Source: Escherichia coli
GTDB lineage: Bacteria > Pseudomonadota > Gammaproteobacteria > Enterobacterales > Enterobacteriaceae
Strand: one strand, 5' to 3'
NCBI GenBank assembly: GCA_029912145.1
Contig: GCA_029912145.1_4350.1
Length of the DNA: 44,747 nt
In this document: positions 1 to 44,747 of the stretch, one piece after another
Layout of the letters: the number at the start of each line of letters is the position of its first letter
Numbering within the stretch: the first letter of the stretch is position 1
Program-made: the position numbers and the translations under genes
The notes under the pieces: model-generated
The model's database searches: none
What the model was told of the DNA's origin: nothing
The model's input: only the letters and a program-made list of their open reading frames with translations

Positions 1-174
1 GCAACGAAGCAAGGCATAATGCTCAGAAGATAGTTGTTTCTTCAATCGACCCCGGCGACGACCGCACGGTCAAGATTACTGGTTACAACTATGACGACGG
101 ATTCTATAAATACGACGGCGTCGCGCCATACGGCAGCAGCTTCTCCGACGGATTCAGCAATGGTTTTAATTAAA
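1..174 (+). CDS. 3-prime end of a CDS truncated by the window start (frame 3, ends ...SDGFSNGFN, stop at 172-174); probably a tail fibre or other tail protein
   Basis: Open frame from position 3 to TAA at 172-174, immediately upstream of the tailspike-like gene; function inferred from position only. Confidence 0.4.
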
Positions 175-185
175 GAGGACTCTAT

Positions 186-2171
186 ATGTCAAGCGGATGC
201 GGTGACGTTTTAAGCCTGGCGGATTTACAGACCGCCAAGAAACATCAGATTTTCGAGGCCGAGGTTATCACTGGCAAATCCGGCGGTGTAGCTACGGGTG
301 CAGACATTGATTACGCAACAAATCAGGTTACCGGGCAGACGCAGAAGACGCTTCCTGCCGTGTTGCGCGACGCGGGTTTTTCTCCGGTGTCATGGAATTT
401 CTCCACAGGCGGCACGTTAACCGTTAACGACCGGGACAAGGTGGTGTGTGACCCTGTTAGCAAAACATGGTACTCGTACGCAGGTACGTTACCAGTTGTT
501 GTCCCTGCATCGTTTAATCCAGTCGGTAACGCTAACTGGAAGCCGCAGGCAGACCCAAATTTGCGTAATGATTTGGCGTCAAGTACCGCCGGTTTGGGGG
601 CTTCACTGGTGTCTTTTTCCAACGGTAACACCGTTGAAACATTATCTGACGCGGACGGTGCCAAGAACATAGGCAGCGGCAAAAGGAGTTTGCTTGCACG
701 TAACAATGATATTAAGCATTCAGGAGACTTCTCTACCCTGCAAGCTGCAGTAGATGCATCGTTACCGAAAAATGACTTACTTATTTCCCCTGGTGAATAT
801 ACTGAAAAAGTTACTATTGGTAGCACACAGTTAAAAGGCGTTGGTGGGGCTGTAGTACTAAAAACACCAGCAAACTTTACAAACACTGTTCAGGTTAATT
901 TATCGACGCCTCATTGGCAATTCCGCCATAGTGGCGGTTTTGCTATAGATGGTTCTGGTACAACCGGGGCCGTAGGTATTAGTTTTGACCCGTCAGACCA
1001 ATATTCCGGACGTCATAATTTTAGTGATTTATACATACACAACATCAACAAGGCAATTCAGAAGCCTTCCGGGAACATCGGTAATACATGGAGAAATATT
1101 GGGGTATCTACGTGTGATTGGGGGTATTACGCGATTAGTGGCTCAAAGATGCATTGCGGGGCCGATACCCTCTACAATATCCACTTCGACGGCATCTCCA
1201 CCTATGCCGTCTACCTAAACGGCACTGTCGGTAACGGCGGGATAGGCGGATGGTGGCTTAAAGACTCCATTATTGAGGCTTCCGGAGGCGGCGGGATATA
1301 TTTAAAAAGCAAATCAGGTGACTGCCCTATATCTCCATGCGGGGTATCCAATGTATGGACGAGAGCGATTGCAACATCATCGGCTGTTCAGGTAGACGGC
1401 GTGGCGCAAAAACCGCGAGTTCTCAAGTTGGTAGACACCGCGATATTCTTTGCTGAGTATTCTTATCTCAATAACATCGAGCTATCCAACTCCAACTTAG
1501 TAACTTATGGTTGCCGTTTTGACAACGCCGATGGTAATCAGGATATTGTAGTGGATGCACAAAGCACCATTGTAGCCCACGATGTGTATTTAAACGGCAG
1601 TTCTGGAAAGAACGTTATTGTAGAGTCTGTCGCGTCGCAATCCGCAACGGTAGCCACTAAAAACTTGTCTCTGCGAGGAAATTTAACAAGGGGACGAGTG
1701 TTTAATACGCCGACGGGGAATAAGTTAAAAGCTATCACATTTGACTCAGGTAGCCATAATTTTTCTGGTAGCGGTACCGTTAACGGTAAGACTGTATCTG
1801 ACGGACTTCACGCCGCTACATGTACCGAATTTTCATTCCCTGGGTCCGGTTCATATGAAATGGTAGCGTCAAGAACGACACTTACATCCGGTAGATGGTA
1901 CGTGTGGGGCGTCAACTCTCGCCTCCGATCAGGAACAGCAGATGTGAGTATAACGTTAGGTATTACTATGGGTAGCGTTTATACTAAGTCTGGTGAGTGG
2001 ATTAGCACATTTGGGGTGGGTAAAGCTTCCGCTAACGGTATTGTAAGTCTGTACGTCTCTACTGCGGGAGGTTCAGATGCTGTTATCAGATTTAGCGACT
2101 TCTTCATCGCTGAGTTTACGACGCAGGCTCAGGCTTTAGCTTTCGCTAACTCCAGAATGTCGTTGGCTTAA
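186..2171 (+). CDS. Tailspike / tail fibre protein with predicted right-handed beta-helix (pectate-lyase-like) fold
   Basis: 661 aa ORF; Gly/Asn/Ser/Thr-rich repetitive beta-strand composition typical of beta-helix receptor-binding depolymerases; RBS before ATG at 186; terminator hairpin directly downstream. Confidence 0.7.
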   Translation: MSSGCGDVLSLADLQTAKKHQIFEAEVITGKSGGVATGADIDYATNQVTGQTQKTLPAVLRDAGFSPVSWNFSTGGTLTVNDRDKVVCDPVSKTWYSYAGTLPVVVPASFNPVGNANWKPQADPNLRNDLASSTAGLGASLVSFSNGNTVETLSDADGAKNIGSGKRSLLARNNDIKHSGDFSTLQAAVDASLPKNDLLISPGEYTEKVTIGSTQLKGVGGAVVLKTPANFTNTVQVNLSTPHWQFRHSGGFAIDGSGTTGAVGISFDPSDQYSGRHNFSDLYIHNINKAIQKPSGNIGNTWRNIGVSTCDWGYYAISGSKMHCGADTLYNIHFDGISTYAVYLNGTVGNGGIGGWWLKDSIIEASGGGGIYLKSKSGDCPISPCGVSNVWTRAIATSSAVQVDGVAQKPRVLKLVDTAIFFAEYSYLNNIELSNSNLVTYGCRFDNADGNQDIVVDAQSTIVAHDVYLNGSSGKNVIVESVASQSATVATKNLSLRGNLTRGRVFNTPTGNKLKAITFDSGSHNFSGSGTVNGKTVSDGLHAATCTEFSFPGSGSYEMVASRTTLTSGRWYVWGVNSRLRSGTADVSITLGITMGSVYTKSGEWISTFGVGKASANGIVSLYVSTAGGSDAVIRFSDFFIAEFTTQAQALAFANSRMSLA

Positions 2172-2176
2172 AACTA

Positions 2177-2200
2177 AGGCCCCAAACGGGGCCTTTTCTC
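2177..2200 (+). terminator. Rho-independent terminator after the tailspike gene (AGGCCCC-AAAC-GGGGCCT followed by TTTCTC)
   Basis: GC-rich stem-loop followed by a T-rich tract, seen directly in the sequence. Confidence 0.6.
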
Positions 2201-2337
2201 TACTCTTCTGATAACTTCTCCAGTACAAACGCCAGTTGCGCGTTAGCGGCATCTCTCTGTTGCCGTAGTCGTAGAACCTCCTCCTCAAGTTCCTTGATAC
2301 GTTTTTGCAACGCCGGAATCGGGGCTGTGATGTTCAT
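2200..2337 (-). CDS. Small coiled-coil protein (about 45 aa, MNITAPIPALQKRIKELEEEV...), not in the ORF track
   Basis: ATG overlaps the stop of the upstream minus-strand gene (ATGA overlap); heptad-like charged sequence; below the track length cut-off. Confidence 0.3.
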   Translation of the reverse strand: MNITAPIPALQKRIKELEEEVLRLRQQRDAANAQLAFVLEKLSEE

Positions 2338-2849
2338 TTGACAAATTTCCTCGCAAGATACGTTATTTCTTCTTCACAAAGTTCATCAAGGTCGTTAGAT
2401 ACAAATCCTCTGGAGAATGTTCTGCTAAATTTTAAACCAGCTTTATCATTGTCACCGGCGCACACCCATTCATACGGCAAAAGTGACATTTGCTGCCGTA
2501 AGTCAGCTGGTATGTTCGACCCCAATGCGCTAACTGCATTAAACCCGCAATTCATCAAAGCAACAGCTTTAAATATGCTTTCGGTAACAAATACCACCCC
2601 GCTACTTGGCAAATACTCAAGTCCCCATAAACACGGCCTTGTTGTTCGGGTAAAGTACCGCGCGTCTTTAGGGTTTTTACAGTTCTTTTCAGCATGTGGC
2701 TTGTAATGCTGGTATCCTCGTAGCCTACCGTCAAAACCCCACAAGTAGAATGTAGCAACGCCAGGGGCTAAGACTACCTGGAGACGGTCTGCGTCAAAAC
2801 CTCGTGACAGCAGATGCGCCTTAAGTAGTAACTCCTCGCCATCCATCAT
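2334..2849 (-). CDS. Toprim-domain protein (stand-alone, 171 aa)
   Basis: Conserved Glu in VFVTES and DxD in CAGDNDKAG match the Toprim signature; last gene of the leftward operon. Confidence 0.55.
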   Translation of the reverse strand: MMDGEELLLKAHLLSRGFDADRLQVVLAPGVATFYLWGFDGRLRGYQHYKPHAEKNCKNPKDARYFTRTTRPCLWGLEYLPSSGVVFVTESIFKAVALMNCGFNAVSALGSNIPADLRQQMSLLPYEWVCAGDNDKAGLKFSRTFSRGFVSNDLDELCEEEITYLARKFVK

Positions 2850-4270
2850 TTCTTACCTCGTCTCTTCATGTAATTAAGCAACTCTTCCTGTACCGATTTC
2901 TTCTCGTCAGTACGTGTGGCAACAACCTCGTCCAGCGTGTCTTTAGCGACGATGTGATAGAGGAACACCGGTCGCTCGTGCCCCGCTTGTTTCTGGCGGA
3001 CCGGGCCTATACGCTCAACAACCTGCAAATAGTGCTCAAGGTTCCAGCCTTGCGAGATGAACGCCAGATGATGACCCCCGTCCTGTAAATTCAAACCATG
3101 CCCGGCTGACGCAGGATGCACGCATAAAATCTCGATTTCCCCACGGTTCCACGCTTCCATCTGCTTATTACCCTTCGCACCTTTGGCAAATGCCTGGGCC
3201 TGCGGGAATCGCTTAAGGATGCGCTCCAGTTCGTGCTTGAACTGATAGGCCACCAGTAACGGCGCGCCCTGTAACTCTTCCACAATGGACTCCAGTGCGT
3301 CCAGTTTCGTGTCGTGCACTTTCTCCCAGTCTTTGGTTGCTTCGCCGTCAGGGCCCGAAACATACACGGCACCGGAGGCAATCTGCAGACACTTCGACGT
3401 CTTCGCCGCAGCGTTAGCCGCTTCAACTTCTCCGCTTTCCAGTTCCGCGAATAGCTTCTCCTCCATATCGATGTACGCCTGACGTGCTTTCTTCGGCAGG
3501 TCGATTTCAACCGGCACGATAACAGGCGCTTCACAACCGAACCACTCGGCGGCGTCAATCGTCAGACTGATGTCCTTCATCTTCTGGTGAATCTCGTTAT
3601 CTGCACCAGGGCGGGCGTGATATTCACGTGCCATCGCAGATTTTCCTTTCTGTACCGAATTAAACCAGCGGTCGGTGAATGCTGTATACGACGAACCTAG
3701 GCGCTCGCCAGCGTCGATAAACCAGTTCTGGCCCCACAAATCCTTGAGGCCGTTTGGTGACGGTGTACCAGTCAGGTTAATAAAACGCTTAACCCTTCCG
3801 AAAGCCACTTTACTAAGCGCCTTTGCACGCTTGCTACCACCTGAACGGCTGCGGAATGATTTAAGCTTCGTGCTTTCATCTGCAACGATAACCGTAAAAG
3901 GCCAGTCGTCTTTGCCGTAGTAGTCAATCAGCCACTCGATAACCTCATAGTTCGTGCAAACCACGTTAGCATCTGACTCCAGCGCCGCGATGCGGCGCTT
4001 CTCTGAACCAGTCGCATCTACAACACGCAGACATGGGAATTGCCATTTCTCTTGCTCTGCAGGCCACGTACCAGACGCAACCCGCAGCGGGGCGAGGATT
4101 AACACGCGGTCGTCATCATTAAGTTGGCCGTTTCGGAACAGTCGGTTTAATGCCCACAGTACGCTGCCAGTCTTCCCAGCGCCCATGCTTGCCCATATGT
4201 TGCAGCGATGATGCCGCAGCATGAACGAAGTCATGAGCTTTTGGTACTCACGCCTTTGAAACTTACTCAT
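2846..4270 (-). CDS. Superfamily-2 DNA helicase (SNF2/DEAD-like)
   Basis: Walker A GAGKTGS, DExx-like VADEST, motif III LTGTP, C-terminal helicase domain; 4 bp overlap with the upstream gene. Confidence 0.85.
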   Translation of the reverse strand: MSKFQRREYQKLMTSFMLRHHRCNIWASMGAGKTGSVLWALNRLFRNGQLNDDDRVLILAPLRVASGTWPAEQEKWQFPCLRVVDATGSEKRRIAALESDANVVCTNYEVIEWLIDYYGKDDWPFTVIVADESTKLKSFRSRSGGSKRAKALSKVAFGRVKRFINLTGTPSPNGLKDLWGQNWFIDAGERLGSSYTAFTDRWFNSVQKGKSAMAREYHARPGADNEIHQKMKDISLTIDAAEWFGCEAPVIVPVEIDLPKKARQAYIDMEEKLFAELESGEVEAANAAAKTSKCLQIASGAVYVSGPDGEATKDWEKVHDTKLDALESIVEELQGAPLLVAYQFKHELERILKRFPQAQAFAKGAKGNKQMEAWNRGEIEILCVHPASAGHGLNLQDGGHHLAFISQGWNLEHYLQVVERIGPVRQKQAGHERPVFLYHIVAKDTLDEVVATRTDEKKSVQEELLNYMKRRGKK

Positions 4271-5192
4271 TTACCGCCCCCATGAATGCCTTTATAAATT
4301 CAGCAGCTACTTGCGGGACGATGGCATTGCCGTAACCGCGCAATCGTCCCACTCTGGCGGGTATCCCATCAGCCAGCGGGAATGTGCCGGGTTCAACTGG
4401 CCTGAATTTTCCATCCCGGCATCCGAGCCAGTCTGCCTCTGACCAGAAGCCGTGATGCGGATTGGTCGCGATATTTTCAGTCCCTGCTCCGTTGAGTAGT
4501 CCAGCCTGTCGAAAGTCCGGTCCTTTCCGTCCTTGCGAATCACTGTCTCTCCGCTCCCTCTGTAATCGTTCGCGGTCGGCGTCGCCCATGCCGTCATCGC
4601 GGCGGCCCACCCCAGTTTGTTCGGTTTCGTCCTGCCGTCTGTGCTGCGCATGTTCACGTCGTTTGTTATCAGTGATACTGCTGGCGTGGGCCAATCTATG
4701 CGCGCCGAAGAAAAGTCGGTCGCGTTTGTGCGGTGCGCCGACGCTACAAGCTGGGAGTACGGCAAACCCGACGGCGTAGTTTTCTCCTTCCAGGTGAGTT
4801 TGTAAATCGCACATCCACGATTTTGCAATTGCTGGCGCAACCTGCTCCCCAAAGAGGACTGGAGGGCGGCACTCGCTGATGAGGTCGAGGAACACAGGTG
4901 CGAGGTGTCTCGGGTCGAACTGTCCGAGTTGCTTTCCCGCTGCGCTAAACGGTTGGCAAGGCGGGCTTCCCGTCCAGAGAGGCGCATCTTCCGGAACTCC
5001 CGCAAGTCTGAGCGCGAGAGGCCAGCCGCCGATACCAGCGAAAAAATGACACTGGGTGAATCCGTCGAGGTCTTCTGGCTTAACTTCAGTAATGCTTCTT
5101 TCATCTACAACTCCAAAAGGTATGTGACCCTGTTTTATTAATTCACGCAGCCACGCGGCTGCGCCTTTATCCCATTCGTTGTAATAGTTCAT
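4263..5192 (-). CDS. DNA (cytosine-5)-methyltransferase
   Basis: Motif I FFAGIGGW, motif IV catalytic SPPCQPFS, motif VI-like FGEQV, C-terminal motif X-like GNAIVPQV; low-complexity Arg/Asp-rich linker before motif X. Confidence 0.8.
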   Translation of the reverse strand: MNYYNEWDKGAAAWLRELIKQGHIPFGVVDERSITEVKPEDLDGFTQCHFFAGIGGWPLALRLAGVPEDAPLWTGSPPCQPFSAAGKQLGQFDPRHLAPVFLDLISECRPPVLFGEQVAPAIAKSWMCDLQTHLEGENYAVGFAVLPACSVGAPHKRDRLFFGAHRLAHASSITDNKRREHAQHRRQDETEQTGVGRRDDGMGDADRERLQRERRDSDSQGRKGPDFRQAGLLNGAGTENIATNPHHGFWSEADWLGCRDGKFRPVEPGTFPLADGIPARVGRLRGYGNAIVPQVAAEFIKAFMGAVNE

Positions 5193-5380
5193 TTTGCCAC
5201 CAGAACTAACTCTTTACGCCCGAACGCCGTAACGTTACCGGTTACATCTTCGATAACCAGTTTACCGTTCGACTCGACGTACACCGTATCAACGGCAACA
5301 GGCCGACGGGTCTTAACGTTGAAAATCATGTCGCCAGGTACGATGTCACGTGCTGGTTTGCGGTCATATTCGTGTTTCAT
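5189..5380 (-). CDS. Hypothetical protein (63 aa)
   Basis: ORF translationally coupled (4 bp overlap) to the methyltransferase gene; a promoter-like motif lies just upstream. Confidence 0.5.
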   Translation of the reverse strand: MKHEYDRKPARDIVPGDMIFNVKTRRPVAVDTVYVESNGKLVIEDVTGNVTAFGRKELVLVAK

Positions 5381-5410
5381 TTCTCAATTCCTTATATTGT
5401 TGGTGTAGGA

Positions 5411-5734
5411 CTAACTATAATAGTTCGCTATTAGGGCGTCAACCTGTTTAAACGAACCAACGACAAAAACATTAGCACCACGCTTACGCATCCGCTCGTG
5501 CTCCCGTAACTGGTGTGGATCCGGCTTCGTGCTTTCGTCTTTCTTTATCTCGACGAACCAGATGACGCCGCCGGGGAGAATTACCAGCAGGTCAGGGGCG
5601 CCGGAACGTCCTTCGTAGGAAAGTTTACGAACGAGGCCACCAATGGCCTCGAATCGGTCTTTTGCGTATTTCTGTATTTTGCCCTCAGGCGTACTCATCC
5701 ACACACCCCTCACGTTTCGTATGCGCAATACCAC
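5411..5734 (-). CDS. VRR-NUC domain nuclease (PD-(D/E)XK fold)
   Basis: PDLLV...VEIK core motif characteristic of VRR-NUC; sits beside the DNA polymerase gene. Confidence 0.8.
   Translation of the reverse strand: MVLRIRNVRGVWMSTPEGKIQKYAKDRFEAIGGLVRKLSYEGRSGAPDLLVILPGGVIWFVEIKKDESTKPDPHQLREHERMRKRGANVFVVGSFKQVDALIANYYS
5414..5442 (-). promoter_or_regulatory. Sigma70-like promoter, leftward: -35 TTGACG, 17 bp spacer, -10 TATAGT, with the dyad AATAG-N4-CTATT inside the spacer
   Basis: Motif read directly; it overlaps the last codons of the VRR-NUC gene; same architecture as the sites near 9.2 kb and 12.1 kb. Confidence 0.5.
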
Positions 5735-5779
5735 AGCGCGGACAGATCCGGCGGTCTTCTTCGTAGAACCAGTAAATTT

Positions 5780-5911
5780 TCATTCCAGCACCCACAGATA
5801 AATTGTTACTAACATACCTAATACGGCAACCATCATGCCGTATTGACCCTCGTGACAGTAGACACCGGCGGCGAATCCCGCCAGTACCGCAATAATCAGT
5901 TTACTTGGCAT
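5780..5911 (-). CDS. Possible small hydrophobic peptide (about 43 aa, MPSKLIIAVLAGFAAGVYCH...), overlapping the end of the polymerase gene; not in the ORF track
   Basis: ATG-initiated hydrophobic ORF in the gap between polymerase and VRR-NUC genes; no further support. Confidence 0.25.
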   Translation of the reverse strand: MPSKLIIAVLAGFAAGVYCHEGQYGMMVAVLGMLVTIYLWVLE

Positions 5912-8165
5912 ATCGCTTCATCTCCGCACCTTCAGCTACAAGAGGGAACCCCTCCGCCCATTCCGGCAATTCGCACATCAACCGCTCAAGCTCTGCTACA
6001 TTGTATTCCGGTGAATCTGGTGTCTCGCAGATAATCTCATCGTGTACGTGAAGTACAATCGGGTAGCCGTTTGCTTCTACGTTCAGCAGGGCATTAGCCA
6101 GCAAATCACGGCACAATGCCTGAGTGCAGTTTTCCACCAGTTTACCCGAGTAGGTGTACTGGAACCCCCACTGACGGGTTAGCTGATTTTCGCCCTGGTA
6201 CTTAATGCGCACGTTAGTAGACACCTTCCCGTCTCCATCTGTTTCTTTCGACACGCTCAACCCGACGCCCGGATAAGACATAACGCGACCCGACGGCAAC
6301 GTCATGCGCAACCACCAACCAGCGACTTTGTTGCCGTTGTTGTCCGTTTCTACGTTACGCGAAAACTTAACACCCCGCGGTCCCGCAGTGAACTCTTTAC
6401 CTGGATTGCGGATAGCCGCCATAGCCGCGTCTTCAATATCACGCCAGAAAGCTACTGTTTCCGGGTGTGACTCACGCCACATGCGCTTGATAGCGTCGCA
6501 GGTACGCCACACTTTCTTATCAAGAATATACGATGGTCGGTCATCCTTTTCACCTGGCCGCGGAGGTCGCTTGGCTTCCTGAATACGTGCCCATTCATAG
6601 CCGCGTGCAGTAGCGGCCCATATATGGTTGGGGAATGTCCCGTCCATTGTTTTTGCCATATCAACCAGGTTTAAGCCGAGGTTCTTAGCAAACTGAACGA
6701 AAGCACCGACACCACCAGCATAGCCAAGGCCCAATTCACATGCTTTACCTATCTGGCGTAGGTCACTACGGCTTTCGAGAATGTAATCAGGGTCCATGCC
6801 GAACATCTTACCCGCGGTTACACAGTAAATATCCAATCCCGCACGGAAGGTATCGAGAGCGGTTTCTTCTCCCGCCAGCCATGCCAACCCGCGACCTTCA
6901 ACGTTAGAGTAATCAGCTACGACAAACTTACGCCCGGCTTCCGGTATGATGCAGCTACGCACCGTCGATGCCGTTAGCTTGGCTACATCGAAACGGCGAT
7001 GCGCGCGGCCTTTAAACAACAGGTCGATTCCGTAGGACAATGGGTGTGTTACTCTCCACCAGTCCTTCTCTGACATCCAGTCATAACGTACTTTCTTCTT
7101 TTTATTCTTCGGGTCGTCATGATAGTACCCGCGCGCCAGGTTCTGTGGCTGGAAGCCTTTACCCGCGAACCGTAACGTACGCTTTGCCCCACCGTACTGG
7201 ATACAACCGCGGCGTCGGTCGTCCGACGAGCGGCCTAACAGCAGCGGGTTATATTTCGTGGACGCTGTTGACGCGGCCCCGAGGCGCATTTCGATAATCG
7301 TGCGGGCGTCGTCAGGTAAATCATCATCGGCCAGCAGGTCATTCAGCGTCGACTTCTGTGCGTTGTGTATGCGGTGTGCGGGGGCCAGTTCACGTAGAAT
7401 AGGCAGAAAGTCCTTACCGGTAAGCGAGCCGCCGTATTTACGTTGAGCTTCTTCCTGTAACTGTGCCTTGTGCTTCTCTACGGCTTCAATCGCGGCTTCC
7501 GCCAGTGCGACGTCAACCTTAAATCCGCGGTCGTTGATTAACTGGTCAAGTTCCAGTACACGGTCTTCGAACTCGGAGTTACCCCAACGCGGCAGCTTAT
7601 GGAAGACTTCACGCATCGCAGTGATGTCGCTCACGGCGTACCTGATGAACATCGCCCACTCGTCAGGGTGAGTTTCTGCGGTGTAGCGGCGGATTTTGTA
7701 GTTCTTCGGCGTCGGTTTAGAGAAACGCTTAATCAGAGCCTTGCCGCGTTTATCTTTCGCGTTGTCTGCAGACACGCCCAGCACTTCGCACAGCGCATCA
7801 AGAGAACCCGGCAGCGCGTGACGGAACGCCCAAATCATAGTATCAATGGTGTTACTTACCGGAATATCAAAGCCCCAGCAGTGTTTCATGATTAGGCGAT
7901 CGAAAAGTCCACCGTTGTGCCATACCATCTTAATGCGACTGTTTGGCTTAACCAGACGGCGTAGAGCGCGGTGTAAATCCACGGGCATATCACTGCCGTC
8001 GGTGCAATCCCATACCTGTACAGGCTCGTCGTCAAAAGCGTAGGTACAGATAAGCACTTCGGTAGTTGGATGCTCGGCGTAAGCATAGGAGCCGACTTTC
8101 TTCAAATCGGCTTCGGAGAATGTTTCAAAGTCTAAGTAAAGCAATGTGTTCATAGTCTGTACCAC
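5901..8165 (-). CDS. Family A DNA polymerase (Pol I-like, with 3-prime-5-prime exonuclease domain)
   Basis: Exo motif LYLDFETFS, polymerase motif B (RQIGKACELGLGYAGG), motif C HVHDEI; 754 aa. Confidence 0.95.
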   Translation of the reverse strand: MVQTMNTLLYLDFETFSEADLKKVGSYAYAEHPTTEVLICTYAFDDEPVQVWDCTDGSDMPVDLHRALRRLVKPNSRIKMVWHNGGLFDRLIMKHCWGFDIPVSNTIDTMIWAFRHALPGSLDALCEVLGVSADNAKDKRGKALIKRFSKPTPKNYKIRRYTAETHPDEWAMFIRYAVSDITAMREVFHKLPRWGNSEFEDRVLELDQLINDRGFKVDVALAEAAIEAVEKHKAQLQEEAQRKYGGSLTGKDFLPILRELAPAHRIHNAQKSTLNDLLADDDLPDDARTIIEMRLGAASTASTKYNPLLLGRSSDDRRRGCIQYGGAKRTLRFAGKGFQPQNLARGYYHDDPKNKKKKVRYDWMSEKDWWRVTHPLSYGIDLLFKGRAHRRFDVAKLTASTVRSCIIPEAGRKFVVADYSNVEGRGLAWLAGEETALDTFRAGLDIYCVTAGKMFGMDPDYILESRSDLRQIGKACELGLGYAGGVGAFVQFAKNLGLNLVDMAKTMDGTFPNHIWAATARGYEWARIQEAKRPPRPGEKDDRPSYILDKKVWRTCDAIKRMWRESHPETVAFWRDIEDAAMAAIRNPGKEFTAGPRGVKFSRNVETDNNGNKVAGWWLRMTLPSGRVMSYPGVGLSVSKETDGDGKVSTNVRIKYQGENQLTRQWGFQYTYSGKLVENCTQALCRDLLANALLNVEANGYPIVLHVHDEIICETPDSPEYNVAELERLMCELPEWAEGFPLVAEGAEMKRYAK

Positions 8166-8428
8166 GTCTGATAGTCTGCTTCTGTGAGATGGTCGTCGCG
8201 ATCTTGTTTCTTGTTTTTACCGCGTTCTATGATTTCTGCCCAAGTCCGGTCTGGGTCTGTGTCTTCTATTAAATGTTTATGCTCCTCGCATGCATAGTGT
8301 TTATACCAGTCTCGTACACCGTAAGCTGGAGGGTATTTAGTCATCCAAATTGCTCTAACTTTTTTACCTTCTGCCTTACAAAATTTGCAGTATGTGATGC
8401 GTCTGTATCTCTTAAGTTCCGCTGCCAT
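8150..8428 (-). CDS. Small Cys/His-rich protein (possible zinc-binding), 92 aa
   Basis: CKFC...CEEH pattern; ATG at 8428; overlaps the polymerase start. Confidence 0.5.
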   Translation of the reverse strand: MAAELKRYRRITYCKFCKAEGKKVRAIWMTKYPPAYGVRDWYKHYACEEHKHLIEDTDPDRTWAEIIERGKNKKQDRDDHLTEADYQTWYRL

Positions 8429-8443
8429 TATTTTCGACCCTTA

Positions 8444-8467
8444 GTAAAAAGGCCCAATGAAGGGCCT
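8444..8467 (-). terminator. Rho-independent terminator on the minus strand after the SSB-like gene
   Basis: Stem AGGCCC-TTCATT-GGGCCT followed by TTTTTAC, read on the minus strand. Confidence 0.55.
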
Positions 8468-8487
8468 TAGTTAAATTGATTCAGAAA

Positions 8488-9111
8488 TTAACGGCGGCGA
8501 CGTTCGCGACGCGGTGCGTCTTCTTCGTCGTCTTCCAGGTCATCGACGCTTGCAGCTACTTTAGAACCACCGAACGCTTTACCTTCGCCTACGTATTTAA
8601 TCGCCAGCAGGTTAACGCCGAGGACTTTATATTTCTGGCTGAACCAGATTTCTACGCTTACGTTAGCAACGCAGCCGCTGTAAACCTGTTCACCTTCAAT
8701 CTGTTCACCGTCTACATTGAAGTCCTGCTCTACCTGAGTCTCGCCTTTTTTAGAGGTTACAATCAGCGGTTGTTTCTGTGCCTTCGCTTTGAAGTAGAAG
8801 CCTTCCGGGAAGTCTTCAAACGGATTGTCGCGCTCGGCAATGTCTTTAATCGCGCATTTATCCATGTGCTTACCTTCACCGTAGTTGGACTTCATCCATT
8901 TCTCGGCAGCGGCTGCGCCTAACGCTTCTTCAACTACAGCGTAAACGGTGTCGTAGAGTGCATCGATTTGAGCATGGTCAGACGGCAGGATGATAGTCGC
9001 GCTGTACTGGCCTTTAGTGATTGAGCCATCATCGTTTTCACGGTCTTTTTCACGTTCAAATACGTTAACCCATGCAGTGTTTACTTTACGCAGATTCAGT
9101 TTAATACCCAT
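8488..9111 (-). CDS. Single-stranded DNA-binding-like protein (DUF2815-like) with acidic C-terminal tail
   Basis: 207 aa; C-terminal DDLEDDEEDAP acidic tail typical of SSB partner-binding tips; position within the replication module. Confidence 0.6.
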   Translation of the reverse strand: MGIKLNLRKVNTAWVNVFEREKDRENDDGSITKGQYSATIILPSDHAQIDALYDTVYAVVEEALGAAAAEKWMKSNYGEGKHMDKCAIKDIAERDNPFEDFPEGFYFKAKAQKQPLIVTSKKGETQVEQDFNVDGEQIEGEQVYSGCVANVSVEIWFSQKYKVLGVNLLAIKYVGEGKAFGGSKVAASVDDLEDDEEDAPRRERRRR

Positions 9112-9179
9112 CGTGATTTCTCGCTTTTCAGTTTATATTTCAAAGTTTACTCCGGGAAGCTGCCCGGCCAGTGATTAGA

Positions 9180-9208
9180 ACTATAATAGCTAACTATTCA
9201 GGTGTCAA
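9180..9208 (-). promoter_or_regulatory. Sigma70-like promoter, leftward: -35 TTGACA, 17 bp spacer, -10 TATAGT, dyad AATAG-CTAA-CTATT in the spacer
   Basis: Read directly; overlaps the 3-prime end of the 9194-9427 gene. Confidence 0.5.
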
Positions 9209-9427
9209 ATAAAATTTTGCAATAGGGATTATGTTCTCGAAATTAAGCATATTGGCCGGTTCGAACTCATCCTCTACAGGGTAGTATCGCATCATGGTAC
9301 CGTTCAAGAACGTGAACGATTCCGAGTGTAGATACCCATCCCAGTGCCATACCATCAAAAAATCTTTATCAGTCGGCATTTCATTTACTTGAATCATTCT
9401 AAATCCTCCTCTGTAACTTGATTCCAC
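9194..9427 (-). CDS. Hypothetical protein (77 aa)
   Basis: ORF in the operon, contiguous with flanking genes. Confidence 0.5.
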   Translation of the reverse strand: MESSYRGGFRMIQVNEMPTDKDFLMVWHWDGYLHSESFTFLNGTMMRYYPVEDEFEPANMLNFENIIPIAKFYLTPE

Positions 9428-10635
9428 TCAGGACGTTTGTCATCCGCCGTTGCGACGCATGGCGCACCGGGCTTACGGGTAATGAAGTCTTTCAGTTCTT
9501 CTTCCGGTACAATTTTAACCGCTTCGGTCGGTGTCATAAGAACTACCTTTTGCAGCATAGTACCGTACTTCTCGAATACTGCATCGGTATCTTTCCACGC
9601 ACGATTACCCGGGCGTCCTTCAACCAGTTTATACCCCGGCACTTTCTTACCGGAATGTAACGCAGCAGCCATAGCTTTCTCAACCTTGTCGATGTGCTGG
9701 CGCAACAACGGCAACTTCTCATACTCAGCTACGAGTTGCTCTGGCGTAAGCTCAAGTGCAAAGTCGTCCTCCAGTTCTTCCGCCAGCCCCGCGTTAACGG
9801 TTTTTGTACGCGCTGCGCATTGTTCAGAGAACCGACACCACTGACAACCATCTACCGACGGCTTGAAGTCCGACGCTTTCAGGTTCTTTTTACCCCGGAA
9901 ATAGGCATCAAGAGCCAACAGCGCCCGTTTCTGTGCAAACTTAGCGAACAGTTCCAGACCTTCAACCGAGATGTCCCACTCCGATGCACCGCCAGCGTAC
10001 GGCTGGAAGATGACCAGTCGAACGGTTGTTATGCTATAACGTCTCTTGAGTCGGCGATAAACGCCGAGAGCATAAAGCATAAGCTGCTTGTTTTCTTTCG
10101 CTTCGACACGATGCCGCCCGGTTTTCAGGTCGCAGATGATAAGCATGTGTTCGTCGGTGTTAGCCAGTTCCTGTATGGCAACAAGGTCAGCAGTTCCGAA
10201 CGTCTCAACGCCTTCATACCCCGGATGCAATACCTCAGTAAGATTAACACGCATTTCCAGCTTGGCGTAAGTCGCTATATCGATAATCGCCTTGCAGTAG
10301 TCGGTGTACTTGCGCACCTGCTCAATCATGTCCGCCGTAATCAGTACCGCGCCTTTCATCGGGCTGATTAGTGCCTTAATCTGGCCTTTGCCTTCATCCA
10401 GCACGTAAGCACCGACTTCACGCTCTAACGGCAGCGCAGTTCCGCGAATATAAGCGTTGAGATGGACCTCAGCTATGGTGTGCATTGCCGTGCCTAATAC
10501 AGCGGCTTTACCTGACGTGTTAGGGATATCTTTTTCACAGGCCAGTGATGCCGCGCAACTTAGCCACTTTTTAGCCCCTGACGGCGACAGTAAGGCATGT
10601 ACATCGTTATTGCCGCCGCGTTCTTTAAGAATCAT
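9394..10635 (-). CDS. PD-(D/E)XK nuclease, DUF2800 / Cas4-like exonuclease with C-terminal Cys cluster
   Basis: DLKTGRH...E.K nuclease core and C-terminal CQWCRFSEQC cysteine cluster; 413 aa. Confidence 0.75.
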   Translation of the reverse strand: MILKERGGNNDVHALLSPSGAKKWLSCAASLACEKDIPNTSGKAAVLGTAMHTIAEVHLNAYIRGTALPLEREVGAYVLDEGKGQIKALISPMKGAVLITADMIEQVRKYTDYCKAIIDIATYAKLEMRVNLTEVLHPGYEGVETFGTADLVAIQELANTDEHMLIICDLKTGRHRVEAKENKQLMLYALGVYRRLKRRYSITTVRLVIFQPYAGGASEWDISVEGLELFAKFAQKRALLALDAYFRGKKNLKASDFKPSVDGCQWCRFSEQCAARTKTVNAGLAEELEDDFALELTPEQLVAEYEKLPLLRQHIDKVEKAMAAALHSGKKVPGYKLVEGRPGNRAWKDTDAVFEKYGTMLQKVVLMTPTEAVKIVPEEELKDFITRKPGAPCVATADDKRPEWNQVTEEDLE

Positions 10636-10994
10636 CGTAAACGCTCCAAATACAAGTTTAATGCCTGTAACTGTTCTTCTGTAGGAATGAAAGAATCATC
10701 GCGATGTAAGTCGCTTAACTGTTGCAACATTCCTGCGAACTGACGTCTTGCGTCAACAGCGTCCATGTGATGCTTTTCACTTTTATATATTAATGTTTTC
10801 GGGTAATCCTCAAGCCTGCCAGACGATTTATTCACGCGGAGCGCACGAGCTTCATGCACAATGTGAATGTACTTTTTGCCGTTTTGTAACACAGTAGCTA
10901 CGCCGCTGCTCTTTCTGCGGTCGCCGACTGTGTAAACCTTGTCGCCACTACGCAGATTAAGCCACCATTTATCGGTCATACCCTGTTCTCCCAC
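10632..10994 (-). CDS. Hypothetical protein (120 aa)
   Basis: ORF with 4 bp overlap to the downstream gene. Confidence 0.5.
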   Translation of the reverse strand: MGEQGMTDKWWLNLRSGDKVYTVGDRRKSSGVATVLQNGKKYIHIVHEARALRVNKSSGRLEDYPKTLIYKSEKHHMDAVDARRQFAGMLQQLSDLHRDDSFIPTEEQLQALNLYLERLR

Positions 10995-11248
10995 TGGTCA
11001 ATTAAATGTCGTGTCTGGTGCTGGCAGTGCATGGCCCAGCTATACATCGACTCGAAGACATAAAAGTCAGGCTTGGCAAAAGTCGTGCGCTTAATCTGCG
11101 ACACGTGACGGCCTATATCTTTGGGCCTGGGTACTTTGCCTAAGTACGCCATCTCTTCCATCTGGTGCGCACCGGAAGGAGCGCGCAATAGCCATAGAGC
11201 CTCCGTGTTATCCCGTCGGTCAATACCTCGGTAGAGTTGGTAAATCAT
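10976..11248 (-). CDS. Hypothetical protein (90 aa)
   Basis: ORF in operon context. Confidence 0.45.
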   Translation of the reverse strand: MIYQLYRGIDRRDNTEALWLLRAPSGAHQMEEMAYLGKVPRPKDIGRHVSQIKRTTFAKPDFYVFESMYSWAMHCQHQTRHLIDQWENRV

Positions 11249-11290
11249 ATTACGACCCTCTGTTAAAGCAGCCAGAAGGCCGCGGGATAG

Positions 11291-11794
11291 TTATTCTTCT
11301 TCGAAATACTTGTTCTTAATCGCCGTCAGGCGTTTCAGGTATTCAGCCAGGTCTTCGTCTTTAATCGCGGCAATCTTCATTTTCTTACCGGTGAACTCCT
11401 CCAGCAGTTCATCGGAATCGTCGCACGCAGCATCGCTAGGACCTTCGTTAATTGCATCGTCGATAGCCTGAATCTGGTCACGAAGAGACTGGTAATCGAC
11501 CTCTTCTTTCTCTTCTTCTGGTTCTGGAGTCGGCTCCTCTACTTTAGCTTTACGCGGCTTGCGTTTCGGCTTCTCTTCTTCTTCTGCTGGTTTAGCGTCA
11601 ACGATGTCTTCACCTTCAACAGGGATTTCTTTTGTTGCTTCTTTTTCGCACTCAGCTACCGCTTCTTTGGTATACACTACCGTCTCTACTTCTAACGGCG
11701 CTGCAACTTGTGCTGACTGTTTCGCACTGTTCGCAGCAATCAGTTCATGTGCAACTACGAAACGTTCCAGTAATTTTAAGAATTGTTCTAACAT
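11291..11794 (-). CDS. Highly acidic protein with a short basic patch (167 aa)
   Basis: Runs of Glu/Asp (EEEKPKRKPRKAKVEEPTPEPEEEKEE, DDSDELLEE). Confidence 0.5.
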   Translation of the reverse strand: MLEQFLKLLERFVVAHELIAANSAKQSAQVAAPLEVETVVYTKEAVAECEKEATKEIPVEGEDIVDAKPAEEEEKPKRKPRKAKVEEPTPEPEEEKEEVDYQSLRDQIQAIDDAINEGPSDAACDDSDELLEEFTGKKMKIAAIKDEDLAEYLKRLTAIKNKYFEEE

Positions 11795-11816
11795 TTGTTT
11801 CTCCTGTTTATTTAGG

Positions 11817-12044
11817 TTACTCGCCGTCGCCTTCTGTAAGGCTATCGTCTATTAATTCAAATTTACCGTTTGAGTGTTGGATAGCTTCTTGCCCGCAATG
11901 GTCGCAAACCACCAGTTTATCGAATCCGTCAAACTCGTCCCCGACTACGCAAGAAAGTACAAATTTATGTTTTGTACATACTTCTTGATGTTCACCGAAA
12001 ATTACCCGGAAACATTTAGTTATAGCTCCAGTGATTATGTTCAT
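11817..12044 (-). CDS. Small Cys-rich protein (75 aa), first gene of the leftward operon
   Basis: ATG at 12044 downstream of the leftward promoter; CDHC and C..C pairs suggest a zinc ribbon. Confidence 0.5.
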   Translation of the reverse strand: MNIITGAITKCFRVIFGEHQEVCTKHKFVLSCVVGDEFDGFDKLVVCDHCGQEAIQHSNGKFELIDDSLTEGDGE

Positions 12045-12072
12045 ATCTTCACCTCTCGTTTGGTATGGGCTA

Positions 12073-12102
12073 ACTATAATAGCGAACTATTCATGATGTC
12101 AA
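12073..12102 (-). promoter_or_regulatory. Sigma70-like leftward promoter: -35 TTGACA, 18 bp spacer, -10 TATAGT, dyad AATAG-CGAA-CTATT in the spacer
   Basis: Read directly in the divergent intergenic region 12045-12166. Confidence 0.55.
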
Positions 12103-12106
12103 TGGG

Positions 12107-12135
12107 CTTTTCTAAAATAATTAATATGGTACTAT
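12107..12135 (+). promoter_or_regulatory. Candidate rightward promoter for the HTH gene: -10 TACTAT preceded by AATAT-GGTA-CTATT half-dyad, weak -35
   Basis: Back-to-back with the leftward promoter; -35 is poor, suggesting regulated expression. Confidence 0.35.
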
Positions 12136-12166
12136 TCACACATCAACTGACTAAGGAGTAATTGAC

Positions 12167-12382
12167 ATGCAACCATCCGAACTAGGCATCCGTGTAGAGC
12201 AACGCCGTAAAGAACTCGGCATCTCCCAGCGCCGTCTGGCGGTCCTGACCGGCGTTTCCCAGGGCGCAATTAACCAGCTGGCTCTCGGTGTAACTCAGGA
12301 CGTCCGCCCGGCAACGTTGTTTAAACTGGCGGAAGTGCTGGAAGTAGACGCTAAGTGGCTGGCGTTCGGTGAAGGGGCTTGA
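12167..12382 (+). CDS. XRE-family helix-turn-helix transcriptional regulator (Cro/CI-like), 71 aa
   Basis: HTH segment ISQRRLAVLTGVSQGAINQL; RBS AAGGAG before the ATG; divergent from the leftward operon. Confidence 0.85.
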   Translation: MQPSELGIRVEQRRKELGISQRRLAVLTGVSQGAINQLALGVTQDVRPATLFKLAEVLEVDAKWLAFGEGA

Positions 12383-12398
12383 CGCCCCTTTCTTTTTA
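12374..12398 (+). terminator. Rho-independent terminator after the HTH gene (GGGGC-TTGA-CGCCCC followed by TTTCTTTTT)
   Basis: Stem-loop plus T tract overlapping the stop codon. Confidence 0.6.
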
Positions 12399-12593
12399 TT
12401 GCACCTTTATCGGGTATCTTTTGCGAAACTTACCTAACCCGCAGTACACGCTGTAAGCCTCTGTGTAACTGAACACAACATGATACCCGCGCCCATAAGG
12501 AACTACGTTAAGAACTTCTACTACTTCGCCTCTGTGGTTGGTGTATTTATTACCTTTCAGTTCGTCGCTTACTTCTTTAAATTTACCGCTCAT
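12396..12593 (-). CDS. Hypothetical protein (65 aa)
   Basis: ORF overlapping the end of the primase-helicase gene by 4 bp. Confidence 0.4.
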   Translation of the reverse strand: MSGKFKEVSDELKGNKYTNHRGEVVEVLNVVPYGRGYHVVFSYTEAYSVYCGLGKFRKRYPIKVQ

Positions 12594-14857
12594 TCCAAAT
12601 CCTCCTCTGTCACTGTCAACATTTCATTCGGTTCGTATATTGTCTTTGGAATCTTGTTATCAGTTATTCTGGTGTTCAGCCTGTAACGACCTGGGATTAT
12701 CTGATTGTTTTCGTCAGTACCCGGAACAAGATACCCGGCCTCAACCATTTTCTTAATCTTCCCGCGTTCTATGGCTTCTTTGGAGTTAAACGCCTTTGCG
12801 TTGGGGTCTGACTGTGCGAGCTTATTCGCCGCGGCGACTGTGATGCCTTCGTTGCCGTTGTAGGTTCCTTCCGCCAGTTCAAACGCCGCGAGTATCGTGG
12901 CCTCCGAACTGTTGACGGCGTTCTCTACGGTTTTACGTACATTTTCTTTACCTTCTTTCGTCAACCCTTCTTCCCGCTCTTTCTCCTCGTCAGTTTTGAA
13001 CGGCTCGAAACCCCACGGCATCAACACAAGCGCCTTGTGTGGTTCAGGCAGGTCCAGGTTTACGATTGTGCCGTATTCCTCTGTGCTACCCAGGAACTCA
13101 ACCGCTCGGTATTCTTTAGGTGGCGGCGCTTCACGGAACTGTACCGACTCCAGCACCATGCCAACCGTCTTCTGCTGAGGCCCGTGCTTGAATTTCGAGT
13201 GATATACGTTTATCTGACGGTCGGTTGCACGTTCGATTGTCAGTTCCACATCAACACCCGCATACAGCGCCCCACTGCCGCGTGCTTTCTTTCCACCCTT
13301 CGGCGTATGGTGGACAACGCCTACTGCGGCTTTAGTTGCATCGCGTACTTCTTTCAGAATGGCGATAACTTTACCCATGCCGATTGCTGTTGATGAACTG
13401 TTCTCGTCGAACTTATCAATCGTCAGTGCCAGGGTCTGGTTAAGGGTGTCGAACGCAACCATGCCAATTGGCTCGTCGCCAGCAGTTTCGCGCATTAACT
13501 TAATCAGGCTTTTAAGTTTGCCGACTTCGCCCATATCGATGACATGTACATAATCTTTACCTTCCTCGCCGTATTTAGCCGCGAGCGCATCAATACGTGT
13601 ACGTGTGGCTGCCCCACCCTCGCCGTCGATATAGAAATGGTGACAACGCTGGGTGTCAGCCCCTGCAAACCGGTATCCGGCGGCGCTCAGGTACATCATC
13701 CCCAGCGTATAGAATGATTTGTACGTGCCCGATTCTCCGACGATACCCCAGATACAATCCGACGGCATGTACCCCTCAACGACGAAATCAGCCTTTACCG
13801 GCTCCGGTAACTCGTCCTCCTCTGAGTCCTCGTCGTCTTCCAGGTCGTCGAGGCTGCATGAGACAGATTCACGCGCCCCCCAACCGATGGCCTCTGCGAC
13901 TTCACTGAACGGCAGCCCGGTCGCATCGCACGCGTACTTCCACACCTCTTTCGGTGACAGGCCTTCTGTCGCCGTAATGTCTGTGTCGTGAATCATGGTT
14001 ACGTTTGGCGCTTCATACCCCTCGCGCGGGAAGCACAGCAGGAAGTCGTCCGGGCGCGGTGTCGGGTCGCTGTAGTTTTCGGCATGTTCCGGTGTGGCTG
14101 GCATCTTAAGGCCGCGCGGCGTCATGACGCCGCCGTACTCAAACGCCAGTGCTTCAAACGCGTCTGTAAACGCGGTGCGCAGTTCTTCCGGTATCTGGTA
14201 ATCCGATGCGCTGCTAACGTCAACGGCTGGGATGCCTTCCAGTAACTCGTTCGGGTCGATCAGGTCGTTGCGGCGCGACCAGATAACGGTAGCGCCGACC
14301 GGCGGCAGGTACATCGGCTGCGACAGAGTGAACCCGCTGCGGTCCGCACCCATGCCTTTGAAGAAGTGCTCCAGCAACCCATGACGAACACGGATGATAT
14401 CACCACCCTCAACTGGGCGGGCCAGCGGCATGACGACGCGAAAGCGAGGCGACTCATCGGTATGTGATGCCGTGGTGTAGAGACACATCGCCCGGCGGCT
14501 GCGATTAACCAGGCGCACCGCTTCCTGGTACTCTTCCGGTGTTGCACTGTCGAAGTCCAGATACGCCAGCGACGATTTGCTCACAGACGCGTCACAGCGA
14601 TAGAAGAAGCCTTTACGCGCTTGTTTAAAGCCACCGGTTTCCGGGTCTTTTACGGTGCTGTGTGTAGAATCGCACGCGGCCGTGATATAACCGGGCGCAG
14701 TCTTGGGGTTAATCCCGTCACGAACGGCATCGAGCGGCTGGATTAACTCTTTCAGGTCGTCCAGTGTTGCCGTGTGTGCGGTTCTGACATTTATATCCTT
14801 TTTCCCCGCCCGCGCGTTGCGGCGTGACCACGAGTAGGATAAAATTACATCGGACAT
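12590..14857 (-). CDS. DNA primase / replicative helicase (primase-polymerase-like N-terminus, RecA/DnaB-like P-loop domain)
   Basis: 755 aa; Walker A GESGTYKSF, downstream VHHTPKG motif, acidic linker; N-terminal domain consistent with D5/VirE-type primases. Confidence 0.75.
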   Translation of the reverse strand: MSDVILSYSWSRRNARAGKKDINVRTAHTATLDDLKELIQPLDAVRDGINPKTAPGYITAACDSTHSTVKDPETGGFKQARKGFFYRCDASVSKSSLAYLDFDSATPEEYQEAVRLVNRSRRAMCLYTTASHTDESPRFRVVMPLARPVEGGDIIRVRHGLLEHFFKGMGADRSGFTLSQPMYLPPVGATVIWSRRNDLIDPNELLEGIPAVDVSSASDYQIPEELRTAFTDAFEALAFEYGGVMTPRGLKMPATPEHAENYSDPTPRPDDFLLCFPREGYEAPNVTMIHDTDITATEGLSPKEVWKYACDATGLPFSEVAEAIGWGARESVSCSLDDLEDDEDSEEDELPEPVKADFVVEGYMPSDCIWGIVGESGTYKSFYTLGMMYLSAAGYRFAGADTQRCHHFYIDGEGGAATRTRIDALAAKYGEEGKDYVHVIDMGEVGKLKSLIKLMRETAGDEPIGMVAFDTLNQTLALTIDKFDENSSSTAIGMGKVIAILKEVRDATKAAVGVVHHTPKGGKKARGSGALYAGVDVELTIERATDRQINVYHSKFKHGPQQKTVGMVLESVQFREAPPPKEYRAVEFLGSTEEYGTIVNLDLPEPHKALVLMPWGFEPFKTDEEKEREEGLTKEGKENVRKTVENAVNSSEATILAAFELAEGTYNGNEGITVAAANKLAQSDPNAKAFNSKEAIERGKIKKMVEAGYLVPGTDENNQIIPGRYRLNTRITDNKIPKTIYEPNEMLTVTEEDLE

Positions 14858-14915
14858 GTTGTATTTCCTTCAGCAAGTAATTTGGCCTCGGCGTTCACCG
14901 CGTCGGGGCTTTCTT

Positions 14916-15149
14916 TTATTCCAGGTCTTCTAAAGTAGCGGTCATTCCGCGAACTTCAGCAAAGGCACTATATTTCCCGCCAACATTTTTCACGACGCCA
15001 GATTTAACCAGCACTTTTAACGACCCTTCAATAATGACGGAGCTATAGTACTTAAAATAACTGCGGCGCAAGTCGATAACGCTGCACGACCCTTTTTTAC
15101 GTGTCAACGAAACGACCGCCGTAAATACGCGTGACTGAAACTCGGTCAT
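14916..15149 (-). CDS. Hypothetical protein (77 aa)
   Basis: ORF following the HTH gene in the leftward operon. Confidence 0.45.
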   Translation of the reverse strand: MTEFQSRVFTAVVSLTRKKGSCSVIDLRRSYFKYYSSVIIEGSLKVLVKSGVVKNVGGKYSAFAEVRGMTATLEDLE

Positions 15150-15349
15150 TTCACGTTCTCCTTAATCCACGCTTCCACTTTCTCCGGGTCGAACGTACCG
15201 GGCTGCCGGCGACCCATAATGCGGATACAACAATCAGGGAACCTCCCACTCTTTAACCAGTTATTAAGCGTGCGGCGAGTAACCCCGATACGCTCAGCTA
15301 CTTCATTCTGTGTCATTCTCAAACCCTCATTATCAGTTAACGAAACCAA
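15146..15349 (-). CDS. Helix-turn-helix DNA-binding protein (AlpA/excisionase-like or MerR-like)
   Basis: HTH segment EVAERIGVTRRTLNNWLKSG; true start may be the internal Met (about 15316). Confidence 0.6.
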   Translation of the reverse strand: MVSLTDNEGLRMTQNEVAERIGVTRRTLNNWLKSGRFPDCCIRIMGRRQPGTFDPEKVEAWIKENVK

Positions 15350-15752
15350 GTATACATTGCGAATAATGGGAAATCAAACATAATCGCACCTATTGACATT
15401 ATGAAAATCTTCGTTTAAGGTGCTTCTATATCTTAGTTACTTTGATTCCTGTTCACCTTGTAATACCCGCTTGAAACGCAGCGGCGCCAAAGCGCCAGCG
15501 AAGTGTTAAGCGGCAGATTACTGAACATAAGAATTACCGTAACTTTCCTTCCGTAGTATCTCTGGTTGCCCTGGGCAAGTTCTATTCTCATCGGCAGCAT
15601 ATCTCTTAAGTATATGATAATTAAAAGTTTCTATAGTTGCCGTGAGCAATGTTGAGAGTACTTCACTCCGCTGGGGTGGGCTAACGCCCACCCACTGCGT
15701 TGCGTACTCTTTTAAGAAACGAAAGAATCACAGCGGCAACGTAACTATTCTC

Positions 15753-15781
15753 TTGCACACCCCAACATAATAGGGTACTAT
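15753..15781 (+). promoter_or_regulatory. Early-type promoter: -35 TTGCAC, 17 bp spacer, -10 TACTAT(TCA), with dyad AATAG-GGTA-CTATT
   Basis: Read directly, about 30 bp upstream of the first rightward gene. Confidence 0.6.
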
Positions 15782-15815
15782 TCACTTATCGAAACGAGAC
15801 AGAGGAGTGAGGGTT

Positions 15816-16007
15816 ATGTTTAAGAAGGGTCAGTTGGTTAAAACTAAACGCGGAGGGCAATATGTATTAGTGTTGCAGGACGAGAGCGAGTATGACGAGG
15901 ATAATCTGGTTGACGTATGGGGTCTGGTAAGAAAGAAAACTGGGTTCGCCTCACGCGATAATTTAGAACTCATCGGCAACAATTTTAAATTCAAAGGGGC
16001 GAAGTGA
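15816..16007 (+). CDS. Hypothetical early protein (about 63 aa)
   Basis: ATG at 15816 with RBS GAGGAG upstream; first gene after the promoter. Confidence 0.55.
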   Translation: MFKKGQLVKTKRGGQYVLVLQDESEYDEDNLVDVWGLVRKKTGFASRDNLELIGNNFKFKGAK

Positions 16008-16222
16008 TGATTAAGGTGGAGATTAAATCGAAAGAGACAAAACAAACTGTAGCCAGTAAAGAATTCAACAGTGAATCCGAAATAGGTCCCTGGTTAAAAC
16101 AGTACGTACATTTGCAGACGGTTTATATCATTCTGACGAAGGCAAGTGGCGTTACCGTTTTACTAGAACCGGCATCGAATAATGATGCTTGTGCCGACGA
16201 CTCTGAGGGAGGTTGCCGTTAA
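16004..16222 (+). CDS. Hypothetical early protein (72 aa)
   Basis: ATGA overlap with the upstream gene. Confidence 0.5.
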   Translation: MMIKVEIKSKETKQTVASKEFNSESEIGPWLKQYVHLQTVYIILTKASGVTVLLEPASNNDACADDSEGGCR

Positions 16223-16531
16223 TGAAAATTCGAATAACTGACCGCAGGCTTATAGATTTCGGTATCTCGGTAGGTGATGTTTTTCTGGCGTTCAGCAGCA
16301 ACCATTATGGTTTTATGATTGAGTACAAAGGGTCATTATTGTTCGTGTATCGGGATGAATGCGAGGTTCTGGTATGAGAGAAGCATTCGAACGGGGGGCC
16401 ATCGTCGAGGGTCTGCCGGTTAATAAGGGTTCGAAGAAAGAGTACCTGAACGTTAAGACGAGTCTCGCGTGGCGGGCGTGGAAAGCTGGTGCGAATGTAA
16501 TGGCTGGCGCATTTGAGAAGAGAGGCGATTT

Positions 16532-16717
16532 ATGAGCAAGTGGATTAAGTGTAGTGAGCGGATGCCGGAGCCTTATGAATACGTTCTTGTAACTGATTGT
16601 TTTGTTGGCTGTGAGGTTATGCGTGTTAATTCAGATGGCTACTGGGGGCCTGCAAAGAGTTTATATCACGGTGATATAACGCACTGGATGCCGTTACCTG
16701 AGCCGCCGGAGGTGTGA
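16532..16717 (+). CDS. Small phage protein, DUF551-like (61 aa)
   Basis: W.PLPEPP C-terminal motif characteristic of DUF551-type phage proteins. Confidence 0.5.
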   Translation: MSKWIKCSERMPEPYEYVLVTDCFVGCEVMRVNSDGYWGPAKSLYHGDITHWMPLPEPPEV

Positions 16718-16750
16718 TGTTCAATAGTTTGGGATTTTACTGAGTGACTT

Positions 16751-16790
16751 ACGCTGCTGTGTAGCAGCGTATCATTTTTCTCATTTTTGT
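16751..16790 (+). terminator. Rho-independent terminator (ACGCTGCT-GTGT-AGCAGCGT followed by a T-rich tract)
   Basis: Perfect 8 bp stem with T tracts downstream. Confidence 0.6.
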
Positions 16791-16864
16791 TCTATTTCAC
16801 CAAACGCAACAATCGAAGCGACTATTGCAGGAGATGCAACAACACAAACACCAATAAAATTTAC

Positions 16865-16893
16865 TTGCACACTAAGATAGAATAGGCTACTAT
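16865..16893 (+). promoter_or_regulatory. Early-type promoter: -35 TTGCAC, 17 bp spacer, -10 TACTAT(TCA), dyad AATAG-GCTA-CTATT
   Basis: Same architecture as the 15753 site; follows the terminator. Confidence 0.6.
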
Positions 16894-17226
16894 TCATTTA
16901 CACAAACTAGAGGAGAGACAGAGGATGAAAGATTATAGCGAAGTGACTTTAGGCGAGTTGCAGGACGAGTATGAAGATATGCTCTACCCGTTCATCTGCG
17001 ACGGAGATTACAACGGCGTCTATAACGGAGTGAGTGAAGAATATGAATACTAAAAACGAGCATTTGATTAAAGTTACCCCGGTATGGTCGGCGTGGGTTA
17101 TCGCCCCGACGGAAAGCACGTACCGAAATTTGTGTTCACTGATGAGAAAGTTGCGCGTGAGTGGCTTCGTGCAGGCAAGAAAGGTGAACGCGGCGTCATG
17201 AAGGTTGGGTTAGTAGGAGACGTAGT

Positions 17227-17691
17227 ATGAGTAACAAAAACGAAGTATTCGAGTACCTGATTGACCAGCTACGGCAGCAGGTAAATAACAACCAGTGCGA
17301 AGACCTGGCGCACGAGGTGCAGTCACTTAAGAATCAGTTACGTGACGCGTTGGAGCTGGTGGCTGAGTTACAGAGCGAGTTACAACATCAGATTGACCTG
17401 GCGGCAGGCGTGTATAGATGGTCTACCGCGCATTTCGACGAGAAAGGTAAAGTCTTCAAGGTCGAGAGTGGGGTTAAGACAGAGCAATCCGGTTGCCGGA
17501 AGGAAGATACCCAGGGATGCGAGCATGATTGGGTGCTAGATGAAAAAGGGGACTACTTCATTTGCGCTAAATGCGGTAAGCAAGAATCGGAATTGAGCGA
17601 TTGCCAACACGCTAATACCGTCGGTTTGCGCAAAGGCTTTGCGCCGGGTTTTACTAAAAAGTGTCTTGATTGCGGGGCTAAACTGAAATGA
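17227..17691 (+). CDS. Coiled-coil protein with C-terminal Cys-rich zinc-finger-like region (154 aa)
   Basis: N-terminal heptad-like region; CEHDW...CAKCGK...CLDCG cysteine pairs. Confidence 0.55.
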   Translation: MSNKNEVFEYLIDQLRQQVNNNQCEDLAHEVQSLKNQLRDALELVAELQSELQHQIDLAAGVYRWSTAHFDEKGKVFKVESGVKTEQSGCRKEDTQGCEHDWVLDEKGDYFICAKCGKQESELSDCQHANTVGLRKGFAPGFTKKCLDCGAKLK

Positions 17692-17892
17692 CCAGCATCT
17701 TATTTATCTGGGTACTGTCCGCAGGCCAGATGCACCTGGCGGCATCATAAACGTTTTACTCGATGGAGGCGTGCCAGTCAGCGGCACGCGCCGCTGAGAA
17801 CGCGCACTTTCTGTTTCAGGGTGACAAGCCCAACGATTCAGAGGTACGCGCTATCTGCTCACCTAAGCGACTTGGAAAACAGGAGAAATAAC

Positions 17893-18096
17893 ATGGTACA
17901 GAGATATTCTAAGTATGGGTCCGACAACCATTTCATTGACCGCCACGGGAAGTGGGTTAAGTTTGAGGACTACCAGAATCTTGACCTAAAGCTGTTGGAA
18001 GTTGAAGCCGAGTTACAGAAATACAAGGACCAGTTCCCGGATTACGTCGAGTGCGCGAACTGTGGGTCAGTTACACATGTGGGAGGGGTGGAGTGA
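17893..18096 (+). CDS. Small protein, paralog A (67 aa)
   Basis: ATG at 17893 with RBS AGGAGA; similar in sequence to the next gene. Confidence 0.5.
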   Translation: MVQRYSKYGSDNHFIDRHGKWVKFEDYQNLDLKLLEVEAELQKYKDQFPDYVECANCGSVTHVGGVE

Positions 18097-18275
18097 TGGT
18101 GCATAGATACGAAAACGACCACGGCGATATGTTTCAGGCCGCGGGAGGGCGCTGGGTCCTATACGAAGACTACGCGGAGCTGGCGCGTAAACTGCGCGAG
18201 CTTGCTAAGCAGGTAGTAAACAGTCCGTGCGACTGGAAGACGGATGAATTAGCGCGCGAGATTCTGGACCTATGA
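18096..18275 (+). CDS. Small protein, paralog B (59 aa)
   Basis: ATG overlaps the upstream stop (TGATG); shares the pattern G.WV..EDY..L..KL.E with paralog A. Confidence 0.5.
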   Translation: MVHRYENDHGDMFQAAGGRWVLYEDYAELARKLRELAKQVVNSPCDWKTDELAREILDL

Positions 18276-18565
18276 GCCTTGCAACTGACATCCTGAAACG
18301 GAGCGGCCTTGCGCCGCTGTCGCCGAGAGCGAACACACGAATATACAAGCGTCGCCGTAACGTGCTGTACCCAGAGATTCAGGACAGACGTAAAGCTATC
18401 CGCGCCTGTGGATTCCAGAACGGGAAGGCTGTGAATCTCGGTGAGTTTAAAACGCAGGAACGTGCGGCTATCGCTAATCGGTTATTTAATTACTGGAAAT
18501 CGCTGGGTTATGAAGATATTCCGACGAAACCACAGAGACGACAATACATCTGGCGTCATAAATAA
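18272..18565 (+). CDS. Hypothetical protein, possibly AP2-like DNA-binding (97 aa)
   Basis: Weak resemblance to AP2-type domains (GKAVNLGEFKTQERAAIA); low certainty. Confidence 0.4.
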   Translation: MSLATDILKRSGLAPLSPRANTRIYKRRRNVLYPEIQDRRKAIRACGFQNGKAVNLGEFKTQERAAIANRLFNYWKSLGYEDIPTKPQRRQYIWRHK

Positions 18566-18595
18566 ACCGTTATTAAGATAATTTCTAACCGTGCT

Positions 18596-18635
18596 ATCCT
18601 CCAGTTACTGCATACTTAATACGCACCTGGAGGAT
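18596..18635 (+). promoter_or_regulatory. Hairpin (9 bp perfect stem ATCCTCCAG / CTGGAGGAT) that sequesters the GGAGGA ribosome-binding site of the holin gene
   Basis: Perfect complementarity read directly; the RBS lies in the 3-prime arm, 6 nt before the TTG start at 18641. Confidence 0.4.
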
Positions 18636-18640
18636 TCATC

Positions 18641-18949
18641 TTGGATAAATTTACTGAAACAGTGACAGGCTGGCTTCTCGCTGCCGCGCTAGCCGGAGGG
18701 GTAATCGGACTACGACAACATAAGTCTGTTATTTCTGGCCCCATCGACGGATTCTGCTTTATCGCAACCGGCTTCACTTGCGCTGTATTCGGCGCGCCTC
18801 TTGCCGCTCAATGGTTCGGTATTACCGGAGAGCGCGAGATAGCTGGCCTCGGATTCATCATCGCAATTCTCTGGATGCCCATCTATTCCCGTCTCTCCGG
18901 TATCGTCTCTGGAGAATACATCGCTCGTCGAGGAGGCACAGATGAATGA
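18641..18949 (+). CDS. Holin candidate (three predicted transmembrane segments, 102 aa, TTG start)
   Basis: Hydrophobic segments; immediately upstream of the second membrane protein and endolysin. Confidence 0.6.
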   Translation: MDKFTETVTGWLLAAALAGGVIGLRQHKSVISGPIDGFCFIATGFTCAVFGAPLAAQWFGITGEREIAGLGFIIAILWMPIYSRLSGIVSGEYIARRGGTDE

Positions 18950-19214
18950 GTTATTCTGGTTCGGTGGTATGCTGGTAATCGGGGGCACATCGCTGTTTAA
19001 TGTGTATCATCCCAGCGTGGACGACGGATTATTTGGCCGGGTGCTCTATATCCTGACTGCCATCGTCTGTGCTGCCGGATGTATCCACCTGTTACAGGGC
19101 AGCATGTCACCAACGCTGCCTGAGACGTTAATCACATTAGTTGCGCTGCGTCAGATTCGCCAGGTGTGGCTGTCATACGGAGGACATAAGCGTGTCTCGA
19201 AATATTTCAGATAA
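18942..19214 (+). CDS. Second small membrane protein of the lysis cassette (holin/antiholin-like, 90 aa)
   Basis: Two hydrophobic segments; overlaps both neighbours. Confidence 0.5.
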   Translation: MNELFWFGGMLVIGGTSLFNVYHPSVDDGLFGRVLYILTAIVCAAGCIHLLQGSMSPTLPETLITLVALRQIRQVWLSYGGHKRVSKYFR

Positions 19215-19680
19215 TGGATTGCATTTTACCGCCGCGTTCGAGGGATTCCGAGGAACTGCGTATCGCGCTACACCGAATGAGAAGTACCTGACTATTGGGT
19301 ATGGAAGCTATGGCCCGCATGTTAAGGCGGGGCAGACCATCACTCCAGGACAAGGCCTCCTGTTACTTAATCGCGATATGGCTAAAGCCGTAGCTGCGGT
19401 TGATGCGGCAGCGCACCATTCACTGACACAGGCACAGTTCGACGCTGTGTGTGACCTGGTCTACAACGCAGGCGCTGGCGTGATTGCCGCTACCACGGGC
19501 ACAGGTAAGGCGCTGCGTTCTGGTGACATCGAGACGCTGCGGGCTAAGCTGACACTGTTCATCAACCAGAACGGCAGACCACTACTCGGCCTGCGTCGCC
19601 GTACAGCAGGTCGTCTGGCGCTGTTTGACGGTAAACCGTGGCAAGAGGCGGAGGCAATTGGGCGCGCGGTGAAAGGTTGA
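19192..19680 (+). CDS. Endolysin, lysozyme-like (glycoside hydrolase family 24-like)
   Basis: GTG start at 19192 preceded by RBS GGAGGA; catalytic-region pattern FEGFRG...TIGYG typical of phage lysozymes. Confidence 0.85.
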   Translation: MSRNISDNGLHFTAAFEGFRGTAYRATPNEKYLTIGYGSYGPHVKAGQTITPGQGLLLLNRDMAKAVAAVDAAAHHSLTQAQFDAVCDLVYNAGAGVIAATTGTGKALRSGDIETLRAKLTLFINQNGRPLLGLRRRTAGRLALFDGKPWQEAEAIGRAVKG

Positions 19681-19745
19681 CACCTAAGACTAATCCGACG
19701 ATACTTAAATCACCTCCTGTTCCATCCCTCTGCTCTCCAGTTTTA

Positions 19746-19779
19746 TCCCGGCCCTGACCCAGCCGGGATTTTTTTTTAT
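19746..19779 (+). terminator. Rho-independent terminator after the endolysin (CCCGGC...GCCGGG followed by T9)
   Basis: GC stem followed by a run of nine T. Confidence 0.7.
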
Positions 19780-19861
19780 CTATTTTCGGTAATGACTAGT
19801 TGACTATTACCCTCGACCCTATTATATCTACTTCATCGACAACGAGAACGGAGTAGAGAAG

Positions 19862-20059
19862 ATGAGTAACGTACCGACAATCGCAATAACCGAGGAACTT
19901 GAAGCCAAATGTATCGCATCAGTTATAGGGAATGGTTCGGTGGAAAAACTACAGATGAGGGCCGCTGCGGGCTACATACGCAGGGCTAATAGCGCGCAGA
20001 CTTATGTTTTACGTAAACGTTACCTCGTGAAAGCGTTAGAAATACTGGAGAATAACTAA
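19862..20059 (+). CDS. Hypothetical protein (65 aa)
   Basis: ORF after a promoter-like TTGACT element near 19800. Confidence 0.45.
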   Translation: MSNVPTIAITEELEAKCIASVIGNGSVEKLQMRAAAGYIRRANSAQTYVLRKRYLVKALEILENN

Positions 20060-20204
20060 TGAAAATCACAGATATCGAAGCATTCAAAGACGCGCAACTG
20101 ATGGCACGTATCGCCGTTAGTAACCTTAGCAACAGCATCCCGGCAGACGCGTTCTGGTTCGCTGCGATGCAGACACTTAAAGCAGCATATGCAGGAGAGA
20201 AGAA

Positions 20205-20402
20205 ATGAAAGTTAAAGCAGCTAAAATTCTCTGGTTACCCGCCCTTGACTATGTGACAGAGGGTAAAGTGTATGACGTATACAACCCGAAAACTACTGGT
20301 TTTGGTTATATAGTTGCCGATGACGGCTGTGATATTTACATAGACTTTGGTAGCGATGAAGGTGATGGTTTCCACGGCGTTAAATGGGAGATTGTCGAAT
20401 GA
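20205..20402 (+). CDS. Hypothetical protein (65 aa)
   Basis: ORF in a tightly packed array with overlapping stops and starts. Confidence 0.45.
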   Translation: MKVKAAKILWLPALDYVTEGKVYDVYNPKTTGFGYIVADDGCDIYIDFGSDEGDGFHGVKWEIVE

Positions 20403-20553
20403 GCGAACAAACACCAATCAGCCAACCGTTACGAGTAGGCCGTAAAGTCAGTCACACCCCGTTCCTGACACGCGAGGAACTGATGAAACGTAACAGTTTC
20501 CCGGGGCCGGACAAGAACAAGTATCTCAATCGCATGTGGGGAGAGCGTAAAGA

Positions 20554-20739
20554 ATGACTGACCGCGAATATGAAAAGATGATGGTTGAGGTCGTTAACAG
20601 CGGCGTAGACATCGGACACGTGATGCGCGTCCTGAATACTAAAATCGCGGTAGCCGAGCAAATGGTCGAGTCGCTTTACGAGACGCGCCGTGAACTGATT
20701 AACCGCTTCAACCTGAACAAAGGTGACACCAACGCCTAA
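20554..20739 (+). CDS. Hypothetical protein (61 aa)
   Basis: ORF in the array. Confidence 0.45.
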   Translation: MTDREYEKMMVEVVNSGVDIGHVMRVLNTKIAVAEQMVESLYETRRELINRFNLNKGDTNA

Positions 20740-21019
20740 AATCACAATCGCATCTCTCGAGCGCCGTATTCTGGTGCTTGAGTCGGAGAAACAGACGTTA
20801 GGCGGGCAACTGTCGATTAACGGTGAGTTTCAGCTGGAGGCGTTCCGTATACTCCTCGGCGTTATGAAGCAGGAACCCAGCGCATACGCGGGAGTGTTCC
20901 TTGACGAGGAAGGTTCGCAGACACTAAGTTACTACGCTACCGAAGAAGAATTAGCGTTCGACGGCCCCGCGGTATCTATCCCGCTGTTCGATAACTGGAT
21001 GGTGTACGACTATGACTAA
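20723..21019 (+). CDS. Hypothetical acidic protein (98 aa)
   Basis: ORF in the array. Confidence 0.45.
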   Translation: MTPTPKITIASLERRILVLESEKQTLGGQLSINGEFQLEAFRILLGVMKQEPSAYAGVFLDEEGSQTLSYYATEEELAFDGPAVSIPLFDNWMVYDYD

Positions 21020-21197
21020 AGCGCCTGAACCAGTAGTTATCGATGGCGTCCTGTGGAAGCCATACTCGGTTTACCACATCGACGCCGACGGGAAGAAGTT
21101 TAGCTTCTACATTTTTGCAATTAGCCGTGAGCACGCCGCTTGTGTGGTTGACGATATTCGAGAAACGGCGTGGCTTGGTGATGAGATAGCGGGGTGA
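21012..21197 (+). CDS. Hypothetical protein (61 aa)
   Basis: ORF in the array. Confidence 0.45.
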   Translation: MTKAPEPVVIDGVLWKPYSVYHIDADGKKFSFYIFAISREHAACVVDDIRETAWLGDEIAG

Positions 21198-21451
21198 GAG
21201 TATGAGTCTCGAGGTGGTTATCGGTCTGGTGGGTCTTAGTTACTTCATTGGGCTGTTGGTTGGGTTTCTGTGGGGTAAATACTAATGTTCAGTGACATTA
21301 ACGCGGCAATCGAAGAAGCAATCTGGCGTCGCTACAACGGCGAGCAACAACGGCATTTCTGCCTGGTGCAACGCGGTAACATGATTGCCGTAGTGCAGGA
21401 CCGCGATAACAAATATCCGAATGCGATGTGGACAACGAGGAATTTTTTAGG

Positions 21452-21688
21452 ATGATTACCAGCATTCCGAACCTGATTAAAGAATTCGGCACGATGGCCG
21501 AGACATGCCGGCAAACCGGCATCAACGAAATGACGATTGCGAAGTACAGCAAAGACGTTGATTGCGAGCGCCACGTAATTTATAACAATCGTCTGATGAC
21601 ACATGTTAAGACAAGCCCGGTGTTATTCACGCGCCGGGGTATCACTAAAACTGAGCAACGCATTGCTAAAGGGGAGAGTGGGGAATGA
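21452..21688 (+). CDS. Hypothetical protein with possible HTH (about 78 aa)
   Basis: Internal ATG of track ORF 21428-21688; segment ETCRQTGINEMTIAKYSK is HTH-like. Confidence 0.4.
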   Translation: MITSIPNLIKEFGTMAETCRQTGINEMTIAKYSKDVDCERHVIYNNRLMTHVKTSPVLFTRRGITKTEQRIAKGESGE

Positions 21689-21867
21689 TTGAGATTTTGA
21701 GGGCTACGAATGTTGCTGGTGACCTGGTGTTTTGGCTGGCCTTTCTCGGTGTGCTGATAAAACAACCGACTCTGTTTAACAGTCTCCCTCGTTACCTGTG
21801 GTGGCCTATGTTTTTAGGCATGGGTGTATCAGGCGTGGCAGGCATCCTTTTGTGGTTTTTCAAATGA
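21685..21867 (+). CDS. Small membrane protein (60 aa)
   Basis: Two hydrophobic segments. Confidence 0.45.
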   Translation: MIEILRATNVAGDLVFWLAFLGVLIKQPTLFNSLPRYLWWPMFLGMGVSGVAGILLWFFK

Positions 21868-21969
21868 GACTACTAATCATCCCTAACGCCTGGGCCATTC
21901 CCGTAGCCAACGACCATTACGGCGGCGACGGTAAAAGAGCGCAACGACACGGCCTATACAACTGATACA

Positions 21970-21992
21970 AGCCCTCTACGGAGGGCTTTTCT
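21970..21992 (+). terminator. Rho-independent terminator (AGCCCTC-TACG-GAGGGCT followed by TTTCT)
   Basis: Stem-loop plus T tract, read directly. Confidence 0.6.
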
Positions 21993-22027
21993 GTACATCC
22001 CGCCCAATCCCCTTATATAATCTATTT

Positions 22028-22046
22028 AGACGCGTAGGGCGCGTCT
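22028..22046. repeat. Inverted repeat AGACGCG-TAGGG-CGCGTCT upstream of the terminase small subunit gene; a third AGACGC copy lies near 22064
   Basis: Read directly; preceded by a TATATAAT -10-like element near 22014-22021. Confidence 0.5.
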
Positions 22047-22086
22047 GGTGCGCTCTGATGGTCAGACGCATATGCAAGGGGATTCT

Positions 22087-22596
22087 ATGAAGCTGAAACT
22101 TAAGCAGCCATCGCCAGAGGTGGTGCAAGCTGCACATGAAGAAGCTGTTAGCGCAAACCGTCGCCGTAAACAACCGCGCGGTAAACAGAGCCTTTATCAA
22201 TCATCCCGTAATTCCGCTGCGCTGTGGGACCCGGACTATTGCGACGAATTGATTCGTTTCTTTGACCGCACGTCGTGGGAGCTTGTGCCAACGTCTAAGG
22301 GTGATGAACGCCCACTGATTCAGGATAAGCCGCCGTCACTGGCCCGCTTCGCCTTACACATCGGCGTAACTATCCCGATAATTAAGCTGTGGCTGCGCGA
22401 GATTCCCGCATTTGCAGAAGCATACGAAACCGCCCAGGCTCTGGAAGAGGCATACTTCACTGAGACAGGGGCTGCGGGCATCTCGGCTACGTTTGCTGCC
22501 GCGAAACTGGGCCTGAATAAAACAGTTGTCGCCGAAGAAGTACGCGACGAGCCAATCAGCGAAGTAACAATTAAGGTGGTGTCCGGTGAACGTTAA
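22087..22596 (+). CDS. Terminase small subunit (putative)
   Basis: Position immediately upstream of and overlapping the large terminase gene; ATG at 22087 with RBS AGGGGA; no diagnostic motif, so positional call. Confidence 0.55.
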   Translation: MKLKLKQPSPEVVQAAHEEAVSANRRRKQPRGKQSLYQSSRNSAALWDPDYCDELIRFFDRTSWELVPTSKGDERPLIQDKPPSLARFALHIGVTIPIIKLWLREIPAFAEAYETAQALEEAYFTETGAAGISATFAAAKLGLNKTVVAEEVRDEPISEVTIKVVSGER

Positions 22597-23857
22597 TATC
22601 ACGGCAACGGAGCCGCAAGGCGCGTTTCTCGGTATGCATTGCAAGTTTCCGGCATTCGTAGCTGGCTTCGGTACGGGTAAATCCGAAGTTATGTGCAACT
22701 CTGCACTACTCGACAGCATGGAAGGTGGTAGCGATTCTATCATCGCCATGTATGAGCCGACCTATGACCTGGTGCGCCTCATCCTTGCACCGCGTATGGA
22801 AGAAAAGCTCACCGACTGGGGTATCCGGTACAAATACAACAAGTCTGACAACATAATCTATACGTCTTCCGGACAATTTGGGGATTTTGTTCTGCGTACA
22901 CTTGATAATCCAGCAAGAATCGTTGGCTACGAATCGTTTCGTGCGAAAATCGACGAGTTGGACACCCTTAACATGGAGCACGCCGAGCACGCGTGGAACA
23001 AAGTCATCGCCCGTAACCGCCAGTTGCCGCGGACATATAAACCTATTACACCGAAACCTGCTAATACCGTTTCCGTGTTCACTACTCCGGAAGGATTCCG
23101 TTTCGTACATGACCGCTGGGTAGTCAAAAAGAATCCAGGCTACGAGATGATTCAGGCGTCCACCCTGTCTAACCCGTTCCTGCCAGAAGATTATGTGCAG
23201 TCGTTACGCGACACATACCCAGGTCAGTTGATTGACGCCTACATCGACGGCAAGTTCGTAAACCTCACGTCCGGAACGGTATACTATGCTTACGACCGCA
23301 GGAAAAACAGCAGTCGCGAAACAATCAATCCCGGCGAGACTCTGTATATTGGGCAGGACTTTAACGTAGGTCACATGGCGAGCACGGTTTACGTGCAACG
23401 CGGTAAGGTCTGGCACGCTGTTGCCGAGTTGGTTGATATGTTCGATACGCCTGACGTAGTGCGGGCCATAACTGAGCGATGGAAAAGTAAGGGCCACTAT
23501 ATCGTTATGTACCCGGACGCCAGCGGCAAAAACCGTAAAAGCAACAACGCCAGTACCTCAGACATCGCTCAGTTACAGCAGGCCGGTTTCGAAGTACGCG
23601 CCAAATCAACAAACCCGTCGGTTAAAGACCGCGTATCAGCAATGAACAAGGCGCTTGAATCTGGTATGGTCATGATTAATGAGCAGGCATGCCCGGTTAC
23701 GGCGCGATGCCTTGAGCAACAGGCTTACGACAAGAACGGCGAACCAGATAAATCGGGTGGTGTGGACCACCAGAACGACGGGACCACATATCCTATCGCG
23801 TATGAAATGCCGATTCGCAAACCAGTTATTAATGTCCCGGTGACTTTCGCACTTTAA
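22586..23857 (+). CDS. Terminase large subunit
   Basis: Walker A-like AGFGTGKSEV near the N-terminus; size and position ahead of the portal gene. Confidence 0.85.
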   Translation: MNVNITATEPQGAFLGMHCKFPAFVAGFGTGKSEVMCNSALLDSMEGGSDSIIAMYEPTYDLVRLILAPRMEEKLTDWGIRYKYNKSDNIIYTSSGQFGDFVLRTLDNPARIVGYESFRAKIDELDTLNMEHAEHAWNKVIARNRQLPRTYKPITPKPANTVSVFTTPEGFRFVHDRWVVKKNPGYEMIQASTLSNPFLPEDYVQSLRDTYPGQLIDAYIDGKFVNLTSGTVYYAYDRRKNSSRETINPGETLYIGQDFNVGHMASTVYVQRGKVWHAVAELVDMFDTPDVVRAITERWKSKGHYIVMYPDASGKNRKSNNASTSDIAQLQQAGFEVRAKSTNPSVKDRVSAMNKALESGMVMINEQACPVTARCLEQQAYDKNGEPDKSGGVDHQNDGTTYPIAYEMPIRKPVINVPVTFAL

Positions 23858-23869
23858 GAGGATTATTCA

Positions 23870-25354
23870 ATGTTAACTATGAACGGTCAGAATCAGGGTG
23901 TTAAGACAAAACACCGGGAATGGCTGCACCACTTCGATAAATGGCAGAAGGTGCGCCACGCGCTGGAAGGCGACCTTATCCGCTATCTGCGCAACGTTGG
24001 GAAGAATGAGCCGGACCCGACCTACGCGGCACAGCGCCAGGAAGAATACGAGAACGGCGCTATCTGTTACAACTTCACCAAGAGAACGCTGGCGGGGATG
24101 GTCGGCAGTGTCATGCGCAAAGACCCCGAGCAGATTATACCGCCTGAACTGGAGTACCTGTTACGTAACGCGGACGGTTCTGGTGTCGGGCTGTGGCAGC
24201 ACGCACAGGATACGCTAATGGAGATTGATTCGGTGGGTCGTGGCGGGTTGCTGGTGGACGCCCCGGAGACAGCCGCGGCAACGGCAGCCGAACAGAACGC
24301 GGGGTTACTAAACCCGGTCATTGCATTCTACACTGCTGAGAACATCATCAACTGGCGACTGACCCGCATCGGCTCAGTGAACCGTGTGACGATGGTCGTG
24401 TTACGTGAGGTGTGGGAATACTCAGAACCAAGTGCAGAGTTCGAAACAAAGTTCGGTGAACAATACCGCGTTCTCGATTTGATTGACGGGCGCTACCGCC
24501 AGCGAATCTATCGCTTCGATGCCGAAGGTGGCGCTCAGGATGATGTAATCGAAATATTCCCGGAACTTGGCGAACAGTTACGGGGCAAAATCCCGTTCAC
24601 GTTCATTGGGGCAAGCAACAACGATGCGACCATTGATGATGCACCTTTGCTGCCGCTTGCTGAACTAAACATAGGACATTTCCGCAACAGCGCAGACAAT
24701 GAGGAGTCCAGTTTCGTTGTAGGTCAGCCAACTCTGTTCATCGCCCCGGGTGAGAACATGAGCATGGAACAGTGGAAAGAAGCCAACCCACACGGCGTGC
24801 GCATGGGGTCGCGTTCAGGCCATAACATTGGTTACGGCGGCAATGCGTTTCTGGTTCAGGCAGGAGAGAACAACCTCGCCAAGCAGAACATGCTGGATAA
24901 AGAGAATCAGGCCATCCAGATTGGCGCGCAGCTTATCACCCCGACGCAGCAAATCACCGCTGAATCGGCACGGCTGCAACGCGGCGCGGATACGTCCGTT
25001 ATGGCGACAATCGCACGTAACGTAAGCATGGCATATACCGATGCGTTGCGCTGGGTGGCTGCGATGCTAGGGTTGCGTGAAGGTACAGAGGTTGAGTTCA
25101 AGCTGAATATGGAGTTCTTCCTGCAACCAATGACCGCTCAGGACCGCGCCCAGTGGATGGCGGATATTAACGCTGGCCTGTTACCGGCTACAGCTTACTA
25201 TGCGGTATTGCGTAAGGCGGGCGTAACGGACTGGACGGACGAAGACATTCAGAACGCTATCGAGGATGCGCCTCTGCCTATGGGCGCGGTTACCCAGGTA
25301 GCAGGGGAGATTCCTGCTACAGCAAGACAGGAACAGGATGCCACTCAGCAGTAA
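23870..25354 (+). CDS. Portal protein
   Basis: 494 aa ORF between terminase and head-morphogenesis genes; RBS AAGAGG. Confidence 0.8.
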   Translation: MLTMNGQNQGVKTKHREWLHHFDKWQKVRHALEGDLIRYLRNVGKNEPDPTYAAQRQEEYENGAICYNFTKRTLAGMVGSVMRKDPEQIIPPELEYLLRNADGSGVGLWQHAQDTLMEIDSVGRGGLLVDAPETAAATAAEQNAGLLNPVIAFYTAENIINWRLTRIGSVNRVTMVVLREVWEYSEPSAEFETKFGEQYRVLDLIDGRYRQRIYRFDAEGGAQDDVIEIFPELGEQLRGKIPFTFIGASNNDATIDDAPLLPLAELNIGHFRNSADNEESSFVVGQPTLFIAPGENMSMEQWKEANPHGVRMGSRSGHNIGYGGNAFLVQAGENNLAKQNMLDKENQAIQIGAQLITPTQQITAESARLQRGADTSVMATIARNVSMAYTDALRWVAAMLGLREGTEVEFKLNMEFFLQPMTAQDRAQWMADINAGLLPATAYYAVLRKAGVTDWTDEDIQNAIEDAPLPMGAVTQVAGEIPATARQEQDATQQ

Positions 25355-25364
25355 GCTCACATAT

Positions 25365-25385
25365 AGCCCCGAAAGGGGCTTTCTT
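25365..25385 (+). terminator. Rho-independent terminator after the portal gene (AGCCCC-GAAA-GGGGCT followed by TTCTT)
   Basis: Read directly. Confidence 0.55.
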
Positions 25386-25423
25386 ATAGTATGCTATTAA
25401 CTTTAACGCCACAGGGTTTATCT

Positions 25424-26467
25424 ATGAGCTTACTTACATCATTAATCAGCCACCAGATATGGTTGCAACGCACCGCATCCGGTGAGGTGAAAGACCTCGC
25501 GCCGTTCATTCAGGAAATGCGGGACGAAATCAAACGGCAGGTGCTGTTATTCGGTGACGACGGGCGTAGCACCGCGCGACTGAATAAACTGTTACGCGAC
25601 CTTGAAGAAGCACTGGTGGGGCTTACGGGCGACTGGCAGACAAAGCTGACAGAAGACCTTAAGGAACTGGCGGCGTATGAGGCCGAGTGGAACGTAAAGA
25701 CACTGACCGCCAACGTAGCTGCGGAATTTGTTACACCTACCGCTGAACAGGTGTGGGCTGCTGCCGAGTTTCAACCGTTATCGTTGAGCGACAAGCCTGT
25801 TGACTTCACTAAGCTGATGTCAGGTTGGGGTGAAACCGAAGTCGCGCGCCTGGTAACGGGTGTTAAGATGGGCTTTGTTCAGGGTAAGACAACACGGCAG
25901 ATTGTTACAGAAGTAGTCGGTAAAGGCGGGCTGGCTGACGTATCAGAGAAATACGCCGCTACCGTAATCCGCACTGCGCTGTCTCACGTGTCCAACGAAG
26001 CCCGCAATGAAACATACCGCCAGAACGACGATATCATCGAGAAGTACGAATGGGTGTCAACGCTGGACAGCCGTACCAGTACGATTTGCAGGGCCAGAGA
26101 CGGGATGATGTGGGAAATCGGTAAAGGGCCAATGCCGCCAGCCCATCCGAATTGTCGGTCGTGCACAGCTCCGGTAATCAGTTCAGAGTTCGACTTCCTC
26201 GATAAAGGCGCAAAACGGGCGGCTAAGGGTGCAGATGGCGGTACTCAGGTAAACGCGGACACCACTTATTACGAGTTTCTGAAACAACAACCGGCGTGGT
26301 TTCAGGACCAGGCGCTCGGCCCGGTGCGAGGTAAGATTTTCCGTAACAGCGGTATATCGCCGGAAGAGTTTCGCGTAATATCTGTAGATGGTTTCGGGAA
26401 TCCGCTCACGCTTAAGCAGATGGCGGAACTCGATAAACGTGTTGCTGATTATCTGAAAGGGGATTAA
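25424..26467 (+). CDS. Head morphogenesis protein (Mu gpF / SPP1 gp7-like)
   Basis: HPNCRSCTAPV motif typical of the gp7/MuF family; follows the portal gene. Confidence 0.8.
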   Translation: MSLLTSLISHQIWLQRTASGEVKDLAPFIQEMRDEIKRQVLLFGDDGRSTARLNKLLRDLEEALVGLTGDWQTKLTEDLKELAAYEAEWNVKTLTANVAAEFVTPTAEQVWAAAEFQPLSLSDKPVDFTKLMSGWGETEVARLVTGVKMGFVQGKTTRQIVTEVVGKGGLADVSEKYAATVIRTALSHVSNEARNETYRQNDDIIEKYEWVSTLDSRTSTICRARDGMMWEIGKGPMPPAHPNCRSCTAPVISSEFDFLDKGAKRAAKGADGGTQVNADTTYYEFLKQQPAWFQDQALGPVRGKIFRNSGISPEEFRVISVDGFGNPLTLKQMAELDKRVADYLKGD

Positions 26468-26469
26468 CG

Positions 26470-26928
26470 ATGGGCTTTTTCAAAGTAACTGATGTACCGT
26501 CGCGCCGTGTAGTCCAGTACGCCCGAGTGTCTGGCTCTGGCGAGAACGTGGTGTTTATTAGGGATGAAAGTGTACTCGGTACACCAGTAGACGATATGCC
26601 GTTTGCGGATAAGACTGGCATCGCACTTCCTGCGGCGGGCATGCTTTACGAGATTCCGTATCTGGCTGATGCTGGCGACGTGTATTTCTCTGCACAACCA
26701 CAGGACGCTGAACTGGCAGACGGCAGCGCAACTATCACTGTAGAGGTTAAAGCCGGTAAAGCACCATATGCTCTGACCTGGTACAAAGACGGCAAGGAAG
26801 TGGTAAATGCGCCCGAAGAGGCTTTGTCTCTGACGGTTAACGCAGTTGGTGAATACTTCGTTAAGGTTACTGATGCCGATAGGGTAGAGGCTGTGAGTAA
26901 AGCGGCGAAGGTCACTAAGCCCGAATGA
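26470..26928 (+). CDS. Head-associated protein with C-terminal Ig-like domain (152 aa)
   Basis: C-terminal PYALTWYKDGKEV...GEYFVKVTD resembles Ig-like domains; shares this with the 30320-30661 gene. Confidence 0.5.
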   Translation: MGFFKVTDVPSRRVVQYARVSGSGENVVFIRDESVLGTPVDDMPFADKTGIALPAAGMLYEIPYLADAGDVYFSAQPQDAELADGSATITVEVKAGKAPYALTWYKDGKEVVNAPEEALSLTVNAVGEYFVKVTDADRVEAVSKAAKVTKPE

Positions 26929-26932
26929 TAGA

Positions 26933-26961
26933 AGGCCCCTTTAAGGGGCCTTAGTTTATTT
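26933..26961. terminator. Terminator hairpin between convergent genes (AGGCCCC-TTTA-AGGGGCCT followed by a T-rich tract)
   Basis: Read directly. Confidence 0.55.
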
Positions 26962-27240
26962 CTTTCCTAATGCTTTCTCGATTGCTCTTTTTGCCAGATT
27001 TAATGGATGGTCCTCATGGTAATCATCGGAAGATACCGCGCAAACATCCTCGACGTAATCGCGAAGCTGGCGAAGTGCTTCAAGTAACTCTGGTGCAGAG
27101 GAAATAAGCTTTGCGTTAGCCAATTTTACTGAGTCATTTTCCCTCATACTCATTACCTCCGCCACATAAACATCACCCGCCCAGATAGCCGTTTCGCAAT
27201 TAACCCATGTACCGTCTGTACCTTTAAATTTGTGTGTCAT
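26956..27240 (-). CDS. Antisense moron gene, hypothetical protein (94 aa)
   Basis: ATG at 27240 with RBS AGGAG; own TTGCAC-type promoter upstream and terminator downstream; opposite strand to the surrounding head genes. Confidence 0.6.
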   Translation of the reverse strand: MTHKFKGTDGTWVNCETAIWAGDVYVAEVMSMRENDSVKLANAKLISSAPELLEALRQLRDYVEDVCAVSSDDYHEDHPLNLAKRAIEKALGKK

Positions 27241-27267
27241 TTTGCATCTCCTGTTTAAGTTAACTGA

Positions 27268-27296
27268 ATAGTACCCTATTATATTGGTGTGTGCAA
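27268..27296 (-). promoter_or_regulatory. Early-type promoter on the minus strand: -35 TTGCAC, 17 bp spacer, -10 TACTAT(TCA), dyad AATAG-GGTA-CTATT
   Basis: Near-identical to the 15753 site. Confidence 0.6.
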
Positions 27297-27348
27297 ACTA
27301 TTTATTTACGTATTCCAGTTATTCCACTCAATTGTAAATGTTGGAATA

Positions 27349-27364
27349 AACTATTCGAATAGTT
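27349..27364. repeat. Perfect 16 bp palindrome AACTATTCGAATAGTT, abutting a TTGACT -35-like hexamer
   Basis: Read directly; built from the same GAATAG/CTATTC half-site as the promoter dyads. Confidence 0.6.
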
Positions 27365-27391
27365 GACTTTTCACTGAAAATGTGCTAAGCT
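27363..27391 (+). promoter_or_regulatory. Candidate promoter: -35 TTGACT, 17 bp spacer, extended -10 TGcTAAGCT
   Basis: Read directly; the -10 is only moderate. Confidence 0.4.
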
Positions 27392-27410
27392 CCACCTGAG
27401 CTTGTGAAGT

Positions 27411-27521
27411 ATGAACAAGCGACCGCGGCGCGGGCAGGTAACGGAGCGGGACGTAAGTCCTGAGTGTAGTTACGCTGACGCGTTCGGAAGGGCCATACTC
27501 TATTGCTTGTGTAAAAAGTAA
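27411..27521 (+). CDS. Possible small basic peptide (36 aa, MNKRPRRGQV...), or part of a noncoding RNA; not in the ORF track
   Basis: ATG-initiated ORF between promoter and terminator; weak RBS. Confidence 0.2.
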   Translation: MNKRPRRGQVTERDVSPECSYADAFGRAILYCLCKK

Positions 27522-27571
27522 CTGGTTTACTGAGATTACGCCGTTTCTATGTTTAAATGATAAGGACTAGC

Positions 27572-27598
27572 GCCCCGCTTTATGGCGGGGCTTTACTT
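27572..27598 (+). terminator. Rho-independent terminator or attenuator immediately upstream of the Rz-like gene (GCCCCGC-TTTATG-GCGGGGC followed by TTTACTT)
   Basis: Read directly; ends about 10 nt before the Rz RBS. Confidence 0.55.
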
Positions 27599-27616
27599 AT
27601 CGAGAAAGGGGGAAAC

Positions 27617-28003
27617 ATGAATCTTAAAGCAACTGTCGTAGCAGGAGCATGTTTCATCATCCTGGCTTACGCCCACGGCATTTACCAGTATCGCAGCGGC
27701 TGGAGCGAAGGCCGGGCGAATCTCGTTTCGCAGCAACAGCAGAAAGCGCAGGCTGAGTTAGCGAAGAAAACACAACGGCAGCAGCAGGACGAATCAAAGG
27801 CCGCCGCCGCTGACAACGAAGGCAAGACGAAATCAGAGGTGATTACCCGTGAAGTCGTTAAGTACATTAAAACGCCTGGTCGCAGCGTGTGCACTTTTGA
27901 CGATGCTCGCGTCCTGCTCAAGTCCCGCGCCGTCGCCAACGCCAATTCCATCTCCGGATACGACGATGATGCAGCCGCCGTGCAAGCTGGCGCCACCAAG
28001 TAG
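27617..28003 (+). CDS. Inner-membrane spanin (i-spanin, Rz-like)
   Basis: N-terminal transmembrane segment (ATVVAGACFIILAYA), Gln/Ala-rich coiled coil, periplasmic C-terminus; RBS AAGGGGGA. Confidence 0.7.
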   Translation: MNLKATVVAGACFIILAYAHGIYQYRSGWSEGRANLVSQQQQKAQAELAKKTQRQQQDESKAAAADNEGKTKSEVITREVVKYIKTPGRSVCTFDDARVLLKSRAVANANSISGYDDDAAAVQAGATK

Positions 28004-28112
28004 TGACGCGGACGAGGATTTAGCTATCGACGTTCAGAACGCCGAATGCGTACGGCAACTGAGACTGAAAGTGTTCATGTTGCAGGATTACGTGAGGAAT
28101 ATTCTGGAATAG
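27849..28112 (+). CDS. Outer-membrane lipoprotein spanin (o-spanin, Rz1-like), overlapping the 3-prime end of the i-spanin gene in the +1 frame
   Basis: Signal peptide with lipobox LASC followed by a Pro-rich mature region; overlapped architecture extending past the Rz stop. Confidence 0.65.
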   Translation: MKSLSTLKRLVAACALLTMLASCSSPAPSPTPIPSPDTTMMQPPCKLAPPSSDADEDLAIDVQNAECVRQLRLKVFMLQDYVRNILE

Positions 28113-28194
28113 TTGCCTTGCATGTTGGAATAATTTATTCTTGACATGTAAATCCGGGTGGCCCGGATTCCAACGTCCAGGGGACATACTGACT

Positions 28195-28896
28195 ATGAAT
28201 CGTTTTTTACGTTATCCGTTCCAGGAAGAAGCTGGAGCAGAAGATAAAGCTGGTGGCGGTGACGCTCCTAAAATGTTCACCGCTGAAGAAGTTCAGGCGC
28301 TGATTGAGAAAGAAGTTGCCGGGCTTAAGGCCAATCAGGAAGCATTGCTGGCGGAGAAGAAAGAAGCCGCCCGTAAAGCAAAAGAGGCCGAAGAAGAACG
28401 GCAGCGTGCGCACCAGGAGGCGTTAAAGGCCGCCGGTAAGATGGACGAGTTTGAAAAGACGATTCGTAGCCAGTATGACCCGGTGTTAGCCGAGAAAGAT
28501 GGCCGCATCTCCAAAATGGCAGAGCGCATCCTCGGCAGCGAACGTAAAGCGGTGCTAGGCTCTTTCGCGGGTGACTTTATTACCCCGGAAGCAGTGGACA
28601 TCCTTGCGCCGTTCGTTAAGACTGAGTTCGAAGGTGATGATGTGGTTACTAAGTTTGTCGGCGCAGACGGTAACGTAATCACGACTGACCCGGAACAGTT
28701 CCGCAAATACCTGCGCGAACACAAAGCGTTTTCGCATTTGATTAAAGCAAATGCAGCTTCCGGCGGCGGGGCTTCCGGTGGCAAAGGCGGCGGGGCCGCA
28801 CCAGTGTTTAAAGACATGAGTGAAGCAGAGCGTTTAGCCCTGTATAAATCGAACCCTGCCGAATTTGAACGGCAACTTAAAGCCCTGAGGAAATAA
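28195..28896 (+). CDS. Scaffolding protein (putative)
   Basis: Ala/Glu/Lys-rich coiled-coil sequence, directly upstream of the major capsid gene. Confidence 0.6.
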   Translation: MNRFLRYPFQEEAGAEDKAGGGDAPKMFTAEEVQALIEKEVAGLKANQEALLAEKKEAARKAKEAEEERQRAHQEALKAAGKMDEFEKTIRSQYDPVLAEKDGRISKMAERILGSERKAVLGSFAGDFITPEAVDILAPFVKTEFEGDDVVTKFVGADGNVITTDPEQFRKYLREHKAFSHLIKANAASGGGASGGKGGGAAPVFKDMSEAERLALYKSNPAEFERQLKALRK

Positions 28897-28898
28897 TA

Positions 28899-29954
28899 AT
28901 GGCAATTACCACTATCGGCGATATCGTAACTGGCAACATCCCGGTCCTGGCGTCTTATATGACCGAGGACCCGGTAGAAAAAACCGCGTTCTTCCAGTCT
29001 GGTATTCTCACCCCGACCCCATACGCCGCCGAGATTGCCCGCGGCCCGTCCAACGTCGCTAATATTCCTTTCTGGAAAGCGATTGATACCTCTATCGAGC
29101 CGAACTACTCGAACGACGTATACCAGGACATCGCCACCCCGCGTAACGTGCAGACCGGCGAGATGATGGCGCGCGTTGCGTACCTGAACGAAGGTTTCGG
29201 TCAGGCGGATTTGACCGTTGAACTGACCAGCCAGAACCCGCTGCAATCCGTAGCGTCACGTCTGGATAACTTCTGGCAGCGTCAGGCACAACGCCGTCTG
29301 ATTGCTACCGCGCTCGGGCTGTACAATGACAACGTAGCCGCTACCGACGCATACCACGAGCAGAAGGACATGGTAATCGACGTGTCTGCTACTCTGGGCT
29401 TCGATGCGGGCGCGTTCATCGACGCTACCCAGACTATGGGCGATGCTCTGATGGGCAACGGCGGTGAAGTGCTGGGGGCTATCGCGATGCATAGCTTCGT
29501 TTATGCGCAGGCACGTAAGCAGCAGCTTATCGACTTCATCCGTGACGCGGACAACAACACCATGTTCGCCACCTACCAGGGCTACCGCGTGATTGTTGAC
29601 GACAGCATGACCGTAGTCGGCACTGGCCCGACCCGTAAGTTCATCTCCATCATCTTCGGCAACGGCGCTATCGGTTACGGTGAAGGTTCTCCGTCCAACC
29701 CGCTGGAATACGAGCGCGAAGCGTCCCGCGGCAACGGCGGCGGCGTTGAAACCCTGTGGACCCGTAAGACCTGGTTGCTACATCCGTTTGGTTACAGCTT
29801 CACCAGTGCAGTAATCACTGGCAACGGCACCGAGACTACCCCGCGCTCTGCTTCCTGGCAGGACCTGGCGAACGCCTCCAACTGGAACCGTGTGGTTGAC
29901 CGCAAGCACGTACCGATTGCCTTCCTGGTAACTGGTGTCGGTGCTCAAGGTTAA
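28899..29954 (+). CDS. Major capsid protein
   Basis: 351 aa ORF after the scaffold gene, followed by a strong terminator; positional and compositional inference. Confidence 0.75.
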   Translation: MAITTIGDIVTGNIPVLASYMTEDPVEKTAFFQSGILTPTPYAAEIARGPSNVANIPFWKAIDTSIEPNYSNDVYQDIATPRNVQTGEMMARVAYLNEGFGQADLTVELTSQNPLQSVASRLDNFWQRQAQRRLIATALGLYNDNVAATDAYHEQKDMVIDVSATLGFDAGAFIDATQTMGDALMGNGGEVLGAIAMHSFVYAQARKQQLIDFIRDADNNTMFATYQGYRVIVDDSMTVVGTGPTRKFISIIFGNGAIGYGEGSPSNPLEYEREASRGNGGGVETLWTRKTWLLHPFGYSFTSAVITGNGTETTPRSASWQDLANASNWNRVVDRKHVPIAFLVTGVGAQG

Positions 29955-29964
29955 GCTATAATCG

Positions 29965-29992
29965 AGAGGGACTTCGGTCCCTCTTTTCATTT
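29965..29992 (+). terminator. Rho-independent terminator after the major capsid gene (AGAGGGA-CTTCGG-TCCCTCT followed by TTTCATTT)
   Basis: Read directly. Confidence 0.6.
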
Positions 29993-30007
29993 ACTAAGAG
30001 GTAAATT

Positions 30008-30232
30008 ATGGCTAAGACCGGAAAAGGCTTGCCGCGCAGCCTTCAGAATGTCGACTTCGGTGACTTTGATATCCCAGTCACGCCTGCTACTACCAGCGTA
30101 GTTGGTGGGGTTAGAAAGTCAGCTACTGTGGCTGCACCTGCGGCCATTACCGCCGCCGCCAGGGTGCCGTCCGCCGCGGCACCGACTACGGAAGAGTTCG
30201 GCGCCCTTGTAGCGGAGTACAACAAACTCTGA
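30008..30232 (+). CDS. Hypothetical Ala-rich head protein (74 aa)
   Basis: RBS AGAGG before ATG; the frame stays open for 24 codons beyond the TGA stop. Confidence 0.45.
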   Translation: MAKTGKGLPRSLQNVDFGDFDIPVTPATTSVVGGVRKSATVAAPAAITAAARVPSAAAPTTEEFGALVAEYNKL

Positions 30233-30319
30233 ACCGATGTTACCGCGCTGCGCACTACCGTAGCAAATCTGTTGACTGCGCTTAAAAACGCAGGAACTGT
30301 AAGCTAAAGGAGCTTAAAA

Positions 30320-30661
30320 ATGGTTGATGTAATCAAACGTCGCATTACCGGTGTTTCAGCCGATACCGTAGGCGCTAAAATCGATATGGCAAATATCGCC
30401 CCCGCGTCTTTCTCATCTGCGCCGGCGAGTACTACCTCAGTAACCGCAAGTGAAACTATGACGCTTACCGTAACCGTAACTGGCGGTCTGAAGCCATACT
30501 CCTACCAGTGGTACAAGAACAACAACGCTATCGCCGGGGCAAACGCTGCTTCCTATGTAAAGGCGTCTACTACTAGCGCAGATTCAGGCACGTATAAAGT
30601 GGTTGTTCACGATGTGTATGGTAATATTATCTCCAGCAGCACTGAAGCAACTGTGTCTTAA
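30320..30661 (+). CDS. Ig-like domain protein (possible head decoration protein, 113 aa)
   Basis: GGLKPYSYQWYKNNNAIAGA...GTYKVVVHD resembles Ig-like folds; RBS AAAGGAG. Confidence 0.55.
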   Translation: MVDVIKRRITGVSADTVGAKIDMANIAPASFSSAPASTTSVTASETMTLTVTVTGGLKPYSYQWYKNNNAIAGANAASYVKASTTSADSGTYKVVVHDVYGNIISSSTEATVS

Positions 30662-30880
30662 TACAACGGCCCTTCGGGGCCGTAATAAGGAAAGGTCATG
30701 GCAGATAATTATGTAATCCGCGAAAAGTACACCCACGTTGATGTTGTTGACGGTCAGGTGATGCCTGTTCGCGGTGCGGTAGAAGCGGAAGAACTGGTTG
30801 CAACACAACCGGACAACGAAGAAGCGCACAACAACGGTGGTGGTACTAAGCGACGTCGCCGTAAGTCAGAGGAATAATTT

Positions 30881-31393
30881 ATGCCGCTAATCGTGGAAGA
30901 TGGGTCGATAGTACCTAACGCTGACAGTTACGTTAGTCTGGCTGACGCCCGCGCGTTAGCGGCTAACTATGGCCTGGAGCTACCGGAAGACGATACTGCC
31001 ACCGAAGTAGCCTTGCGCAACGGCGCTACTTATGTCGGGCTTGCAGAACCGCAGATGTGCGGCCGCCGTGTGTCCGCCGAGCAGTCCCTGGCGTACCCAC
31101 GTACGGGAACAACACTAAACGGCTTCACCGTAGCTGATAATGTTATCCCACCGCAGTTAATCCGGGCGCAGGTAATCGCCGCTGTTACGTATGGAGCGGG
31201 CACTGATGTTCGGGCTAACTCCGATGGACGTTCCGTGCAGACCGAGCGTGTAGAGGGTGCGGTAACAGTTACCTACTTCAACAACGGCAACAGCGGGGCC
31301 ACAACCGCGATTACCGCCGCTGACGACGCCTTACGCCCGTTACTGTGTGGTGGTCTTAACAACGGCTTCTCATTTAATGTGTACCGGGGTTAA
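30881..31393 (+). CDS. Head-tail connector / adaptor protein (putative)
   Basis: Position in the head-tail joining block; N-terminal SYVSLADARA pattern resembles gp6-type connectors. Confidence 0.45.
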   Translation: MPLIVEDGSIVPNADSYVSLADARALAANYGLELPEDDTATEVALRNGATYVGLAEPQMCGRRVSAEQSLAYPRTGTTLNGFTVADNVIPPQLIRAQVIAAVTYGAGTDVRANSDGRSVQTERVEGAVTVTYFNNGNSGATTAITAADDALRPLLCGGLNNGFSFNVYRG

Positions 31394-31395
31394 AA

Positions 31396-32010
31396 ATGGC
31401 GAAGACTAAATCAGAGATGTTTACTCTTATCGGCGCAAACCTCCCCGATAACACTACCGGGCTTATTACCTCAGCAGCGTTGCGCGAGGTAATGACACAG
31501 ATGGCTGACTCACCTATTTACGCCACTCCAGGTGTTAAAGAGGTTGAAGTTCTCCGTGCCGCGTCTACGGTAACCCAAGCGCCTACCGCGGTAGATACGG
31601 CATTGCAGTTAACTTTCGGTGCAGCTCAGGGTAGTGCATCCGACCCGGTAATGATTAATGCTGCGGGGCTGGTTACATTCAACACCGCCGGTAACTACGC
31701 CGTTCGCATCAAGTTACAGGCAGGCCGCACAGGTGCCAGCGGAACGTCTATCCTGTTATCACGCATTCTTCTGAACGGTGCTCAGTACGGCTCACCTGCC
31801 GCCACGAAACTGGTAAGCGCGGACACCACAATCCCGATTGAATCTCGCGTTGTTATTAACCCAACAGCAGGCCAGACGTTTGCCGTTCAGATTATGCGGG
31901 ATAGCGTCGGAACTAACTTCGGTGGTGTATACCCGCAAGCGGCTACCGTAACCGCATGGGGTACAGCCCCGTCCGCGTTGCTGGTTATTTCGAGACTGGA
32001 GGCCGCCTGA
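31396..32010 (+). CDS. Structural protein, head-tail joining block (204 aa)
   Basis: Gene order; tight coupling to neighbours. Confidence 0.45.
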   Translation: MAKTKSEMFTLIGANLPDNTTGLITSAALREVMTQMADSPIYATPGVKEVEVLRAASTVTQAPTAVDTALQLTFGAAQGSASDPVMINAAGLVTFNTAGNYAVRIKLQAGRTGASGTSILLSRILLNGAQYGSPAATKLVSADTTIPIESRVVINPTAGQTFAVQIMRDSVGTNFGGVYPQAATVTAWGTAPSALLVISRLEAA

Positions 32011-32369
32011 TGAGCACCGCTTTCAGTAAACGTATGCAAGGCGTGGGTACACGCCTGCTAACCAAATTCGGCAGCACGGTATCTCTGGTTCGTGCTGGCT
32101 CGAAAGTGTGGGATGAAGTTCTCGGTGAGTACGTCTGGTCTGCGGATGAAGTGTTGCTGTTGAAAGCGGTTCCGGTTCCGGTTAATGCTGGACTGGTAAA
32201 CGGTTCGACGATTCAGGCGGCCGACATGATTGTTAAAGCCGATTACAGCGTCGTTCCGAAGATGGAAGACAAGGTTCAGTTTAGCGGCGCGCAATGGTCT
32301 ATCGTAGCTATCGAGACGAAGATGGTTAACGATGATGTCGTGGCATATTTTATTCAGGTGAGAAAATGA
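32010..32369 (+). CDS. Head-tail joining / head closure protein (putative, about 119 aa)
   Basis: ATG overlapping the upstream stop (TGATG); gene order. Confidence 0.45.
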   Translation: MSTAFSKRMQGVGTRLLTKFGSTVSLVRAGSKVWDEVLGEYVWSADEVLLLKAVPVPVNAGLVNGSTIQAADMIVKADYSVVPKMEDKVQFSGAQWSIVAIETKMVNDDVVAYFIQVRK

Positions 32370-32761
32370 GTTTCGCGCTTGATGTCTCTAAGTTCGTGGA
32401 AAAGGCGAAGAAGAACCCTGAGAAGGTGATGCGTCAGGTGTCTATCAAGCTGTTTTCCGCTATTATAAAGGCGAGTCCGGTAGATACTGGTCGGTTTCGC
32501 ATGAACTGGATGGCATCTGGTGGTACTCCTGCTTCCGGGATTACGGATGCTACGGATAAATCAGGAAACACAGCAACCGGAAACGCTACAAGTTTCGTGC
32601 TGAAAGCCACCGACTGGCATGAGTTCACGCTGACAAATAACCTGCCGTATGCACAACGGCTGGAGTATGGCTGGTCGCAACAGGCCCCGCAAGGATTCGT
32701 CAGGATTAACGTGTCCCGCTTCCAGCAACTCATTAACGAAGAAGCTAGCAAGGTGAGATGA
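32366..32761 (+). CDS. Tail completion protein (putative)
   Basis: Gene order upstream of the major tail gene. Confidence 0.45.
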   Translation: MSFALDVSKFVEKAKKNPEKVMRQVSIKLFSAIIKASPVDTGRFRMNWMASGGTPASGITDATDKSGNTATGNATSFVLKATDWHEFTLTNNLPYAQRLEYGWSQQAPQGFVRINVSRFQQLINEEASKVR

Positions 32762-33174
32762 TGGGCTACTTTGAGGACTTAACAAAGGCGTTTGATGTGC
32801 CGCTGGTAGCCTTCGGAACCACCAACGGCATCAAGGTAGCGCTTGAAAACATCGACGCGCCGACGTCAACAGATACGCCGTATCTGGCAAGTTACATGTT
32901 GCTGGCGGATACCGAGCAGGCTGACTTATTCTTCACGGAACAACGCGCCGGTGTCTATCAGATAGACATTAACTACGCATCGGTGAAAGGTAGCGCGCCA
33001 ATCAATAAAATGGCAGACTTACTTAACACGGCGTTTAAATCAGGTAAGTCATTTTCACGTAACGACATCTGCGCCGAGGTTCAATCGGTTAGCCTGGGGC
33101 CGCTGATTGTAGAAAACGGATGGGCCAAAAGACCATTGTCAATTAACTTTATTGCATTCACCAAGAGGCTGTGA
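32758..33174 (+). CDS. Tail terminator protein (putative)
   Basis: Gene order immediately before the major tail gene. Confidence 0.45.
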   Translation: MMGYFEDLTKAFDVPLVAFGTTNGIKVALENIDAPTSTDTPYLASYMLLADTEQADLFFTEQRAGVYQIDINYASVKGSAPINKMADLLNTAFKSGKSFSRNDICAEVQSVSLGPLIVENGWAKRPLSINFIAFTKRL

Positions 33175-34343
33175 ATATGGCTACAACTCCTTTTAAGGGC
33201 GCGAATACCGCGCAATTCTATGTGGCGGAAACTACCCCGGGCGTAACACCGGCTAACCCGGTATGGTCGCCACTGCGTAACACAGGCGGCGTTCCTGCCA
33301 TTACCCGTGACACGCTGACCTCCAACGAACTGGACGGCAGCCGCGAAACTACATCCATCCGCACCGGTAACAAGCAGGTTAGCGGTGAATATGCTATTGA
33401 GCTTAGCTCGAAAAGCCAGGATGACTGGCTAGCCGGGGCTTTAGGCTCTACGTGGCGGGCTGGCGTATCTCTGTCAGGGCTATCGATTACCGTCGCACCG
33501 GCTGGCAAGACGTTCACACGTGCCACCGGCAACTTTATCACTGACAAAGTTAGGGTAGGCGACCTGATTGCGTTTACCGATTTAACTGGCGATAATGCAA
33601 AACCATTTATTGTTACTGCAGTAACGGCTATGGTTGTTACTGGTGCAGGCATCCAACACACCCTGACCACCGAGACAAAAACTAGTAAGGCTAAAACTGG
33701 CTACACGCTGGAAACCGGTAATACGTGTAAGACGTTCTCTATCCTTACCTGGTACAAAGGCCAGTGCGGCGGTACTGACGCGTACACGTTAACCAAAGGC
33801 GTGGAAGTTTCTGGTTTTACCATCGAACAGGCTGTTAACGCGATGGTAACTGGCAGCTTCCCATTCATCGGTCGCAGTCAGGAGATTCTCACCACGCTGC
33901 CGACCGGTTCCAACTTCTCATCTGTTACTTTTGGTGATGAGCCGTTTTCTTCGGTTGACGTTTCCGTGTTCGATGGTTCTACGCCGTTGCGATGCGACAG
34001 TCTGACTATCACCAACGATAACAGCGCGTCCGCGCAGTTCGAACTTGGTAACACTAACGTAGCGTTTGTTGAGCGTAGCCGCGCGGCTAACACTTTCTCC
34101 ATCTCCGGCAAGCTGTACGACATGGTGATGATTCAGAAGTTTATCAACGAACAGCAGGTAGAGATTAACTCTATTCTGGCGGGGGTAAACGGGGCTATGT
34201 CTTTCAGTTTGAAACGCGCAGAGCTTACAGCAGTAACACCAGAGATTGGCGGACCCGAGTCAATCACTCAGTCCATTGAGGGGCAGGCCACCGGCAACCA
34301 GTACCAGTCGTCTATCGTAATTCAACGTATCACCTACGCATAA
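33171..34343 (+). CDS. Major tail protein
   Basis: 390 aa ORF preceding the tail chaperone and tape-measure genes; strong terminator downstream. Confidence 0.7.
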   Translation: MNMATTPFKGANTAQFYVAETTPGVTPANPVWSPLRNTGGVPAITRDTLTSNELDGSRETTSIRTGNKQVSGEYAIELSSKSQDDWLAGALGSTWRAGVSLSGLSITVAPAGKTFTRATGNFITDKVRVGDLIAFTDLTGDNAKPFIVTAVTAMVVTGAGIQHTLTTETKTSKAKTGYTLETGNTCKTFSILTWYKGQCGGTDAYTLTKGVEVSGFTIEQAVNAMVTGSFPFIGRSQEILTTLPTGSNFSSVTFGDEPFSSVDVSVFDGSTPLRCDSLTITNDNSASAQFELGNTNVAFVERSRAANTFSISGKLYDMVMIQKFINEQQVEINSILAGVNGAMSFSLKRAELTAVTPEIGGPESITQSIEGQATGNQYQSSIVIQRITYA

Positions 34344-34347
34344 AACT

Positions 34348-34373
34348 AAGGCCCCTTTCGGGGCCTTTTTCTT
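34348..34373. terminator. Bidirectional terminator between the major tail gene and the antisense cassette (AAGGCCCC-TTTC-GGGGCCTT with T-rich tracts on both sides)
   Basis: Read directly. Confidence 0.65.
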
Positions 34374-34926
34374 ACAAACCTAATTTTAAAGCAATGTCTA
34401 TAACGTTCGATTTAACGTCACCCGGTATGATGTAGGTGTCGTAATCTTTTACACCACTAACATCATACAGATAGCCACGGCTATCGCCGATGAACGTATA
34501 GCCGTCACGATGGAGGCGAACGATTTGCACGTCATGCCCTGCGGCGACGATAGGGGCAACTTCACTGGCGAATCCACCGTCGGACACTACAAAAACTTCG
34601 TCGCCGTCAGGCAAGTTTTCAGCAAGATACTTACCGAAATAATCATCGCCGAATACCGGTTTAATGAATTGCTCAGAAATGGCAATCATTAACTGGCGGC
34701 GGGACAACCCATTAAGAAAACCCTCGGGTTTTTCTTTCCGCGCCCGGTCGTCGTAGCCGTCGAGAAATTCGTGGTAAGCATCCTGGCCTAACGCTGCCAA
34801 AGCAATATTGAACATTGGATTCTTGAAACTGGTAGTTCCTTTCGCAAAGCCCATTTCTACCAGCGCCATAGCAAGCGTGTCTTTCCCGCAACCCGCAGGG
34901 CCATTAAGAATAATTACCTTAGCCAT
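34372..34926 (-). CDS. P-loop nucleotide/polynucleotide kinase (dNMP-kinase-like)
   Basis: Walker A GPAGCGKDT near the N-terminus; 184 aa; last gene of the antisense cassette. Confidence 0.65.
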   Translation of the reverse strand: MAKVIILNGPAGCGKDTLAMALVEMGFAKGTTSFKNPMFNIALAALGQDAYHEFLDGYDDRARKEKPEGFLNGLSRRQLMIAISEQFIKPVFGDDYFGKYLAENLPDGDEVFVVSDGGFASEVAPIVAAGHDVQIVRLHRDGYTFIGDSRGYLYDVSGVKDYDTYIIPGDVKSNVIDIALKLGL

Positions 34927-35414
34927 TATTTATCGCTCCCGTGTGGTTTTAAGTGTGTAGAGTTCCCGTTACAGTCGTATTCGGTAACTGCGTGTGCGGT
35001 TATGCCGAGGTCACGGAAATGCTTTATTACCGCTGGAGAGTCGTCGAACGCACACAAGATTCTTTCCAGTCCGAAAGCACGCAACACCTCTTCTTTAATT
35101 ACGATGTCTTTTCTGTTGTCGTGTTTGCTGCGCATGATTAGCGTGTCAAACCTAACGTTATTTTCTCGTAACCATTCGCGAGTCTCCTCCTCAGCGTCAT
35201 CACTTCGCCCGGTAAGGATAATTATAGTAAGTCCGGAATGCCACAGTACGCTACACAAATGGATATTGTCGTATATCGGAGCGTCATCTTTGCAGGCCAT
35301 GTTAAATGGCTTCCACGCCCACGTTTCTCCGTAGTTATCTTTTGGTAACAGGTGTAAGCGATGGGTACCGTCGGCCAATGTCCCGTCTAAATCGAAAATT
35401 ACAATATCTTTCAT
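34926..35414 (-). CDS. HAD-superfamily phosphatase resembling the 3-prime-phosphatase domain of T4 polynucleotide kinase
   Basis: N-terminal DxDGT motif (IVIFDLDGTLA) and downstream segments resembling the T4 Pnk phosphatase domain as recalled; 162 aa; not alignment-verified. Confidence 0.65.
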   Translation of the reverse strand: MKDIVIFDLDGTLADGTHRLHLLPKDNYGETWAWKPFNMACKDDAPIYDNIHLCSVLWHSGLTIIILTGRSDDAEEETREWLRENNVRFDTLIMRSKHDNRKDIVIKEEVLRAFGLERILCAFDDSPAVIKHFRDLGITAHAVTEYDCNGNSTHLKPHGSDK

Positions 35415-36541
35415 CCCAGCATCTCCGGTGAAATAGTTAAACGTGCGACCTCGCCATATTCGGCGCTATAAGTAATTACATTTGCACTGCGGCCCGACAT
35501 CCATCCGCCGCGAGAGGCGTAGGCGTCTTTAGCCGCTAAGGTGCGGTGTTGCTCAACAATCATGTTACGGCTTTCTACAATCTTCTGGTGGTGCAGATGG
35601 CCTACGTGGGCGTAGCTGTAAACACTCTCGCCGAACGCTTTACGGAACTTGGCAATCATAACCGGTTCGATAGCGTCGAATCGTGCTTTATGCCCGTGAT
35701 GGAAGAACAGCGTCGTTTTGCCGTGTTGCACCATCTTGTAAACATCCGGCGACGTATCGACGAATACACGAGGCTCGTTGTCGTACAGTGTGCTGAACAT
35801 CTCCGCCAGCCAAATCATCCCGGATTCGTCGTGGTTCCCCTGAACTATAAGCAAGCGAACAGTTTTATGCTTAACCAGAGCCATATCAACAACACGGCGG
35901 ACCATGCGAATCATGTAGCGGACAAGTTTCTGGTAACGCGTGTCGGCGTCAAGGACATGACCACTCGCCGGTGTAACGGCGTCAAGACTATCGAAGTGAG
36001 CTAAGTCGCCAAGAAGATTAATAACCCCCGTACCTGCATCCGGTGCTTTCTGAAACGCAGCATCAAGCCAACGAGAGAATAAGTCCTCCGCGATTTTCAT
36101 ATCCCAGTCGTCGCCGCTCTCGTCAGCCCAGGCTAACATACCGAGATGGAAATCAGATACCGTGTAAAGATTGAGTAGTTTATCGTCACGTTTGGCTCGT
36201 GCCGGTTTAACAGGCGCAACGGGCGTAATCTCTGACTTCATGCCCTCTATTACGGCTTTCATCAATTCAACCTGACGTTCGGCATCAGCGTCGGTCTTAA
36301 CCCATTGCAACTTAGTGTTGCCGAACTCGTCCACCAGGGACGACGTTCCTTTAATCTTGTAACCGTCTGGTACAAGGTGACTAACGTCGCGCCCGTGGCC
36401 TACGCCTTTCTTAGCCAGCTTCGCTTTACGGATTCGGATAACGCGGTCTGAGATTCCGTATTTACGGGCGATATCGATATTCTTCATCCCGGCGTTCAAT
36501 TCTTCCTGTAATTGCTCGTCGGTTATTTTCTTCTGGGCCAT
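35411..36541 (-). CDS. Metallophosphoesterase (calcineurin-like, Mre11/SbcD-type motifs) with N-terminal HTH-like segment
   Basis: Motifs DFHLG, GDLAHFD, GNHDE, GHLHH; start at the internal ATG (36541) with RBS GAGGAA; track ORF extends to 36646. Confidence 0.7.
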   Translation of the reverse strand: MAQKKITDEQLQEELNAGMKNIDIARKYGISDRVIRIRKAKLAKKGVGHGRDVSHLVPDGYKIKGTSSLVDEFGNTKLQWVKTDADAERQVELMKAVIEGMKSEITPVAPVKPARAKRDDKLLNLYTVSDFHLGMLAWADESGDDWDMKIAEDLFSRWLDAAFQKAPDAGTGVINLLGDLAHFDSLDAVTPASGHVLDADTRYQKLVRYMIRMVRRVVDMALVKHKTVRLLIVQGNHDESGMIWLAEMFSTLYDNEPRVFVDTSPDVYKMVQHGKTTLFFHHGHKARFDAIEPVMIAKFRKAFGESVYSYAHVGHLHHQKIVESRNMIVEQHRTLAAKDAYASRGGWMSGRSANVITYSAEYGEVARLTISPEMLG

Positions 36542-36579
36542 GCTTACTTCCTCGTGTTTAGGATTTGTCTTATAGTAGC

Positions 36580-36771
36580 CTACTTCTCTTTCACGTTCGA
36601 GTTGCAAGCCCAGATTAAAATGAATACCCACGGCAACAGAATCCACCCGAGAAATAAGTTAGCCATGAATATCGCCAGCTTTGCTTTATGGTTACGCATA
36701 TGTGCCACCAAAAACGGGATAAAATAAACGGCTACAAAAATAATTAAGAAGAACATAGTGATACCGGTCAT
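36580..36771 (-). CDS. Superinfection-immunity (Imm)-like small membrane protein
   Basis: Motif RNHKAKLAIFMANLFLGWILLPWVFILIWA matches the Imm-superinfection family signature as recalled; RBS AGGAG before ATG at 36771. Confidence 0.55.
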   Translation of the reverse strand: MTGITMFFLIIFVAVYFIPFLVAHMRNHKAKLAIFMANLFLGWILLPWVFILIWACNSNVKEK

Positions 36772-36813
36772 AACATAACTCCTGATTTGAGATAACATCG
36801 TTGGTGTAAGTGA

Positions 36814-36842
36814 ATAGTACGCTATTATATTGGGGAGTGCAA
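36814..36842 (-). promoter_or_regulatory. Early-type promoter on the minus strand driving the cassette: -35 TTGCAC, 17 bp spacer, -10 TACTAT(TCA), dyad AATAG-CGTA-CTATT
   Basis: Near-identical to the 15753, 16865 and 27296 sites. Confidence 0.6.
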
Positions 36843-36949
36843 GTAGTGTGCTAGAATAATTTTGCGCCTAGTGTCGCACACGAAAAGCGGGTGGTTCCCG
36901 TCTGGCGCATTTCCTTTAACCAGTAACCTCTTAACCAAAGGATTAAAGA

Positions 36950-37366
36950 ATGAAACTTTCTGATTTTTATTACGAAGCGGAAGCCGAAAAGGGCGCACGT
37001 ATGCCGATACCGCTAAAAGACGGTACTGATTCCGGGGAATGGCTTAATGTTGTTTCTCCTGAGGCGGACGTTGCCGTTAAGGCTATGCGCGCGTTCACCC
37101 TTGCATACCGGGCAGTATTAGGGAAATTAAAACCGCTTCGTGATAAGTGCGAAGAGATGAAAGATTTCTCTGAATACAACCTGAAGATGGAAGACGCGGC
37201 GACGGACCTTAACCGTCAGTTAGCGATTGAATTGGTTAACGGGTGGAGCCTTGACGACGAATTCAATAAAGAGAATCTGAACACACTCCTGACGCAATAT
37301 AAACGACTCGCGGAACTTGTTGTTGTGTTTCATAACGAACAACTGCACCAGCTACAGGAAAAGTAG
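36950..37366 (+). CDS. Tail assembly chaperone (gpG-like)
   Basis: Position between major tail and tape-measure genes. Confidence 0.6.
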   Translation: MKLSDFYYEAEAEKGARMPIPLKDGTDSGEWLNVVSPEADVAVKAMRAFTLAYRAVLGKLKPLRDKCEEMKDFSEYNLKMEDAATDLNRQLAIELVNGWSLDDEFNKENLNTLLTQYKRLAELVVVFHNEQLHQLQEK

Positions 37367-37371
37367 ACGCG

Positions 37372-37731
37372 TTGCTCCAGTTCGCCCGTTGGAACTTCAT
37401 AACCCGCCACAAACGGCGGGAATTTGACAGTATCGCCGATGGGCATAAAGCCGCGCTAATTGCTATGGGGGTTATGCAAGACGCGCCGGATGCAACGCAG
37501 GCCGCTGGGCCGGAATGCCCCCCTGAGCTACTAACCACATTTGAGAAGTACAGGGAAATTAAATTCACCCGCCGAGTGGACGACGACGGCATCAAGATGT
37601 ACCCGCGCGAGCAATTACGATGGTCAGATTTAGTGGCGTACAGCACCGTTTCAGGCCAGAATATAGGGATGTTCGAATCCGACATCATCATGAGCTTAGA
37701 CGCTATTTTCGAGGGTAGAAACGATGGCTGA
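37372..37731 (+). CDS. Tail assembly chaperone, second ORF (gpT-like), in the -1 frame relative to the first; possibly expressed as a G-T fusion by frameshifting
   Basis: No ATG start (track start is TTG); -1 frame overlaps the end of the upstream ORF; overlaps the tape-measure start. Confidence 0.5.
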   Translation: MLQFARWNFITRHKRREFDSIADGHKAALIAMGVMQDAPDATQAAGPECPPELLTTFEKYREIKFTRRVDDDGIKMYPREQLRWSDLVAYSTVSGQNIGMFESDIIMSLDAIFEGRNDG

Positions 37732-40063
37732 TGTAGCTAGTTTAGTAGTAAAAGTAACAGAGCAAGGCGCGAAAGCCACATCAGACCGTCTTGACAACCT
37801 TTCAAAGTCCGCAAAAGTAGCGGGGGCCGCCGTAGCAGGCCTTGCTTCTATCGTAGCGGCTACCGCGTATAAAGCTGCCCAAGAACTGGTTGACTCACAG
37901 CGGCAACTGGACAAGATGTCCGCCAGTTTGAAGACCTTAACAGGAAGTACCCAAGGTGCTAAACAGGCGCTAAGTATCCTGCAAGATTTTGCCCGCGATA
38001 CCCCATACGGACTGGAGCAGGCGGTGGAAGGCTTCCGTAAGCTGGTGGCCCTTGGCCTTACCCCATCCGAGGAGGCGTTGCGGTCCTACGGCAATACCGC
38101 ATCGGCTATGGGCAAGGACCTTAATCAGATGATTGAGGCGGTAGCCGACGCCAGTACGTTTGAGTTCGAACGCCTAAAAGAATTCGGCATCAAAGCCAAG
38201 CAGAACAAAAACGACGTAGAGTTTACATTCCAGGGGACAACAACCGTAGTTAAGAAAAGCGCTGCCGATATTGAGCAGTATTTACTTAATATTGGTAACG
38301 TAAATTTTGCCGGTGCCATGGCGGACCAGGCCAACACCCTTAATGGCGCTATCGCGAGCGCCAGTGACTCATGGTCGCAGCTAAAAATGACGCTTGCCAC
38401 CAGTCTTGATGTTGGCGCACTTGCGGAACCTATCAGGTATATCTGTGACTTGATCCAGGAATTAAACGCATCTGTTGCTTCCGGTGAATTAGCCGCTGAA
38501 ATGCAGATGTGGGGCGACATAGCGTCGGAAGTAGGAAGCGCTATCGAGATGTCATTCGACGCTGCGTTTGGCTTTGTTGGTGATGCCATCAACGGGCTTA
38601 ATGAACTGTGGGATTTCAGCAGCAAGAGTATTACCGATAGCGGAGAACAAACGGCCACCACCATCGCTGAATCCGCCGCCGATGCTCTTGACTTCATCGC
38701 GGAAGAGTTCACCGCGATGGAGAGATTCTTTGAAGATATGGTTAAAGGTGCTCAGGACGCTGGCCGTCTTGTACGCGCCGCTTTTACCCCCGGGGAATCA
38801 GTAGACGTAGCTAAAAATATCAACTTCCAGCTTGGCATGGCTTTGGATACCCAGCGCGATATCGCCGACGTTACGCGTAAAAGTTTCCGCGAACAGGTAG
38901 AAGCTCAACAGGATATTGTAGCGTTAAAACGCGCGGCGTATGACATCGATAAGGAGTCCGCAAAAGCTGAGGGGTTAAACAAATTTAAGGTAACCGGAAC
39001 CGGCGGCGGTTCTGACGATGACGGGTCAGCCGCAAAAGCCGCTAAGAAAGCAGCGGACGCGTTCAAGCGCCAGAAAAAGGCGGCGGAAGACTTCTACTAT
39101 CAGTCAATCCATCTTAATGATGACGTATTTCAGAAAATAGAAGCTAACCAGGAAGAGCAACTGTCTAAGTTGCAGGATTTTTATAGCAATAAGCTTCTTA
39201 GCGACCAACAGTACGAAAACGCCAAGACGCAGATTATGCTCTCTGCCGAACAGGCCCGCCAGGAAGAACTGGACAAGAAAAGGAAAGAAGCCCAGGAGAA
39301 GCAGCAGAAAGGTGATGATTTCATGGCTCAGATTATGGGCCAGAACGCCACCGAGCTTGAGCTTCTGGATATTCAGGAACAGCAGAAACTGGCGGTAGCC
39401 GATAAGTACCGGGAACAAGGTCTGATTAGCGAGAAGCAGTATCAGGCCGCGCTTAACGCCATCAACGAGCAGTACGCAACCAAGCGTGCCGACGCAACGG
39501 CAACAGCTTTCGGTAACATGGCTTCAAACATCGGGTCTGCGTTGGGCGAGGCTTCTGGTGCGTACAAGGCATTCGCTATCGTACAGGCCACTATAGCCAC
39601 GTACACCGCAGCTATCGAGGCGTACAAGTCAACGGCTGCTATCCCTGTTGTTGGCCCGTTCCTGGCCCCTGTAGCCGCTGCCGCTGCCGTCGGGGCAGGT
39701 ATGGCGCAGATTTCCGCTATCAGGTCAGCACGTGAACAGGGTGGACAGTTATCCGCCGGGCAGGCTTCCACCATCGCTGAACGCGGTAAACCCGAAGTTA
39801 TCATGCCCGCTGGCGCATCGCGTGTGCGCACCGCGCAGCAGATGAAAGAAATTATGGGGCAAAACGGGTCTTCTTCCGGCCCATCTAATGTTACCATTGT
39901 AAATAATACATCGAGTCAGATTGGCAACGTATCCACCGAGCAGGATGATGAAGGCCGTCTGCGTATCATCATAGAAGAGCAAGTTGCTGCATCTTTGCAG
40001 AACAGCAACAGTAAGATTAGCAAGGCCCGCAAGGCCACAAGAAACGCGCCGGGGTTTAAATAA
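37724..40063 (+). CDS. Tail tape measure protein
   Basis: 779 aa, Ala/Gln/Glu-rich with coiled-coil regions and C-terminal hydrophobic/Gly-rich segment; position. Confidence 0.85.
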   Translation: MADVASLVVKVTEQGAKATSDRLDNLSKSAKVAGAAVAGLASIVAATAYKAAQELVDSQRQLDKMSASLKTLTGSTQGAKQALSILQDFARDTPYGLEQAVEGFRKLVALGLTPSEEALRSYGNTASAMGKDLNQMIEAVADASTFEFERLKEFGIKAKQNKNDVEFTFQGTTTVVKKSAADIEQYLLNIGNVNFAGAMADQANTLNGAIASASDSWSQLKMTLATSLDVGALAEPIRYICDLIQELNASVASGELAAEMQMWGDIASEVGSAIEMSFDAAFGFVGDAINGLNELWDFSSKSITDSGEQTATTIAESAADALDFIAEEFTAMERFFEDMVKGAQDAGRLVRAAFTPGESVDVAKNINFQLGMALDTQRDIADVTRKSFREQVEAQQDIVALKRAAYDIDKESAKAEGLNKFKVTGTGGGSDDDGSAAKAAKKAADAFKRQKKAAEDFYYQSIHLNDDVFQKIEANQEEQLSKLQDFYSNKLLSDQQYENAKTQIMLSAEQARQEELDKKRKEAQEKQQKGDDFMAQIMGQNATELELLDIQEQQKLAVADKYREQGLISEKQYQAALNAINEQYATKRADATATAFGNMASNIGSALGEASGAYKAFAIVQATIATYTAAIEAYKSTAAIPVVGPFLAPVAAAAAVGAGMAQISAIRSAREQGGQLSAGQASTIAERGKPEVIMPAGASRVRTAQQMKEIMGQNGSSSGPSNVTIVNNTSSQIGNVSTEQDDEGRLRIIIEEQVAASLQNSNSKISKARKATRNAPGFK

Positions 40064-41481
40064 TGAGCGACTTATACTTTCCACGTAGCCTTAAGCCGGT
40101 GGTATCAAAAGGCTACTCAATGACCAGACGTAACAACGTCTGGAGTGTAGATTTAGCCGGTGGCGGGGTGCGTCAGGGCCGTGACACGTATTACGACGTG
40201 TTCCCTGTTAGCGTAACCCTGATTACATCCGCAATGGGGCGACAGGCGTTTCTGTCGTTCCTCGAGAAAGTCGATGGTGGCGCGTCAAGTTTCTGGATGG
40301 CGCACGACTTCGGCATGGGTATTGAGGATTATCAGGTAACCATCACGTCCACTATAGCGGAGTCCACCGAAGACGGGATTAACTGGACAATTACCTTCAC
40401 GGCAACCGCCGAGAAATCGCCGTTCCAGGACCTTGAGAACCAATGCCTGATTAACAATCTTCCGGATTTGTATGGCTGTTATGGTGATTGCCTGGGCAGT
40501 TTCCTGAAAATATATGCGAACTACGAGACTACGTTCCCACGCATCTGGAGTAATGAAGGGCCTGCGGGATACCCGCCAATTAACCTTCTGGCGTCCGCGC
40601 TGGATAGCCGCATTGTTTATGAGGGGCCACAGGTATACCACATCAACCGAAACGGCAATCTTGTGCCATCAGCCGCAAATGAATGGCCCCTTACGTTTAT
40701 TGACGGGGTTGCTGTTGGGCGTGTGCCACCAGAAGGCGGTTCTATTAACTACCAGATAGGCGGGTTAGGTATTGGGTGGGTACATACTTTCAACCGTATA
40801 CCACTAACATCAACAAAGGACAGTGTATATCAAGGCAACCTGGCGGGCACAGTCACCCCAACAGCAGAAAATAACAGCCATTTCTTGTATGCCAAATCGC
40901 TGGGGGATTCAGTAATAGATGTTGGGGAAACATATACTGCTACGGTAATTCTTAAGGCGAATGGTGTCCAGTTTATTCAGGTTTATTGGAACGCAGGTAG
41001 CACAGGGATTTCATCGCACTACTCTAACTTCGACCTTATTAATAAAGCTGTATCAGGCACGGCGACATCGGCTTTCGTAACTGAAATATCTGATGGGTGG
41101 GTTCTATGCTCAACTACCACAACCGCGACAGGAGACGGTTCTGCGCTATCCTCCATCGCGGTGGCAAGCGTACCGTCTATGACGTCTACCAGATTCCCGT
41201 CTTACGCATCGGATGGAGCATCTTCTTTTTCAGTTGCGTCCGCTCAGGTTGAAAAAAAACCATTTGCCACGTCGCCGATAGTAACTGACGCATCACCATC
41301 CGCCCGCCCGGCGGCATCGGCAAAAGTAGCAATGAACGGCGCAACAAGCATCGACATTACCTATTCTGACGGCACTGTGGTAAACATTCCAGCGATTGGA
41401 GATTACGCCGCCATCCCACAGGCTGATTCTGCGTGGGGCAGTAAATACATCACTCGTATTGATTTTAATGTGGGCGGTTAA
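40063..41481 (+). CDS. Minor tail protein (distal tail / tip component)
   Basis: ATG overlapping the tape-measure stop; position. Confidence 0.55.
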   Translation: MSDLYFPRSLKPVVSKGYSMTRRNNVWSVDLAGGGVRQGRDTYYDVFPVSVTLITSAMGRQAFLSFLEKVDGGASSFWMAHDFGMGIEDYQVTITSTIAESTEDGINWTITFTATAEKSPFQDLENQCLINNLPDLYGCYGDCLGSFLKIYANYETTFPRIWSNEGPAGYPPINLLASALDSRIVYEGPQVYHINRNGNLVPSAANEWPLTFIDGVAVGRVPPEGGSINYQIGGLGIGWVHTFNRIPLTSTKDSVYQGNLAGTVTPTAENNSHFLYAKSLGDSVIDVGETYTATVILKANGVQFIQVYWNAGSTGISSHYSNFDLINKAVSGTATSAFVTEISDGWVLCSTTTTATGDGSALSSIAVASVPSMTSTRFPSYASDGASSFSVASAQVEKKPFATSPIVTDASPSARPAASAKVAMNGATSIDITYSDGTVVNIPAIGDYAAIPQADSAWGSKYITRIDFNVGG

Positions 41482-41484
41482 CTT

Positions 41485-42000
41485 ATGAGTCAGGAATCAG
41501 TAGAAGCAGCCTACCGCCGTAAGCTGGCCTCAAACCCCGACGGCGAGATTGACTACACGACGCTGGAGATAGTGCATCCGCTTCTTTCGAAGCGGTATTT
41601 ACTTGTGCGCGGGCTACAGGAACTTACGGCAACACTGGAGACAGGCGAAACTATCACATTCGAACCTACCCCGATGGAGGCGTCGGGGGCGGCTAACAAC
41701 AGTGATATGGACCAGACGACAACATTCACTCTGCCGGATATTCTCAATCAACTGGATGATGAGATGGATAAAATCCCGATGAGTAATACCGAGTTACCGA
41801 AGTTCATATTCCGCCGTTACGTCAGCACTGACCTGTCTTACCCGGCTGACGGCCCTGTCGTGTACGAGTTACAGGCCATTAATCAGGAGAAGGGCGAGTT
41901 CTCCGCAGATGTCGGTACACCTATGCTGAACCAACGAAGCACTGGTATACTGATGACACCTAAAGAGATACCGTTATTACGCGGCCTGTTGACCACATGA
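41485..42000 (+). CDS. Minor tail protein (gpL-like, putative)
   Basis: Gene order. Confidence 0.5.
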   Translation: MSQESVEAAYRRKLASNPDGEIDYTTLEIVHPLLSKRYLLVRGLQELTATLETGETITFEPTPMEASGAANNSDMDQTTTFTLPDILNQLDDEMDKIPMSNTELPKFIFRRYVSTDLSYPADGPVVYELQAINQEKGEFSADVGTPMLNQRSTGILMTPKEIPLLRGLLTT

Positions 42001-42362
42001 ATATTAACGACTACACGGGAATACCTTACGACTTTCGCAAACGCAATTGCTGGCATCACGTTCGCATTGTACGGGCCGATGCCGGGTTAGAAACCCCGGC
42101 GTTCGACGTTACAAGCCCAACGGCGATTAACGAAGCGTTCGACGAAGGCCATCGTGACACGAAGGGGCTTACGAAGATTGATAAGCCTGAAAACTTCTGT
42201 GCGGTGCTTATGGGGTATCGCCGTGGCGGTCGTATCGTGTGGCACGCGGGAGTTTACTTCGACGGGATGGTGAGTCATTGCGAGCTTGCGTCCCGTCAGG
42301 TACGACTTGACCGGCTGGCGGACCTCAGAGACACGTACACGGAGATTGAATTTTGGCGATAA
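41997..42362 (+). CDS. Tail assembly protein with NlpC/P60-like Cys-His motif (gpK-like)
   Basis: NCWHH...H pattern consistent with a C40 peptidase-type domain; gene order. Confidence 0.5.
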   Translation: MNINDYTGIPYDFRKRNCWHHVRIVRADAGLETPAFDVTSPTAINEAFDEGHRDTKGLTKIDKPENFCAVLMGYRRGGRIVWHAGVYFDGMVSHCELASRQVRLDRLADLRDTYTEIEFWR

Positions 42363-42418
42363 TCCTGCACTACACGCGAAATGCCGACGGGGCTTTCGAC
42401 CGTACAAAACACGTCGGG

Positions 42419-44747
42419 ATGCCGATGGAGTTTGTCGTTAACCGTATCCCGGACGGCGTTCCGGTACGCGTCTATCTTGGCGAGATTGGTGATGATACTG
42501 ATGTTACAGACGACTTCGACGCGCTCAAAGACGAGGACGCCGTGTACCACATTATTGAGGGCGCTGGCGGCGGCATTGGCGACGCCATCGGGAGAGTATT
42601 CAGTTTCATCCTTAAGCCAATCGCCAAATTGTTCAGGCTAAACACAGCGGCTAACGCTAATTATTCCGCTACCAACAATCAGGCTACGTCGCCTGGCAAC
42701 AGTCTCACCGACCGCTCAAACAAGCCACGACCTTATGAGCGTTCTTATGATATCTGCGGGACAGTGCAGATCATCCCCAATGACCTGATGCAAACATATA
42801 AGGTGTTTAATGCCTCTGGGGTACTTATTGAATATGCGTACTATGACGCCGGTCGAGGGTATCTGCATATTGAGGAAGACGGTGTAACTGAGGCAGATAC
42901 CCGAATCAGCGAGATAACTGGCTCGTCGGTGGCGGTGTATTACCCTTACACTTCGCCGAATAACACCAACGCCCCACAATTGCATATTGGCGACCCGATA
43001 GACCAGAAATTGTACGTTACATTTAAAAACGCCGATGTCGATGGCGCTGTTCTTCCCGCCCCTAATGATATCGCTATAGACGTGCAGGACTACACTGTCC
43101 AGCGGCAGGGAACAACCGGCGTTGTAATAGGCGATGACGCTGGTTTCGATGAGTTTTTGGCTGTCGGAGACCTGGCATATTTCGATAACGTATATGCGGA
43201 CACAACTCCTGGGTTTTTAGGTAATGAGGTTAACTTAAACGGGAGGTACACTGTTCTTTCGGTTAGTGAAACCACCCTTATTGTGGACGTCAGTACAAAT
43301 CAATCAGTATGGAACCGGCTAGGGGCGTCTGTGTGGTTTATAGGTGAAGAGGGTAACCATCTTATAGGCCCGGCGGACACTTACGCGGCTTCTCTCTCTG
43401 AATGGACGTACATCACCCGCGGTATTGTCGACCGTGTTGTAGCCAATGTCGCCGCCAGCAACGGCATGTATAAATACAACGGCGGCTATAACCGCGCTTC
43501 AGTGACAGTGGAACTGCAATACCAGATGGTTGATGAGCTGAAGCAGCCTGTAGGTGATATATTCACCGTGCAAGGCACTGTTACAGGGAGAAACACCGAT
43601 TACACTGGTATTACCCTATACGGAAGCTTGCCTACCGCTTCCAGATTCCGCGCCCGTATGCGCCGTGTTTCCGATACTGATAAAAATTTTAAGGGTACTG
43701 TTAGCGACGAGGTTACTTTCACTAATCTGTACGGGCAGTCACTGGATACAACCCCGCACTACGGCAACCGCACTACTGTACACTGCGCTCGTAAACAAAC
43801 CCCACGTGCCGCCGAGGTGTCAGAACCGGAACTGCGCATGATTGCTACCGAGATGTGCTACAAATACTTAGGTAACGGCGTATTCGATACGGTAATGACA
43901 CCGAACACTCAGGCCGTGCAGTCGCTAATCAGGCTGGCGCGTGACCCTGTGGTGGGTAATCTGGAACTGACAACGGCAAATATGGACAAGTTACTTGCCG
44001 TGCAGGAAGAAATTGAGTCGTATTTTGGCAGTGAATTAGCCGGGCAGTTCTGCTACACGTTCGACGACTACGACACCACGATGCAGGACATCGTTCAGAC
44101 CATCGCGGAAGCCGTTTTCTGTACTGCGTACCGTAAAGGTGCGGATATTATGCTGCGATTTGATCGTCCGGTTGCGGGGCCCGAAATGGTGTTCACCCAC
44201 CGCAGCAAAACTACTGGTACAGAGAAATGGACGCGCACGTTCAACGATTCGACAACCTATGATAGCCTGTCGTTCTCATACATCGACCCGGATACTAACG
44301 TACAGGAAACGATTTATATCCCGGAAGAACTCGGCGCGAACACCGAGGAATATGAATCGAAGGGCGTACGTAACTATCAGCAGGCATATTGGCTGGCGTG
44401 GCGTCGCTACCAGCGCAACGCGTTAAGTAAAGTTGTCGTAGAGTTCGAAGCTACCGAAGAGGGTGCACTCGCTACACCGGGTGGTGTAATCAGCGTGGTT
44501 AAAGGTTCACGTATCGCGCCTCAGGATGGTTATGTTGTTGCCGTTAATGGGCTTACGCTGACACTGTCGCAACCTGTTACGTTTACCCCCGGCGATGACC
44601 ACTCCATCATCCTCAAGAAGCGCGATGGCTCCGTGCAGAGTATTTCTGTTATCAAAGGAAGCCACGACCGCGAGGTGATTATGCTCTCCGCGCCGGAGGA
44701 GGCAATCTACACGGGGAATAGCGCACTAAAAACTGAGTTTTCATTCG
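42419..44747 (+). CDS. Central tail fibre / host-specificity protein (gpI/gpJ-like), 3-prime end truncated by the window
   Basis: Frame 2 is open from about 42350 to the window end (more than 770 codons) and is absent from the ORF track because it has no stop; start may be TTG near 42353 or ATG at 42419. Confidence 0.6.
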   Translation, partial: MPMEFVVNRIPDGVPVRVYLGEIGDDTDVTDDFDALKDEDAVYHIIEGAGGGIGDAIGRVFSFILKPIAKLFRLNTAANANYSATNNQATSPGNSLTDRSNKPRPYERSYDICGTVQIIPNDLMQTYKVFNASGVLIEYAYYDAGRGYLHIEEDGVTEADTRISEITGSSVAVYYPYTSPNNTNAPQLHIGDPIDQKLYVTFKNADVDGAVLPAPNDIAIDVQDYTVQRQGTTGVVIGDDAGFDEFLAVGDLAYFDNVYADTTPGFLGNEVNLNGRYTVLSVSETTLIVDVSTNQSVWNRLGASVWFIGEEGNHLIGPADTYAASLSEWTYITRGIVDRVVANVAASNGMYKYNGGYNRASVTVELQYQMVDELKQPVGDIFTVQGTVTGRNTDYTGITLYGSLPTASRFRARMRRVSDTDKNFKGTVSDEVTFTNLYGQSLDTTPHYGNRTTVHCARKQTPRAAEVSEPELRMIATEMCYKYLGNGVFDTVMTPNTQAVQSLIRLARDPVVGNLELTTANMDKLLAVQEEIESYFGSELAGQFCYTFDDYDTTMQDIVQTIAEAVFCTAYRKGADIMLRFDRPVAGPEMVFTHRSKTTGTEKWTRTFNDSTTYDSLSFSYIDPDTNVQETIYIPEELGANTEEYESKGVRNYQQAYWLAWRRYQRNALSKVVVEFEATEEGALATPGGVISVVKGSRIAPQDGYVVAVNGLTLTLSQPVTFTPGDDHSIILKKRDGSVQSISVIKGSHDREVIMLSAPEEAIYTGNSALKTEFSF

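Follow-up and report, generated by a model that had tools for sequence, protein, structure and literature searches.

Where does the specificity of a C5-cytosine methyltransferase reside when the region of the catalytic chain expected to hold the target-recognition domain (TRD) is a low-complexity stretch? The question is raised by a gene in the 44,747-nucleotide stretch of Escherichia coli DNA analysed here, hereafter called the window. At this locus, the sequence of the window matches that of Escherichia phage VB_EcoS-Golestan (Kagunavirus) at 100% identity, and the product is listed there as gp34, 'DNA methyltransferase'.

The catalytic chain and its missing parts

The gene, which we call alpha, is adjoined by an SNF2-type helicase gene, a 63-aa ORF, and genes for a VRR-NUC nuclease and a DNA polymerase, and no restriction endonuclease gene is present among these neighbours in the window. 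This bears out an earlier sequence-only reading of the locus, which had placed an orphan methyltransferase within a replication module. The PHROG 363 family 'DNA methyltransferase' spans full-length alpha (E 8e-89), and Pfam PF00145 covers only aa 68-186 (62.6 bits; cutoff 22). The score of alpha against the NCBIfam model TIGR00675 (dcm) is below the curated cutoff (42.6 vs 100.65 bits). In a phmmer comparison with M.HhaI, alpha aa 35-65 fall on motif I (HhaI 2-32) and aa 67-168 on HhaI 70-174. The features of alpha are as follows.

4263..5192, minus strand: alpha gene, frame A, 309 aa, identified by PF00145, PHROG 363, M.HhaI alignment and motif map
5169..5186, minus strand: YYNEWD, motif II-like, upstream of motif I in permuted order
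5022..5045, minus strand: motif I FFAGIGGW, aa 50-57, aligned to HhaI 2-32
4944..4964, minus strand: motif IV PPCQPFS with catalytic Cys79, aa 77-83, from PF00145 and M.HhaI alignment
4839..4853, minus strand: motif VI FGEQV, aa 114-118, from M.HhaI alignment
4716..4736, minus strand: motif VIII APHKRDR, aa 153-159, from M.HhaI alignment
4452..4700, minus strand: filler as mapped, aa 165-247, R/D/E/G-rich low complexity
4293..4334, minus strand: putative motif X YGNAIVPQVAAEFI, aa 287-300, enclosing the stop codon (4307..4309) of the second ORF described below

The earlier assignment of C5-methyltransferase motifs to the 309-aa protein is thus upheld, with motifs I, IV, VI and VIII recovered by the M.HhaI alignment and motif X by pattern match only. 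Within motif X, the string GNAIVPQ (aa 288-294) is invariant or nearly so in homologues, and is aligned by no HMM. A segment resembling motifs II/III precedes motif I in this lineage. These features support the prediction that alpha is the catalytic protein of a C5-cytosine methyltransferase, here one that has no neighbouring restriction enzyme.

Alpha lacks a conserved TRD, motif IX is absent from frame A, and the PF00145 match stops at profile position 182. The Arg/Asp/Glu-rich stretch noted earlier is real, comprising 14 R, 9 D, 9 G and 6 E among the 81 residues of aa 165-245. Alpha is conserved at aa 1-160 and again at aa 250-300, and the intervening aa 165-245 are unalignable and rich in indels between homologues. 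The filler is nevertheless free of stops in frame A in 97/97 genes, where about two stops per gene would be expected. Frame A is therefore kept open across the filler, such that alpha runs to motif X as a single chain. An AlphaFold2 model of alpha from a shallow MSA was unusable (pLDDT 39.5).

A second reading frame nested in the same gene

Overlooked by the sequence-only reading was a long ORF in the +1 frame, here called beta, which is nested wholly within the alpha gene on the same strand.

4307..5104, minus strand: beta ORF in the +1 frame with respect to alpha (frame B), at most 265 aa and a stop codon
5111..5114, minus strand: GGAG, Shine-Dalgarno-like, 6 nt upstream of the beta ATG
5102..5104, minus strand: earliest ATG in the beta frame, where alpha codons Asp30 (GAT) and Glu31 meet
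4985..4987, minus strand: candidate second start ATG at beta aa 40, preceded by GGGAG at a spacing of 9

Beta matches a PHROG 'DNA methyltransferase' family other than that of alpha (phrog_1008, E 2e-59). Database records mostly call one frame, and the majority list the alpha ORF alone. The records for phages K1G and fTaEco01 annotate beta as 'Mte8-like' or 'DNA methyltransferase', some Kagunavirus records carry both frames as genes without explanation, and two list merely a beta fragment as "methyltransferase". In the literature searched, we found no prior description of the nested form in phages.

An ATG occurs at the alpha Asp30 position in 50/91 homologues and is thus not universal, suggesting that beta start sites are lineage-specific. 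The GAT codon is enriched at this position (62% vs 40% elsewhere). In nearly all of 49 phage homologues, an ATG accompanied by GGAG, AGGAG or AAGGAG is located 73-79 codons 5' of the beta core, and the first ~75 codons of beta are free of stops though their protein sequence is not conserved. An in-frame ORF joining beta to a Dam domain (P0147/L159) was considered as proof of beta translation. It was rejected as ambiguous because a GTG with an AGAGG Shine-Dalgarno sequence precedes the Dam domain.

Features of beta include a helix-hairpin at the N-terminus, the WxTPxxD modules and an element that resembles motif IX. Searches with beta against Pfam and NCBIfam models gave no match, its family profile found nothing at E<=10 among PDB sequences, and among 97 beta relatives only a single one touches PF00145 (E 8.5e-4). 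Motif IX of M.HhaI (residues 270/273-290) is the sole segment that both phmmer and hhalign pair with beta, at scores that are not significant (hhalign E 0.16; phmmer domain score -2.2). AlphaFold2 modelling of the beta core from a 97-sequence MSA gave a pLDDT of 66.5 and a pTM of 0.30, with confidence only for the N-terminal helix and hairpin, and the best Foldseek hit of this model in the PDB (E 0.33) is meaningless. A chain 'repaired' in silico, in which the TRD and motif IX of beta were placed between the N- and C-terminal parts of alpha, is still matched by PF00145 only at 70-186, without extension.

Conservation of the nested frame in relatives

Roughly 130 homologues, drawn from phages, from prophages in many bacterial phyla and from an AT-rich Bacillus element, have an open +1 frame, and the nested arrangement holds in all relatives tested. 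In N15, BcepC6B, RcMcDreamy, Soft and K1G, the +1 frame is open for 230-355 aa vs 41-85 aa for the +2 frame. Among IMG/VR homologues, the +1 ORF spans a median of 89% of the gene in 57/59 cases (284 aa vs 61 aa in +2). Synonymous shuffles of this set average a +1 ORF of ~120 aa and almost never attain the observed length. All 69 bacterial loci at which alpha was located show the same pattern (median +1 ORF 301 aa vs 85 aa in +2), and the IX-like string is present in the +1 frame at 62 of them. Even in the Bacillus relative, whose gene has a GC content of 0.43, the +1 ORF reaches 171 aa vs 28 aa in +2, a length attained by none of 2000 shuffles.

In a set of bacteria with one genome per species, beta matches at least 539 loci, and its matches among clusters at 50% identity number at least 8,600. 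All 244 phage tblastn matches of beta fall under cytosine-methylase genes, including those of a cyanophage, an Erythrobacter phage, a Vequintavirus and epsilon15. Bacterial copies lie in prophage-like contexts, and plasmid homologues are phage-plasmid or prophage-like with no adjoining restriction enzyme identified. No unsplit relative carrying beta-like sequence in the catalytic frame was present among the 244 phage tblastn matches, 80 bacterial loci and the plasmid matches. The motifs of the beta protein are conserved across phyla, whereas the alpha filler is not. Golestan, with two WxTPxxD modules, and K1G, with one, differ by a module of 35 aa.

Zonal selection on the two frames

Both frames are under purifying selection, in the zonal pattern that was expected. 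The phase of substitutions reveals selection on alpha only at the 5' end, on beta only in the middle of the gene, and on both frames in the two zones that flank this middle region.

4700..4879, minus strand: upstream dual-coding zone, conserved in both frames, frame A encoding alpha motifs VI-VIII and frame B the N-terminal core of beta
4475..4699, minus strand: beta-only zone, with two WxTPxxD modules in frame B and R/D/E/G-rich filler in frame A
4658..4693, minus strand: WxTPxxD module WPTPAVSLITND of beta, frame B
4550..4588, minus strand: WxTPxxD module WATPTANDYRGSG of beta, frame B
4310..4472, minus strand: downstream dual-coding zone, with beta RITASG... and the motif IX-like element in frame B and alpha GFWSEADWLGCRDGKFRPVEPGTFPLADGIPARVGRLRGYGNA in frame A
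4349..4399, minus strand: beta motif IX-like element, within the downstream dual-coding zone

In the upstream zone, the beta N-terminal core consists of the helix SASAALQSSLGSRLRQQL and the hairpin YKLTWKEKTTPSG...ASAHRT. The synonymous rate of alpha drops from 0.5-0.58 to 0.25-0.33 where the beta core overlaps, and recovers past the beta stop. In the beta-only zone, the third codon position of beta is the most variable, with a beta synonymous rate of 0.41-0.58, and alpha is unalignable. The downstream zone retains 75-82% DNA identity among very distant phages of Burkholderia, Rhodobacter, Vibrio and Xanthomonas.

These observations revise one part of the sequence-only reading, which had attributed to alpha an unusual or minimal specificity domain. 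The linker in question is unalignable and evolves as a by-product of frame B, and the conserved sequence resides in the +1 frame. Because the filler cannot be aligned, and because the conserved sequence and the motif IX-like element are in the +1 frame, the specificity part is most likely a separate nested polypeptide rather than a shrunken TRD.

A two-polypeptide model and its alternatives

We consider it probable that the locus encodes an orphan C5-cytosine methyltransferase made of two polypeptides, specified by one stretch of DNA that is read in two frames. Alpha would form the large catalytic and AdoMet-binding domain with motifs II/III-like, I, IV, VI and VIII, continue past motif VIII through ~80 aa of disordered filler whose only requirement would be freedom from stops, and end in a conserved C-terminal hairpin with motif X. 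Beta would initiate independently, either at the ATG at 5102-5104 with its GGAG Shine-Dalgarno sequence or at the ATG at 4985-4987, and would provide the parts that alpha lacks. Its N-terminal helix-hairpin is probably an alpha-binding element, its one or more WxTPxxD modules probably form the TRD, and its motif IX-like helix would complete the set. The two chains would then assemble into the equivalent of a normal single-chain C5-methyltransferase, as in M.EcoHK31I, and the assembled enzyme would methylate cytosines of phage DNA during replication. We infer beta translation, alpha-beta assembly, the TRD role of the modules and enzymatic activity from these patterns, and likewise an anti-restriction role. 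That the enzyme shields phage DNA from host restriction, as the sequence-only reading had proposed, is a reasonable putative function.

If the compact 309-aa alpha protein were instead a complete C5-methyltransferase on its own, its TRD being minimal or unusual, the +1 ORF would be irrelevant to activity. Alpha does contain the motifs for catalysis and AdoMet binding and scores above the Pfam threshold, and most database records annotate its ORF only. However, its supposed TRD is unalignable and indel-rich with substitutions that track the phase of the other frame, it lacks motif IX, and an irrelevant ORF would not be expected to persist in all relatives, which makes this reading very unlikely. 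We attach almost no weight to the notion that the +1 ORF is a non-functional by-product of the amino acid and codon composition of alpha. Synonymous shuffles of alpha already yield longish +1 ORFs (mean ~120 aa) in GC-rich genes, but in nearly every gene, including that of the AT-rich Bacillus element (0/2000), the actual ORF is longer than those of the shuffles. Moreover, alpha synonymous sites are suppressed in the overlap zones, substitutions in mid-gene follow the phase of frame B, and it is the beta motifs, not the alpha filler, that are conserved across phyla. Sequencing frameshift errors were rejected as a cause because the same pattern recurs in hundreds of independent genomes.

The location of both frames on one strand and mRNA would also permit a programmed +1 ribosomal frameshift from alpha into beta, yielding a fusion protein with no independent beta initiation, and the stop-free but unconserved first ~75 codons of beta could be read in this way. 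Yet an ATG and Shine-Dalgarno sequence are conserved 5' of the beta core, the beta of M.EcoHK31I is separately initiated, no conserved slippery site was noticed in passing, and motif X could be reached only by shifting back a second time. Selection acts on both frames over the ~60 codons that encode alpha motifs VI-VIII, and these motifs would therefore be missing from any fusion that includes the beta core. We regard such frameshifting as highly improbable. A double frameshift producing a single chain was rejected, as it requires two shifts and clashes with the dual-coding zones. Finally, beta might be real and selected but serve a purpose unrelated to methylation, for example as a DNA-binding regulator or an anti-defence factor. 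The lack of a significant match to a known domain and the mostly low-confidence structure model of beta are compatible with such a role. Against it, every case of beta examined is nested within this family of methyltransferases, and beta is colinear with the stretch from motif VIII to motif X where a TRD and motif IX are expected, and carries an IX-like motif where alpha lacks exactly the TRD and IX. With M.EcoHK31I as a precedent, an unrelated function seems unlikely.

Comparison with known systems

The two-polypeptide enzyme that we favour is likened to M.EcoHK31I by architecture, as given in published descriptions, and M.EcoHK31I is the only enzyme for which such a nested arrangement has been proven. 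M.EcoHK31I, from E. coli, recognises YGGCCR and is a two-polypeptide C5-methyltransferase whose chains have both been shown experimentally to form the enzyme (PMC2836561). Its beta ORF is located inside the alpha gene in another frame, with motifs I-VIII and X on alpha and motif IX on beta (PMC2836561, PMC3404938). Common to both systems are a second ORF lying wholly in the catalytic gene on the same strand in another frame, which is maintained in evolution here, a large subunit that carries motifs I-VIII and X on one chain (X by pattern match in our case), and beta N-terminal residues that are dispensable or poorly conserved. Sizes are also similar, as the plasmids M38 and C23 presumably denote ~38 and ~23 kDa, and alpha has 309 aa and the beta core 190 aa here. 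In contrast, M.EcoHK31I is part of a restriction-modification system and its TRD has been described in alpha, whereas the present locus is an orphan in a phage replication module, and beta holds the sole conserved sequence that lies between its motif VIII and motif X.

Two-polypeptide C5-methyltransferases have been called rare exceptions, with M.AquI and M.EcoHK31I alone named (PMC3404938). M.AquI is likewise split in the variable region (PMC3404938), but there is no alternate-frame overlap between its genes, and its small subunit bears motif X along with IX. At our locus, the putative motif X is on alpha, and the alpha frame is selected to remain open through the filler. Single-chain enzymes of the M.HhaI type (PF00145, TIGR00675) share the catalytic motifs and, on the assignments made here, the DNA order of motif VIII, recognition part, IX and X. 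The locus differs from these in that the TRD and motif IX appear to lie outside the frame of the catalytic chain and a II/III-like segment precedes motif I.

The C5-methyltransferases of the Bacillus phages SPR and phi3T are multispecific single chains with experimentally mapped tandem TRDs. Like the present locus, they are phage-borne orphans with a variable number of tandem recognition-region modules, although the WxTPxxD modules are candidates compared with these mapped TRDs. Overprinted same-strand genes of viruses also encode two proteins per stretch of DNA and show suppressed synonymous variation. However, the overprinted protein is usually a young and unrelated accessory protein, whereas here both products apparently belong to a single ancient enzyme, and conservation of the pair extends across bacterial phyla.

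Implications

The locus probably joins a known and supposedly rare kind of methyltransferase that is widely under-annotated, and it suggests that phages commonly have the nested two-frame form. Codon optimisation of a synthetic alpha gene would abolish beta unnoticed and probably yield an inactive enzyme, and such a loss through recoding could mislead assignments of specificity and the engineering of methylomes. Kagunaviruses are candidate therapeutic phages, and methylation of their DNA would influence host range through restriction evasion.

Among prokaryotes, long overlaps between two genes have been established in few cases. The alpha/beta pair overlaps for ~800 nt on the same strand, is conserved from Bacillus through Proteobacteria to cyanophage, and seemingly contributes both of its products to a single enzyme. 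A bolder proposal, which we offer tentatively and regard as possible but doubtful, is that a very large clade of phage and prophage C5-methyltransferases across bacterial phyla has as its standard design a TRD and motif IX nested in the +1 frame of the catalytic gene, with the WxTPxxD modules as swappable units of specificity. Gain and loss of modules would be tolerated because the same DNA, as read by alpha, encodes a disordered tether. If this is true, M.EcoHK31I would be no curiosity, the overlap would be among the longest and most widely conserved on the same strand in prokaryotes and their viruses, and dual coding would serve as a device for evolvability.

Alpha gene and its nested reading frame

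Positions 3800-5800 of the window are 100% identical to Escherichia phage VB_EcoS-Golestan (Kagunavirus, Guernseyvirinae). The C5-cytosine methyltransferase gene in this region (alpha) is preceded by a 63-aa ORF, a VRR-NUC nuclease and a DNA polymerase, and followed by an SNF2-type helicase and a primase. Alpha overlaps the 3′ end of the 63-aa ORF by 4 nt (5189..5192), and its own 3′ end, including the stop codon, shares 8 nt with the start of the helicase gene (4263..4270), as is typical where the genes of an operon are translationally coupled.

Features of the locus
4263..5192, minus strand: alpha (frame A), 309 aa, identical to Golestan gp34 'DNA methyltransferase'
4307..5104, minus strand: beta ORF (frame B, +1), 265 aa, wholly within the alpha gene
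5102-5104, minus strand: first candidate beta start, ATG, with GGAG at 5111-5114
4985-4987, minus strand: second candidate beta start, ATG in the beta frame
5022..5186, minus strand: alpha aa 3-57, motif II/III-like segment, then motif I

The methyltransferase motifs listed for alpha in the sequence-only reading are present, and are backed by a match of aa 68-186 to PF00145 (62.6 bits), a full-length match to PHROG 363, and an alignment to the single-chain enzyme M.HhaI that covers HhaI residues 2-32 and 70-174. The Arg/Asp/Glu-rich stretch noted there is also real, with R, D, G and E making up 38 of the 81 residues at aa 165-245. Its interpretation as a minimal target-recognition domain (TRD) does not hold. 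This filler mirrors another conserved gene, beta, that is read from the same DNA.

Beta matches phrog_1008 (E 2e-59), a PHROG 'DNA methyltransferase' family other than that of alpha. Records for K1G, the K1ind phages and fTaEco01 annotate both frames, calling them 'C-specific methylase' and 'Mte8-like protein' or giving the name 'DNA methyltransferase' to each; most other records carry the 309-aa frame alone. The 'methyltransferase' annotated in cyanophage Cy-LDV1 (g54, L074:1090-1644) and Erythrobacter phage R6L (gp55, L075:1291-1674) is a beta-frame fragment only, and the overlapping full alpha ORF (about 416-425 aa stop-to-stop) is left unannotated.

Conservation of the open +1 frame

Open +1 frames of 230-355 aa occur in N15 gp58, BcepC6B gp33, RcMcDreamy gp22, Klebsiella phage Soft gp37 and K1G, versus 41-85 aa for the +2 frame. 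Among 59 IMG/VR homologues (alpha identity 43-100%), the +1 ORF spans a median 89% of the gene in 57 (284 aa versus 61 aa for +2). Shuffling synonymous alpha codons in these homologues yields +1 ORFs of about 120 aa on average, and the observed length is almost never attained. The most telling case is a Bacillus plasmid-prophage relative, because at a gene GC content of 0.43 off-frame stops are frequent. Its +1 ORF is 171 aa long versus 28 aa for +2 and 38-58 aa in adjoining genes, and none of 2000 shuffles attains 171 aa (maximum 122). The product contains LLTWKVSVTP..., FPTPTASDTRG and NPVFWEEMMGFPTGWTE.

Bacterial genomes hold at least 539 such loci, and those listed come from Proteobacteria, Acidobacteriota, Verrucomicrobiota, Nitrospira, Bacteroidota, Lentisphaerae, Bdellovibrionales and one CPR lineage. 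Flanking genes (integrase, Dam, exonuclease, primase) give these copies a prophage-like look. Among the matches listed, the +1 ORF is long at all 69 loci in which alpha was located (median 301 aa versus 85 aa for +2), and 62 of the 69 carry the string L.P.[FHW]..W[LM][MLQ] in that frame.

Selection in the two frames

Across 49 distinct phage homologues, constraint along the gene is zonal, frame by frame. The alpha protein is conserved over aa 1-160 and again over aa 250-300; aa 165-245 are essentially unalignable. Its synonymous rate is 0.5-0.58 over aa 1-90, drops to 0.25-0.33 at aa 106-150 and 0.29-0.34 at aa 241-285, and returns to about 0.47 directly past the beta stop codon. Over beta codons 1-75, variability is greatest at the second beta position, which is the wobble position of alpha, and selection acts on alpha only. 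Over beta aa 136-210, variability is greatest at beta's own third position, the beta synonymous rate is normal (0.41-0.58), and selection acts on beta only. Both frames are constrained in the flanking zones, and for this reason DNA identity over the 3′-terminal ~190 nt of the gene remains at 75-82% among phages of Burkholderia, Rhodobacter, Vibrio, Xanthomonas and Ralstonia.

The alpha frame of the filler lacks stops in all 97 distinct genes, whereas synonymous reshuffling of beta predicts about two alpha-frame stops per gene (a stop-free filler has a median probability of 0.11). Since this frame stays open where its sequence is free, alpha must be translated through the filler to motif X.

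Candidate start sites of beta

Nearly all 49 phage homologues have an ATG 73-79 codons 5′ of the conserved beta core, with GGAG, AGGAG or AAGGAG at 6-8 nt, and many have a further start at -16/-17. Beta would be produced by its own initiation, probably at a Shine-Dalgarno-preceded ATG upstream of the core. The first ATG depends on a GAT codon for the invariant Asp30 of alpha, and GAT is enriched there (62% versus 40% elsewhere). The ATG occurs at this position in just 50 of 91 genes, and the start sites are therefore lineage-specific. The 73 codons 5′ of the core lack +1 stops in 49 of 49 sequences, which weakly supports beta given a chance of about 0.5 per sequence.

Architecture of beta and alpha

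The conserved core begins at beta aa 76 with a helix (SASAALQSSLGSRLRQQL) and hairpin (YKLTWKEKTTPSG...ASAHRT), the sole part of beta modelled confidently (pLDDT 77-94). WxTPxxD(x)xG modules follow in variable number (0-4 in bacterial loci among the matches listed). Golestan has two modules and K1G (L002) one; the two are otherwise ~92% identical here, and a 105-nt indel in 4550..4693 (minus strand) corresponds to exactly one 35-aa module, changing the alpha filler by 35 aa as well. Alpha lengths of 264, 274, 309, 314, 324 and 347 aa in Kagunavirus relatives suggest frequent gain and loss of modules. In two IMG/VR contigs (L022 and L035) an apparent frameshift cuts the alpha frame short at 82 aa, which may reflect naturally occurring alpha-null alleles or errors of assembly. 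In some homologues alpha sits in a much longer open frame (480 aa in loci L031 and L032; 601-823 aa stop-to-stop in L104, L106 and L134), which may reflect fusion with a neighbouring gene or simply a long stop-free leader.

A C-terminal block with a motif IX-like segment closes the core. No other part of beta is aligned to M.HhaI by phmmer or hhalign; both place this segment at motif IX (KLHPRECARVMGYPDSYK, 273-290; reference sequence in agreement with the PDB), with scores that are not significant. Along the DNA, motif VIII in frame A is followed by the modules and the IX-like segment, both in frame B, and then by motif X in frame A, the same order as in a normal single-chain enzyme. Beta had no match among curated families, and models and a structure search gave no structural support for this reading.

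In prophage L159, whose alpha (2925-3914) has a nearly identical N-terminus, the beta frame lacks a stop and continues in-frame as a 497-aa ORF (P0147, L159:3001-4494) that also takes in a complete N6-adenine methyltransferase domain of phage type (TIGR01712, 147.6 bits). This Dam might also be initiated separately, from a GTG with an AGAGG Shine-Dalgarno directly before the domain. Another beta-like ORF (P0145, 758 aa) is extended by about 470 residues; its C-terminal part has a CQWCRFRDKC motif and no NCBIfam match, and by eye is possibly a PD-(D/E)XK/Cas4-like nuclease.

Motif I (FFAGIGGW) of Golestan-type alpha comes after the motif II/III-like segment (YYNEWDKGAAAWL...VDERSITEV). The TIGR00675 profile matches alpha aa 3-184 at its positions 25-178, and in phmmer aa 3-13 align with HhaI 37-47. 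The AdoMet-binding N-terminus appears to be permuted in a non-circular way. The Bacillus relative (L158:2282-3046) has the canonical order I-II-III-IV.

Comparison with two-polypeptide methyltransferases

C5-methyltransferases are described as monomeric except for M.AquI and M.EcoHK31I (PMC3404938). In the naturally heterodimeric M.EcoHK31I, alpha carries motifs I-VIII, X and the predicted TRD, and beta carries motif IX; removing the beta start codons by alpha-silent mutations abolishes activity, which beta restores in trans, and the first ~42 beta residues are dispensable (PMC2836561). The M.AquI arrangement is ruled out for the Golestan locus, where the motif X pattern lies on the alpha chain and one gene is nested within the other. 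Judged against its published description, M.EcoHK31I is the closer likeness, although the Golestan methyltransferase is an orphan whose alpha N-terminus appears to be permuted. In addition, the only conserved VIII-to-X sequence of the Golestan locus is in beta, which suggests that the TRD resides there rather than on alpha.

We consider it likely that the locus encodes an EcoHK31I-like two-frame, two-subunit orphan C5-methyltransferase. We infer that beta is translated and forms a complex with alpha, which would be active on a target sequence and serve an anti-restriction role. A literature search, with REBASE outside its scope, found no earlier description of this nested gene in phage methyltransferases. 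On this reading, the Golestan locus joins a nested two-subunit kind of enzyme that was already known and thought exceptional, and that seems to occur widely in phages and prophages and to be under-annotated there.

Follow-up and report, generated by a model that had tools for sequence, protein, structure and literature searches.

In the 44,747-nt stretch of DNA analysed here (the window), one palindrome, AATAG-N4-CTATT, recurs inside promoter-like sequences beside a gene for an XRE-type helix-turn-helix protein and elsewhere, raising the question of whether this dyad is the operator of a phage-encoded regulator and, if so, of which one. The window derives from a Kagunavirus (Guernseyvirinae), a phage of a virulent group: a 4-kb query around the locus matches Escherichia phages BEU33 and BEU35 at 100% identity and many Kagunavirus genomes at ~90–96%. 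In the related phage fEg-Eco06, the counterpart of the XRE gene (12167–12382, + strand) is annotated as ‘transcriptional regulator cro’ and lies between the leftward replication module and the helicase-primase gene. No CI or integrase is present in the annotations of related genomes, and we found no description of the regulation of Kagunavirus or Jerseyvirus phages in the literature.

A palindrome inside predicted promoters

Counting the dyad against a shuffled background, a check suggested together with the original prediction, revealed a pronounced excess: the exact 14-bp dyad occurs seven times in the window versus 0.01 expected, and 11 copies with up to one mismatch are present versus 1.06 expected, counts that none of 100 shuffles reached in either case. 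When all 5+5 dyads in the window were enumerated, AATAG-N4-CTATT was by far the commonest, the next most frequent being GC-rich terminator hairpins. All seven exact copies lie at gene junctions, and each is followed, after 20–60 nt, by a ribosome-binding site and a start codon. The concern that the dyad might be just as frequent in unrelated coding regions does not apply, because no exact copy is located within unrelated coding sequence of the window.

The same 14-bp palindrome is found inside at least eight host-type promoters of the phage. In these predicted promoters, sigma-70-like hexamers lie upstream of a gene start at a spacing of 17–18 nt, within the 17 ± 1 nt usual for sigma-70 promoters, and match the consensus at 10–11 of 12 positions in one group (class A) and at 7 of 12 in another (class B). 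The three leftward copies noticed in the original prediction are real, but six further sites had been missed: four that match the dyad exactly (15769, 16881, 27267 and 36813) and a pair of dyad-like ones with a −35 hexamer at their centre (19795 and 27358). What had been taken as the mark of a leftward operon is thus a genome-wide set of 8–10 promoters on both strands.

In class A, the dyad occupies the promoter spacer. The three minus-strand elements at 12.1, 9.2 and 5.4 kb were all recovered where they had been predicted, and they are the top three sigma-70-like matches in positions 1–20000 of the window (11, 11 and 10 of 12 positions); in each, the dyad ends with the T that begins the −10 hexamer. 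P_A1 (12073–12102, − strand) consists of a −35 TTGACA (12102–12097), an 18-nt spacer filled by the perfect dyad AATAGTTCGCTATT (12078–12091) and a −10 TATAGT (12078–12073), and is predicted to drive a 75-aa gene (12044–11817) and the genes downstream of it as far as the exonuclease. P_A2 (9180–9208, − strand; TTGACA-17-TATAGT), with the dyad AATAGTTAGCTATT at 9185–9198, has its −35 hexamer in the last codons of a 77-aa ORF, whose stop codon supplies the TAG of the AATAG half-site, and would drive the DUF2815 gene (9111–8488). P_A3 (5414–5442, − strand; TTGACG-17-TATAGT), with the dyad AATAGCGAACTATT at 5419–5432, lies wholly within the last 10 codons of the VRR-NUC gene (...QVDALIANYYS*) and is predicted to drive a 63-aa gene together with the Dcm methylase, helicase and toprim genes. 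The spacers had been described as containing GAATAG; the 5.4-kb copy reads TAATAG.

The overlap of the 5.4- and 9.2-kb copies with the ends of upstream genes had also been recognised correctly, and the suggestion that both act as internal promoters is plausible. The 13-kb operon in which they had been placed, however, is not one unit: the XRE gene, with a terminator-like hairpin (12371–12391) behind it, interrupts it, and so does a terminator (8449–8470) after the DUF2815 gene. The latter, with a T-run on the minus strand, stands right after the DUF2815 gene and before the DNA polymerase gene, and its position inside the supposed operon implies attenuation or read-through. Near-identical GC hairpins, AAGGCCC(C)-loop-(G)GGGCCTT, mark several module borders (2176–2197, 8449–8470, 26932–26952 and 34348–34367), that at 34348 being reported on both strands by the scan. 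The leader transcribed from the 9.2-kb promoter would contain the hairpin CCGGGCAGCTTCCCGG (~9150–9167, − strand), which is conserved in every Kagunavirus locus compared and, in altered form, in Jerseyvirus SE2. The 75-aa protein encoded at 11817–12044 (− strand; phrog_32657) has cysteines spaced as in a zinc ribbon (C..C, then CDHC) and gave no match in a Pfam search.

Class B promoters follow the design TTGCAC-N10-AATAG-NN-TACTATTCA with zero mismatches in four of four copies. They correspond to TTGCAC-N17-TACTAT, in which the right half of the dyad forms part of the −10 hexamer TACTAT, and at 7 of 12 consensus positions they are absent from the output of the consensus scan. Two point rightward, into small genes of early type with the holins and endolysin beyond them: P_B1 (15753–15784, + strand; dyad 15769–15782) is predicted to drive small genes from ~15807, and P_B2 (16865–16896, + strand; dyad 16881–16894) the genes from 16925 through the holins and endolysin (18641–19680). 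The other two point leftward, with P_B3 (27265–27296, − strand; dyad 27267–27280) predicted to drive a 94-aa gene (27240–26956; phrog_1273) and P_B4 (36811–36842, − strand; dyad 36813–36826) predicted to drive superinfection-immunity, metallophosphoesterase, PNKP-type phosphatase and AAA-like genes (36798–34372). An oriented module, ATAATAG-N4-CTATTCA, is common to all sites, and since it is used in opposite orientations to transcription, and in different registers, in class A and class B, we regard the dyad as an element apart from the promoter hexamers.

Other traces of the motif occur near the rightward promoters. An isolated half-site, ACTATTC, lies just upstream of the P_B1 −35 hexamer. 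Many relatives (L004 and L005, for example) carry an extra exact dyad, gtcAATAGGTTACTATTtgg, which has no −35 hexamer, is preceded by a GGTGTAACAGGT repeat and stands immediately upstream of a terminator at ~16750; its counterpart in the window (16722–16735) has decayed to AATAGTTTGGGATT.

Two additional one-mismatch copies have the centre TTGA and so fall on the −35 hexamer TTGACT. The first, ACTAGTTGACTATT (19795–19828, + strand), is centred on the −35 of a TTGACT-17-TATATC promoter that comes after a terminator and before the small-gene/terminase/portal module; this site is kept in relatives, with Jerseyvirus SE2 carrying the mismatch in the other half-site (AATAGTTGACTAGT). The second, AATAGTTGACTTTT (27358–27391, + strand), is centred on the −35 of a TTGACT-17-TAAGCT promoter preceding the spanin, scaffold and capsid module.

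The XRE gene has a promoter of its own. The rightward element with a weak −35 that had been proposed in front of this gene was confirmed as AATATGGTACTATTCA at 12123–12138, 30 nt upstream of the start codon. It contains a one-mismatch dyad, AATATGGTACTATT (12123–12136, + strand), a −10 TACTAT (12130–12135) and a poor −35, and is a degenerate member of class B. The centre of this dyad is 45 bp from that of the P_A1 dyad, and its mismatch (AATAT) is kept in nearly all of 36 related loci. A conserved imperfect dyad in the gene's own promoter would be a signature of autoregulation.

The XRE protein and the dyads of related phages

The 71-aa XRE protein consists of a single Pfam HTH_3 domain (E 2.3e-12, residues 11–65 of 71) without any further domain. 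Its best PDB sequence match in a phmmer search is 434 Cro (1zug/2cro/3cro; E 2.1e-6, residues 6–68 aligned to 4–64), which is likewise 71 aa long. An AF2 model of the protein (pLDDT 77, five helices) gave 2cro as its top Foldseek match (TM 0.72/0.78, 36% identity), with the restriction-modification (R-M) controllers C.AhdI, C.BclI and C.Esp1396I among the other fold matches. The protein resembles the 434-Cro type both in being a single HTH_3 domain of ~70 aa and in its sequence and fold similarity to Cro/CI N-terminal domains, while on the DNA side the dyads at 12078–12091 and 12123–12136 flank its control region. The dyad appears to behave as the candidate operator of a dimeric phage regulator that had been postulated. 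As to the binder, the original prediction had named the XRE-like protein or a second HTH protein (15146–15349); on the comparative evidence the former, encoded next to the dyad, is the best candidate, and the latter is unlikely.

To follow the dyad across lineages, we used a sample of ~90 loci in all, in which the Kagunavirus set comprised 37 IMG/VR loci and fEg-Eco06 (L001); complete genomes included Serratia phage Tsm2 and Salmonella phage TS6, and the lineages represented by L074 and L080 were seen as fetched loci with flanks. Within the Kagunavirus set, the half-sites are almost invariant and the central N4 is variable, as are the ends of the upstream genes and both the length (4–5 nt) and the sequence of the stretch between the −35 hexamer and the dyad. 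AATAG/CTATT is common to orthologous promoters of E. coli Kagunavirus, Salmonella Jerseyvirus SE2 and Serratia phage Tsm2; in Tsm2, no dyad was counted exactly, a one-mismatch search revealed sites in promoter context, and the promoter adjoining the XRE gene contains a degenerate dyad only. No AATAG dyad was found in Salmonella phage TS6, which has TATTA-N6-TAATA in the same promoter position (three exact copies versus 0.01 expected). Since TS6 and SE2 differ and Tsm2 shares AATAG, dyad type follows the phage lineage and not the host.

Further lineages show that the two halves of the dyad change together. L080 carries AATAC-N4-GTATT, in which both half-sites are altered in concert, and its layout is preserved, with one perfect and one imperfect operator-like site flanking the XRE control region; L074 carries five exact copies of TAATA[G/C]-N4-[G/C]TATTA. 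A symmetric change of both halves, as in L080, is what would be predicted for a dimeric binding protein. Among the loci compared, no lineage with dyads embedded in its promoters lacks an XRE gene.

The protein side did not yield a recognition code. Helix 3 of the XRE protein (VSQGAINQLALG) is invariant in Kagunavirus variants down to ~79% identity, save for one A-to-V change, and a homologue search returned Kagunavirus proteins only (at least 78% identity), which permitted no transfer of specificity from distant relatives. A simple code relating helix 3 to the half-site was considered and rejected, as no consistent co-variation was seen across Kagunavirus, Jerseyvirus and TS6: Kagunavirus (SQGAINQ) and Jerseyvirus (SQSLITH) have the core dyad in common despite unlike residues in the recognition helix, whereas Jerseyvirus and TS6 have similar XRE helices and different dyads.

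Relatives of the protein in other phages also adjoin operators, and the geometry of these is the same. A CI-like repressor of L084, 37% identical to the XRE protein in its N-terminal domain, adjoins 3+3 tandem ATAAG-N4-CTTAT sites, and a CI-like repressor stands beside such sites throughout L084–L090. The L084 locus, a 48-kb, high-GC temperate phage contig, has a textbook immunity region (9704–10843) with divergent genes for a 70-aa Cro-like and a 296-aa CI-like protein, three ATAAG-N4-CTTAT operators 23–24 bp apart between them, and a second triplet 5.6 kb away. The lambdoid Cro of Klebsiella phage GZ7, 44% identical to the XRE protein, adjoins sites readable as ACAA-N6-TTGT, which we take to be the 434 operator pattern.

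Proposed repression through the dyad and alternative readings

On balance, we consider it probable, with some reserve, that the dyad serves as operator for a symmetric dimer encoded by the phage, the likeliest candidate being the 71-aa 434-Cro-like XRE protein, which would act as a repressor of the dyad promoters. It would most likely keep every non-structural transcription unit in check. That the XRE protein binds the dyad, that it represses and when it does so are proposals of this model, which builds on three registers of the dyad, inferred from the hexamers with the start site assumed to lie ~7 nt after the −10. In class A (12.1, 9.2 and 5.4 kb), the dyad spans about −25 to −12, with its centre near −18.5, filling the spacer and touching the −10; in class B (15.77, 16.88, 27.27 and 36.81 kb and the XRE promoter), it spans about −19 to −6, with its centre near −12.5 over the −10; and in the imperfect copies at 19.8 and 27.36 kb, it spans about −40 to −27, with its centre near −33.5 over the −35. 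In all three registers, a bound dimer would compete with RNA polymerase.

The proposed sequence of events is as follows. On infection, host polymerase would fire the dyad promoters, and the Cro-like protein would build up from its own weak promoter. It would then occupy the perfect operators, shutting down the replication, early, immunity and lysis units, and at higher concentration it would bind the one-mismatch operators, curbing its own synthesis and perhaps also the 19.8- and 27.36-kb promoters. A weak promoter combined with the weakest operator for the XRE gene itself would be the classical layout for delayed shut-off followed by autoregulation. Repression is the parsimonious reading because class A promoters are near consensus and should fire unaided, and the dyad is placed to compete with polymerase.

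Beside the missing recognition code and the degenerate dyad next to the Tsm2 XRE gene, further points count against the model. Class B promoters, with only 7 of 12 sigma-70 positions matching, might need activation rather than repression, and if every mapped promoter were repressed, late-gene expression would not be accounted for. No strong sigma-70-like site preceding a structural module was found by the consensus scan in 19000–38000, a region with many intrinsic terminators (25365, 26932, 29964 and 34348). In the only Kagunavirus RNA-seq study, that of phage K1B4, which is coarse and unsynchronised and whose supplement covers host genes only, the DNA polymerase, Dcm methylase and immunity genes, all downstream of dyad promoters, are in the ‘late’ class.

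These points bear on the possibility that the XRE protein has a dual function at the same operator, repressing the strong class A promoters and activating the weak class B or −35-site promoters, which we regard as unlikely. The poor consensus match of class B and its absence from the consensus scan would fit such a function, as would the R-M controllers among the fold matches and the ‘late’ assignment of genes downstream of dyad promoters in the coarse RNA-seq. The dyad, however, covers the −10 in class B and the −35 in the imperfect copies. Proteins that both repress and activate have precedents in the R-M controller (C) proteins, lambda CI at PRM and phi29 p4, but the activators known in this family sit next to polymerase or upstream of it, not atop the −10 or −35.

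A different binder, the second HTH protein, is improbable to a greater degree. This protein (Pfam HTH_17; 15149–15316, − strand, 56 aa from its ATG) is encoded by the first gene of a leftward immediate-early unit, whose promoter, TTGATT-17-TATACT (15377–15349), is the one early promoter lacking a dyad, as expected if the regulator is made first. Kagunavirus and Jerseyvirus, which have the dyad in common, also have one and the same recognition helix in this protein, and the protein is absent from TS6, whose dyad differs; an HTH gene, probably this one by gene order, is also ‘early’ in the Kagunavirus RNA-seq study. Against this, three or four recognition helices of HTH_17 occur among loci that keep the same dyad: in the Kagunavirus loci L015 and L020, the helix is changed (VSTMTLNRW and VSPMTLNRW), yet each has five exact dyads. 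No HTH_17 homologue was found in the complete Tsm2 and TS6 genomes or in the fetched flanks of L074 and L080, although Tsm2 keeps AATAG dyads at orthologous promoters and L074 and L080 have promoter dyads with no homologue within 10 kb of the XRE gene. Moreover, the 56-aa protein is of the MerR/excisionase-like type with no evident dimerisation domain.

Other roles for this protein fit no better. We rejected the idea that it is an AlpA/Q-like antiterminator with a loading site between −35 and −10 after comparison with the AlpA structure: according to the AlpA structure paper, AlpA reads DNA through residues at positions 128–142 and, as a monomer, recognises a single 6-bp site, GGGACG, and antitermination of the Q/AlpA type needs one asymmetric site and a protein of sufficient size to extend to the RNA exit channel, unlike the symmetric dyad and 56-aa protein here. 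MerR-type activators have 19–20-bp spacers and a C-terminal coiled coil, whereas spacers here are 17–18 nt and a coiled coil of this kind is lacking from both HTH proteins. A gene-poor gap of ~450 bp (15350–15806) separates the HTH_17 operon from the rightward early genes; a search for repeats in 15300–15850 gave nothing convincing as a second operator type.

Still less probable is that the motif serves only as a promoter peculiar to the phage, without an operator of its own, and is recognised by a phage RNA polymerase, as the fBC-Eco01 genome paper has it, or by host polymerase that a phage factor redirects. The dyad does partly overlap the −10 element, and the motif has been reported by PHIRE as seven ‘phage RNAP promoters’ in fBC-Eco01; in vB_EcoS-Golestan, PHIRE gave seven promoter sequences. 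However, the annotations of the relatives fEg-Eco06 and SE2 include no RNA polymerase gene, and the window has no unassigned large ORF of the expected size. Good sigma-70 hexamers with 17–18-nt spacing flank the motif, which occurs in both orientations and in three registers relative to these hexamers, and its halves change symmetrically between lineages with the centre left free, the signature of a dimer and not of a polymerase.

That a host transcription factor binds the dyad is the least credible of these readings. The hosts of these phages are closely related enterobacteria with most regulators in common, which would allow for it; yet SE2 and TS6 both infect Salmonella and have different dyads, while one dyad is common to phages of E. 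coli, Salmonella and Serratia. To our knowledge, no E. coli regulator has ATAG-N4-CTAT spacing, and OxyR-type sites use N7. A reading of the dyad as an RNA hairpin was discarded on inspection, which gave only a 5-bp A/U-rich stem and placed the dyad upstream of the predicted transcription starts.

Relation to known systems

The preferred reading, repression by the XRE protein, would most likely be no new mechanism but the familiar pairing of a Cro-type repressor and its operator, here deployed across the whole genome of a virulent phage. The closest system is that of 434 (and of P22 C2/Cro): 434 Cro is likewise 71 aa long with a single HTH_3 domain, and ranks first among the matches in both sequence and fold. 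The 434 operators (OR/OL) are 14 bp long, with conserved outer half-sites and a free centre, as in the dyad here. In both cases, operator sequences overlap core promoter elements and the cro-type gene is divergent from the promoter with the better operator. Unlike 434, the phage of the window has no CI and no OR1–3 but two dyads 45 bp apart, its half-site is AATAG and not ACAA, and its operator-like sites lie over 8–10 promoters of a virulent genome rather than being confined to an immunity region. The Cro/CI-like switch of the original prediction is therefore not borne out: with no CI-type partner and only two dyads instead of a tripartite operator, the locus is not a Cro/CI bistable switch, and the divergent gene encodes the 75-aa cysteine-rich protein.

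Two other groups of regulators are comparable in part. P1 C1, with its many scattered operators, and mycobacteriophage L5 gp71, with its ‘stoperators’, are dispersed-operator repressors of temperate phages. They resemble the system proposed here in that one small repressor acts at many genome-wide sites on many transcription units, but their sites are asymmetric and maintain lysogeny, whereas those described here are symmetric, inside core promoters and in a virulent phage. The R-M controller proteins are small XRE-fold dimers (here a fold match and a proposed dimer) that bind dyads in and next to their own promoter with graded affinity, which creates a time delay and autoregulation; unlike the present case, they act at one or two promoters only, activate before repressing and belong to an R-M context, which is lacking here.

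The motif itself is already in print. The fBC-Eco01 genome paper (PMC9825357) lists seven PHIRE hits with the consensus tgAATAGTa-ccTATTat-T, the same motif as the dyad described here, and attributes them to a phage-encoded RNA polymerase without linking them to symmetry, sigma-70 hexamers or a Cro-like protein; seven PHIRE promoters are also given in the vB_EcoS-Golestan paper. What is new is the dyad symmetry, the sigma-70 context and the link to the Cro-like protein, which correct the published label of a phage-RNA-polymerase promoter and provide a concrete predicted transcription map for Kagunavirus and Jerseyvirus, a large group of phages that are candidates for therapy.

A 71-aa protein, a 14-bp operator and 8–10 promoters in three registers would form a compact system in which to study how temperate Cro logic is reused in a lytic setting for global timing. 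A bolder reading, which we hold to be possible though rather unlikely, is that one Cro-type protein is the master timer of a virulent phage. One operator in three registers, with perfect and deliberately imperfect copies, would then shut off units, or switch on weak promoters, in a fixed order, as a portable module used in either orientation that co-evolved with the protein across Guernseyvirinae (AATAG/CTATT, AATAC/GTATT and TATTA-N6-TAATA). The lineage variants (AATAG, AATAC and TATTA-N6-TAATA) offer ready-made candidate repressor/operator pairs, possibly orthogonal, for synthetic control.

Finally, the stretch that separates the leftward P_B4 from the tail-chaperone gene at 36950 contains a match to the Rfam int-alpA RNA (RF02996; 36861–36925, + strand), which scores 36.6 bits, the gathering score being 35.8.

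Follow-up and report, generated by a model that had tools for sequence, protein, structure and literature searches.

The circuit proposed here is mechanistically conventional, as it resembles lambdoid Cro-operator control combined with classical morons. Phage 434 Cro binds 14-bp dyad operators. In the window, i.e. the whole stretch of 44,747 nt analysed here, a 71-aa Cro-type HTH protein shows full-length similarity to 434 Cro. As at the lambdoid OR and OL, which overlap PR and PL, 14-bp dyads overlap the -10, the spacer or the -35 of sigma-70 promoters. Also as in lambdoid control, the regulator gene has a divergent promoter pair, in which the gene's own promoter carries the weaker operator. 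Unlike the lambdoid phages, this phage is reported to be lytic, no integrase or CI is annotated in its relatives, and operator binding is predicted. Moreover, in place of tripartite OR/OL clusters, single operators are spread over about ten promoters in several registers, and a second HTH protein is a candidate regulator as well.

Dispersed single-operator regulons are known from the C1 operators of phage P1 and the gp71 stoperators of mycobacteriophage L5. Like there, one short operator is repeated genome-wide here and would tie scattered units to one regulator. Unlike here, C1 and gp71 are immunity repressors of temperate phages and bind asymmetric sites, and the L5 sites often act on elongation.

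The moron concept was reportedly put forward in 2000 by Hendrix, Juhala and colleagues for autonomous promoter-gene-terminator units in the late operons of lambdoid and HK97-like phages. Two antisense units of the window are like morons in having their own promoter and terminator between conserved structural genes, in a head-module cargo that is present, absent, swapped or moved among close relatives, and in typical cargo functions, namely superinfection immunity and, in Escherichia phage K-02, a lipoprotein. Whereas classical morons are expressed from a repressed prophage, the phage here is virulent. Its units are also antisense, all carry one phage-specific promoter-operator, and the tail cassette includes a phosphoesterase of all three genera sampled.

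The repeated motif itself has already been published for two Kagunaviruses. In fBC-Eco01, seven copies with the consensus tgAATAGTa-ccTATTat-T were found by PHIRE and attributed to a phage RNA polymerase (PMC9825357), while seven PHIRE promoters were reported for VB_EcoS-Golestan (PMC7203180). The fBC-Eco01 sites PP1-PP3, PP6 and PP7 (TGAATAGTACCCTATTATAT and variants) are the reverse complement of the core of the promoters termed class A below, and PP4 is a class-B promoter. The Golestan genome also carries the class-A element. None of the papers searched assigned an orientation, a -35/-10 or an operator to the motif, or linked it to antisense units or an HTH protein.

Phages of the Guernseyvirinae (Kagunavirus, Jerseyvirus) rank with those isolated most often for therapy and biocontrol against E. 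coli and Salmonella. We offer a map of the promoters sharing one operator, of the small HTH candidates and of the sites of independent accessory units. Such a map would make the timing circuit directly testable, and would account for the exchange and expression of accessory genes, superinfection-exclusion and possible anti-defence genes among them. Sequences, statistics, conservation, gene context and terminators were computed; promoter activity, repression, regulator identity and timing were inferred.

Genome context and polymerase usage

The window is essentially the whole genome of a Kagunavirus (Guernseyvirinae). Its 8-kb stretch 14000-22000 is 96-98% identical to Escherichia phages BEU33, K-02 and phiEc4, and 93% identical to phiEc3. 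The gene order matches that of annotated relatives: a leftward replication module (~2.2-15.3 kb) is followed by a 466-bp non-coding control region, and the rightward side holds small-gene arrays and then the lysis, terminase, head and tail genes. Kagunaviruses have been described as lytic (PMC7203180).

Genes for an RNA polymerase, a sigma factor or an integrase are not annotated in the genomes of close relatives, nor is a CI partner, and every large ORF is otherwise accounted for. Every promoter here must depend on the host RNA polymerase. In the fBC-Eco01 report, the seven-copy motif was listed under 'phage RNAP promoter' (PMC9825357), so that the elements would be read by a phage-encoded enzyme. 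Such a reading is contradicted by the gene content of the relatives, as well as by the canonical sigma-70 layout of the elements. We rejected it as having practically no chance of being right, and the published label, which is wrong, is corrected here.

Four predicted class-A promoters

The initial annotation described four near-identical TTGCAC-N17-TACTATTCA promoters, and this was confirmed. The pattern has exactly four exact matches in the window, at 15753-15784 (+), 16865-16896 (+), 27265-27296 (-) and 36811-36842 (-), against a mean of 0.06 expected from dinucleotide shuffles, of which 0 out of 100 reached four. A search allowing up to two mismatches added no further class-A site in the window. 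Two details differ from that description: the element is 32 bp long rather than the 29 bp given before, and the spacer end ATAATAG(C/G)G does not apply to the second site, whose spacer ends in AGAATAGGC. Pairwise identity among the copies is 24-30 of 32 positions in the core, 5-9 of 20 upstream and 9-11 of 20 downstream.

These class-A promoters are named P1 to P4. P1 (15753..15784, +) consists of the -35 TTGCAC (15753-15758), a 17-bp spacer and the -10 TACTAT (15776-15781), with the operator AATAGGGTACTATT at 15769-15782 and the ATG of its first gene at 15816. The unit behind it comprises five small genes (15816-16717) and finishes at a terminator (16750-16771). Downstream of this terminator lies P2 (16865..16896, +; operator AATAGGCTACTATT at 16881-16894; first ATG at 16925), whose array continues, by sequence, into the holin and endolysin genes up to a terminator near 19745-19775. 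Because the P2 unit appears to extend into these lysis genes, its 'early' label is uncertain. P3 (27265..27296, -; operator 27267-27280) belongs to an antisense unit in the head module, and P4 (36811..36842, -; operator 36813-36826) to an antisense cassette in the tail module.

All four copies are intergenic and oriented toward a gene with an AGGAG-like SD and an ATG, at a -10 to ATG spacing of 21-36 nt. This spacing and an AGGAG-like SD were also found at the instances in the seven compared genomes. The -10 TACTAT with a 17-bp spacer is present in 4/4 copies, and the spacer is 18 bp in one Jerseyvirus orthologue. The -35 TTGCAC agrees with TTGACA at 3/6 positions, the conserved TTG included; TTGCAC/TACTAT together matches 7/12 consensus positions and falls below the threshold of a simple promoter scan (4/6 for the -35). 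Judged by the established promoter consensus, the six best-conserved sigma-70 positions (TTG...; TA...T) are retained, and the 17-bp spacer is optimal. Among relatives the -35 varies (TTGCAC, TTGCAG, TTGCAT, TTGACG) and the dyad half-sites stay fixed; such drift is the behaviour expected of a sigma-70 -35.

A scan of related phages had been proposed earlier as a check on the element. P1, P2 and P4 proved to be conserved in the Kagunavirus genomes examined, with related forms in Jerseyvirus. The -35/-10 pair, the 17-bp spacer, the orientation and the SD with ATG support the proposed sigma-70-type anatomy, and from these sequence features it is well supported that the four elements are promoters pointing at the genes named in the initial annotation. 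It should also be noted that the leaders of class-A promoters share a similarity (TCAYTTAY...AAC...GAG) that even extends to those of class B. Some of the resemblance among copies, which reaches into the leaders, could come from duplication or recombination rather than from selection.

A shared dyad in several promoter registers

The earlier statement that an AATAG-N4-CTATT dyad occurs in all four elements and in leftward promoters was borne out, and the common regulator proposed from it is a reasonable inference. The window holds seven exact copies versus 0.01 expected, four in class-A and three in leftward promoters. This makes the dyad the commonest 5-N-5 palindrome of the genome, at seven copies versus at most three for terminator stems. 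The 14-bp dyad extends to about 18 bp as TGAATAG-N4-CTATTAT.

The three leftward promoters (class B) are near-consensus and belong to the replication module. They are TTGACA-N18-TATAGT at 12073..12102 (-; operator 12078-12091 in the spacer), TTGACA-N17-TATAGT at 9180..9208 (-; operator 9185-9198) and TTGACG-N17-TATAGT at 5414..5442 (-; operator 5419-5432). Their dyad lies in the spacer, 4-5 nt after the -35, whereas in class A it begins 10 nt behind the -35 and overlies the -10. Two further rightward promoters (class C) carry dyads with one mismatch. The first, TTGACT (19800-19805)-N17-TATATC at 19795..19828 (+), comes after the terminator behind the endolysin gene and has the operator-like ACTAGTTGACTATT (19795-19808) across its -35. 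The second, TTGACT (27363-27368)-N17-TGC-TAAGCT at 27358..27391 (+), is divergent from P3 and has the operator-like AATAGTTGACTTTT (27358-27371) in the same position.

The list of TACTATTCA promoters given by the initial annotation held for its four members but was incomplete, as a fifth TACTATTCA element at 12130-12138 (+) was missed together with its Cro-like gene. This element, P5 (12123..12138, +), is back-to-back with the class-B promoter at 12073..12102. It has an extended -10, TGG-TACTAT (12127-12135), no usable -35, and a half-degenerate operator, AATATGGTACTATT, at 12123-12136.

In the Jerseyvirus promoter orthologous to P4, the dyad stands 7 nt after TTGCAT and the -10 is TATTAT. Across promoter classes the operator centres fall at about -12.5 (class A), -15.5, -18.5 (class B) and -33.5. 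Depending on the promoter and genus, the dyad thus takes one of four registers relative to the -35: 4-5, 7 or 10 nt behind it, or overlapping it. Whatever the register, a -10 hexamer is re-created in every case at a distance of 17-18 bp from the -35. This speaks for an operator independent of the hexamers. As all dyad positions are inside the polymerase footprint, the simplest reading is a repressor operator.

Variation among relatives was then compared with the view that these are unregulated sigma-70 promoters, in which the dyad is the relic of a copied or recombined promoter-leader cassette and no protein reads the palindrome. The similarity that continues into the 5' leaders of class-A and class-B promoters would suit a purely historical origin, as would the same cargo with its promoter in different slots of the window and K-02, and the 25 cargo families behind one cassette (both described below). 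However, among the IMG/VR contigs matching the two outer blocks only, 29 distinct variants (86 instances) carry AATAG at spacer positions 11-15, and this left half-site is invariant in the 29 variants whereas the central and flanking spacer bases vary; bare-pattern matches lacking AATAG, which are unrelated repeated sequences in other contigs, were left out. The retention of the dyad at four registers in otherwise dissimilar promoters also speaks against mere copying. In Cornellvirus, the AATAG dyad is absent and its left half-site has decayed at the orthologous leftward promoters, yet a dyad of equal architecture (6-N4-6) but changed half-site, TATTAG-N4-NTAATA, is found at the early and antisense promoters. 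A relic without a reader is therefore considered improbable.

Several other roles were examined for the dyad. A role as an RNA hairpin was ruled out because the dyad is upstream of the predicted start site, and a MerR-type spacer activator because the spacers are 17-18 bp and not 19-20 bp. A reverse promoter inside the class-A element (TATATT or TATGTT with TCGATA or TTGGTG) was seen as no more than a possibility, given its poor -35 matches or spacing (19 bp).

The dyad might also serve to load a processive antiterminator of the Q or AlpA type, which would permit read-through of intrinsic terminators. The binding elements of Q and of Pseudomonas aeruginosa AlpA are indeed located between the -35 and the -10 (PMC9371919), several terminators lie inside operons of this genome, and an int-alpA-type RNA motif adjoins P4. 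P. aeruginosa AlpA, however, has eight helices, contacts DNA through residues 128-142 as a single molecule on a 6-bp site, and requires a -10-like pause element just after the start site (PMC9371919). In contrast, the phage HTH proteins have only 56-71 aa, the site is a 14-bp palindrome, and no TAnnnT pause element follows the predicted starts at the four class-A sites. On account of protein size, the palindromic site and the missing pause element, an antiterminator was rejected as very unlikely.

Candidate regulators

The regulator is probably a phage-encoded HTH repressor, and two candidate genes were found for this role. The first (12167..12382, +) sits behind P5, antisense in the replication module, and encodes a 71-aa Cro/CI-type protein (HTH_3). 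Its best solved relative is the 71-aa Cro of phage 434 (E 2e-6, full length), and NCBIfam relates it to DicA. Because 434 Cro binds 14-bp dyads, the Cro-like protein is the first-choice regulator. About 503 phage records contain the gene, which amounts to practically the whole subfamily Guernseyvirinae, and it is always antisense; in Jerseyvirus it is driven by TTGCAC-N17-TACTAT with a degenerate left half-site. The protein is only ~49% identical between Kagunavirus and Jerseyvirus, and the recognition helices of these two genera differ (SQGAINQ vs SQSLITH) although they share the dyad.

The alternative candidate is a 56-aa excisionase/HTH_17-type DNA-binding protein (15146..15316, -). An operator-less promoter, TTGATT-N17-TATACT, lies ahead of its gene at 15377-15349. 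Between Kagunavirus and Jerseyvirus the protein is 77-84% identical, and it has 443 records in these genera. A tblastn search of Cornellvirus VSiP gave no match to it, and STP-1 has no annotated copy; the exact AATAG dyad is absent there too. This protein, instead of the Cro-like one, might read the dyads; it would be made immediately and then repress or modulate the dyad promoters. Its occurrence parallels that of the dyad, its conservation between the dyad-sharing genera exceeds the ~49% of the Cro-like protein with its different recognition helix, and its promoter is free of the dyad. An HTH gene is also among the only four 'early' genes of phage K1B4 (PMC12645636). However, this phylogenetic profile concerns one lineage and so represents one evolutionary event. 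Excisionase-type winged-helix proteins usually bind direct repeats as monomers, not 14-bp palindromes. Moreover, the Cornellviruses without HTH_17 keep a 6-N4-6 dyad at equivalent promoters, which favours a binder common to all three genera. We therefore regard the HTH_17 protein as a possible but rather unlikely reader of the dyads.

The comparative signals are split, since the recognition helix, the phylogenetic profile and the Cornellvirus promoters conflict on the choice between the two proteins. The Cro-like protein is ranked ahead of HTH_17 as the more likely repressor.

Antisense units and their cargo

Apart from the two antisense units, the head and tail modules have no credible gene on the minus strand, which agrees with the earlier claim that 26956-27240 and the 34372-36771 cassette are the only antisense genes embedded there. 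The P3 cargo (26956..27240, -) encodes a 94-aa protein (phrog_1273, function not assigned), and a predicted bidirectional terminator, AAGGCCCCTTTAAGGGGCCTT, at 26932..26952 closes both the P3 unit and the convergent head genes. The P4 cassette contains four genes on the minus strand. The first (36580..36771) encodes a 63-aa superinfection-immunity (Imm) membrane protein (PF14373), and the second (35411..36541) a calcineurin-like metallophosphoesterase annotated as 'DNA repair exonuclease' (phrog_704). These are followed by a HAD phosphatase resembling the PNKP phosphatase domain (34926..35414; PF25109) and a P-loop kinase (34372..34926; phrog_139, dNMP-kinase-like). A second predicted bidirectional terminator, AAGGCCCCTTTCGGGGCCTT, at 34348..34367 closes the cassette and the convergent major-tail gene. 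The terminators of the two units are near-identical, AAGGCCCC-N4-GGGGCCTT. Neither NCBIfam searches with the cargo proteins nor a PDB search with the kinase extended the annotation.

The head-module slot differs strongly among relatives. The 94-aa gene was found only in the window and in K-02 among the genomes compared, and in K-02 the gene and its promoter occupy another slot, between the portal and head-morphogenesis genes. The slot of the window's P3 is occupied in K-02 by an unannotated 33-aa peptide and a 114-aa lipoprotein, in phiEc3 by a 67-aa protein and in RP180 by an 81-aa protein, and holds nothing in K1G. In Jerseyvirus, the antisense head-module slot contains an amidase. As for the tail cassette, the Jerseyvirus and Cornellvirus genomes sampled encode the metallophosphoesterase with 82-84% identity, so that this gene occurs in each of the three Guernseyvirinae genera sampled; in VSiP it is found relocated to the antisense slot of the head module. 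Imm is common to Kagunavirus and Jerseyvirus; of the genomes compared, only those of Kagunavirus have the HAD and kinase genes.

Both units had been called morons. This label suits the P3 unit, whose cargo is absent, replaced or relocated in relatives, and both units are, by prediction, self-contained promoter-gene-terminator units. For the P4 cassette the anatomy fits as well, but the cassette is not purely accessory, as its metallophosphoesterase occurs in all three sampled genera. A function in host takeover or anti-defence, as suggested before, would be plausible for Imm and for the kinase and phosphatase as a pair. The class-A promoter-leader cassette fronts at least 25 unrelated first-gene families in 96 non-redundant instances and behaves like a reusable socket.

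Timing of the antisense units

According to the initial annotation, the antisense units are transcribed with the early genes. As all promoters use the host polymerase, the shared promoter-operator argues for co-regulation and not for a particular time class, and 'early' timing of the antisense units is unproven. None of the papers searched described the Guernseyvirinae transcription programme, and a literature search for Jerseyvirus transcriptomics returned nothing relevant.

The only Kagunavirus RNA-seq time course found was that of K1B4 (PMC12645636), whose genome matches the P1 element in four places. Its early class comprises four genes, of which the HTH protein is the only annotated one, and its tail genes are in the middle class (PMC12645636). 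Imm is in the latest class, peaking after 100 min, together with DNA methylases and the polymerase; these data are weakly synchronised, with phage reads of at most 8.9% of the total, a latent period of 30 min and sampling to 120 min (PMC12645636). Within this weak synchrony, the K1B4 classes separate Imm from its tail neighbours, as the initial annotation predicted, yet do not group it with the early genes.

Proposed circuit

We consider it fairly probable that sigma-70 promoters carrying the AATAG-N4-CTATT operator are controlled by a phage HTH repressor, most likely the Cro-like protein, and that the antisense units are wired into this control. In such a circuit, host sigma-70 RNA polymerase would read the four class-A promoters, each with a 14-bp operator laid over its -10. 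About ten operator-bearing promoters would take part genome-wide, namely four of class A, three of class B, two of class C and one at the Cro-like gene. A dimeric phage HTH protein, most likely the Cro-like one, would bind the dyads and block RNA polymerase, so that early, replication and accessory transcription would be turned down together as infection proceeds. The Cro-like gene's own promoter, with its extended -10 and weak operator, would be shut off last, which would amount to delayed autoregulation. Meanwhile, the antisense units would represent moron-style cassettes of promoter, leader, cargo and bidirectional terminator plugged into late operons. Because they carry the same promoter-operator, they would be wired to the circuit and not to the surrounding structural genes.

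A broader version of this proposal is tentative and, as a whole, doubtful. It would place a subfamily-wide 'Cro-only' switch in strictly virulent siphophages, with the class-A cassette as a portable, pre-wired socket and the tail operon next to P4 possibly gated by the int-alpA-like RNA described below. If such a switch is true, a new gene dropped antisense into the structural operons would automatically come under it. The compact regulated promoter cassettes are offered for phage engineering as well.

A possible RNA element beside P4

The Rfam int-alpA model matches 36861-36925 (+) with 36.6 bits, compared with a gathering score of 35.8 bits; in three other genomes, the homologous regions scored below this cutoff. 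The match falls in the interval from P4 to the tail-assembly-chaperone gene and immediately follows an extended -10-like TGCTAGAAT. In a seven-sequence alignment covering Kagunavirus, Jerseyvirus and Cornellvirus, compensatory changes were seen in 4 of the 13 predicted pairs of its three-stem structure. The int-alpA-like element may serve as a leader or attenuator of the late tail operon.

The 14-bp operator palindrome AATAG-N4-CTATT was absent from the Cornellviruses VSiP and STP-1. At their early and antisense promoters, TATTAG-N4-NTAATA stood in its place (VSiP 7674, 14869 and 37446; STP-1 13477, 26310 and 33030), a one-base half-site change relative to AATAG-N4-CTATT with the architecture unchanged. 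Within the window, one-mismatch operator copies were found exactly across the -35 element TTGACT of two rightward promoters, ACTAGTTGACTATT at 19795-19808 (+) and AATAGTTGACTTTT at 27358-27371 (+). The former promoter, which is also kept in Jerseyvirus, is predicted to restart transcription past the endolysin terminator, and the latter past the antisense head-module unit of the class-A promoter P3.

A separate palindrome, GAATA-N3-TATTC, occurred in two copies upstream of head-gene promoters in the window, namely TGGAATAAACTATTC at 27344-27356 (+) and TGGAATAATTTATTC at 28128-28140 (+). The block at 28128-28140 was also kept in both VSiP and STP-1, where it lies 5' of TTGACA. GAATA-N3-TATTC could be the site for a second regulator.

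The bare pattern TTGCAC-N17-TACTATTCA was matched exactly twice per contig, 1152 bp apart, in seven IMG/VR viral contigs of 198-371 kb (L019, L022, L024, L046, L049, L070 and L080). Two common repeated spacer families without AATAG (…CTAGATTTTCT and …GGTATCGCAGCA) belonged to unrelated sequences in the tally over all matching contigs.

The 466-bp non-coding control region (15350-15815) carries a predicted leftward promoter for the operon of HTH_17, the excisionase-type candidate regulator; this promoter (TTGATT-N17-TATACT, 15377-15349) has no operator. A G+C-rich hairpin lies in the same region near 15669-15700, together with a 55-aa ORF (15433-15600) that gave no tblastn match in seven other genomes and no Pfam or PHROG match.

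A stretch at 36861-36925 (+), within the tail-assembly-chaperone operon leader, matched the Rfam int-alpA RNA (RF02996) at 36.6 bits, just above that model's gathering score of 35.8. P4, the class-A promoter of the antisense tail-module cassette, is 19 nt away, and an extended -10-like sequence, TGCTAGAAT (36853-36861), directly precedes the match. Its three-stem structure was kept across Kagunavirus, Jerseyvirus and Cornellvirus, and 4 of the 13 pairs show compensatory changes. The int-alpA-type element may serve as a late-operon leader or attenuator. Another extended -10-like element, TGCTATCCT at 18592-18600 (+), with TTAAGA 16 bp 5' of it, sits in the 75-bp gap upstream of the holin gene and may be a separate lysis-gene promoter within the unit of the class-A promoter P2.

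At 34372-36541 (minus strand), the P4 cassette encodes a metallophosphoesterase, and a PNKP-type HAD phosphatase and P-loop kinase as separate genes; no ligase gene was seen. This content resembles an end-healing set. The metallophosphoesterase was kept in all three genera (Kagunavirus, Jerseyvirus and Cornellvirus), and in Cornellvirus it is relocated to the antisense slot of the head module (VSiP 5135-6268, minus strand). In the Kagunavirus phage K-02, two unannotated antisense genes lie downstream of a class-A promoter, encoding a 33-aa hydrophobic peptide (39690-39791, +) and a 114-aa protein (39788-40132, +) that carries a lipoprotein signal with an LSGC lipobox, where the deposited annotation has short opposite-strand ORFs instead.

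Follow-up and report, generated by a model that had tools for sequence, protein, structure and literature searches.

A conserved hairpin over the holin ribosome-binding site of Kagunavirus, with a putative promoter element in its 5' arm

The holin gene in the lysis cassette of Kagunavirus is preceded by a perfect 9-bp stem, the 3' arm of which contains the Shine-Dalgarno sequence. Occlusion of the Shine-Dalgarno sequence by this hairpin is probably real and under selection, and the element fits best into an already known kind of control, the leader hairpin that sequesters the Shine-Dalgarno sequence of a lysis gene. Added interest comes from its conservation across several siphophage genera and from its merging with a terminator and a probable promoter. 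A conserved -10-like element extends over part of the 5' arm, so that the hairpin may be limited to read-through transcripts and may be missing from the mRNA that is actually translated.

The lysis cassette and transcription into its leader

The window, by which the whole analysed stretch of 44,747 nucleotides is meant, contains what is, judged by its sequence, the lysis cassette of a Kagunavirus (Guernseyvirinae), a siphophage of E. coli. Over 1.5 kb around the hairpin, phages phiEc4, BEU33 and vB_Eco_K-02 show 99% identity to it, and 131 phage records match this 1.5-kb region. The holin gene (18641..18949, + strand) encodes 102 residues from a TTG start (phrog_2359 holin, E = 1.8e-29), and its product is annotated as holin in relatives. 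It overlaps by 8 nt with the gene of a second holin or antiholin of 90 residues (18942..19214, + strand; phrog_2508 holin, E = 2.5e-34), which is followed by the last gene of the cassette, an endolysin gene with a GTG start (19192..19680, + strand; PF00959 Phage_lysozyme, E = 6.8e-26). Directly 3' of the cassette lies a promoter-like TTGACA-17-GATACT site (19677..19705, + strand), which matches the consensus at 10 of 12 positions and would initiate the next transcription unit. In an annotated relative, the cassette is situated inside a long co-directional run of small genes, which begins at a divergent region and reaches into the genes for the terminase and the head. At the endolysin start (GGAGGA, then GTG at 19192) nucleotide diversity dips to 0.03-0.06 (19186-19215), marking the second strongly conserved start site of the cassette, located within the 3' end of the second holin gene.

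A leader of 75 nt separates the holin gene from a 97-residue open reading frame of unassigned function (18272..18565, + strand; phrog_9632), for which Pfam and PDB searches gave no match. The idea that its product is a DNA-binding regulator was rejected, as the likeness is by eye, finds no counterpart in Pfam or PDB, and the gene is absent from half of the relatives. Among Kagunaviruses two alternative genes are found 5' of the leader, either the one encoding this 97-residue protein or, in many relatives, one for an HslV-like peptidase of the HslV family (the swap was noted in L005-L010, L019-L023 and L033-L034). The exchange occurs at a sharp junction at about 18565-18571, immediately before the conserved leader.

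Four perfect copies of a sigma70-type phage consensus promoter, TTGCAC-N17-TACTAT, are present in the window, two on the + strand (15753-15781 and 16865-16893) and two on the - strand (27268-27296 and 36814-36842). Their spacers are also similar (ACnCCAAnATAATAGnG), and the four copies appear to mark the heads of the main transcription units. Between 16893 and 18590 on the + strand, no terminator-like site was found. With no recognisable terminator behind it, the consensus promoter at 16865..16893 (+ strand) should give long transcripts that reach the leader; it is the likely origin of the RNA reading through the small upstream genes. Rho-dependent termination upstream of the leader may also take place.

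Three further inverted repeats were observed in the window. Perfect 9-bp repeats with the look of ordinary intrinsic terminators are located at 16750-16771 on the + strand (TACGCTGCT/AGCAGCGTA, with a T-rich tail), just before the 16865 promoter, and at 26932-26952 (AAGGCCCCT/AGGGGCCTT), right after an open reading frame ending at 26928. The longest perfect repeat of this kind in the window comprises 10 bp with a 26-nt spacer and is found at 42857-42902 (GGGTATCTGC ... GCAGATACCC).

Geometry, folding and conservation of the leader hairpin

The 3' arm of the hairpin, CTGGAGGAT (18627..18635, + strand), is the exact reverse complement of the 5' or anti-Shine-Dalgarno arm, ATCCTCCAG (18596..18604, + strand), just as an earlier note on this DNA had described it, correct in every coordinate. 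Five of the nine pairs are G-C. As had also been noted, the Shine-Dalgarno sequence GGAGGA (18629-18634) lies within the 3' arm and is followed by a 6-nt spacer, TTCATC, and by the TTG start codon (18641-18643). Between the arms extends a loop of 22 nt (18605..18626, + strand), in which an inner 3-bp helix is predicted (18609-11 with 18623-25). TTG 18641 is the first start codon of the 102-residue reading frame (18641-18949), and its assignment is sound, since an ATG or GTG occupies this position in the alignment of homologous holins, which begin with MDK.., MDDK.. or MDL... The TTG start is conserved across Kagunavirus. The holin itself begins with M-D-K-F-T-E-T-V, and the next in-frame start-like codon is the GTG at codon 8, which has no Shine-Dalgarno sequence.

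Perfect 9-bp inverted repeats with loops of 3-30 nt occur eight times in the window, compared with 5.1 +/- 2.8 times in Markov shuffles. A repeat of this length as such is within chance; its placement and conservation are beyond chance. The 56-nt segment 18590-18645 folds with -16.1 kcal/mol versus -9.2 +/- 2.3 kcal/mol for shuffled sequences (z = -2.99), none of 200 shuffles being as stable, while the 121-nt context of the hairpin yields a z-score of only -1.46. In the extended predicted fold, 5+3+9+3 pairs with internal loops between them build up a helix of about 20 bp, and the start codon is also covered by weaker lower helices. The cost of opening positions -18 to +6 of each start site was ranked in vB_Eco_K-02, which is annotated and 99% identical to the window. 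For the holin start it amounts to 15.0 kcal/mol, compared with a mean of 8.0 kcal/mol (sd 3.0) over the 86 coding sequences of this phage. This places the holin start at rank 4 of 86, behind three doubtful small open reading frames lacking a Shine-Dalgarno sequence, and it is the most occluded of the sites with a credible one.

The stem was compared in 82 Kagunavirus-type leaders collected from IMG/VR, metagenomes and GenBank. All nine pairs are kept in 79 of them, a G-U pair is present in one and a mismatch in two. An A-to-G change in L039 retains a G-U pair, L077 has an A-C mismatch, and in the Jerseyvirus VT223, where the leader precedes a broken holin fragment, the terminal stem pair is lost. 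The first mismatch above the stem has been repaired twice independently and from opposite sides: a T-to-G change on the 5' side in the L025 group (L025, L055 and L056) extends the stem to 11 bp (-21.5 kcal/mol), and C-to-A and C-to-T changes on the 3' side in Salmonella phage LSPA1 extend it to 13 bp (-23.0 kcal/mol). The 22-nt loop hardly varies across Kagunavirus, the LSPA1 lineage with its longer stem having a remodelled loop in which six bases are changed.

The hairpin is part of an ultra-conserved block (18571..18665, + strand), which comprises the -10-like element described below, the hairpin with the Shine-Dalgarno sequence, the start codon and the first 8 codons. Among 58 unique sequences, nucleotide diversity is 0.005-0.016 at 18601-18660, whereas the holin body shows 0.1-0.3 and the upstream gene 0.2-0.46; conservation of the 20-mer 18641-18660 is inflated in this comparison, as it served as the search pattern for about half of the loci. 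The low diversity of the leader persists between phages whose holins are only 79-82% identical, and it also persists across the swap of the upstream gene. Loop, spacer and the first 7 codons are conserved beyond the needs of the hairpin, a near-invariance that every model considered explains loosely at best. Formal covariation within Kagunavirus was uninformative, the leader being nearly invariant. Since no second copy of the leader and no shared motif was found elsewhere in the window, the leader is not a repeated promoter or operator motif of the phage. Seven metagenome matches to the 20-mer, together with scanned genome contigs, were discarded as chance matches in unrelated organisms.

A displaced copy of the leader was observed in Salmonella phage VT223 (L042, PP280813.1), where positions 2000-2265 hold a Kagunavirus leader with the first ~20 holin codons, 93% identical to 18571-18701 of the window. 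The remnant is fused to unrelated sequence, forming an annotated 48-residue reading frame, and is followed by the terminator hairpin and the GTG-start holin of the phage's own module. It is a recombination scar between the lysis modules of two genera. Both the terminal stem pair and the TG of the -10-like motif are mutated in this remnant.

Counterparts in other lineages and the -10-like element

More distant holin lineages were traced by tblastn of phage genomes; a search for protein homologues found none below 68% identity. Directly 5' of the holin start, six further sampled lineages likewise have a hairpin with the Shine-Dalgarno sequence in its 3' arm. The upper stems of these hairpins are unlike in sequence, complementarity being retained. 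In Dhillonvirus HK578 the arms AGTCCCAGTGAG / CTTACTGGGACT are followed by T6 and ATG, in Jerseyvirus AATCTCCGAAGGT / ACTTTCGGAGATT by a T-rich tail and GTG, in KW1E and KLB22 TCCCCG / CGGGGA by T8 and ATG, and in Edwardsiella phage eiAU GGCCCTGTA / TACGGGGCC by TTTTCTT and ATG. The L116-L120 lineage carries CTCCGTATGG / CCTATACGGAG and variants thereof without a U-tract, and the Serratia phages Scapp and Smarc4 carry GGCCCC, a loop of ~20 nt and GGGGCT, followed by TTG. The leader of HK578 is recognisably homologous to that of the window (CGTGnTAT..TCC(C)AGT ... CTGG(G/A)G ... (A/T)TGGATAA). The hairpins of HK578, Jerseyvirus, KW1E and eiAU (-13 to -24 kcal/mol, U5-U8 tract) are scored as terminator-like by the scanner, so that in these phages a canonical intrinsic terminator abuts the start codon.

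One formal compensatory pair was detected, a change from AU to UA (7 versus 4 sequences). Wobble pairs that have become fixed read G-U on the mRNA (sense) strand, which is also the strand of the U-tracts; selection therefore acts on an RNA hairpin and not on a DNA palindrome. No such hairpin was found in Erwinia phage RF1, where the holin follows a divergent promoter region and has no co-directional upstream gene, or in phage ep3, where it is located 4 nt after an activator gene. Both are examples of phages in which no co-directional gap precedes the holin; such phages lack the hairpin.

Two side observations concern these lineages. In the more distant phages ep3 (L183) and Pseudomonas phage PPpW-3 (H226, H231), the homologous holin is situated directly after a gene annotated as 'late transcriptional activator', an arrangement which is a different solution to the timing of holin expression. 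The holin of Edwardsiella phage eiAU-183 (L182, KF772234.1, ~636-725) probably begins further upstream than locus 722, where its start has been annotated: translation from an in-frame ATG that immediately follows the terminator hairpin would give a product beginning MDLWQK..., which aligns with the MDK../MDDK.. starts of its homologues.

Overlapping the first five bases of the 5' arm, an extended -10-like element, TGCTATCCT (TG-n-TATCCT; 18592..18600, + strand), is predicted to start transcription at ~18607. The sequence TG[C/G]TATCCT is present in 81 of the 82 Kagunavirus-type leaders, n being the sole variable position. Most lineages have an element of this kind that adjoins the 5' arm or overlaps it, as seen in HK578 (TGATATAGT), Jerseyvirus (TG[T/C]TAATCT), L116 and L118 (TGATAATCT and TGCTAACCT, respectively) and eiAU (TGTTACCAT). 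KW1E possesses a full, tool-detected promoter, TTGACC-17-TACTAT, which ends one base before the stem, and in the Serratia phages TAATCT abuts the stem. The pattern TGnTAnnnT keeps the same register to the 5' arm in five lineages, the flanking bases being different. Transcription beginning 7 bases downstream of the hexamers would, in all lineages examined, start either within the loop or at the top of the 5' arm. Opening the holin start site costs 13-20 kcal/mol in the full leaders. When the RNA is truncated at the predicted transcription start, the cost is 3-8 kcal/mol in eight of nine lineages with a valid computation, a set that omits eiAU owing to a wrong start coordinate; the exception is L174 with 10.9 kcal/mol. 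For the leader of the window the cost drops from 15.0 to 5.1 kcal/mol, and the fold of 18607-18700 leaves the core of the Shine-Dalgarno sequence free of pairing. In the four terminator lineages, the terminator touching the start codon leaves no room for another promoter, so that the holin mRNA either starts inside the hairpin or results from read-through.

The motif TGNTANNNT is found 78 times in the window versus 79 times expected, which is chance level; its recurrent position is the only evidence for it, and the lineages share ancestry and are not independent. The hexamer TATCCT agrees with the consensus in four of its six bases and lacks a usable -35 element, and a promoter scanner run on the window did not flag the TGCTATCCT site. 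As an alternative reason for its conservation, the GTG could pair with CAU at 18637-18639 in a lower helix. Two other promoter candidates were rejected. GATAAT at 18577-18582 reads GATAAA in some relatives, a T-to-A change at the critical last position of a -10 hexamer, and in the relatives that carry the HslV gene these bases belong to its stop-codon region. A promoter in the loop, GTGCTA-16-TACTTA, matches the consensus poorly. A literature search on these phage genera found no study on transcription or on the holin leader.

Taken together, the hairpin may serve as a conserved regulatory junction between the upstream operon and the lysis cassette. Transcripts from 16865-16893 would, as read from the sequence, traverse the small upstream genes and reach the holin leader. 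In this read-through RNA, 18596-18604 would pair with 18627-18635 and bury GGAGGA, as is predicted by folding and supported by comparison, and the holin would hardly be translated, which would prevent premature lysis. The putative extended -10 promoter TGCTATCCT (18592-18600) would start transcription near 18607 and give rise to an mRNA without the anti-Shine-Dalgarno arm, which would carry a 34-nt unstructured leader and be translated from the weak TTG. Slow build-up of holin from this short mRNA would then set the lysis time. In the sister genera the hairpin with its U-tract would also terminate the upstream operon; in Kagunavirus the U-tract may have been lost or never been present, the translational block alone being kept. 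This full model, in which the hairpin silences read-through RNA and an internal promoter takes over in a way resembling T4 gene e, has an even chance of being correct. A somewhat lower, though still appreciable, chance is given to the wider proposal that Kagunavirus, Jerseyvirus, Dhillonvirus, KW1E-like phages, Eiauvirus and Scappvirus share a three-in-one hairpin switch before the holin, which ends or silences the upstream operon, hides the Shine-Dalgarno sequence and has, within its 5' arm, the -10 element for the promoter making the only translatable holin mRNA. Such a switch would be the host-sigma70 counterpart of T4 gene e, and Kagunavirus would represent a variant in which termination has been given up and translational silencing alone remains.

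The earlier note had proposed that holin translation may be structurally gated. Occlusion of the Shine-Dalgarno sequence and its selection are upheld by the thermodynamics, by the stem kept in ~80 relatives and lengthened in L025 and LSPA1, and by the hairpins of other genera; as an account of the element the reading is probably incomplete, given the terminators of the sister genera and the -10-like element over the 5' arm. If no internal promoter existed, the hairpin would be carried by all holin mRNA and would act as a constitutive throttle, breathing of the stem together with the TTG codon giving a low, fixed rate of synthesis that sets the lysis time. Tuned start sites typically combine a strong Shine-Dalgarno sequence and optimal spacing with a weak start codon, as is the case here, and the -10-like motif is weak and escaped the promoter scanner. 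A precedent is provided by RNA phages: according to PMC2978339, the translational yield of the coat gene of MS2 and Qbeta is tuned by the stability of a hairpin at the Shine-Dalgarno sequence. These hairpins differ from that of the window in acting within a single genomic RNA without an alternative transcript start. However, a constitutive throttle leaves both the common register of TGnTA..T across lineages and the full promoter of KW1E unexplained, and where the hairpin is a strong terminator, as in HK578, Jerseyvirus, KW1E and eiAU, read-through mRNA would be rare and almost untranslatable. We consider this explanation unlikely, though worth keeping in view.

It is improbable that the element acts mainly as a transcription terminator or attenuator of the upstream operon, the overlap with the Shine-Dalgarno sequence being a by-product of genome compaction. 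The terminators of Dhillonvirus, Jerseyvirus, KW1E/KLB22 and Eiauvirus occupy the same position 5' of the homologous holin start and hold the Shine-Dalgarno sequence in the 3' arm, and behind the window stem the first two bases are U, as are 5 of the next 8. The window hairpin, however, differs from these terminators in lacking a U-tract, and it was rejected as a Rho-independent terminator since its loop is 22 nt long (versus 3-8 nt), its tail is UUCAUCUU and the terminator scan found no match there. Moreover, the hairpin on the Shine-Dalgarno sequence is retained without a U-tract in the L116-L120 and Serratia lineages, and the Serratia phages keep it even though they have a separate terminator upstream.

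Even less credence is given to a site of binding or processing, at which a phage or host factor (a repressor or activator) would read the invariant loop or RNase III would cleave the helix of about 20 bp. The extended fold would offer such a substrate, and the near-invariance of loop and flanks goes beyond what pairing needs; yet other lineages have short loops of unrelated sequence, the LSPA1 lineage tolerates its six loop changes, no candidate factor was identified and no Rfam family matched. Lastly, it is very improbable that the element has no function as RNA, being an incidental complementarity or a protein-binding inverted repeat at the DNA level whose conservation stems from a recent spread of the leader through recombination at the border of two modules. 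Chance alone would produce 9-bp inverted repeats in the window, and the leader does lie at a recombination junction (alternative upstream genes, the VT223 hybrid), but six further sampled lineages have hairpins of unlike sequence at this very position, the sense-strand U-tracts of four lineages and the fixed G-U pairs argue for a role of the RNA, and in the VT223 remnant, where the downstream reading frame is broken, both stem and TG have decayed.

Relation to known systems and possible significance for lysis timing

The closest likeness is found in phage T4. In genes e, soc, 49 and I-TevI, the Shine-Dalgarno sequence or start codon is sequestered in a hairpin on long transcripts from upstream promoters; in the type represented by gene e, a promoter lies in the DNA encoding the 5' strand of the hairpin, and the later transcripts, which lack the inhibitory arm, are translated (PMC3014915). 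As in T4 gene e, the controlled gene of the window is a lysis gene, and a hairpin burying the Shine-Dalgarno sequence in a stable helix on long transcripts is predicted. The two systems differ in several respects. The late promoters of T4 (TATAAATA) depend on gp55 and have mapped 5' ends, whereas the candidate of the window is a host-type extended -10 element proposed from the sequence. The window gene encodes a holin and T4 e an endolysin, and the counterparts of the window hairpin in sister genera are also intrinsic terminators.

In phage lambda, the stem-loop sdi (site-directed initiation) at the 5' end of the holin gene S controls ribosome access (PMC3359269). In contrast to the hairpin of the window, sdi partitions initiation between Met1 and Met3 and thereby sets the ratio of antiholin to holin. 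Dual-start holins of this kind have two in-frame starts one or two codons apart and yield an antiholin that bears an additional positive charge at its N-terminus. A start choice of this type was rejected for the window, where the hairpin covers a single Shine-Dalgarno sequence and no second start is found one or two codons off, the GTG at codon 8 being the nearest candidate. Furthermore, the holin of the window is followed by a separate second holin-like gene. An RNA thermometer of the ROSE or fourU type, in which a weak helix rich in mismatches or U melts at 37-42 C, was likewise rejected, as the stem consists of nine perfect pairs, contains no UUUU:AGGA pairing and is predicted to be stable at 37 C. 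A search of 18000-19400 against Rfam 15 returned only STnc500 on the opposite strand, with 13.9 bits and E = 0.38 (gathering score 44), which is chance level.

The level of holin sets the lysis time and hence the burst size, and Kagunaviruses are widely isolated as therapeutic phages of E. coli. If the model of a silenced read-through RNA and an internal promoter is true, it would explain how a lysis cassette in the middle of a long co-directional operon avoids early killing of the host, and either the stem or the -10 element would offer a simple handle for engineering lysis time. It would also imply that the strategy of T4 gene e evolved or persisted in unrelated phages that depend on the host polymerase, with a hairpin that, in sister genera, doubles as a terminator.

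Follow-up and report, generated by a model that had tools for sequence, protein, structure and literature searches.

What a single gene transcribed backwards is doing in the middle of a phage head gene cluster is the question raised by this locus, which lies in a stretch of 44,747 nucleotides deposited as an Escherichia coli contig (the window, meaning here always the whole stretch). A preliminary description had seen there an antisense moron of 94 aa with an early-type promoter and a terminator of its own, self-contained, horizontally acquired and of a kind that often encodes anti-defence or host-modulating functions. The reading arrived at here, in which we have fairly good confidence, is that of a moron-type accessory cassette, a swappable antisense unit that would be expressed early or in the middle of infection and the product of which would be a protein-binding modulator. 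The 1.8 kb around the cassette matched 337 phage records at about 92-95% identity, nearly all of them Escherichia or Salmonella siphophages of the Kagunavirus/Guernseyvirinae type, and by this likeness the source phage is identified as a Kagunavirus-like (Guernseyvirinae) siphophage, of a virulent group; for the Kagunavirus fBC-Eco01 no lysogeny genes were reported (PMC9825357). The head cluster and the cassette within it are laid out as follows.

23870-25354, plus strand: portal, by family assignment
25391-26467, plus strand: Mu-F-like head morphogenesis gene (PF04233)
26470-26928, plus strand: Hoc-like head-decoration protein (phrog_3945)
26932-26952, both strands: GC-rich hairpin AAGGCCCC-TTT-AAGGGGCCTT found by the structure scan, left edge of the cassette
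26956-27240, minus strand: 94-aa ORF with ATG start, stop codon included (PF27050 / phrog_1273)
27248-27252, minus strand: Shine-Dalgarno sequence AGGAG, in a 5'UTR type that in relatives is kept before unrelated cargo
27261-27296, minus strand: promoter-like element, TTGCAC (27296-27291), a 17-nt spacer and TACTAT (27273-27268), right edge of the cassette
27557-28112, plus strand: Rz/Rz1-type spanin pair, the spanins from about 27617, with the o-spanin embedded and a lipobox LASC
28141-28896, plus strand: scaffold
28899-29954, plus strand: major capsid protein

As had been noticed at the outset, the 94-aa ORF is the only minus-strand gene among the plus-strand head genes and has an AGGAG; this stands 7 nt upstream of the ATG. 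The ORF is poorer in GC than the window as a whole (43.5% against 50.8%), and its GC3 is 39% where neighbouring genes have 49-70%; judged on composition and codon conservation the gene is real and foreign-looking. That it might be a chance ORF, as its short length and a scan that detected no consensus promoter could suggest, is barely credible. All 94 codons are intact in each of five orthologues, among which dN/dS is 0.12-0.26, well below 1 (one further low-divergence pair gives 0.70, and the Hoc-like gene 0.04-0.06), and these ratios indicate that the ORF is under purifying selection. Its AF2 model is confident, and homologues number 127 at E<=1e-3 in a word-indexed search and 20,129 clusters in a profile search; by homologue counts and dN/dS together the chance-ORF reading is already effectively refuted. 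A 45-aa plus-strand ORF inside the gene (26970-27107) was set aside as a presumed shadow ORF. Compared with the four orthologues the window allele carries R15C, G16E, K35N and C75Y at positions that these otherwise share, and with C75Y one Cys is lost from a C-x7-C-H-x2-H-like pattern that many, though not all, members of the enterobacterial subgroup have; R15C, G16E and C75Y are unusual, and the window protein could be a weakened allele. The orthologue of EF2-1 (L001, 1526-1810; PQ571290.1, EF2-1_gp32) is annotated as 'Efflux RND transporter permease subunit', a name that is plainly wrong for a soluble protein of 94 aa.

Whether such a gene belongs to the fixed equipment of these phages can be judged from relatives, and a comparison to see if the position is variable had been proposed earlier. 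Forty IMG/VR loci were fetched through the Hoc-like protein and three annotated GenBank relatives were added, the slot being taken as the sequence from the Hoc stop codon to the highly conserved block upstream of the spanins. Among 41 loci this Hoc/spanin slot proved hypervariable. Eight have it empty, with 57 bp holding a plain terminator (AGCCCC-GAAA-GGGGCT-TTTT) and no promoter, and in 33 it is filled with 222-885 bp. The minus-strand promoter is kept in 31 of the 33 filled slots (at most five mismatches over its 33 nt), always equally far from the right edge; the left-hand hairpin, too, recurs in nearly all of them, and between promoter and hairpin at least 15 unrelated antisense cargo families are found. 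The commonest alternative cargo is a 173-aa beta-clamp-like protein (phrog_3007, 8 loci); a 67-aa protein occupies 4 loci, that of the BASEL phage Bas74 included, and the 94-aa family is present in the window, in L014 and in L031, with a variant in L044. Others are N6/N4 DNA methyltransferases of 242-246 aa (PF01555, 1.8e-29), HNH/endonuclease-VII-like proteins, a 114-aa lipoprotein, small membrane proteins and several orphans.

Alignment with Bas74 places the breaks: homology runs through promoter, 5'UTR and RBS to the start codon, and resumes at the hairpin after the stop. Two 5'UTR variants are shuffled relative to the cargo, the 173-aa gene occurring with both and with a hybrid, which indicates crossovers inside the flanks. 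Absence from close relatives had been put forward beforehand as something that would speak against the gene. Most relatives do lack it, having either an empty slot or another antisense gene, but absence from most relatives is the very definition of an accessory gene and so is no argument against function. Together with the boundaries and the deviant GC it supports the earlier view of a self-contained, horizontally mobile unit.

The cassette is also found in a second place. In EF2-1 and K-02 an orthologue (84-88% amino acid identity) lies antisense between the portal and head-morphogenesis genes, within the same 365-bp cassette of hairpin, ORF and promoter (88-90% nucleotide identity), and alignment across the two slots gives limits of 26932 to about 27297-27307, nearly the 26930-27300 that was first proposed for the unit. 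The window's own portal/F gap (25355-25390) is empty, holding a terminator-like hairpin only (25363-25382). Over 43 loci the portal/F slot is filled in 16 and empty in 27, the filling coming mostly with the same promoter and hairpin (loci listed: L001, L002, L011, L018-L020, L024, L026, L027, L030, L034, L038, L040, L042, L045). Eight cargo families occupy both slots in different phages, at 62-98% amino acid identity, and a three-gene cassette sits in the Hoc slot of L020 and in the portal slot of L011 (93-98%); since these families are common to both slots, cargo moves between phages as well as between slots. Among other portal/F cargo, L045 has a CapR/zinc-ribbon protein, L030 a KilA-N-like protein, and L018 a 244-aa protein with a Vut_1 (YhhQ-like) transporter, a pairing that may resemble 7-deazaguanine DNA-modification modules.

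How the gene would be expressed turns on the element at the right edge. TTGCAC-N17-TACTAT is indeed there, as first read, and nearly all relatives whose slot is filled have kept it. With no more than 7 of 12 positions agreeing with the sigma-70 consensus, and no call by the consensus scan, the promoter is weak by consensus, but it is far from chance since it is repeated in the window and conserved whatever gene follows. A 33-nt version occurs three times in the window against none expected, and the copies at 15753, 27261 and 36807 are near-identical over 33-36 nt. The two further copies, and the sites of a palindrome contained in them, are these.

15753-15788, plus strand: second promoter copy, heading an operon of small ORFs (from 15.8 kb)
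36807-36842, minus strand: third promoter copy, heading an antisense Imm-like and phosphoesterase module inside the tail genes
5418-5433, 9184-9198, 12077-12091, 15768-15782, 27267-27281 and 36813-36827: sites of the palindrome TAATAGnnnnCTATT

Within the element of the cassette the palindromic core is TAATAGGGTACTATT (27281-27267), and the six sites of TAATAGnnnnCTATT in the window compare with none expected. The other three sites, outside the repeated element, belong to replication-module promoters close to consensus (TTGACA-N17-TATAGT), where the palindrome is turned the other way with respect to transcription; it thus spans two promoter classes and both orientations. A published analysis of fBC-Eco01 with PHIRE counted the motif seven times and assigned it to an RNA polymerase of the phage (PMC9825357). 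We rather favour an operator at which a dimeric phage regulator would bind, placed over host-type promoters, because no RNA polymerase was found among the ten large ORFs of the window that were scanned (DNA polymerase A, SNF2 helicase, C5 methylase, PD-(D/E)XK/DUF2800, Enc34-type ssDNA-binding protein and tape measure included); for the same reason transcription is presumably by the host polymerase. The label early-type, given to the promoter at the start, fits, the promoter being common to the small-ORF operon at 15.8 kb and to the Imm-like superinfection-immunity module. The cassette is probably co-regulated with early or middle genes, and from this shared regulon we infer that its gene is made early or mid-infection.

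The antisense module within the tail genes (34372-36842, minus strand) is delimited by a copy of the promoter (36807-36842) and by a hairpin of the cassette's family (34347-34367). Its first gene codes for an Imm_superinfect-family membrane protein (36580-36771, minus strand; PF14373, 1.3e-13); also encoded are a HAD/PNKP-type phosphatase, a metallophosphoesterase-like protein of 377 aa and a further protein, of 184 aa, the N-terminus of which, GPAGCGKDT, looks by eye like a P-loop and has no family match. By its gene content the module may be an RNA or DNA end-repair set.

At the left edge the terminator hairpin claimed downstream of the gene is present, directly 3' of the 94-aa stop codon and conserved among relatives, but is only a candidate terminator of that gene: the scan scores the plus strand, that of the Hoc-like gene, and the minus-strand U-tract (CUAUCAUUC) is weak. 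On the scan score and on this tract in the window, the hairpin is best read as a shared bidirectional terminator for the convergent Hoc-like (plus strand) and 94-aa (minus strand) genes. In about 30 relatives it takes the form AAGGCCCC-loop-GGGGCCTTAGTTTTA, the stem invariant and the loop free to vary, and in K-02 the stem carries a compensatory change, CCCC/GGGG to CCTC/GAGG. The same hairpin family also occurs at 2175, 8448 and 34347 in the window. A good plus-strand terminator for the Hoc-like gene, in a slot lying between two transcription units of the head genes (with a plus-strand promoter-like site next at 27364-27392), might mean that the coding sequence is incidental and that antisense promoter and terminator serve to insulate or tune the head genes, for example by transcriptional interference or by blocking Hoc-spanin read-through. 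Such a purpose is very improbable, given that 8 of the 41 relatives do with a simple terminator, without promoter and cargo, that the ORF is under purifying selection and that its family runs to about 20,000 clusters.

The cassette has counterparts in several described systems. With the morons of lambdoid and HK97-like phages (Juhala, Hendrix; PMC3594210) it shares an extra gene set between genes that are directly adjacent in relatives, here the eight loci with an empty slot, a promoter of its own (on sequence evidence from about 30 relatives, with a weak consensus match) and a putative terminator, a deviant base composition in both GC and GC3, and horizontal spread. Classical morons typically act for the good of the lysogen, being expressed while the prophage is repressed, whereas the phage group here is virulent, and the cassette promoter is one of the phage's own repeated promoters, common to lytic-cycle operons, and not a foreign one. 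Because the group is virulent the cassette is no classical lysogen-benefiting moron.

The PeSL cassettes of T4-type phages (PMC2839356; Comeau et al. 2014, PMC4122927) resemble it in that a repeated early sigma-70-like promoter and a stem-loop flank non-essential ORFs, in that close relatives differ by insertions, deletions and replacements whose ends fall within the repeated motifs, and in their occasional location inside virion modules. In the present phages, likewise, the hairpin on one side and the start codon or 5'UTR on the other mark where homology stops, and the UTR variants are shuffled. A PeSL, however, is one composite promoter and stem-loop motif, with about 50 per genome and tandem arrays (PMC2839356, PMC4122927), whereas here the promoter (27261-27296) and the GC hairpin (26932-26952) stand at opposite ends of a single antisense unit, and only a 5-bp AT-rich palindrome overlaps the -10. 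There are only three promoter copies (six with the palindrome) and about four hairpins in this 44-kb siphovirus, and PeSL mini-circles would not be expected from its non-repeated flanks. As promoter and stem-loop are not one composite motif the cassette is not a PeSL by definition; by analogy its cargo exchange would work like the PeSL-mediated shuffling of T4-type phages.

The 'accessory regions' described by Silas et al. (bioRxiv 10.1101/2023.04.06.535777) in related enterobacteriophages consist of variable non-essential genes bracketed by conserved core genes and are enriched for counter-defence genes. The slot answers to this, its unrelated cargo families lying between the Hoc-like gene and the pre-spanin block. 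Their definition is statistical and silent on promoter and terminator flanks and on cargo moving between two slots. The cassette is thus of a known kind, extended by two promoter- and hairpin-marked slots and by a very large uncharacterised family.

Of that family more can be said than before, and the statement that the protein has no recognisable motif is outdated. It matches phrog_1273 at 5.5e-17, an identical database protein had already been assigned to PF27050, and the sequence homology search proposed earlier thereby gave a family. PF27050 is named Phage_P22_Y8K6 and all 120 homologues listed were pre-assigned to it; orf78 of phage P22 (P22gp42; 78 aa, about 8.6 kDa), which matches the family profile at 3.6e-12, is evidently its founder. 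The profile search, run at E<=1e-3 over 1.84 billion representatives, gave clusters that are nearly all stand-alone proteins of 85-120 aa, and inspection of the top 150 hits for fusions found only tandem duplications of the same domain and no fusion with other domains. The family motifs are an N-terminal FKGTxGxW, a middle of variable length (the beta region), a helix NAxLIAAAPELLEAL (given for the window protein as NAKLIxxAPELLEAL) and a C-terminal AIxKALG, with W12, P50 and K89 invariant in a diverse sample. P22 orf78 has the AAPELLEAL helix and an AIGKALG C-terminus and is likewise a small stand-alone gene in an early operon; it differs in its 78 aa without the FKGTxGxW N-terminal motif and in lying in the PL operon and not in a solo antisense cassette. 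Among enterobacterial phages identity stays at 70-88% or more over the C-terminal 55 residues, the N-terminal halves having diverged (phage Skate is an example), and this pattern points to intragenic mosaicism.

The AlphaFold2 model (pLDDT 83.4) has a three-stranded beta meander followed by three helices, and the predicted properties are those of a soluble, mildly acidic protein (10.5 kDa, pI 5.3, GRAVY -0.38); the sequence, read by eye and with no dedicated predictor, has no obvious signal peptide, lipobox or hydrophobic segment. NCBIfam and PADLOC gave no function for the 94-aa protein. A local Pfam copy, which is without the PF27050 model, gave no matches for it and no meaningful ones for 45 diverse members, and PDB sequences gave no real match in single-sequence and profile searches, only one spurious secretin match. 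As regards known anti-defence families, the structure and family searches returned no similarity to a solved structure or named family, and no nucleic-acid-binding or enzymatic motif was found. The literature holds no published function under PF27050/phrog_1273, the motif strings, P22 orf78 or the Y8K6 name, nor do the supplementary files of Silas et al. hold a trace of motif or protein. A homing endonuclease was rejected (no nuclease motif, 94 aa), as were a toxin-antitoxin system (a single gene) and a virion component (absent from most relatives).

The places that family members take in other genomes bear on what they may do. In P22 the early-left (PL) operon has orf78 with ral on one side and gene 17 on the other. 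In lambdoid prophage contigs a member is found directly between kilR and gam/recT or erf/ssb, in two metagenomic phages one follows a primase-polymerase gene, and at divergent promoter regions of Swiduovirus swi2 and Skatevirus Skate the homologue comes first, ahead of a DNA-binding protein and a beta-clamp-like gene. All these outside contexts are, going by their gene content, early regions rich in host-modulating genes. An anti-defence or host-modulating role, of which the preliminary description spoke, is plausible through guilt by association, from the methyltransferase slot-mates and from early operons near ral, kil and gam; tentatively, an early soluble protein-binding modulator acting in counter-defence or host takeover may be taken as the most likely role.

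Two other functions draw on the same neighbourhoods. The early-left region of P22 also has sieB and thus immunity- and exclusion-related genes, a lipoprotein, typical of exclusion proteins, is among the slot-mates in relatives, and another copy of the promoter drives the Imm_superinfect-family membrane protein, all of which would suit a factor of inter-phage competition or superinfection exclusion, made early against a second infecting phage and not against host immunity. This is unlikely. Known injection-blocking exclusion proteins are envelope-associated, and the 94-aa protein, by its sequence and GRAVY, has nothing obvious that would take it there; moreover the family members of temperate phages are in the PL operon, which is silent in lysogens, and so the family cannot protect a lysogen. 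An accessory factor of phage recombination or replication, such as a modulator of RecBCD, SSB or the phage annealase, is suggested by the neighbours gam/recT, erf/ssb and the primase-polymerase gene, by the DNA-binding and beta-clamp-like genes that follow in swi2 and Skate, and by the beta-clamp-like protein being the commonest alternative cargo of the slot. Yet here the gene is a solo cassette far from replication genes, most close relatives lack it and replicate normally, and the protein showed neither nucleic-acid-binding nor enzymatic motifs, so that such a factor is quite improbable.

For the moron-type accessory cassette, the preferred reading, the parts may be put together as follows. 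A conserved promoter for host RNA polymerase, a conserved 5'UTR with its RBS, the 94-aa ORF and the GC-rich hairpin would make up the cassette, and the gap between two head transcription units would let it be transcribed backwards without disrupting them. Both the Hoc/spanin and the portal/head-morphogenesis gaps would act as sockets in which promoter and hairpin are constant and the ORF is exchanged, by homologous recombination in the short regulatory flanks and the adjacent core genes. The PD-(D/E)XK nuclease (DUF2800) and the Enc34-type ssDNA-binding protein could support such short-homology recombination, but quite how an empty slot is first entered is not explained by flank homology alone, as empty slots have no promoter. 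The promoter regulon, with its three copies and six palindrome sites, would drive small early ORFs, replication genes and the Imm-like module. In the protein a conserved N-terminal GPW beta-hairpin and a C-terminal helical scaffold would surround a hypervariable insert, and the product would bind a host or rival-phage protein rather than be an enzyme or a part of the virion.

A broader proposition, rather doubtful as a whole, joins two ideas, namely that the promoter and hairpin flanks are a portable 'expression socket' in Guernseyvirinae and that the P22-orf78-like family is a counter-defence or host-takeover class. Were both so, any ORF could be plugged into either safe-harbour gap of the head cluster under one palindrome-controlled regulon, and the family, with its roughly 20,000 clusters, would form a wide class so far overlooked, in which a conserved scaffold displays a hypervariable specificity insert. 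The slot rule of promoter plus hairpin offers a way to harvest accessory genes from Kagunavirus and Jersey-like genomes, of which there are hundreds; no other class is so enriched for counter-defence functions. A function for a family present even in P22 would extend by annotation to thousands of genes, and phage engineers have in the slots natural payload sites within the structural module, which take up to about 1.5 kb in relatives and bring an expression signal ready-made.

Some further features of the neighbourhood were observed. In L010, L022, L031, L035, L036, L038, L039, L041 and L042 the head-morphogenesis gene starts about 700-900 bp farther from the Hoc-like gene than it does in the window, which is consistent with an intein, as annotated in the head-morphogenesis gene of fEg-Eco06 and reported for phage Snoke; the window gene has no such insert. 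The spanin pair between the head-decoration and scaffold genes is at an unusual site for lysis genes, away from any obvious holin or endolysin in the window. Upstream of it the non-coding block 27300-27620 (plus strand) is 97-99% identical in more than 150 phage records, above the conservation of its flanking genes, and Rfam gave no match within 26000-28500. The block holds an extended -10-like promoter, TTGACT-N17-(TGc)TAAGCT (27364-27392), then a structured, GC-rich leader and, close upstream of the i-spanin start, a terminator-like hairpin (27572-27591), in which the pair 27576/27587 shows CG to UA covariation in three sequences. The predicted RNA of about 190 nt that ends at this terminator resembles lambda PR'-6S-tR' (Q antitermination) or a put-like RNA, and relatives annotate a 36-aa ORF within the block that matches 27300-27620 of the window.

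Follow-up and report, generated by a model that had tools for sequence, protein, structure and literature searches.

Introduction

The late control region of phage lambda (pR'-6S RNA-tR'-Q) consists of a promoter, a ~200-nt untranslated RNA and a hairpin terminator directly before the lysis genes, which are followed by the head and tail genes. A -10-like element there causes a sigma-dependent pause at which Q loads, and we know of no requirement for a conserved fold in the 6S RNA. The nut and rrn systems place a structured element (boxB) beside a short linear motif (boxA, consensus GCUCUUUA) in the promoter-proximal leader of long operons. The put RNA of phage HK022 binds the zinc-binding domain of the RNA polymerase beta' subunit and suppresses pausing and termination without protein factors, and RNase III-type double-stranded processing sites lie between the early genes of phage T7. 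Both put and nut sites occur two per genome, just downstream of promoters, and HK022 putL carries a -10-like element near its transcript start and needs no protein for its cis action on RNA polymerase (PMC9378689).

Here we analyse the ~320-bp interval (27297-27616) before the spanin genes of a Kagunavirus-type phage in a 44,747-nt stretch of DNA from an Escherichia coli assembly, called the window when taken as a whole. In our reading, to which we assign a probability of roughly 85%, the interval holds the control region and the untranslated leader of a transcription unit with Rz/Rz1 as its first genes, comprising a promoter, a half-site array, a start near 27398, a folded 5' domain and a hairpin at the end (Table 1). 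The leader RNA represents a new family within a general kind already known, and its role is most likely tied to late-gene transcription.

Results

Comparison with described systems

The order of elements resembles that of the lambda late region, and a -10-like hexamer again lies at the predicted transcript start (TAAGCT..TGAGCT in the window; such a hexamer is present in Kagunaviruses and Jerseyviruses). Unlike in lambda, no Q-family antiterminator is annotated in two near-identical genomes, and a Pfam search of 20 small proteins gave only NinH-like, DUF2737 and DUF551 matches and nothing Q- or N-like, N-like proteins being ones that usually escape Pfam. In further contrast to lambda and its 6S RNA, RNA structure is the conserved part of the leader, two of the three genera lack the U tract, and the Guernseyvirinae phages are virulent. 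Like put, the leader has a two-stem-loop structured RNA right after a promoter, with two sites per genome upstream of terminators; a second copy of the domain is present in 41 of 181 records, and the second site of the window itself holds a different RNA. The domain is longer than put (~95-110 nt vs ~70 nt) with one short and one long stem, and our covariance model R1, run with filters off on the HK022 immunity region (27600-30100, IS903 to gene O), gave at best 5.1 bits (E = 1.3).

As in nut and rrn, a structured element stands beside a short linear motif in the promoter-proximal leader of a long operon, and more than one site per genome shares the motif, whose forms GCUCUAUU, GCUAUAUU and ACUCUAUU resemble boxA loosely (~6/8 positions, a weak match). 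The ~17-18 bp bulged hairpins in untranslated regions between parts of transcription units recall the RNase III sites of T7, and the position of the pre-Rz hairpin just upstream of the ribosome-binding site is kept in three genera. For RNase III the stems are rather short, and in Kagunaviruses the hairpin also looks like an intrinsic terminator. Finally, at the head of the third rightward unit of the same genome, with the tail genes, the Rfam motif int-alpA (RF02996, 36861-36925) comes straight after an extended -10 promoter, a layout that matches the leader with another fold and sequence; the leader matches neither RF02996 nor any other Rfam model.

Table 1 Features of the spanin-proximal interval and its surroundings (window coordinates).
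Feature	Position	Strand	Basis or remark
Promoter of divergent 94-aa ORF (26956-27240)	27261..27296	-	Repeated phage promoter family
GGAATA/TATTCC half-site array	27311..27361	.	Upstream of -35; conservation
Predicted sigma-70 extended -10 promoter, TTGACT-N17(..TGc)-TAAGCT	27363..27391	+	Sequence and conservation in three genera
Second -10-like hexamer TGAGCT	27397..27402	+	Sequence; 5 nt past -10, overlaps P1 5' arm
Conserved structured 5' RNA domain	27398..27508	+	Covariance model, covariation, MFE fold
36-codon ORF, not a gene	27411..27521	+	Indels, lost starts in relatives
Shared linear motif GGGCCATACTCTATTG	27490..27505	+	Also in site-2 RNA, 15573-15587, as GGGCAAGTTCTATTC
Extended hairpin	27559..27601	+	Terminator scan; fold z = -3.97
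Rz (i-spanin) RBS and ORF	27603..28003, ATG 27617	+	Annotation of near-identical phages
Second half-site cluster GGAATATTCTGGAATAG, promoter and 5'-UTR hairpin before scaffold gene	28097..28169	+	Sequence, conservation

The interval is noncoding and more conserved than its flanks

Across 36 Kagunavirus loci, positions 27380-27560 are 98-99% identical vs 85-95% in the flanking genes, including the capsid gene, and the interval before the spanin genes is the best-conserved part of the 4.5 kb compared. Conservation among Kagunaviruses is not confined to the 5' domain, the 3' half of the leader being likewise highly conserved. The leader element is found at ≥90% identity in 181 phage records; without that cutoff, more than 450 records across Kagunaviruses and Jerseyviruses hold it. 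The first gene that the leader serves is Rz; Rz1, embedded downstream, ends at 28112.

A first-pass annotation had described the interval as noncoding and as a candidate source of a regulatory RNA transcribed from the promoter at 27363-27391. The former holds, as the only ORF is broken in relatives and the helices covary, and the latter is supported by the excess conservation and by covariation specific to the plus strand. The RNA folding and covariance analysis across related phages that it called for yielded a conserved, covarying fold in the 5' half of the leader. Its sequence observations were found in place, with qualifications concerning the palindrome, promoter, repeat and hairpin that are given below. 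New relative to that annotation are the folded 5' domain, the half-sites upstream of the promoter, the promoter on the minus strand and the existence of a second copy elsewhere.

Promoters, half-sites and terminators

A generic promoter scan of the window did not call the promoter at 27363-27391 because its -10 matches the consensus at just 3/6 positions. TTGACT (27363-27368), the 17-nt spacer with TGc at its end and TAAGCT (27386-27391) are nevertheless all present as first described, and conservation supports the promoter call: TG-n-TA(A/C)(G/C)CT is kept in three genera while n varies (c, a or g), the -35 reading TTGACT, TAGACT or TGGATT across relatives. Transcription would start at ~27398. 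The hexamer that follows has a Jerseyvirus equivalent (TACGCT-acc-TACGCT) and is absent in Cornellvirus; it is possible, if speculative, that it acts as a sigma-dependent pause element. TGTGCTAR was discarded as a late-promoter signature (3 matches vs 2.6 expected).

The array upstream comprises the half-sites TATTCC (27311), TTATTCC (27319), GGAATAA (27343), TATTC (27352) and GAATA (27357), and is one of the two densest 60-nt GAATA/TATTC clusters in the window (from 27311 and from 28097 onward, 5 each; elsewhere at most 3). TTATTCC...GGAATA..TATTC is kept in Jerseyvirus and Cornellvirus, and thus in three genera, and the array is probably a binding site for a regulator, with the small HTH, cro-like and NinH-like proteins as candidates. 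The perfect 16-bp palindrome AACTATTCGAATAGTT (27349-27364) of the first-pass annotation forms the end of the array nearest the promoter; given a start at 27398, its centre would fall near -41.5. The palindrome by itself is within chance: ~0.84 are expected in a genome of the same size and composition, and the window has two. It is also not conserved in Jerseyvirus or Cornellvirus. An element reported to recur ahead of the scaffold gene, ATGTTGGAATAA at 27338, does so exactly at 28122, with TTGACA at 28141, but the 12-mer is not conserved in Jerseyvirus, where a TATTC/GAATA half-site cluster adjoining a TTGMCT -35 recurs instead. The scaffold-side region, with the apparent promoter TTGCCT (28113-28118), a 17-nt spacer and TATTCT (28136-28141), is ~99% identical among Kagunaviruses; this promoter sequence is kept in phage Ent2, together with the hairpin behind it, with compensatory changes.

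On the minus strand, TTGCAC (27296-27291), a 17-nt spacer and TACTAT (27273-27268) form a promoter with 36-nt copies at 15753-15788 (+), 36807-36842 (-) and 16865-16900 (+) and weaker ones near 12.1 kb and 9.2 kb; the divergent ORF is found in just ~2 related loci and is absent in phage XY1. Strong plus-strand terminators lie at 25365, 26932, 29964 and 34348. Since the next gene is only 22 nt away, there is no room for a promoter after the capsid terminator (29964-29985). Hairpins also directly follow other promoters of the phage (22030-22048, 28151-28169), and the terminase-portal unit has an internal terminator (25365) and merely a plain hairpin past its own promoter.

A covarying RNA domain begins at the predicted start

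The first ~95-110 nt of the predicted RNA form a 5' hairpin and a bulged rod, a fold conserved across two phage genera. P1 (27400-27405 with 27415-27420) begins 2-3 nt past the predicted start and is kept between genera in structure, not in sequence. The rod P2-P3-P4 (~27423-27487) follows, then a single-stranded tail, AAGGGCC, and the motif CUCUAUUG; the rod base ACCGCGG...UUCGG (two G-U pairs, a bulged C), the tail and the motif are nearly invariant. The loops are not conserved, internal loops differ between genera, and conserved single-stranded stretches are just 7-8 nt long. Model R1 scores 142.7 bits on 27392-27508 and 38-44 bits on Jerseyvirus copies; 95% of alignment cells are paired vs 31-44% in slid controls, and compensatory changes occur in 16 of 28 pairs; none of 500 shuffles reached the score of the fold. 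For 27398-27492 the minimum free energy fold is the conserved fold (z = -3.15). The helices belong to the plus-strand RNA, because their covarying G-U pairs make sense on that strand only. The Cornellvirus leader retains the operator, the promoter and GCAUUCGG..CGGAAGGGUC, and is not recognised by R1.

Three alternative pairings were set aside: the whole-leader MFE fold (z = -1.5), which pairs the P1 loop with CAUACU in a non-conserved manner, and, as read from the sequences, anti-terminator pairing of CGCCGU with the hairpin, which fails in Jerseyvirus, and its pairing with the P2 5' strand, only a weak 6-bp match.

The hairpin before Rz

At the end of the leader, 65-90 nt beyond the domain, a lower stem (GAUAAG/CUUAUC) is followed by a 3-nt bulge, UAG/UUA and a GC stem (27572-27591). 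All three genera keep this bulged stem of 17-18 bp, although the sequence of its lower part differs completely between them: equivalent extended hairpins of other sequence are found in Jerseyvirus (L002) and Cornellvirus (L303), and a further locus (L059) has the compensatory change GCCCGAC/GUCGGGC. The first-pass annotation had a GC hairpin followed by TTTACTTAT, with the Rz Shine-Dalgarno ~10 nt on, and this stands, but the U tract is conserved in Kagunaviruses only. There the terminator scan finds an 8-bp stem with 7 GC pairs and the tail UUUACUUAU; the hairpin at the same position lacks a U tract in Jerseyvirus (UUAGCGUAU) and Cornellvirus (GUUACGAG), and the U-rich 3' side (27592-27598) is itself paired in the longer conserved stem. 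For these two reasons the proposed terminator that gates read-through cannot be the conserved function, but it may apply to Kagunaviruses. A pairing of UUGCUU with Rz codons 4-6, predicted by RNAalifold, was rejected, as it is broken without compensation in L182 and L057.

A second copy and an early-site RNA with a shared motif

Promoter core and domain (27363-27505) recur as a unit, at 79-88% identity, at a site in the early region of the 41 records mentioned above, all Kagunavirus. This second copy comes in three sequence variants, with every helix kept. A compound hairpin ending in UUUU lies behind it, immediately ahead of another, independent promoter; the domain is joined to different downstream sequences in its two copies. 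At the early site of the window, as in Jerseyviruses, a different structured RNA lies behind a similar promoter (z = -5.0; 375 records), for which a permissive Rfam scan returned nothing relevant. This RNA and the leader share a 14-15 nt motif, GGGC(C)RAGCUMUAUU, after a stem in both, and the two instances in Table 1 are its sole matches in the window. The Ent2 genome has exactly two matches to a stricter pattern, GGGC(N0-2)RAGCTMTATT, and they lie in these two RNAs (0/100 shuffles). The idea that a C/A position of the motif co-varies between both RNAs of one genome was dropped, LDDK01 being discordant. Both sites face long rightward gene blocks, with a terminator-like hairpin after each.

Homologue searches

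At gathering thresholds, Rfam 15 matched only int-alpA (36861) in the whole window, leaving the leader unmatched; with E up to 10, positions 27200-27700 gave only chance-level hits (at most 17.5 bits vs thresholds of 35-75), as did a permissive scan of the Jerseyvirus copy. The tRNA/tmRNA scan found none in the window; in Ent2, a minus-strand "tRNA-Ser" called by ARAGORN over the decoration-gene terminator and operator, and annotated in some GenBank records, was judged a false positive. None of 5,426 E. coli genomes had a match, which speaks against a host origin. When contigs from viruses and metagenomes were scanned with loose patterns, mostly chance hits came back, with no further homologues in the loci fetched among the matches listed; a cluster of full-length hits of 15-21 bits was traced to a single high-GC coding sequence that recurs in soil contigs. 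In the loci examined and among the matches listed, the element is confined to Guernseyvirinae, and Serratia ZDD2, whose capsid is 43% identical and which is the nearest phage beyond that subfamily, has neither Rz nor an intergenic insert. The protein annotated as "RNA polymerase inhibitor" in fEg-Eco06 has no detectable sequence similarity to T7 Gp2. Our literature search did not find a description of the leader RNA, and the sole Kagunavirus RNA-seq paper (the K1B4 transcriptome) is at gene level.

Discussion

How might such a leader work? A regulator presumably occupies the GGAATA/TATTCC array, the promoter below it would fire, and the first part of the transcript would fold at once into P1 and the P2-P4 rod; the leader would end in the 17-18 bp hairpin, which leaves ~10 nt up to the ribosome-binding site of Rz. 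Some polymerases are probably halted by its U-rich side in Kagunaviruses, giving a ~200-nt RNA, while others would read into Rz/Rz1. We tentatively propose, as the leading reading but as something possible rather than probable, that the 5' domain and linear motif are a promoter-proximal RNA site acting in cis on the transcribing polymerase. It may work alone, in the manner of HK022 put, or recruit host Nus-type or phage factors, as nut and the rrn boxB-boxA elements do, and the modified polymerase would then pass the leader hairpin and the strong post-capsid terminator into the head-tail genes.

Several lines of evidence support this antitermination reading: the conservation, the covarying fold, the modular second copy and the early-site RNA with its shared motif; the position of both sites before long rightward blocks, each then with a terminator-like hairpin; the strong plus-strand terminators, the capsid one without room for a promoter beyond it; the tail unit, which likewise starts with a promoter and a structured RNA; and the precedent of put and nut, also two per genome and just past promoters (PMC9378689). 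Against it stand the lack of similarity to put, the absence of a Q- or N-like protein among those searched, the weak likeness to boxA, and the terminase-portal unit, which makes do with a plain hairpin despite its internal terminator. In addition, the scaffold gene appears to own a promoter, and a polymerase starting there would lack the RNA; the Jerseyvirus and Cornellvirus leader hairpins have no U tract, which leaves antitermination without a target at this position; and a pure polymerase-loading site does not explain the conserved 3' half in Kagunaviruses.

Conservation over the full length fits a stand-alone gene for a trans-acting small RNA, a stable ~200-nt product terminated in Kagunaviruses and processed elsewhere. 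Such an RNA would have targets in the host or the phage, or would titrate a protein, and any transcription continuing into Rz would be incidental or secondary. The element is a discrete unit of typical sRNA size with promoter and terminator-like hairpin, it is duplicated with its own promoter and ends, in the second copy, in the UUUU-tailed compound hairpin before an independent promoter, and the early site resembles an RNA-gene locus with alternative cassettes. We nonetheless consider it somewhat unlikely: in the two genera that lack the U tract, the RNA is just the Rz 5' UTR unless processed, there is no space for a separate Rz promoter between hairpin and ribosome-binding site, the loops are not conserved, and the conserved single-stranded stretches are short. 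No extended complementarity to E. coli genomes was seen, and antisense searches of the phage genome gave only chance-level 10-13-mers.

A role in mRNA processing and stability is quite unlikely. Here P1 would guard the 5' end, and the rod and pre-Rz hairpin would be RNase III-type sites, cleavage separating a stable leader fragment and setting the half-life or translation of the Rz/Rz1 mRNA. The placement of P1, kept in structure only and so close to the predicted 5' end, fits such a role, as do the hairpins directly behind other promoters and the pre-Rz stem that persists in three genera while its lower-stem sequences change completely. Stability elements need no near-invariant P2 base, AAGGGCC tail or shared motif, however, the second copy is not adjacent to Rz, and the UUGCUU-Rz pairing fails in two relatives; RNase III cleavage, moreover, cannot be predicted from sequence alone.

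Very improbable is a riboswitch-like attenuator, in which the 5' domain would sense a ligand or condition and the U-tailed hairpin would be the expression platform gating the late genes. A conserved domain attached to different downstream sequences in two copies, and followed by a terminator-like hairpin in Kagunaviruses, has that appearance, but no alternative pairing between the P2 3' strand and the hairpin is conserved, 65-90 nt separate the two, the U tract is missing in two genera, the internal loops differ between genera, and the element occurs in one phage subfamily only, with no Rfam match and no further homologues among the matches listed. We give next to no credence to a short leader peptide that controls read-through by translation-coupled attenuation: the 36-codon ORF is present in the window, with the weak ribosome-binding site first noted, and several records list it as a hypothetical protein, but 1-nt indels break its frame in close relatives (L011, L015, L033, L042), its ATG lies in the P1 loop, the Jerseyvirus copy has neither ATG nor ORF, the third second-copy variant also lacks a start, and substitutions track base-pairing rather than codons. 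This "hypothetical protein" should be removed from the many records that carry it, and the region annotated as ncRNA or 5' UTR.

Extending the cis-acting reading to the whole genome, Guernseyvirinae may run their long rightward blocks by an RNA-based processive antitermination of their own, with a structured RNA heading each block: the early-site RNA or the copy that replaces it, the spanin leader, and int-alpA before the tail genes. The early-site RNA and the spanin leader would recruit the same factor through their shared linear motif. We regard this broader scheme as unlikely. If true, a system akin to nut or put would exist in phages that are not lambdoid, made up of RNA families new to the literature, and the orphan Rfam motif int-alpA would gain a function.

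Work on phage therapy and biocontrol against E. coli and Salmonella yields Kagunaviruses and Jerseyviruses as some of its most frequent isolates. Guernseyvirinae are virulent siphophages that depend on host RNA polymerase, and we know of neither a polymerase nor an antiterminator of their own in these two genera. A noncoding element that exceeds the capsid gene in conservation, has a fold backed by covariation and exists as a modular second copy is a concrete handle on the timing of their late genes. A leader that acts in trans would amount to an sRNA widespread among phages; one that acts on RNA polymerase would take RNA-mediated antitermination beyond the lambdoid phages.

The non-coding interval upstream of Rz and its neighbourhood

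The window is a near-complete Kagunavirus genome (Guernseyvirinae, family Sarkviridae). Escherichia phage fEg-Eco06 is 98.7% identical over the region studied here, which is present at ≥90% identity in 181 phage records. Upstream of the interval lie terminase, portal, head-morphogenesis and decoration genes, and downstream, after Rz, follow Rz1, scaffold, capsid and head-tail genes. Across 36 Kagunavirus loci compared in 60-nt windows, 27380-27560 is 98-99% identical to the window, vs. 85-95% for the flanking coding sequence, including the major capsid gene; only the next intergenic region, 28070-28190, peaks comparably. Jerseyviruses, whose capsid protein is ~93% identical, have a homologous, strongly diverged element at the equivalent place, and in Cornellvirus the operator and promoter are retained along with some RNA motifs. 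Outside the subfamily, the closest phage lacks both the spanin genes and the gap at the equivalent position, and the E. coli genomes searched contain no counterpart of the RNA.

The 94-aa ORF that separates the leader from the decoration gene has its own early-type promoter and looks like a moron: it is a rare insertion present in only a few relatives and missing from phage XY1 and the Jerseyviruses; in other phages this position is taken by different minus-strand genes. Its fEg-Eco06 homologue (annotated length 67 aa) has no Pfam match. Inteins also vary within the group, with one in the head-morphogenesis gene of fEg-Eco06 (fetched locus L309, 8894-10831), none in that of the window (25391-26467), and others in the helicase and DNA polymerase genes of Jerseyvirus Ent2 (fetched locus L311, 25365-31522).

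Features of the window around the spanin leader and related elements
Feature	Position	Strand	Remarks
Site-2 promoter	15394-15422		TTGACA-17-TAAGGT, then ~300 nt non-coding sequence
Compound hairpin	15637-15745		outer stem GUUGCCGU/ACGGCAAC; inner AGAGUAC/GUACUCU, then UUUU; apical GGGGUGGGC/GCCCACCC
TTGCAC-N17-TACTAT family	15753-15788, 16865-16900	plus	near-identical 36-nt copies, internal ATAATAGGGTACTATTCA
TTGCAC-N17-TACTAT family	27261-27296, 36807-36842	minus	as above; 27261-27296 is the promoter of the 94-aa ORF (TTGCAC-17-TACTAT), one of at least 4 close genomic copies
Weaker copies of family	12075-12138, 9182-9201
Promoter with 5' hairpin	21992-22048		TGTACA-18-TATAAT, then AGACGCGTAGGGCGCGTCT; before terminase genes
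Strong terminators	25365, 26932, 29964, 34348	plus	after portal, decoration, capsid and at block end, respectively
94-aa ORF	26956-27240	minus	left neighbour of interval
R1 match	27392-27508		142.7 bits
Rz (i-spanin)	ATG 27617		right neighbour of interval
Hairpin AAUCCGGG/CCCGGAUU	28151-28169		before scaffold gene; compensatory changes in Ent2
int-alpA RNA (Rfam RF02996)	36861-36925		36.6 bits, just above threshold

A conserved promoter and half-site array

On re-inspection, all features listed in the first-pass annotation lie at the coordinates it gave. Its TTGACT-17-TAAGCT promoter is present in the sequence but is not called by a generic promoter scan, because the -10 agrees at only 3/6 positions. 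The -10 has the form TG-n-TA(A/C)(G/C)CT throughout the three genera, and the fixed TG and T-A...T around a free n (c, a or g among Kagunaviruses) are a hallmark of extended -10 promoters; the -35 is less well kept, passing from TTGACT through TAGACT to TGGATT. The promoter is preceded by an array of GGAATA/TATTCC half-sites, TATTCC-ag-TTATTCC...GGAATAA-ac-TATTC-GAATAG in Kagunavirus, TTATTCC-ag-TTATTCC...GGAATAC-tt-TATTC in Jerseyvirus and TTATTCC...GGAATAA-a-TTATTCC in Cornellvirus, from which we infer a putative regulator-binding site. This array and one ahead of the scaffold gene are the densest GAATA/TATTC clusters window-wide; the latter adjoins TTGCCT-17-TATTCT, itself kept in Jerseyvirus. 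The 12-mer common to both regions does occur in the window but is not kept in Jerseyvirus. The perfect 16-bp palindrome is real and forms the end of the first array that faces the promoter, where it would centre near -41.5, but deserves less weight than it was given, with ~0.84 expected per genome of such size and composition and 2 in the window. ARAGORN calls a tRNA-Ser(tga) in Ent2 (fetched locus L002, 2432-2510, minus strand; equivalent to window ~26905-27320) that spans the half-site array together with the terminator of the decoration gene. A tRNA-Ser is annotated there in several GenBank records; none is called in the window, and the Ent2 call is probably a false positive.

A structured 5' RNA domain and a hairpin before Rz

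Jerseyvirus copies of the leader conserve the blocks ACCGCGGYGCGG, ACGCRUUCGGAAGGGCC and YUAUUG, and the stretches between them are completely different in sequence yet able to form the same hairpins. A covariance model (R1), built on 14 Kagunavirus-type sequences and a structure drawn by hand (hairpin P1, then the rod P2-P3-P4), finds one copy in the window and scores Jerseyvirus copies at 38-44 bits (E ~1e-7 to 1e-9). In an alignment of 32 distinct sequences, standard pairs fill 95% of cells vs. 31-44% with partners slid by 1-3 columns, two-sided changes affect 16/28 pairs, and the covariation score is 0.28 vs. 0.09 in shuffles (0/500 reach 0.28); the alignment was fitted to R1, which favours the structure, but the helices had already appeared in independent folds of single sequences. 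The domain alone folds exactly as drawn (43% of the ensemble, z = -3.15), and P2 has two invariant G-U pairs, which are meaningful only in plus-strand RNA. Folding and covariance across relatives, proposed in the first pass as a check, support a structured RNA; Rfam 15 holds no matching family.

A terminator scan classes the 27572-27591 hairpin, with the U-rich tail behind it, as terminator-like. Its GC stem is the top of a longer stem (GAUAAG/CUUAUC, 3-nt bulge, UAG/UUA, 1-nt bulge, 8 bp GC; z = -3.97), with hairpins of equal build and position and different sequence in Jerseyvirus (UAUACG/CGUAUA and so on) and Cornellvirus (GUAAUGGUG/CACUGUUAC), and a compensatory change in the GC stem of one fetched relative (L059). 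The U-rich 3' side (UUUACUUAU) is found only in Kagunaviruses, with UUAGCGUAU in Jerseyvirus and GUUACGAG in Cornellvirus at that position. Judged from these sequences, partial termination is plausible in Kagunaviruses, as the suggestion of a terminator gating read-through would have it, but it is not the hairpin's conserved role. The stretch separating the hairpin from the Rz ribosome-binding site is too short to fit a promoter, so transcription of Rz/Rz1 must come through the leader.

The early region: a further copy of the module and a sister RNA

The promoter core and 5' domain (equivalent to 27363-27505) recur at 79-88% identity in 41 of the 181 Kagunavirus records, at an early-region site flanked by an AlpA-like HTH gene and an early promoter. 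This second copy has three sequence variants in which P1, P2 and P4 are kept by compensatory changes (for example C-G, U-A and A-U at one P2 pair); it comes without the half-site array, and a compound hairpin ending in a UUUU tail stands between it and the early promoter. It replaces the cassette found there in the window (site 2, 15317-15750), which lies between the same two elements and encodes a different RNA, for which a strong rod-like fold is predicted (z = -5.0). Conservation of the site-2 locus as non-coding DNA extends to 375 phage records, Jerseyviruses (~71% identity) among them. R1 does not recognise the site-2 RNA and Rfam has no match; it and the spanin leader nevertheless have a linear motif in common (site-2 form GGGCAAGTTCTATTC, 15573-15587). 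GGGC(N0-2)RAGCTMTATT matches exactly twice in Ent2 (42 kb), once per RNA (0/100 shuffles), and a looser form matches the window at just the two RNAs; the variable C/A position of the motif shows no within-genome co-variation between them. The compound hairpin just upstream of the early promoter is common to phages with either cassette and is likely a terminator or insulator. The TTGCAC-N17-TACTAT family presumably represents the phage's early promoters.

The tail-gene operon, the third rightward unit, is headed by an extended -10 promoter (TTGGGG-16-TGcTAGAAT) with the int-alpA RNA directly after it (promoter and RNA within 36830-36925), back to back with the minus-strand early-family copy. 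Only 22 nt separate the capsid terminator from the next gene, leaving no room for a promoter there. In this layout, every rightward unit that comes after a strand switch or a strong terminator begins with a structured RNA close to its promoter. Other promoters, too, have an immediate 5' hairpin, for example those before the terminase and scaffold genes (see table).

Possible function of the leader RNA

A conserved, non-coding plus-strand RNA structure lies directly below a conserved promoter/operator and ends in a conserved hairpin before Rz; its start site, its transcription and its function we infer. We favour, with a probability of roughly one in three, a role in cis on the transcription complex, on which the RNA would act much as nut or put does. 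For two of the genera, the RNA amounts to no more than the operon transcript's 5' end; the module can, along with its promoter, take the place of a motif-sharing RNA heading a different long operon; and the operons contain terminators that need to be passed. The conserved parts (bulged helix base, G-U pairs, single-stranded tail, linear motif) also resemble parts of a binding site more than a seed or a mere stabiliser. A trans-acting sRNA and a processing or stability leader are serious rivals, the sRNA at perhaps one chance in five and the other slightly behind it. A riboswitch is unlikely. A leader peptide is less likely still: the 36-codon ORF put forward for it is not a gene, as its ATG sits in the P1 loop, is missing in Jerseyvirus and one second-copy variant, and is followed by 1-nt frameshifting indels in close relatives. 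As to the favoured cis role, no Q-like or N-like protein was found in the annotations of two near-identical genomes or by Pfam on 20 small proteins, and R1 detects no put homology in the HK022 immunity region, so the comparison with put and nut concerns a possible working mode, not family membership. Promoter-proximal leaders and small RNAs of phages are already known as a general kind; the leader RNA itself has good support as a real functional element and is a new RNA family, accompanied by a sister RNA at the early site.
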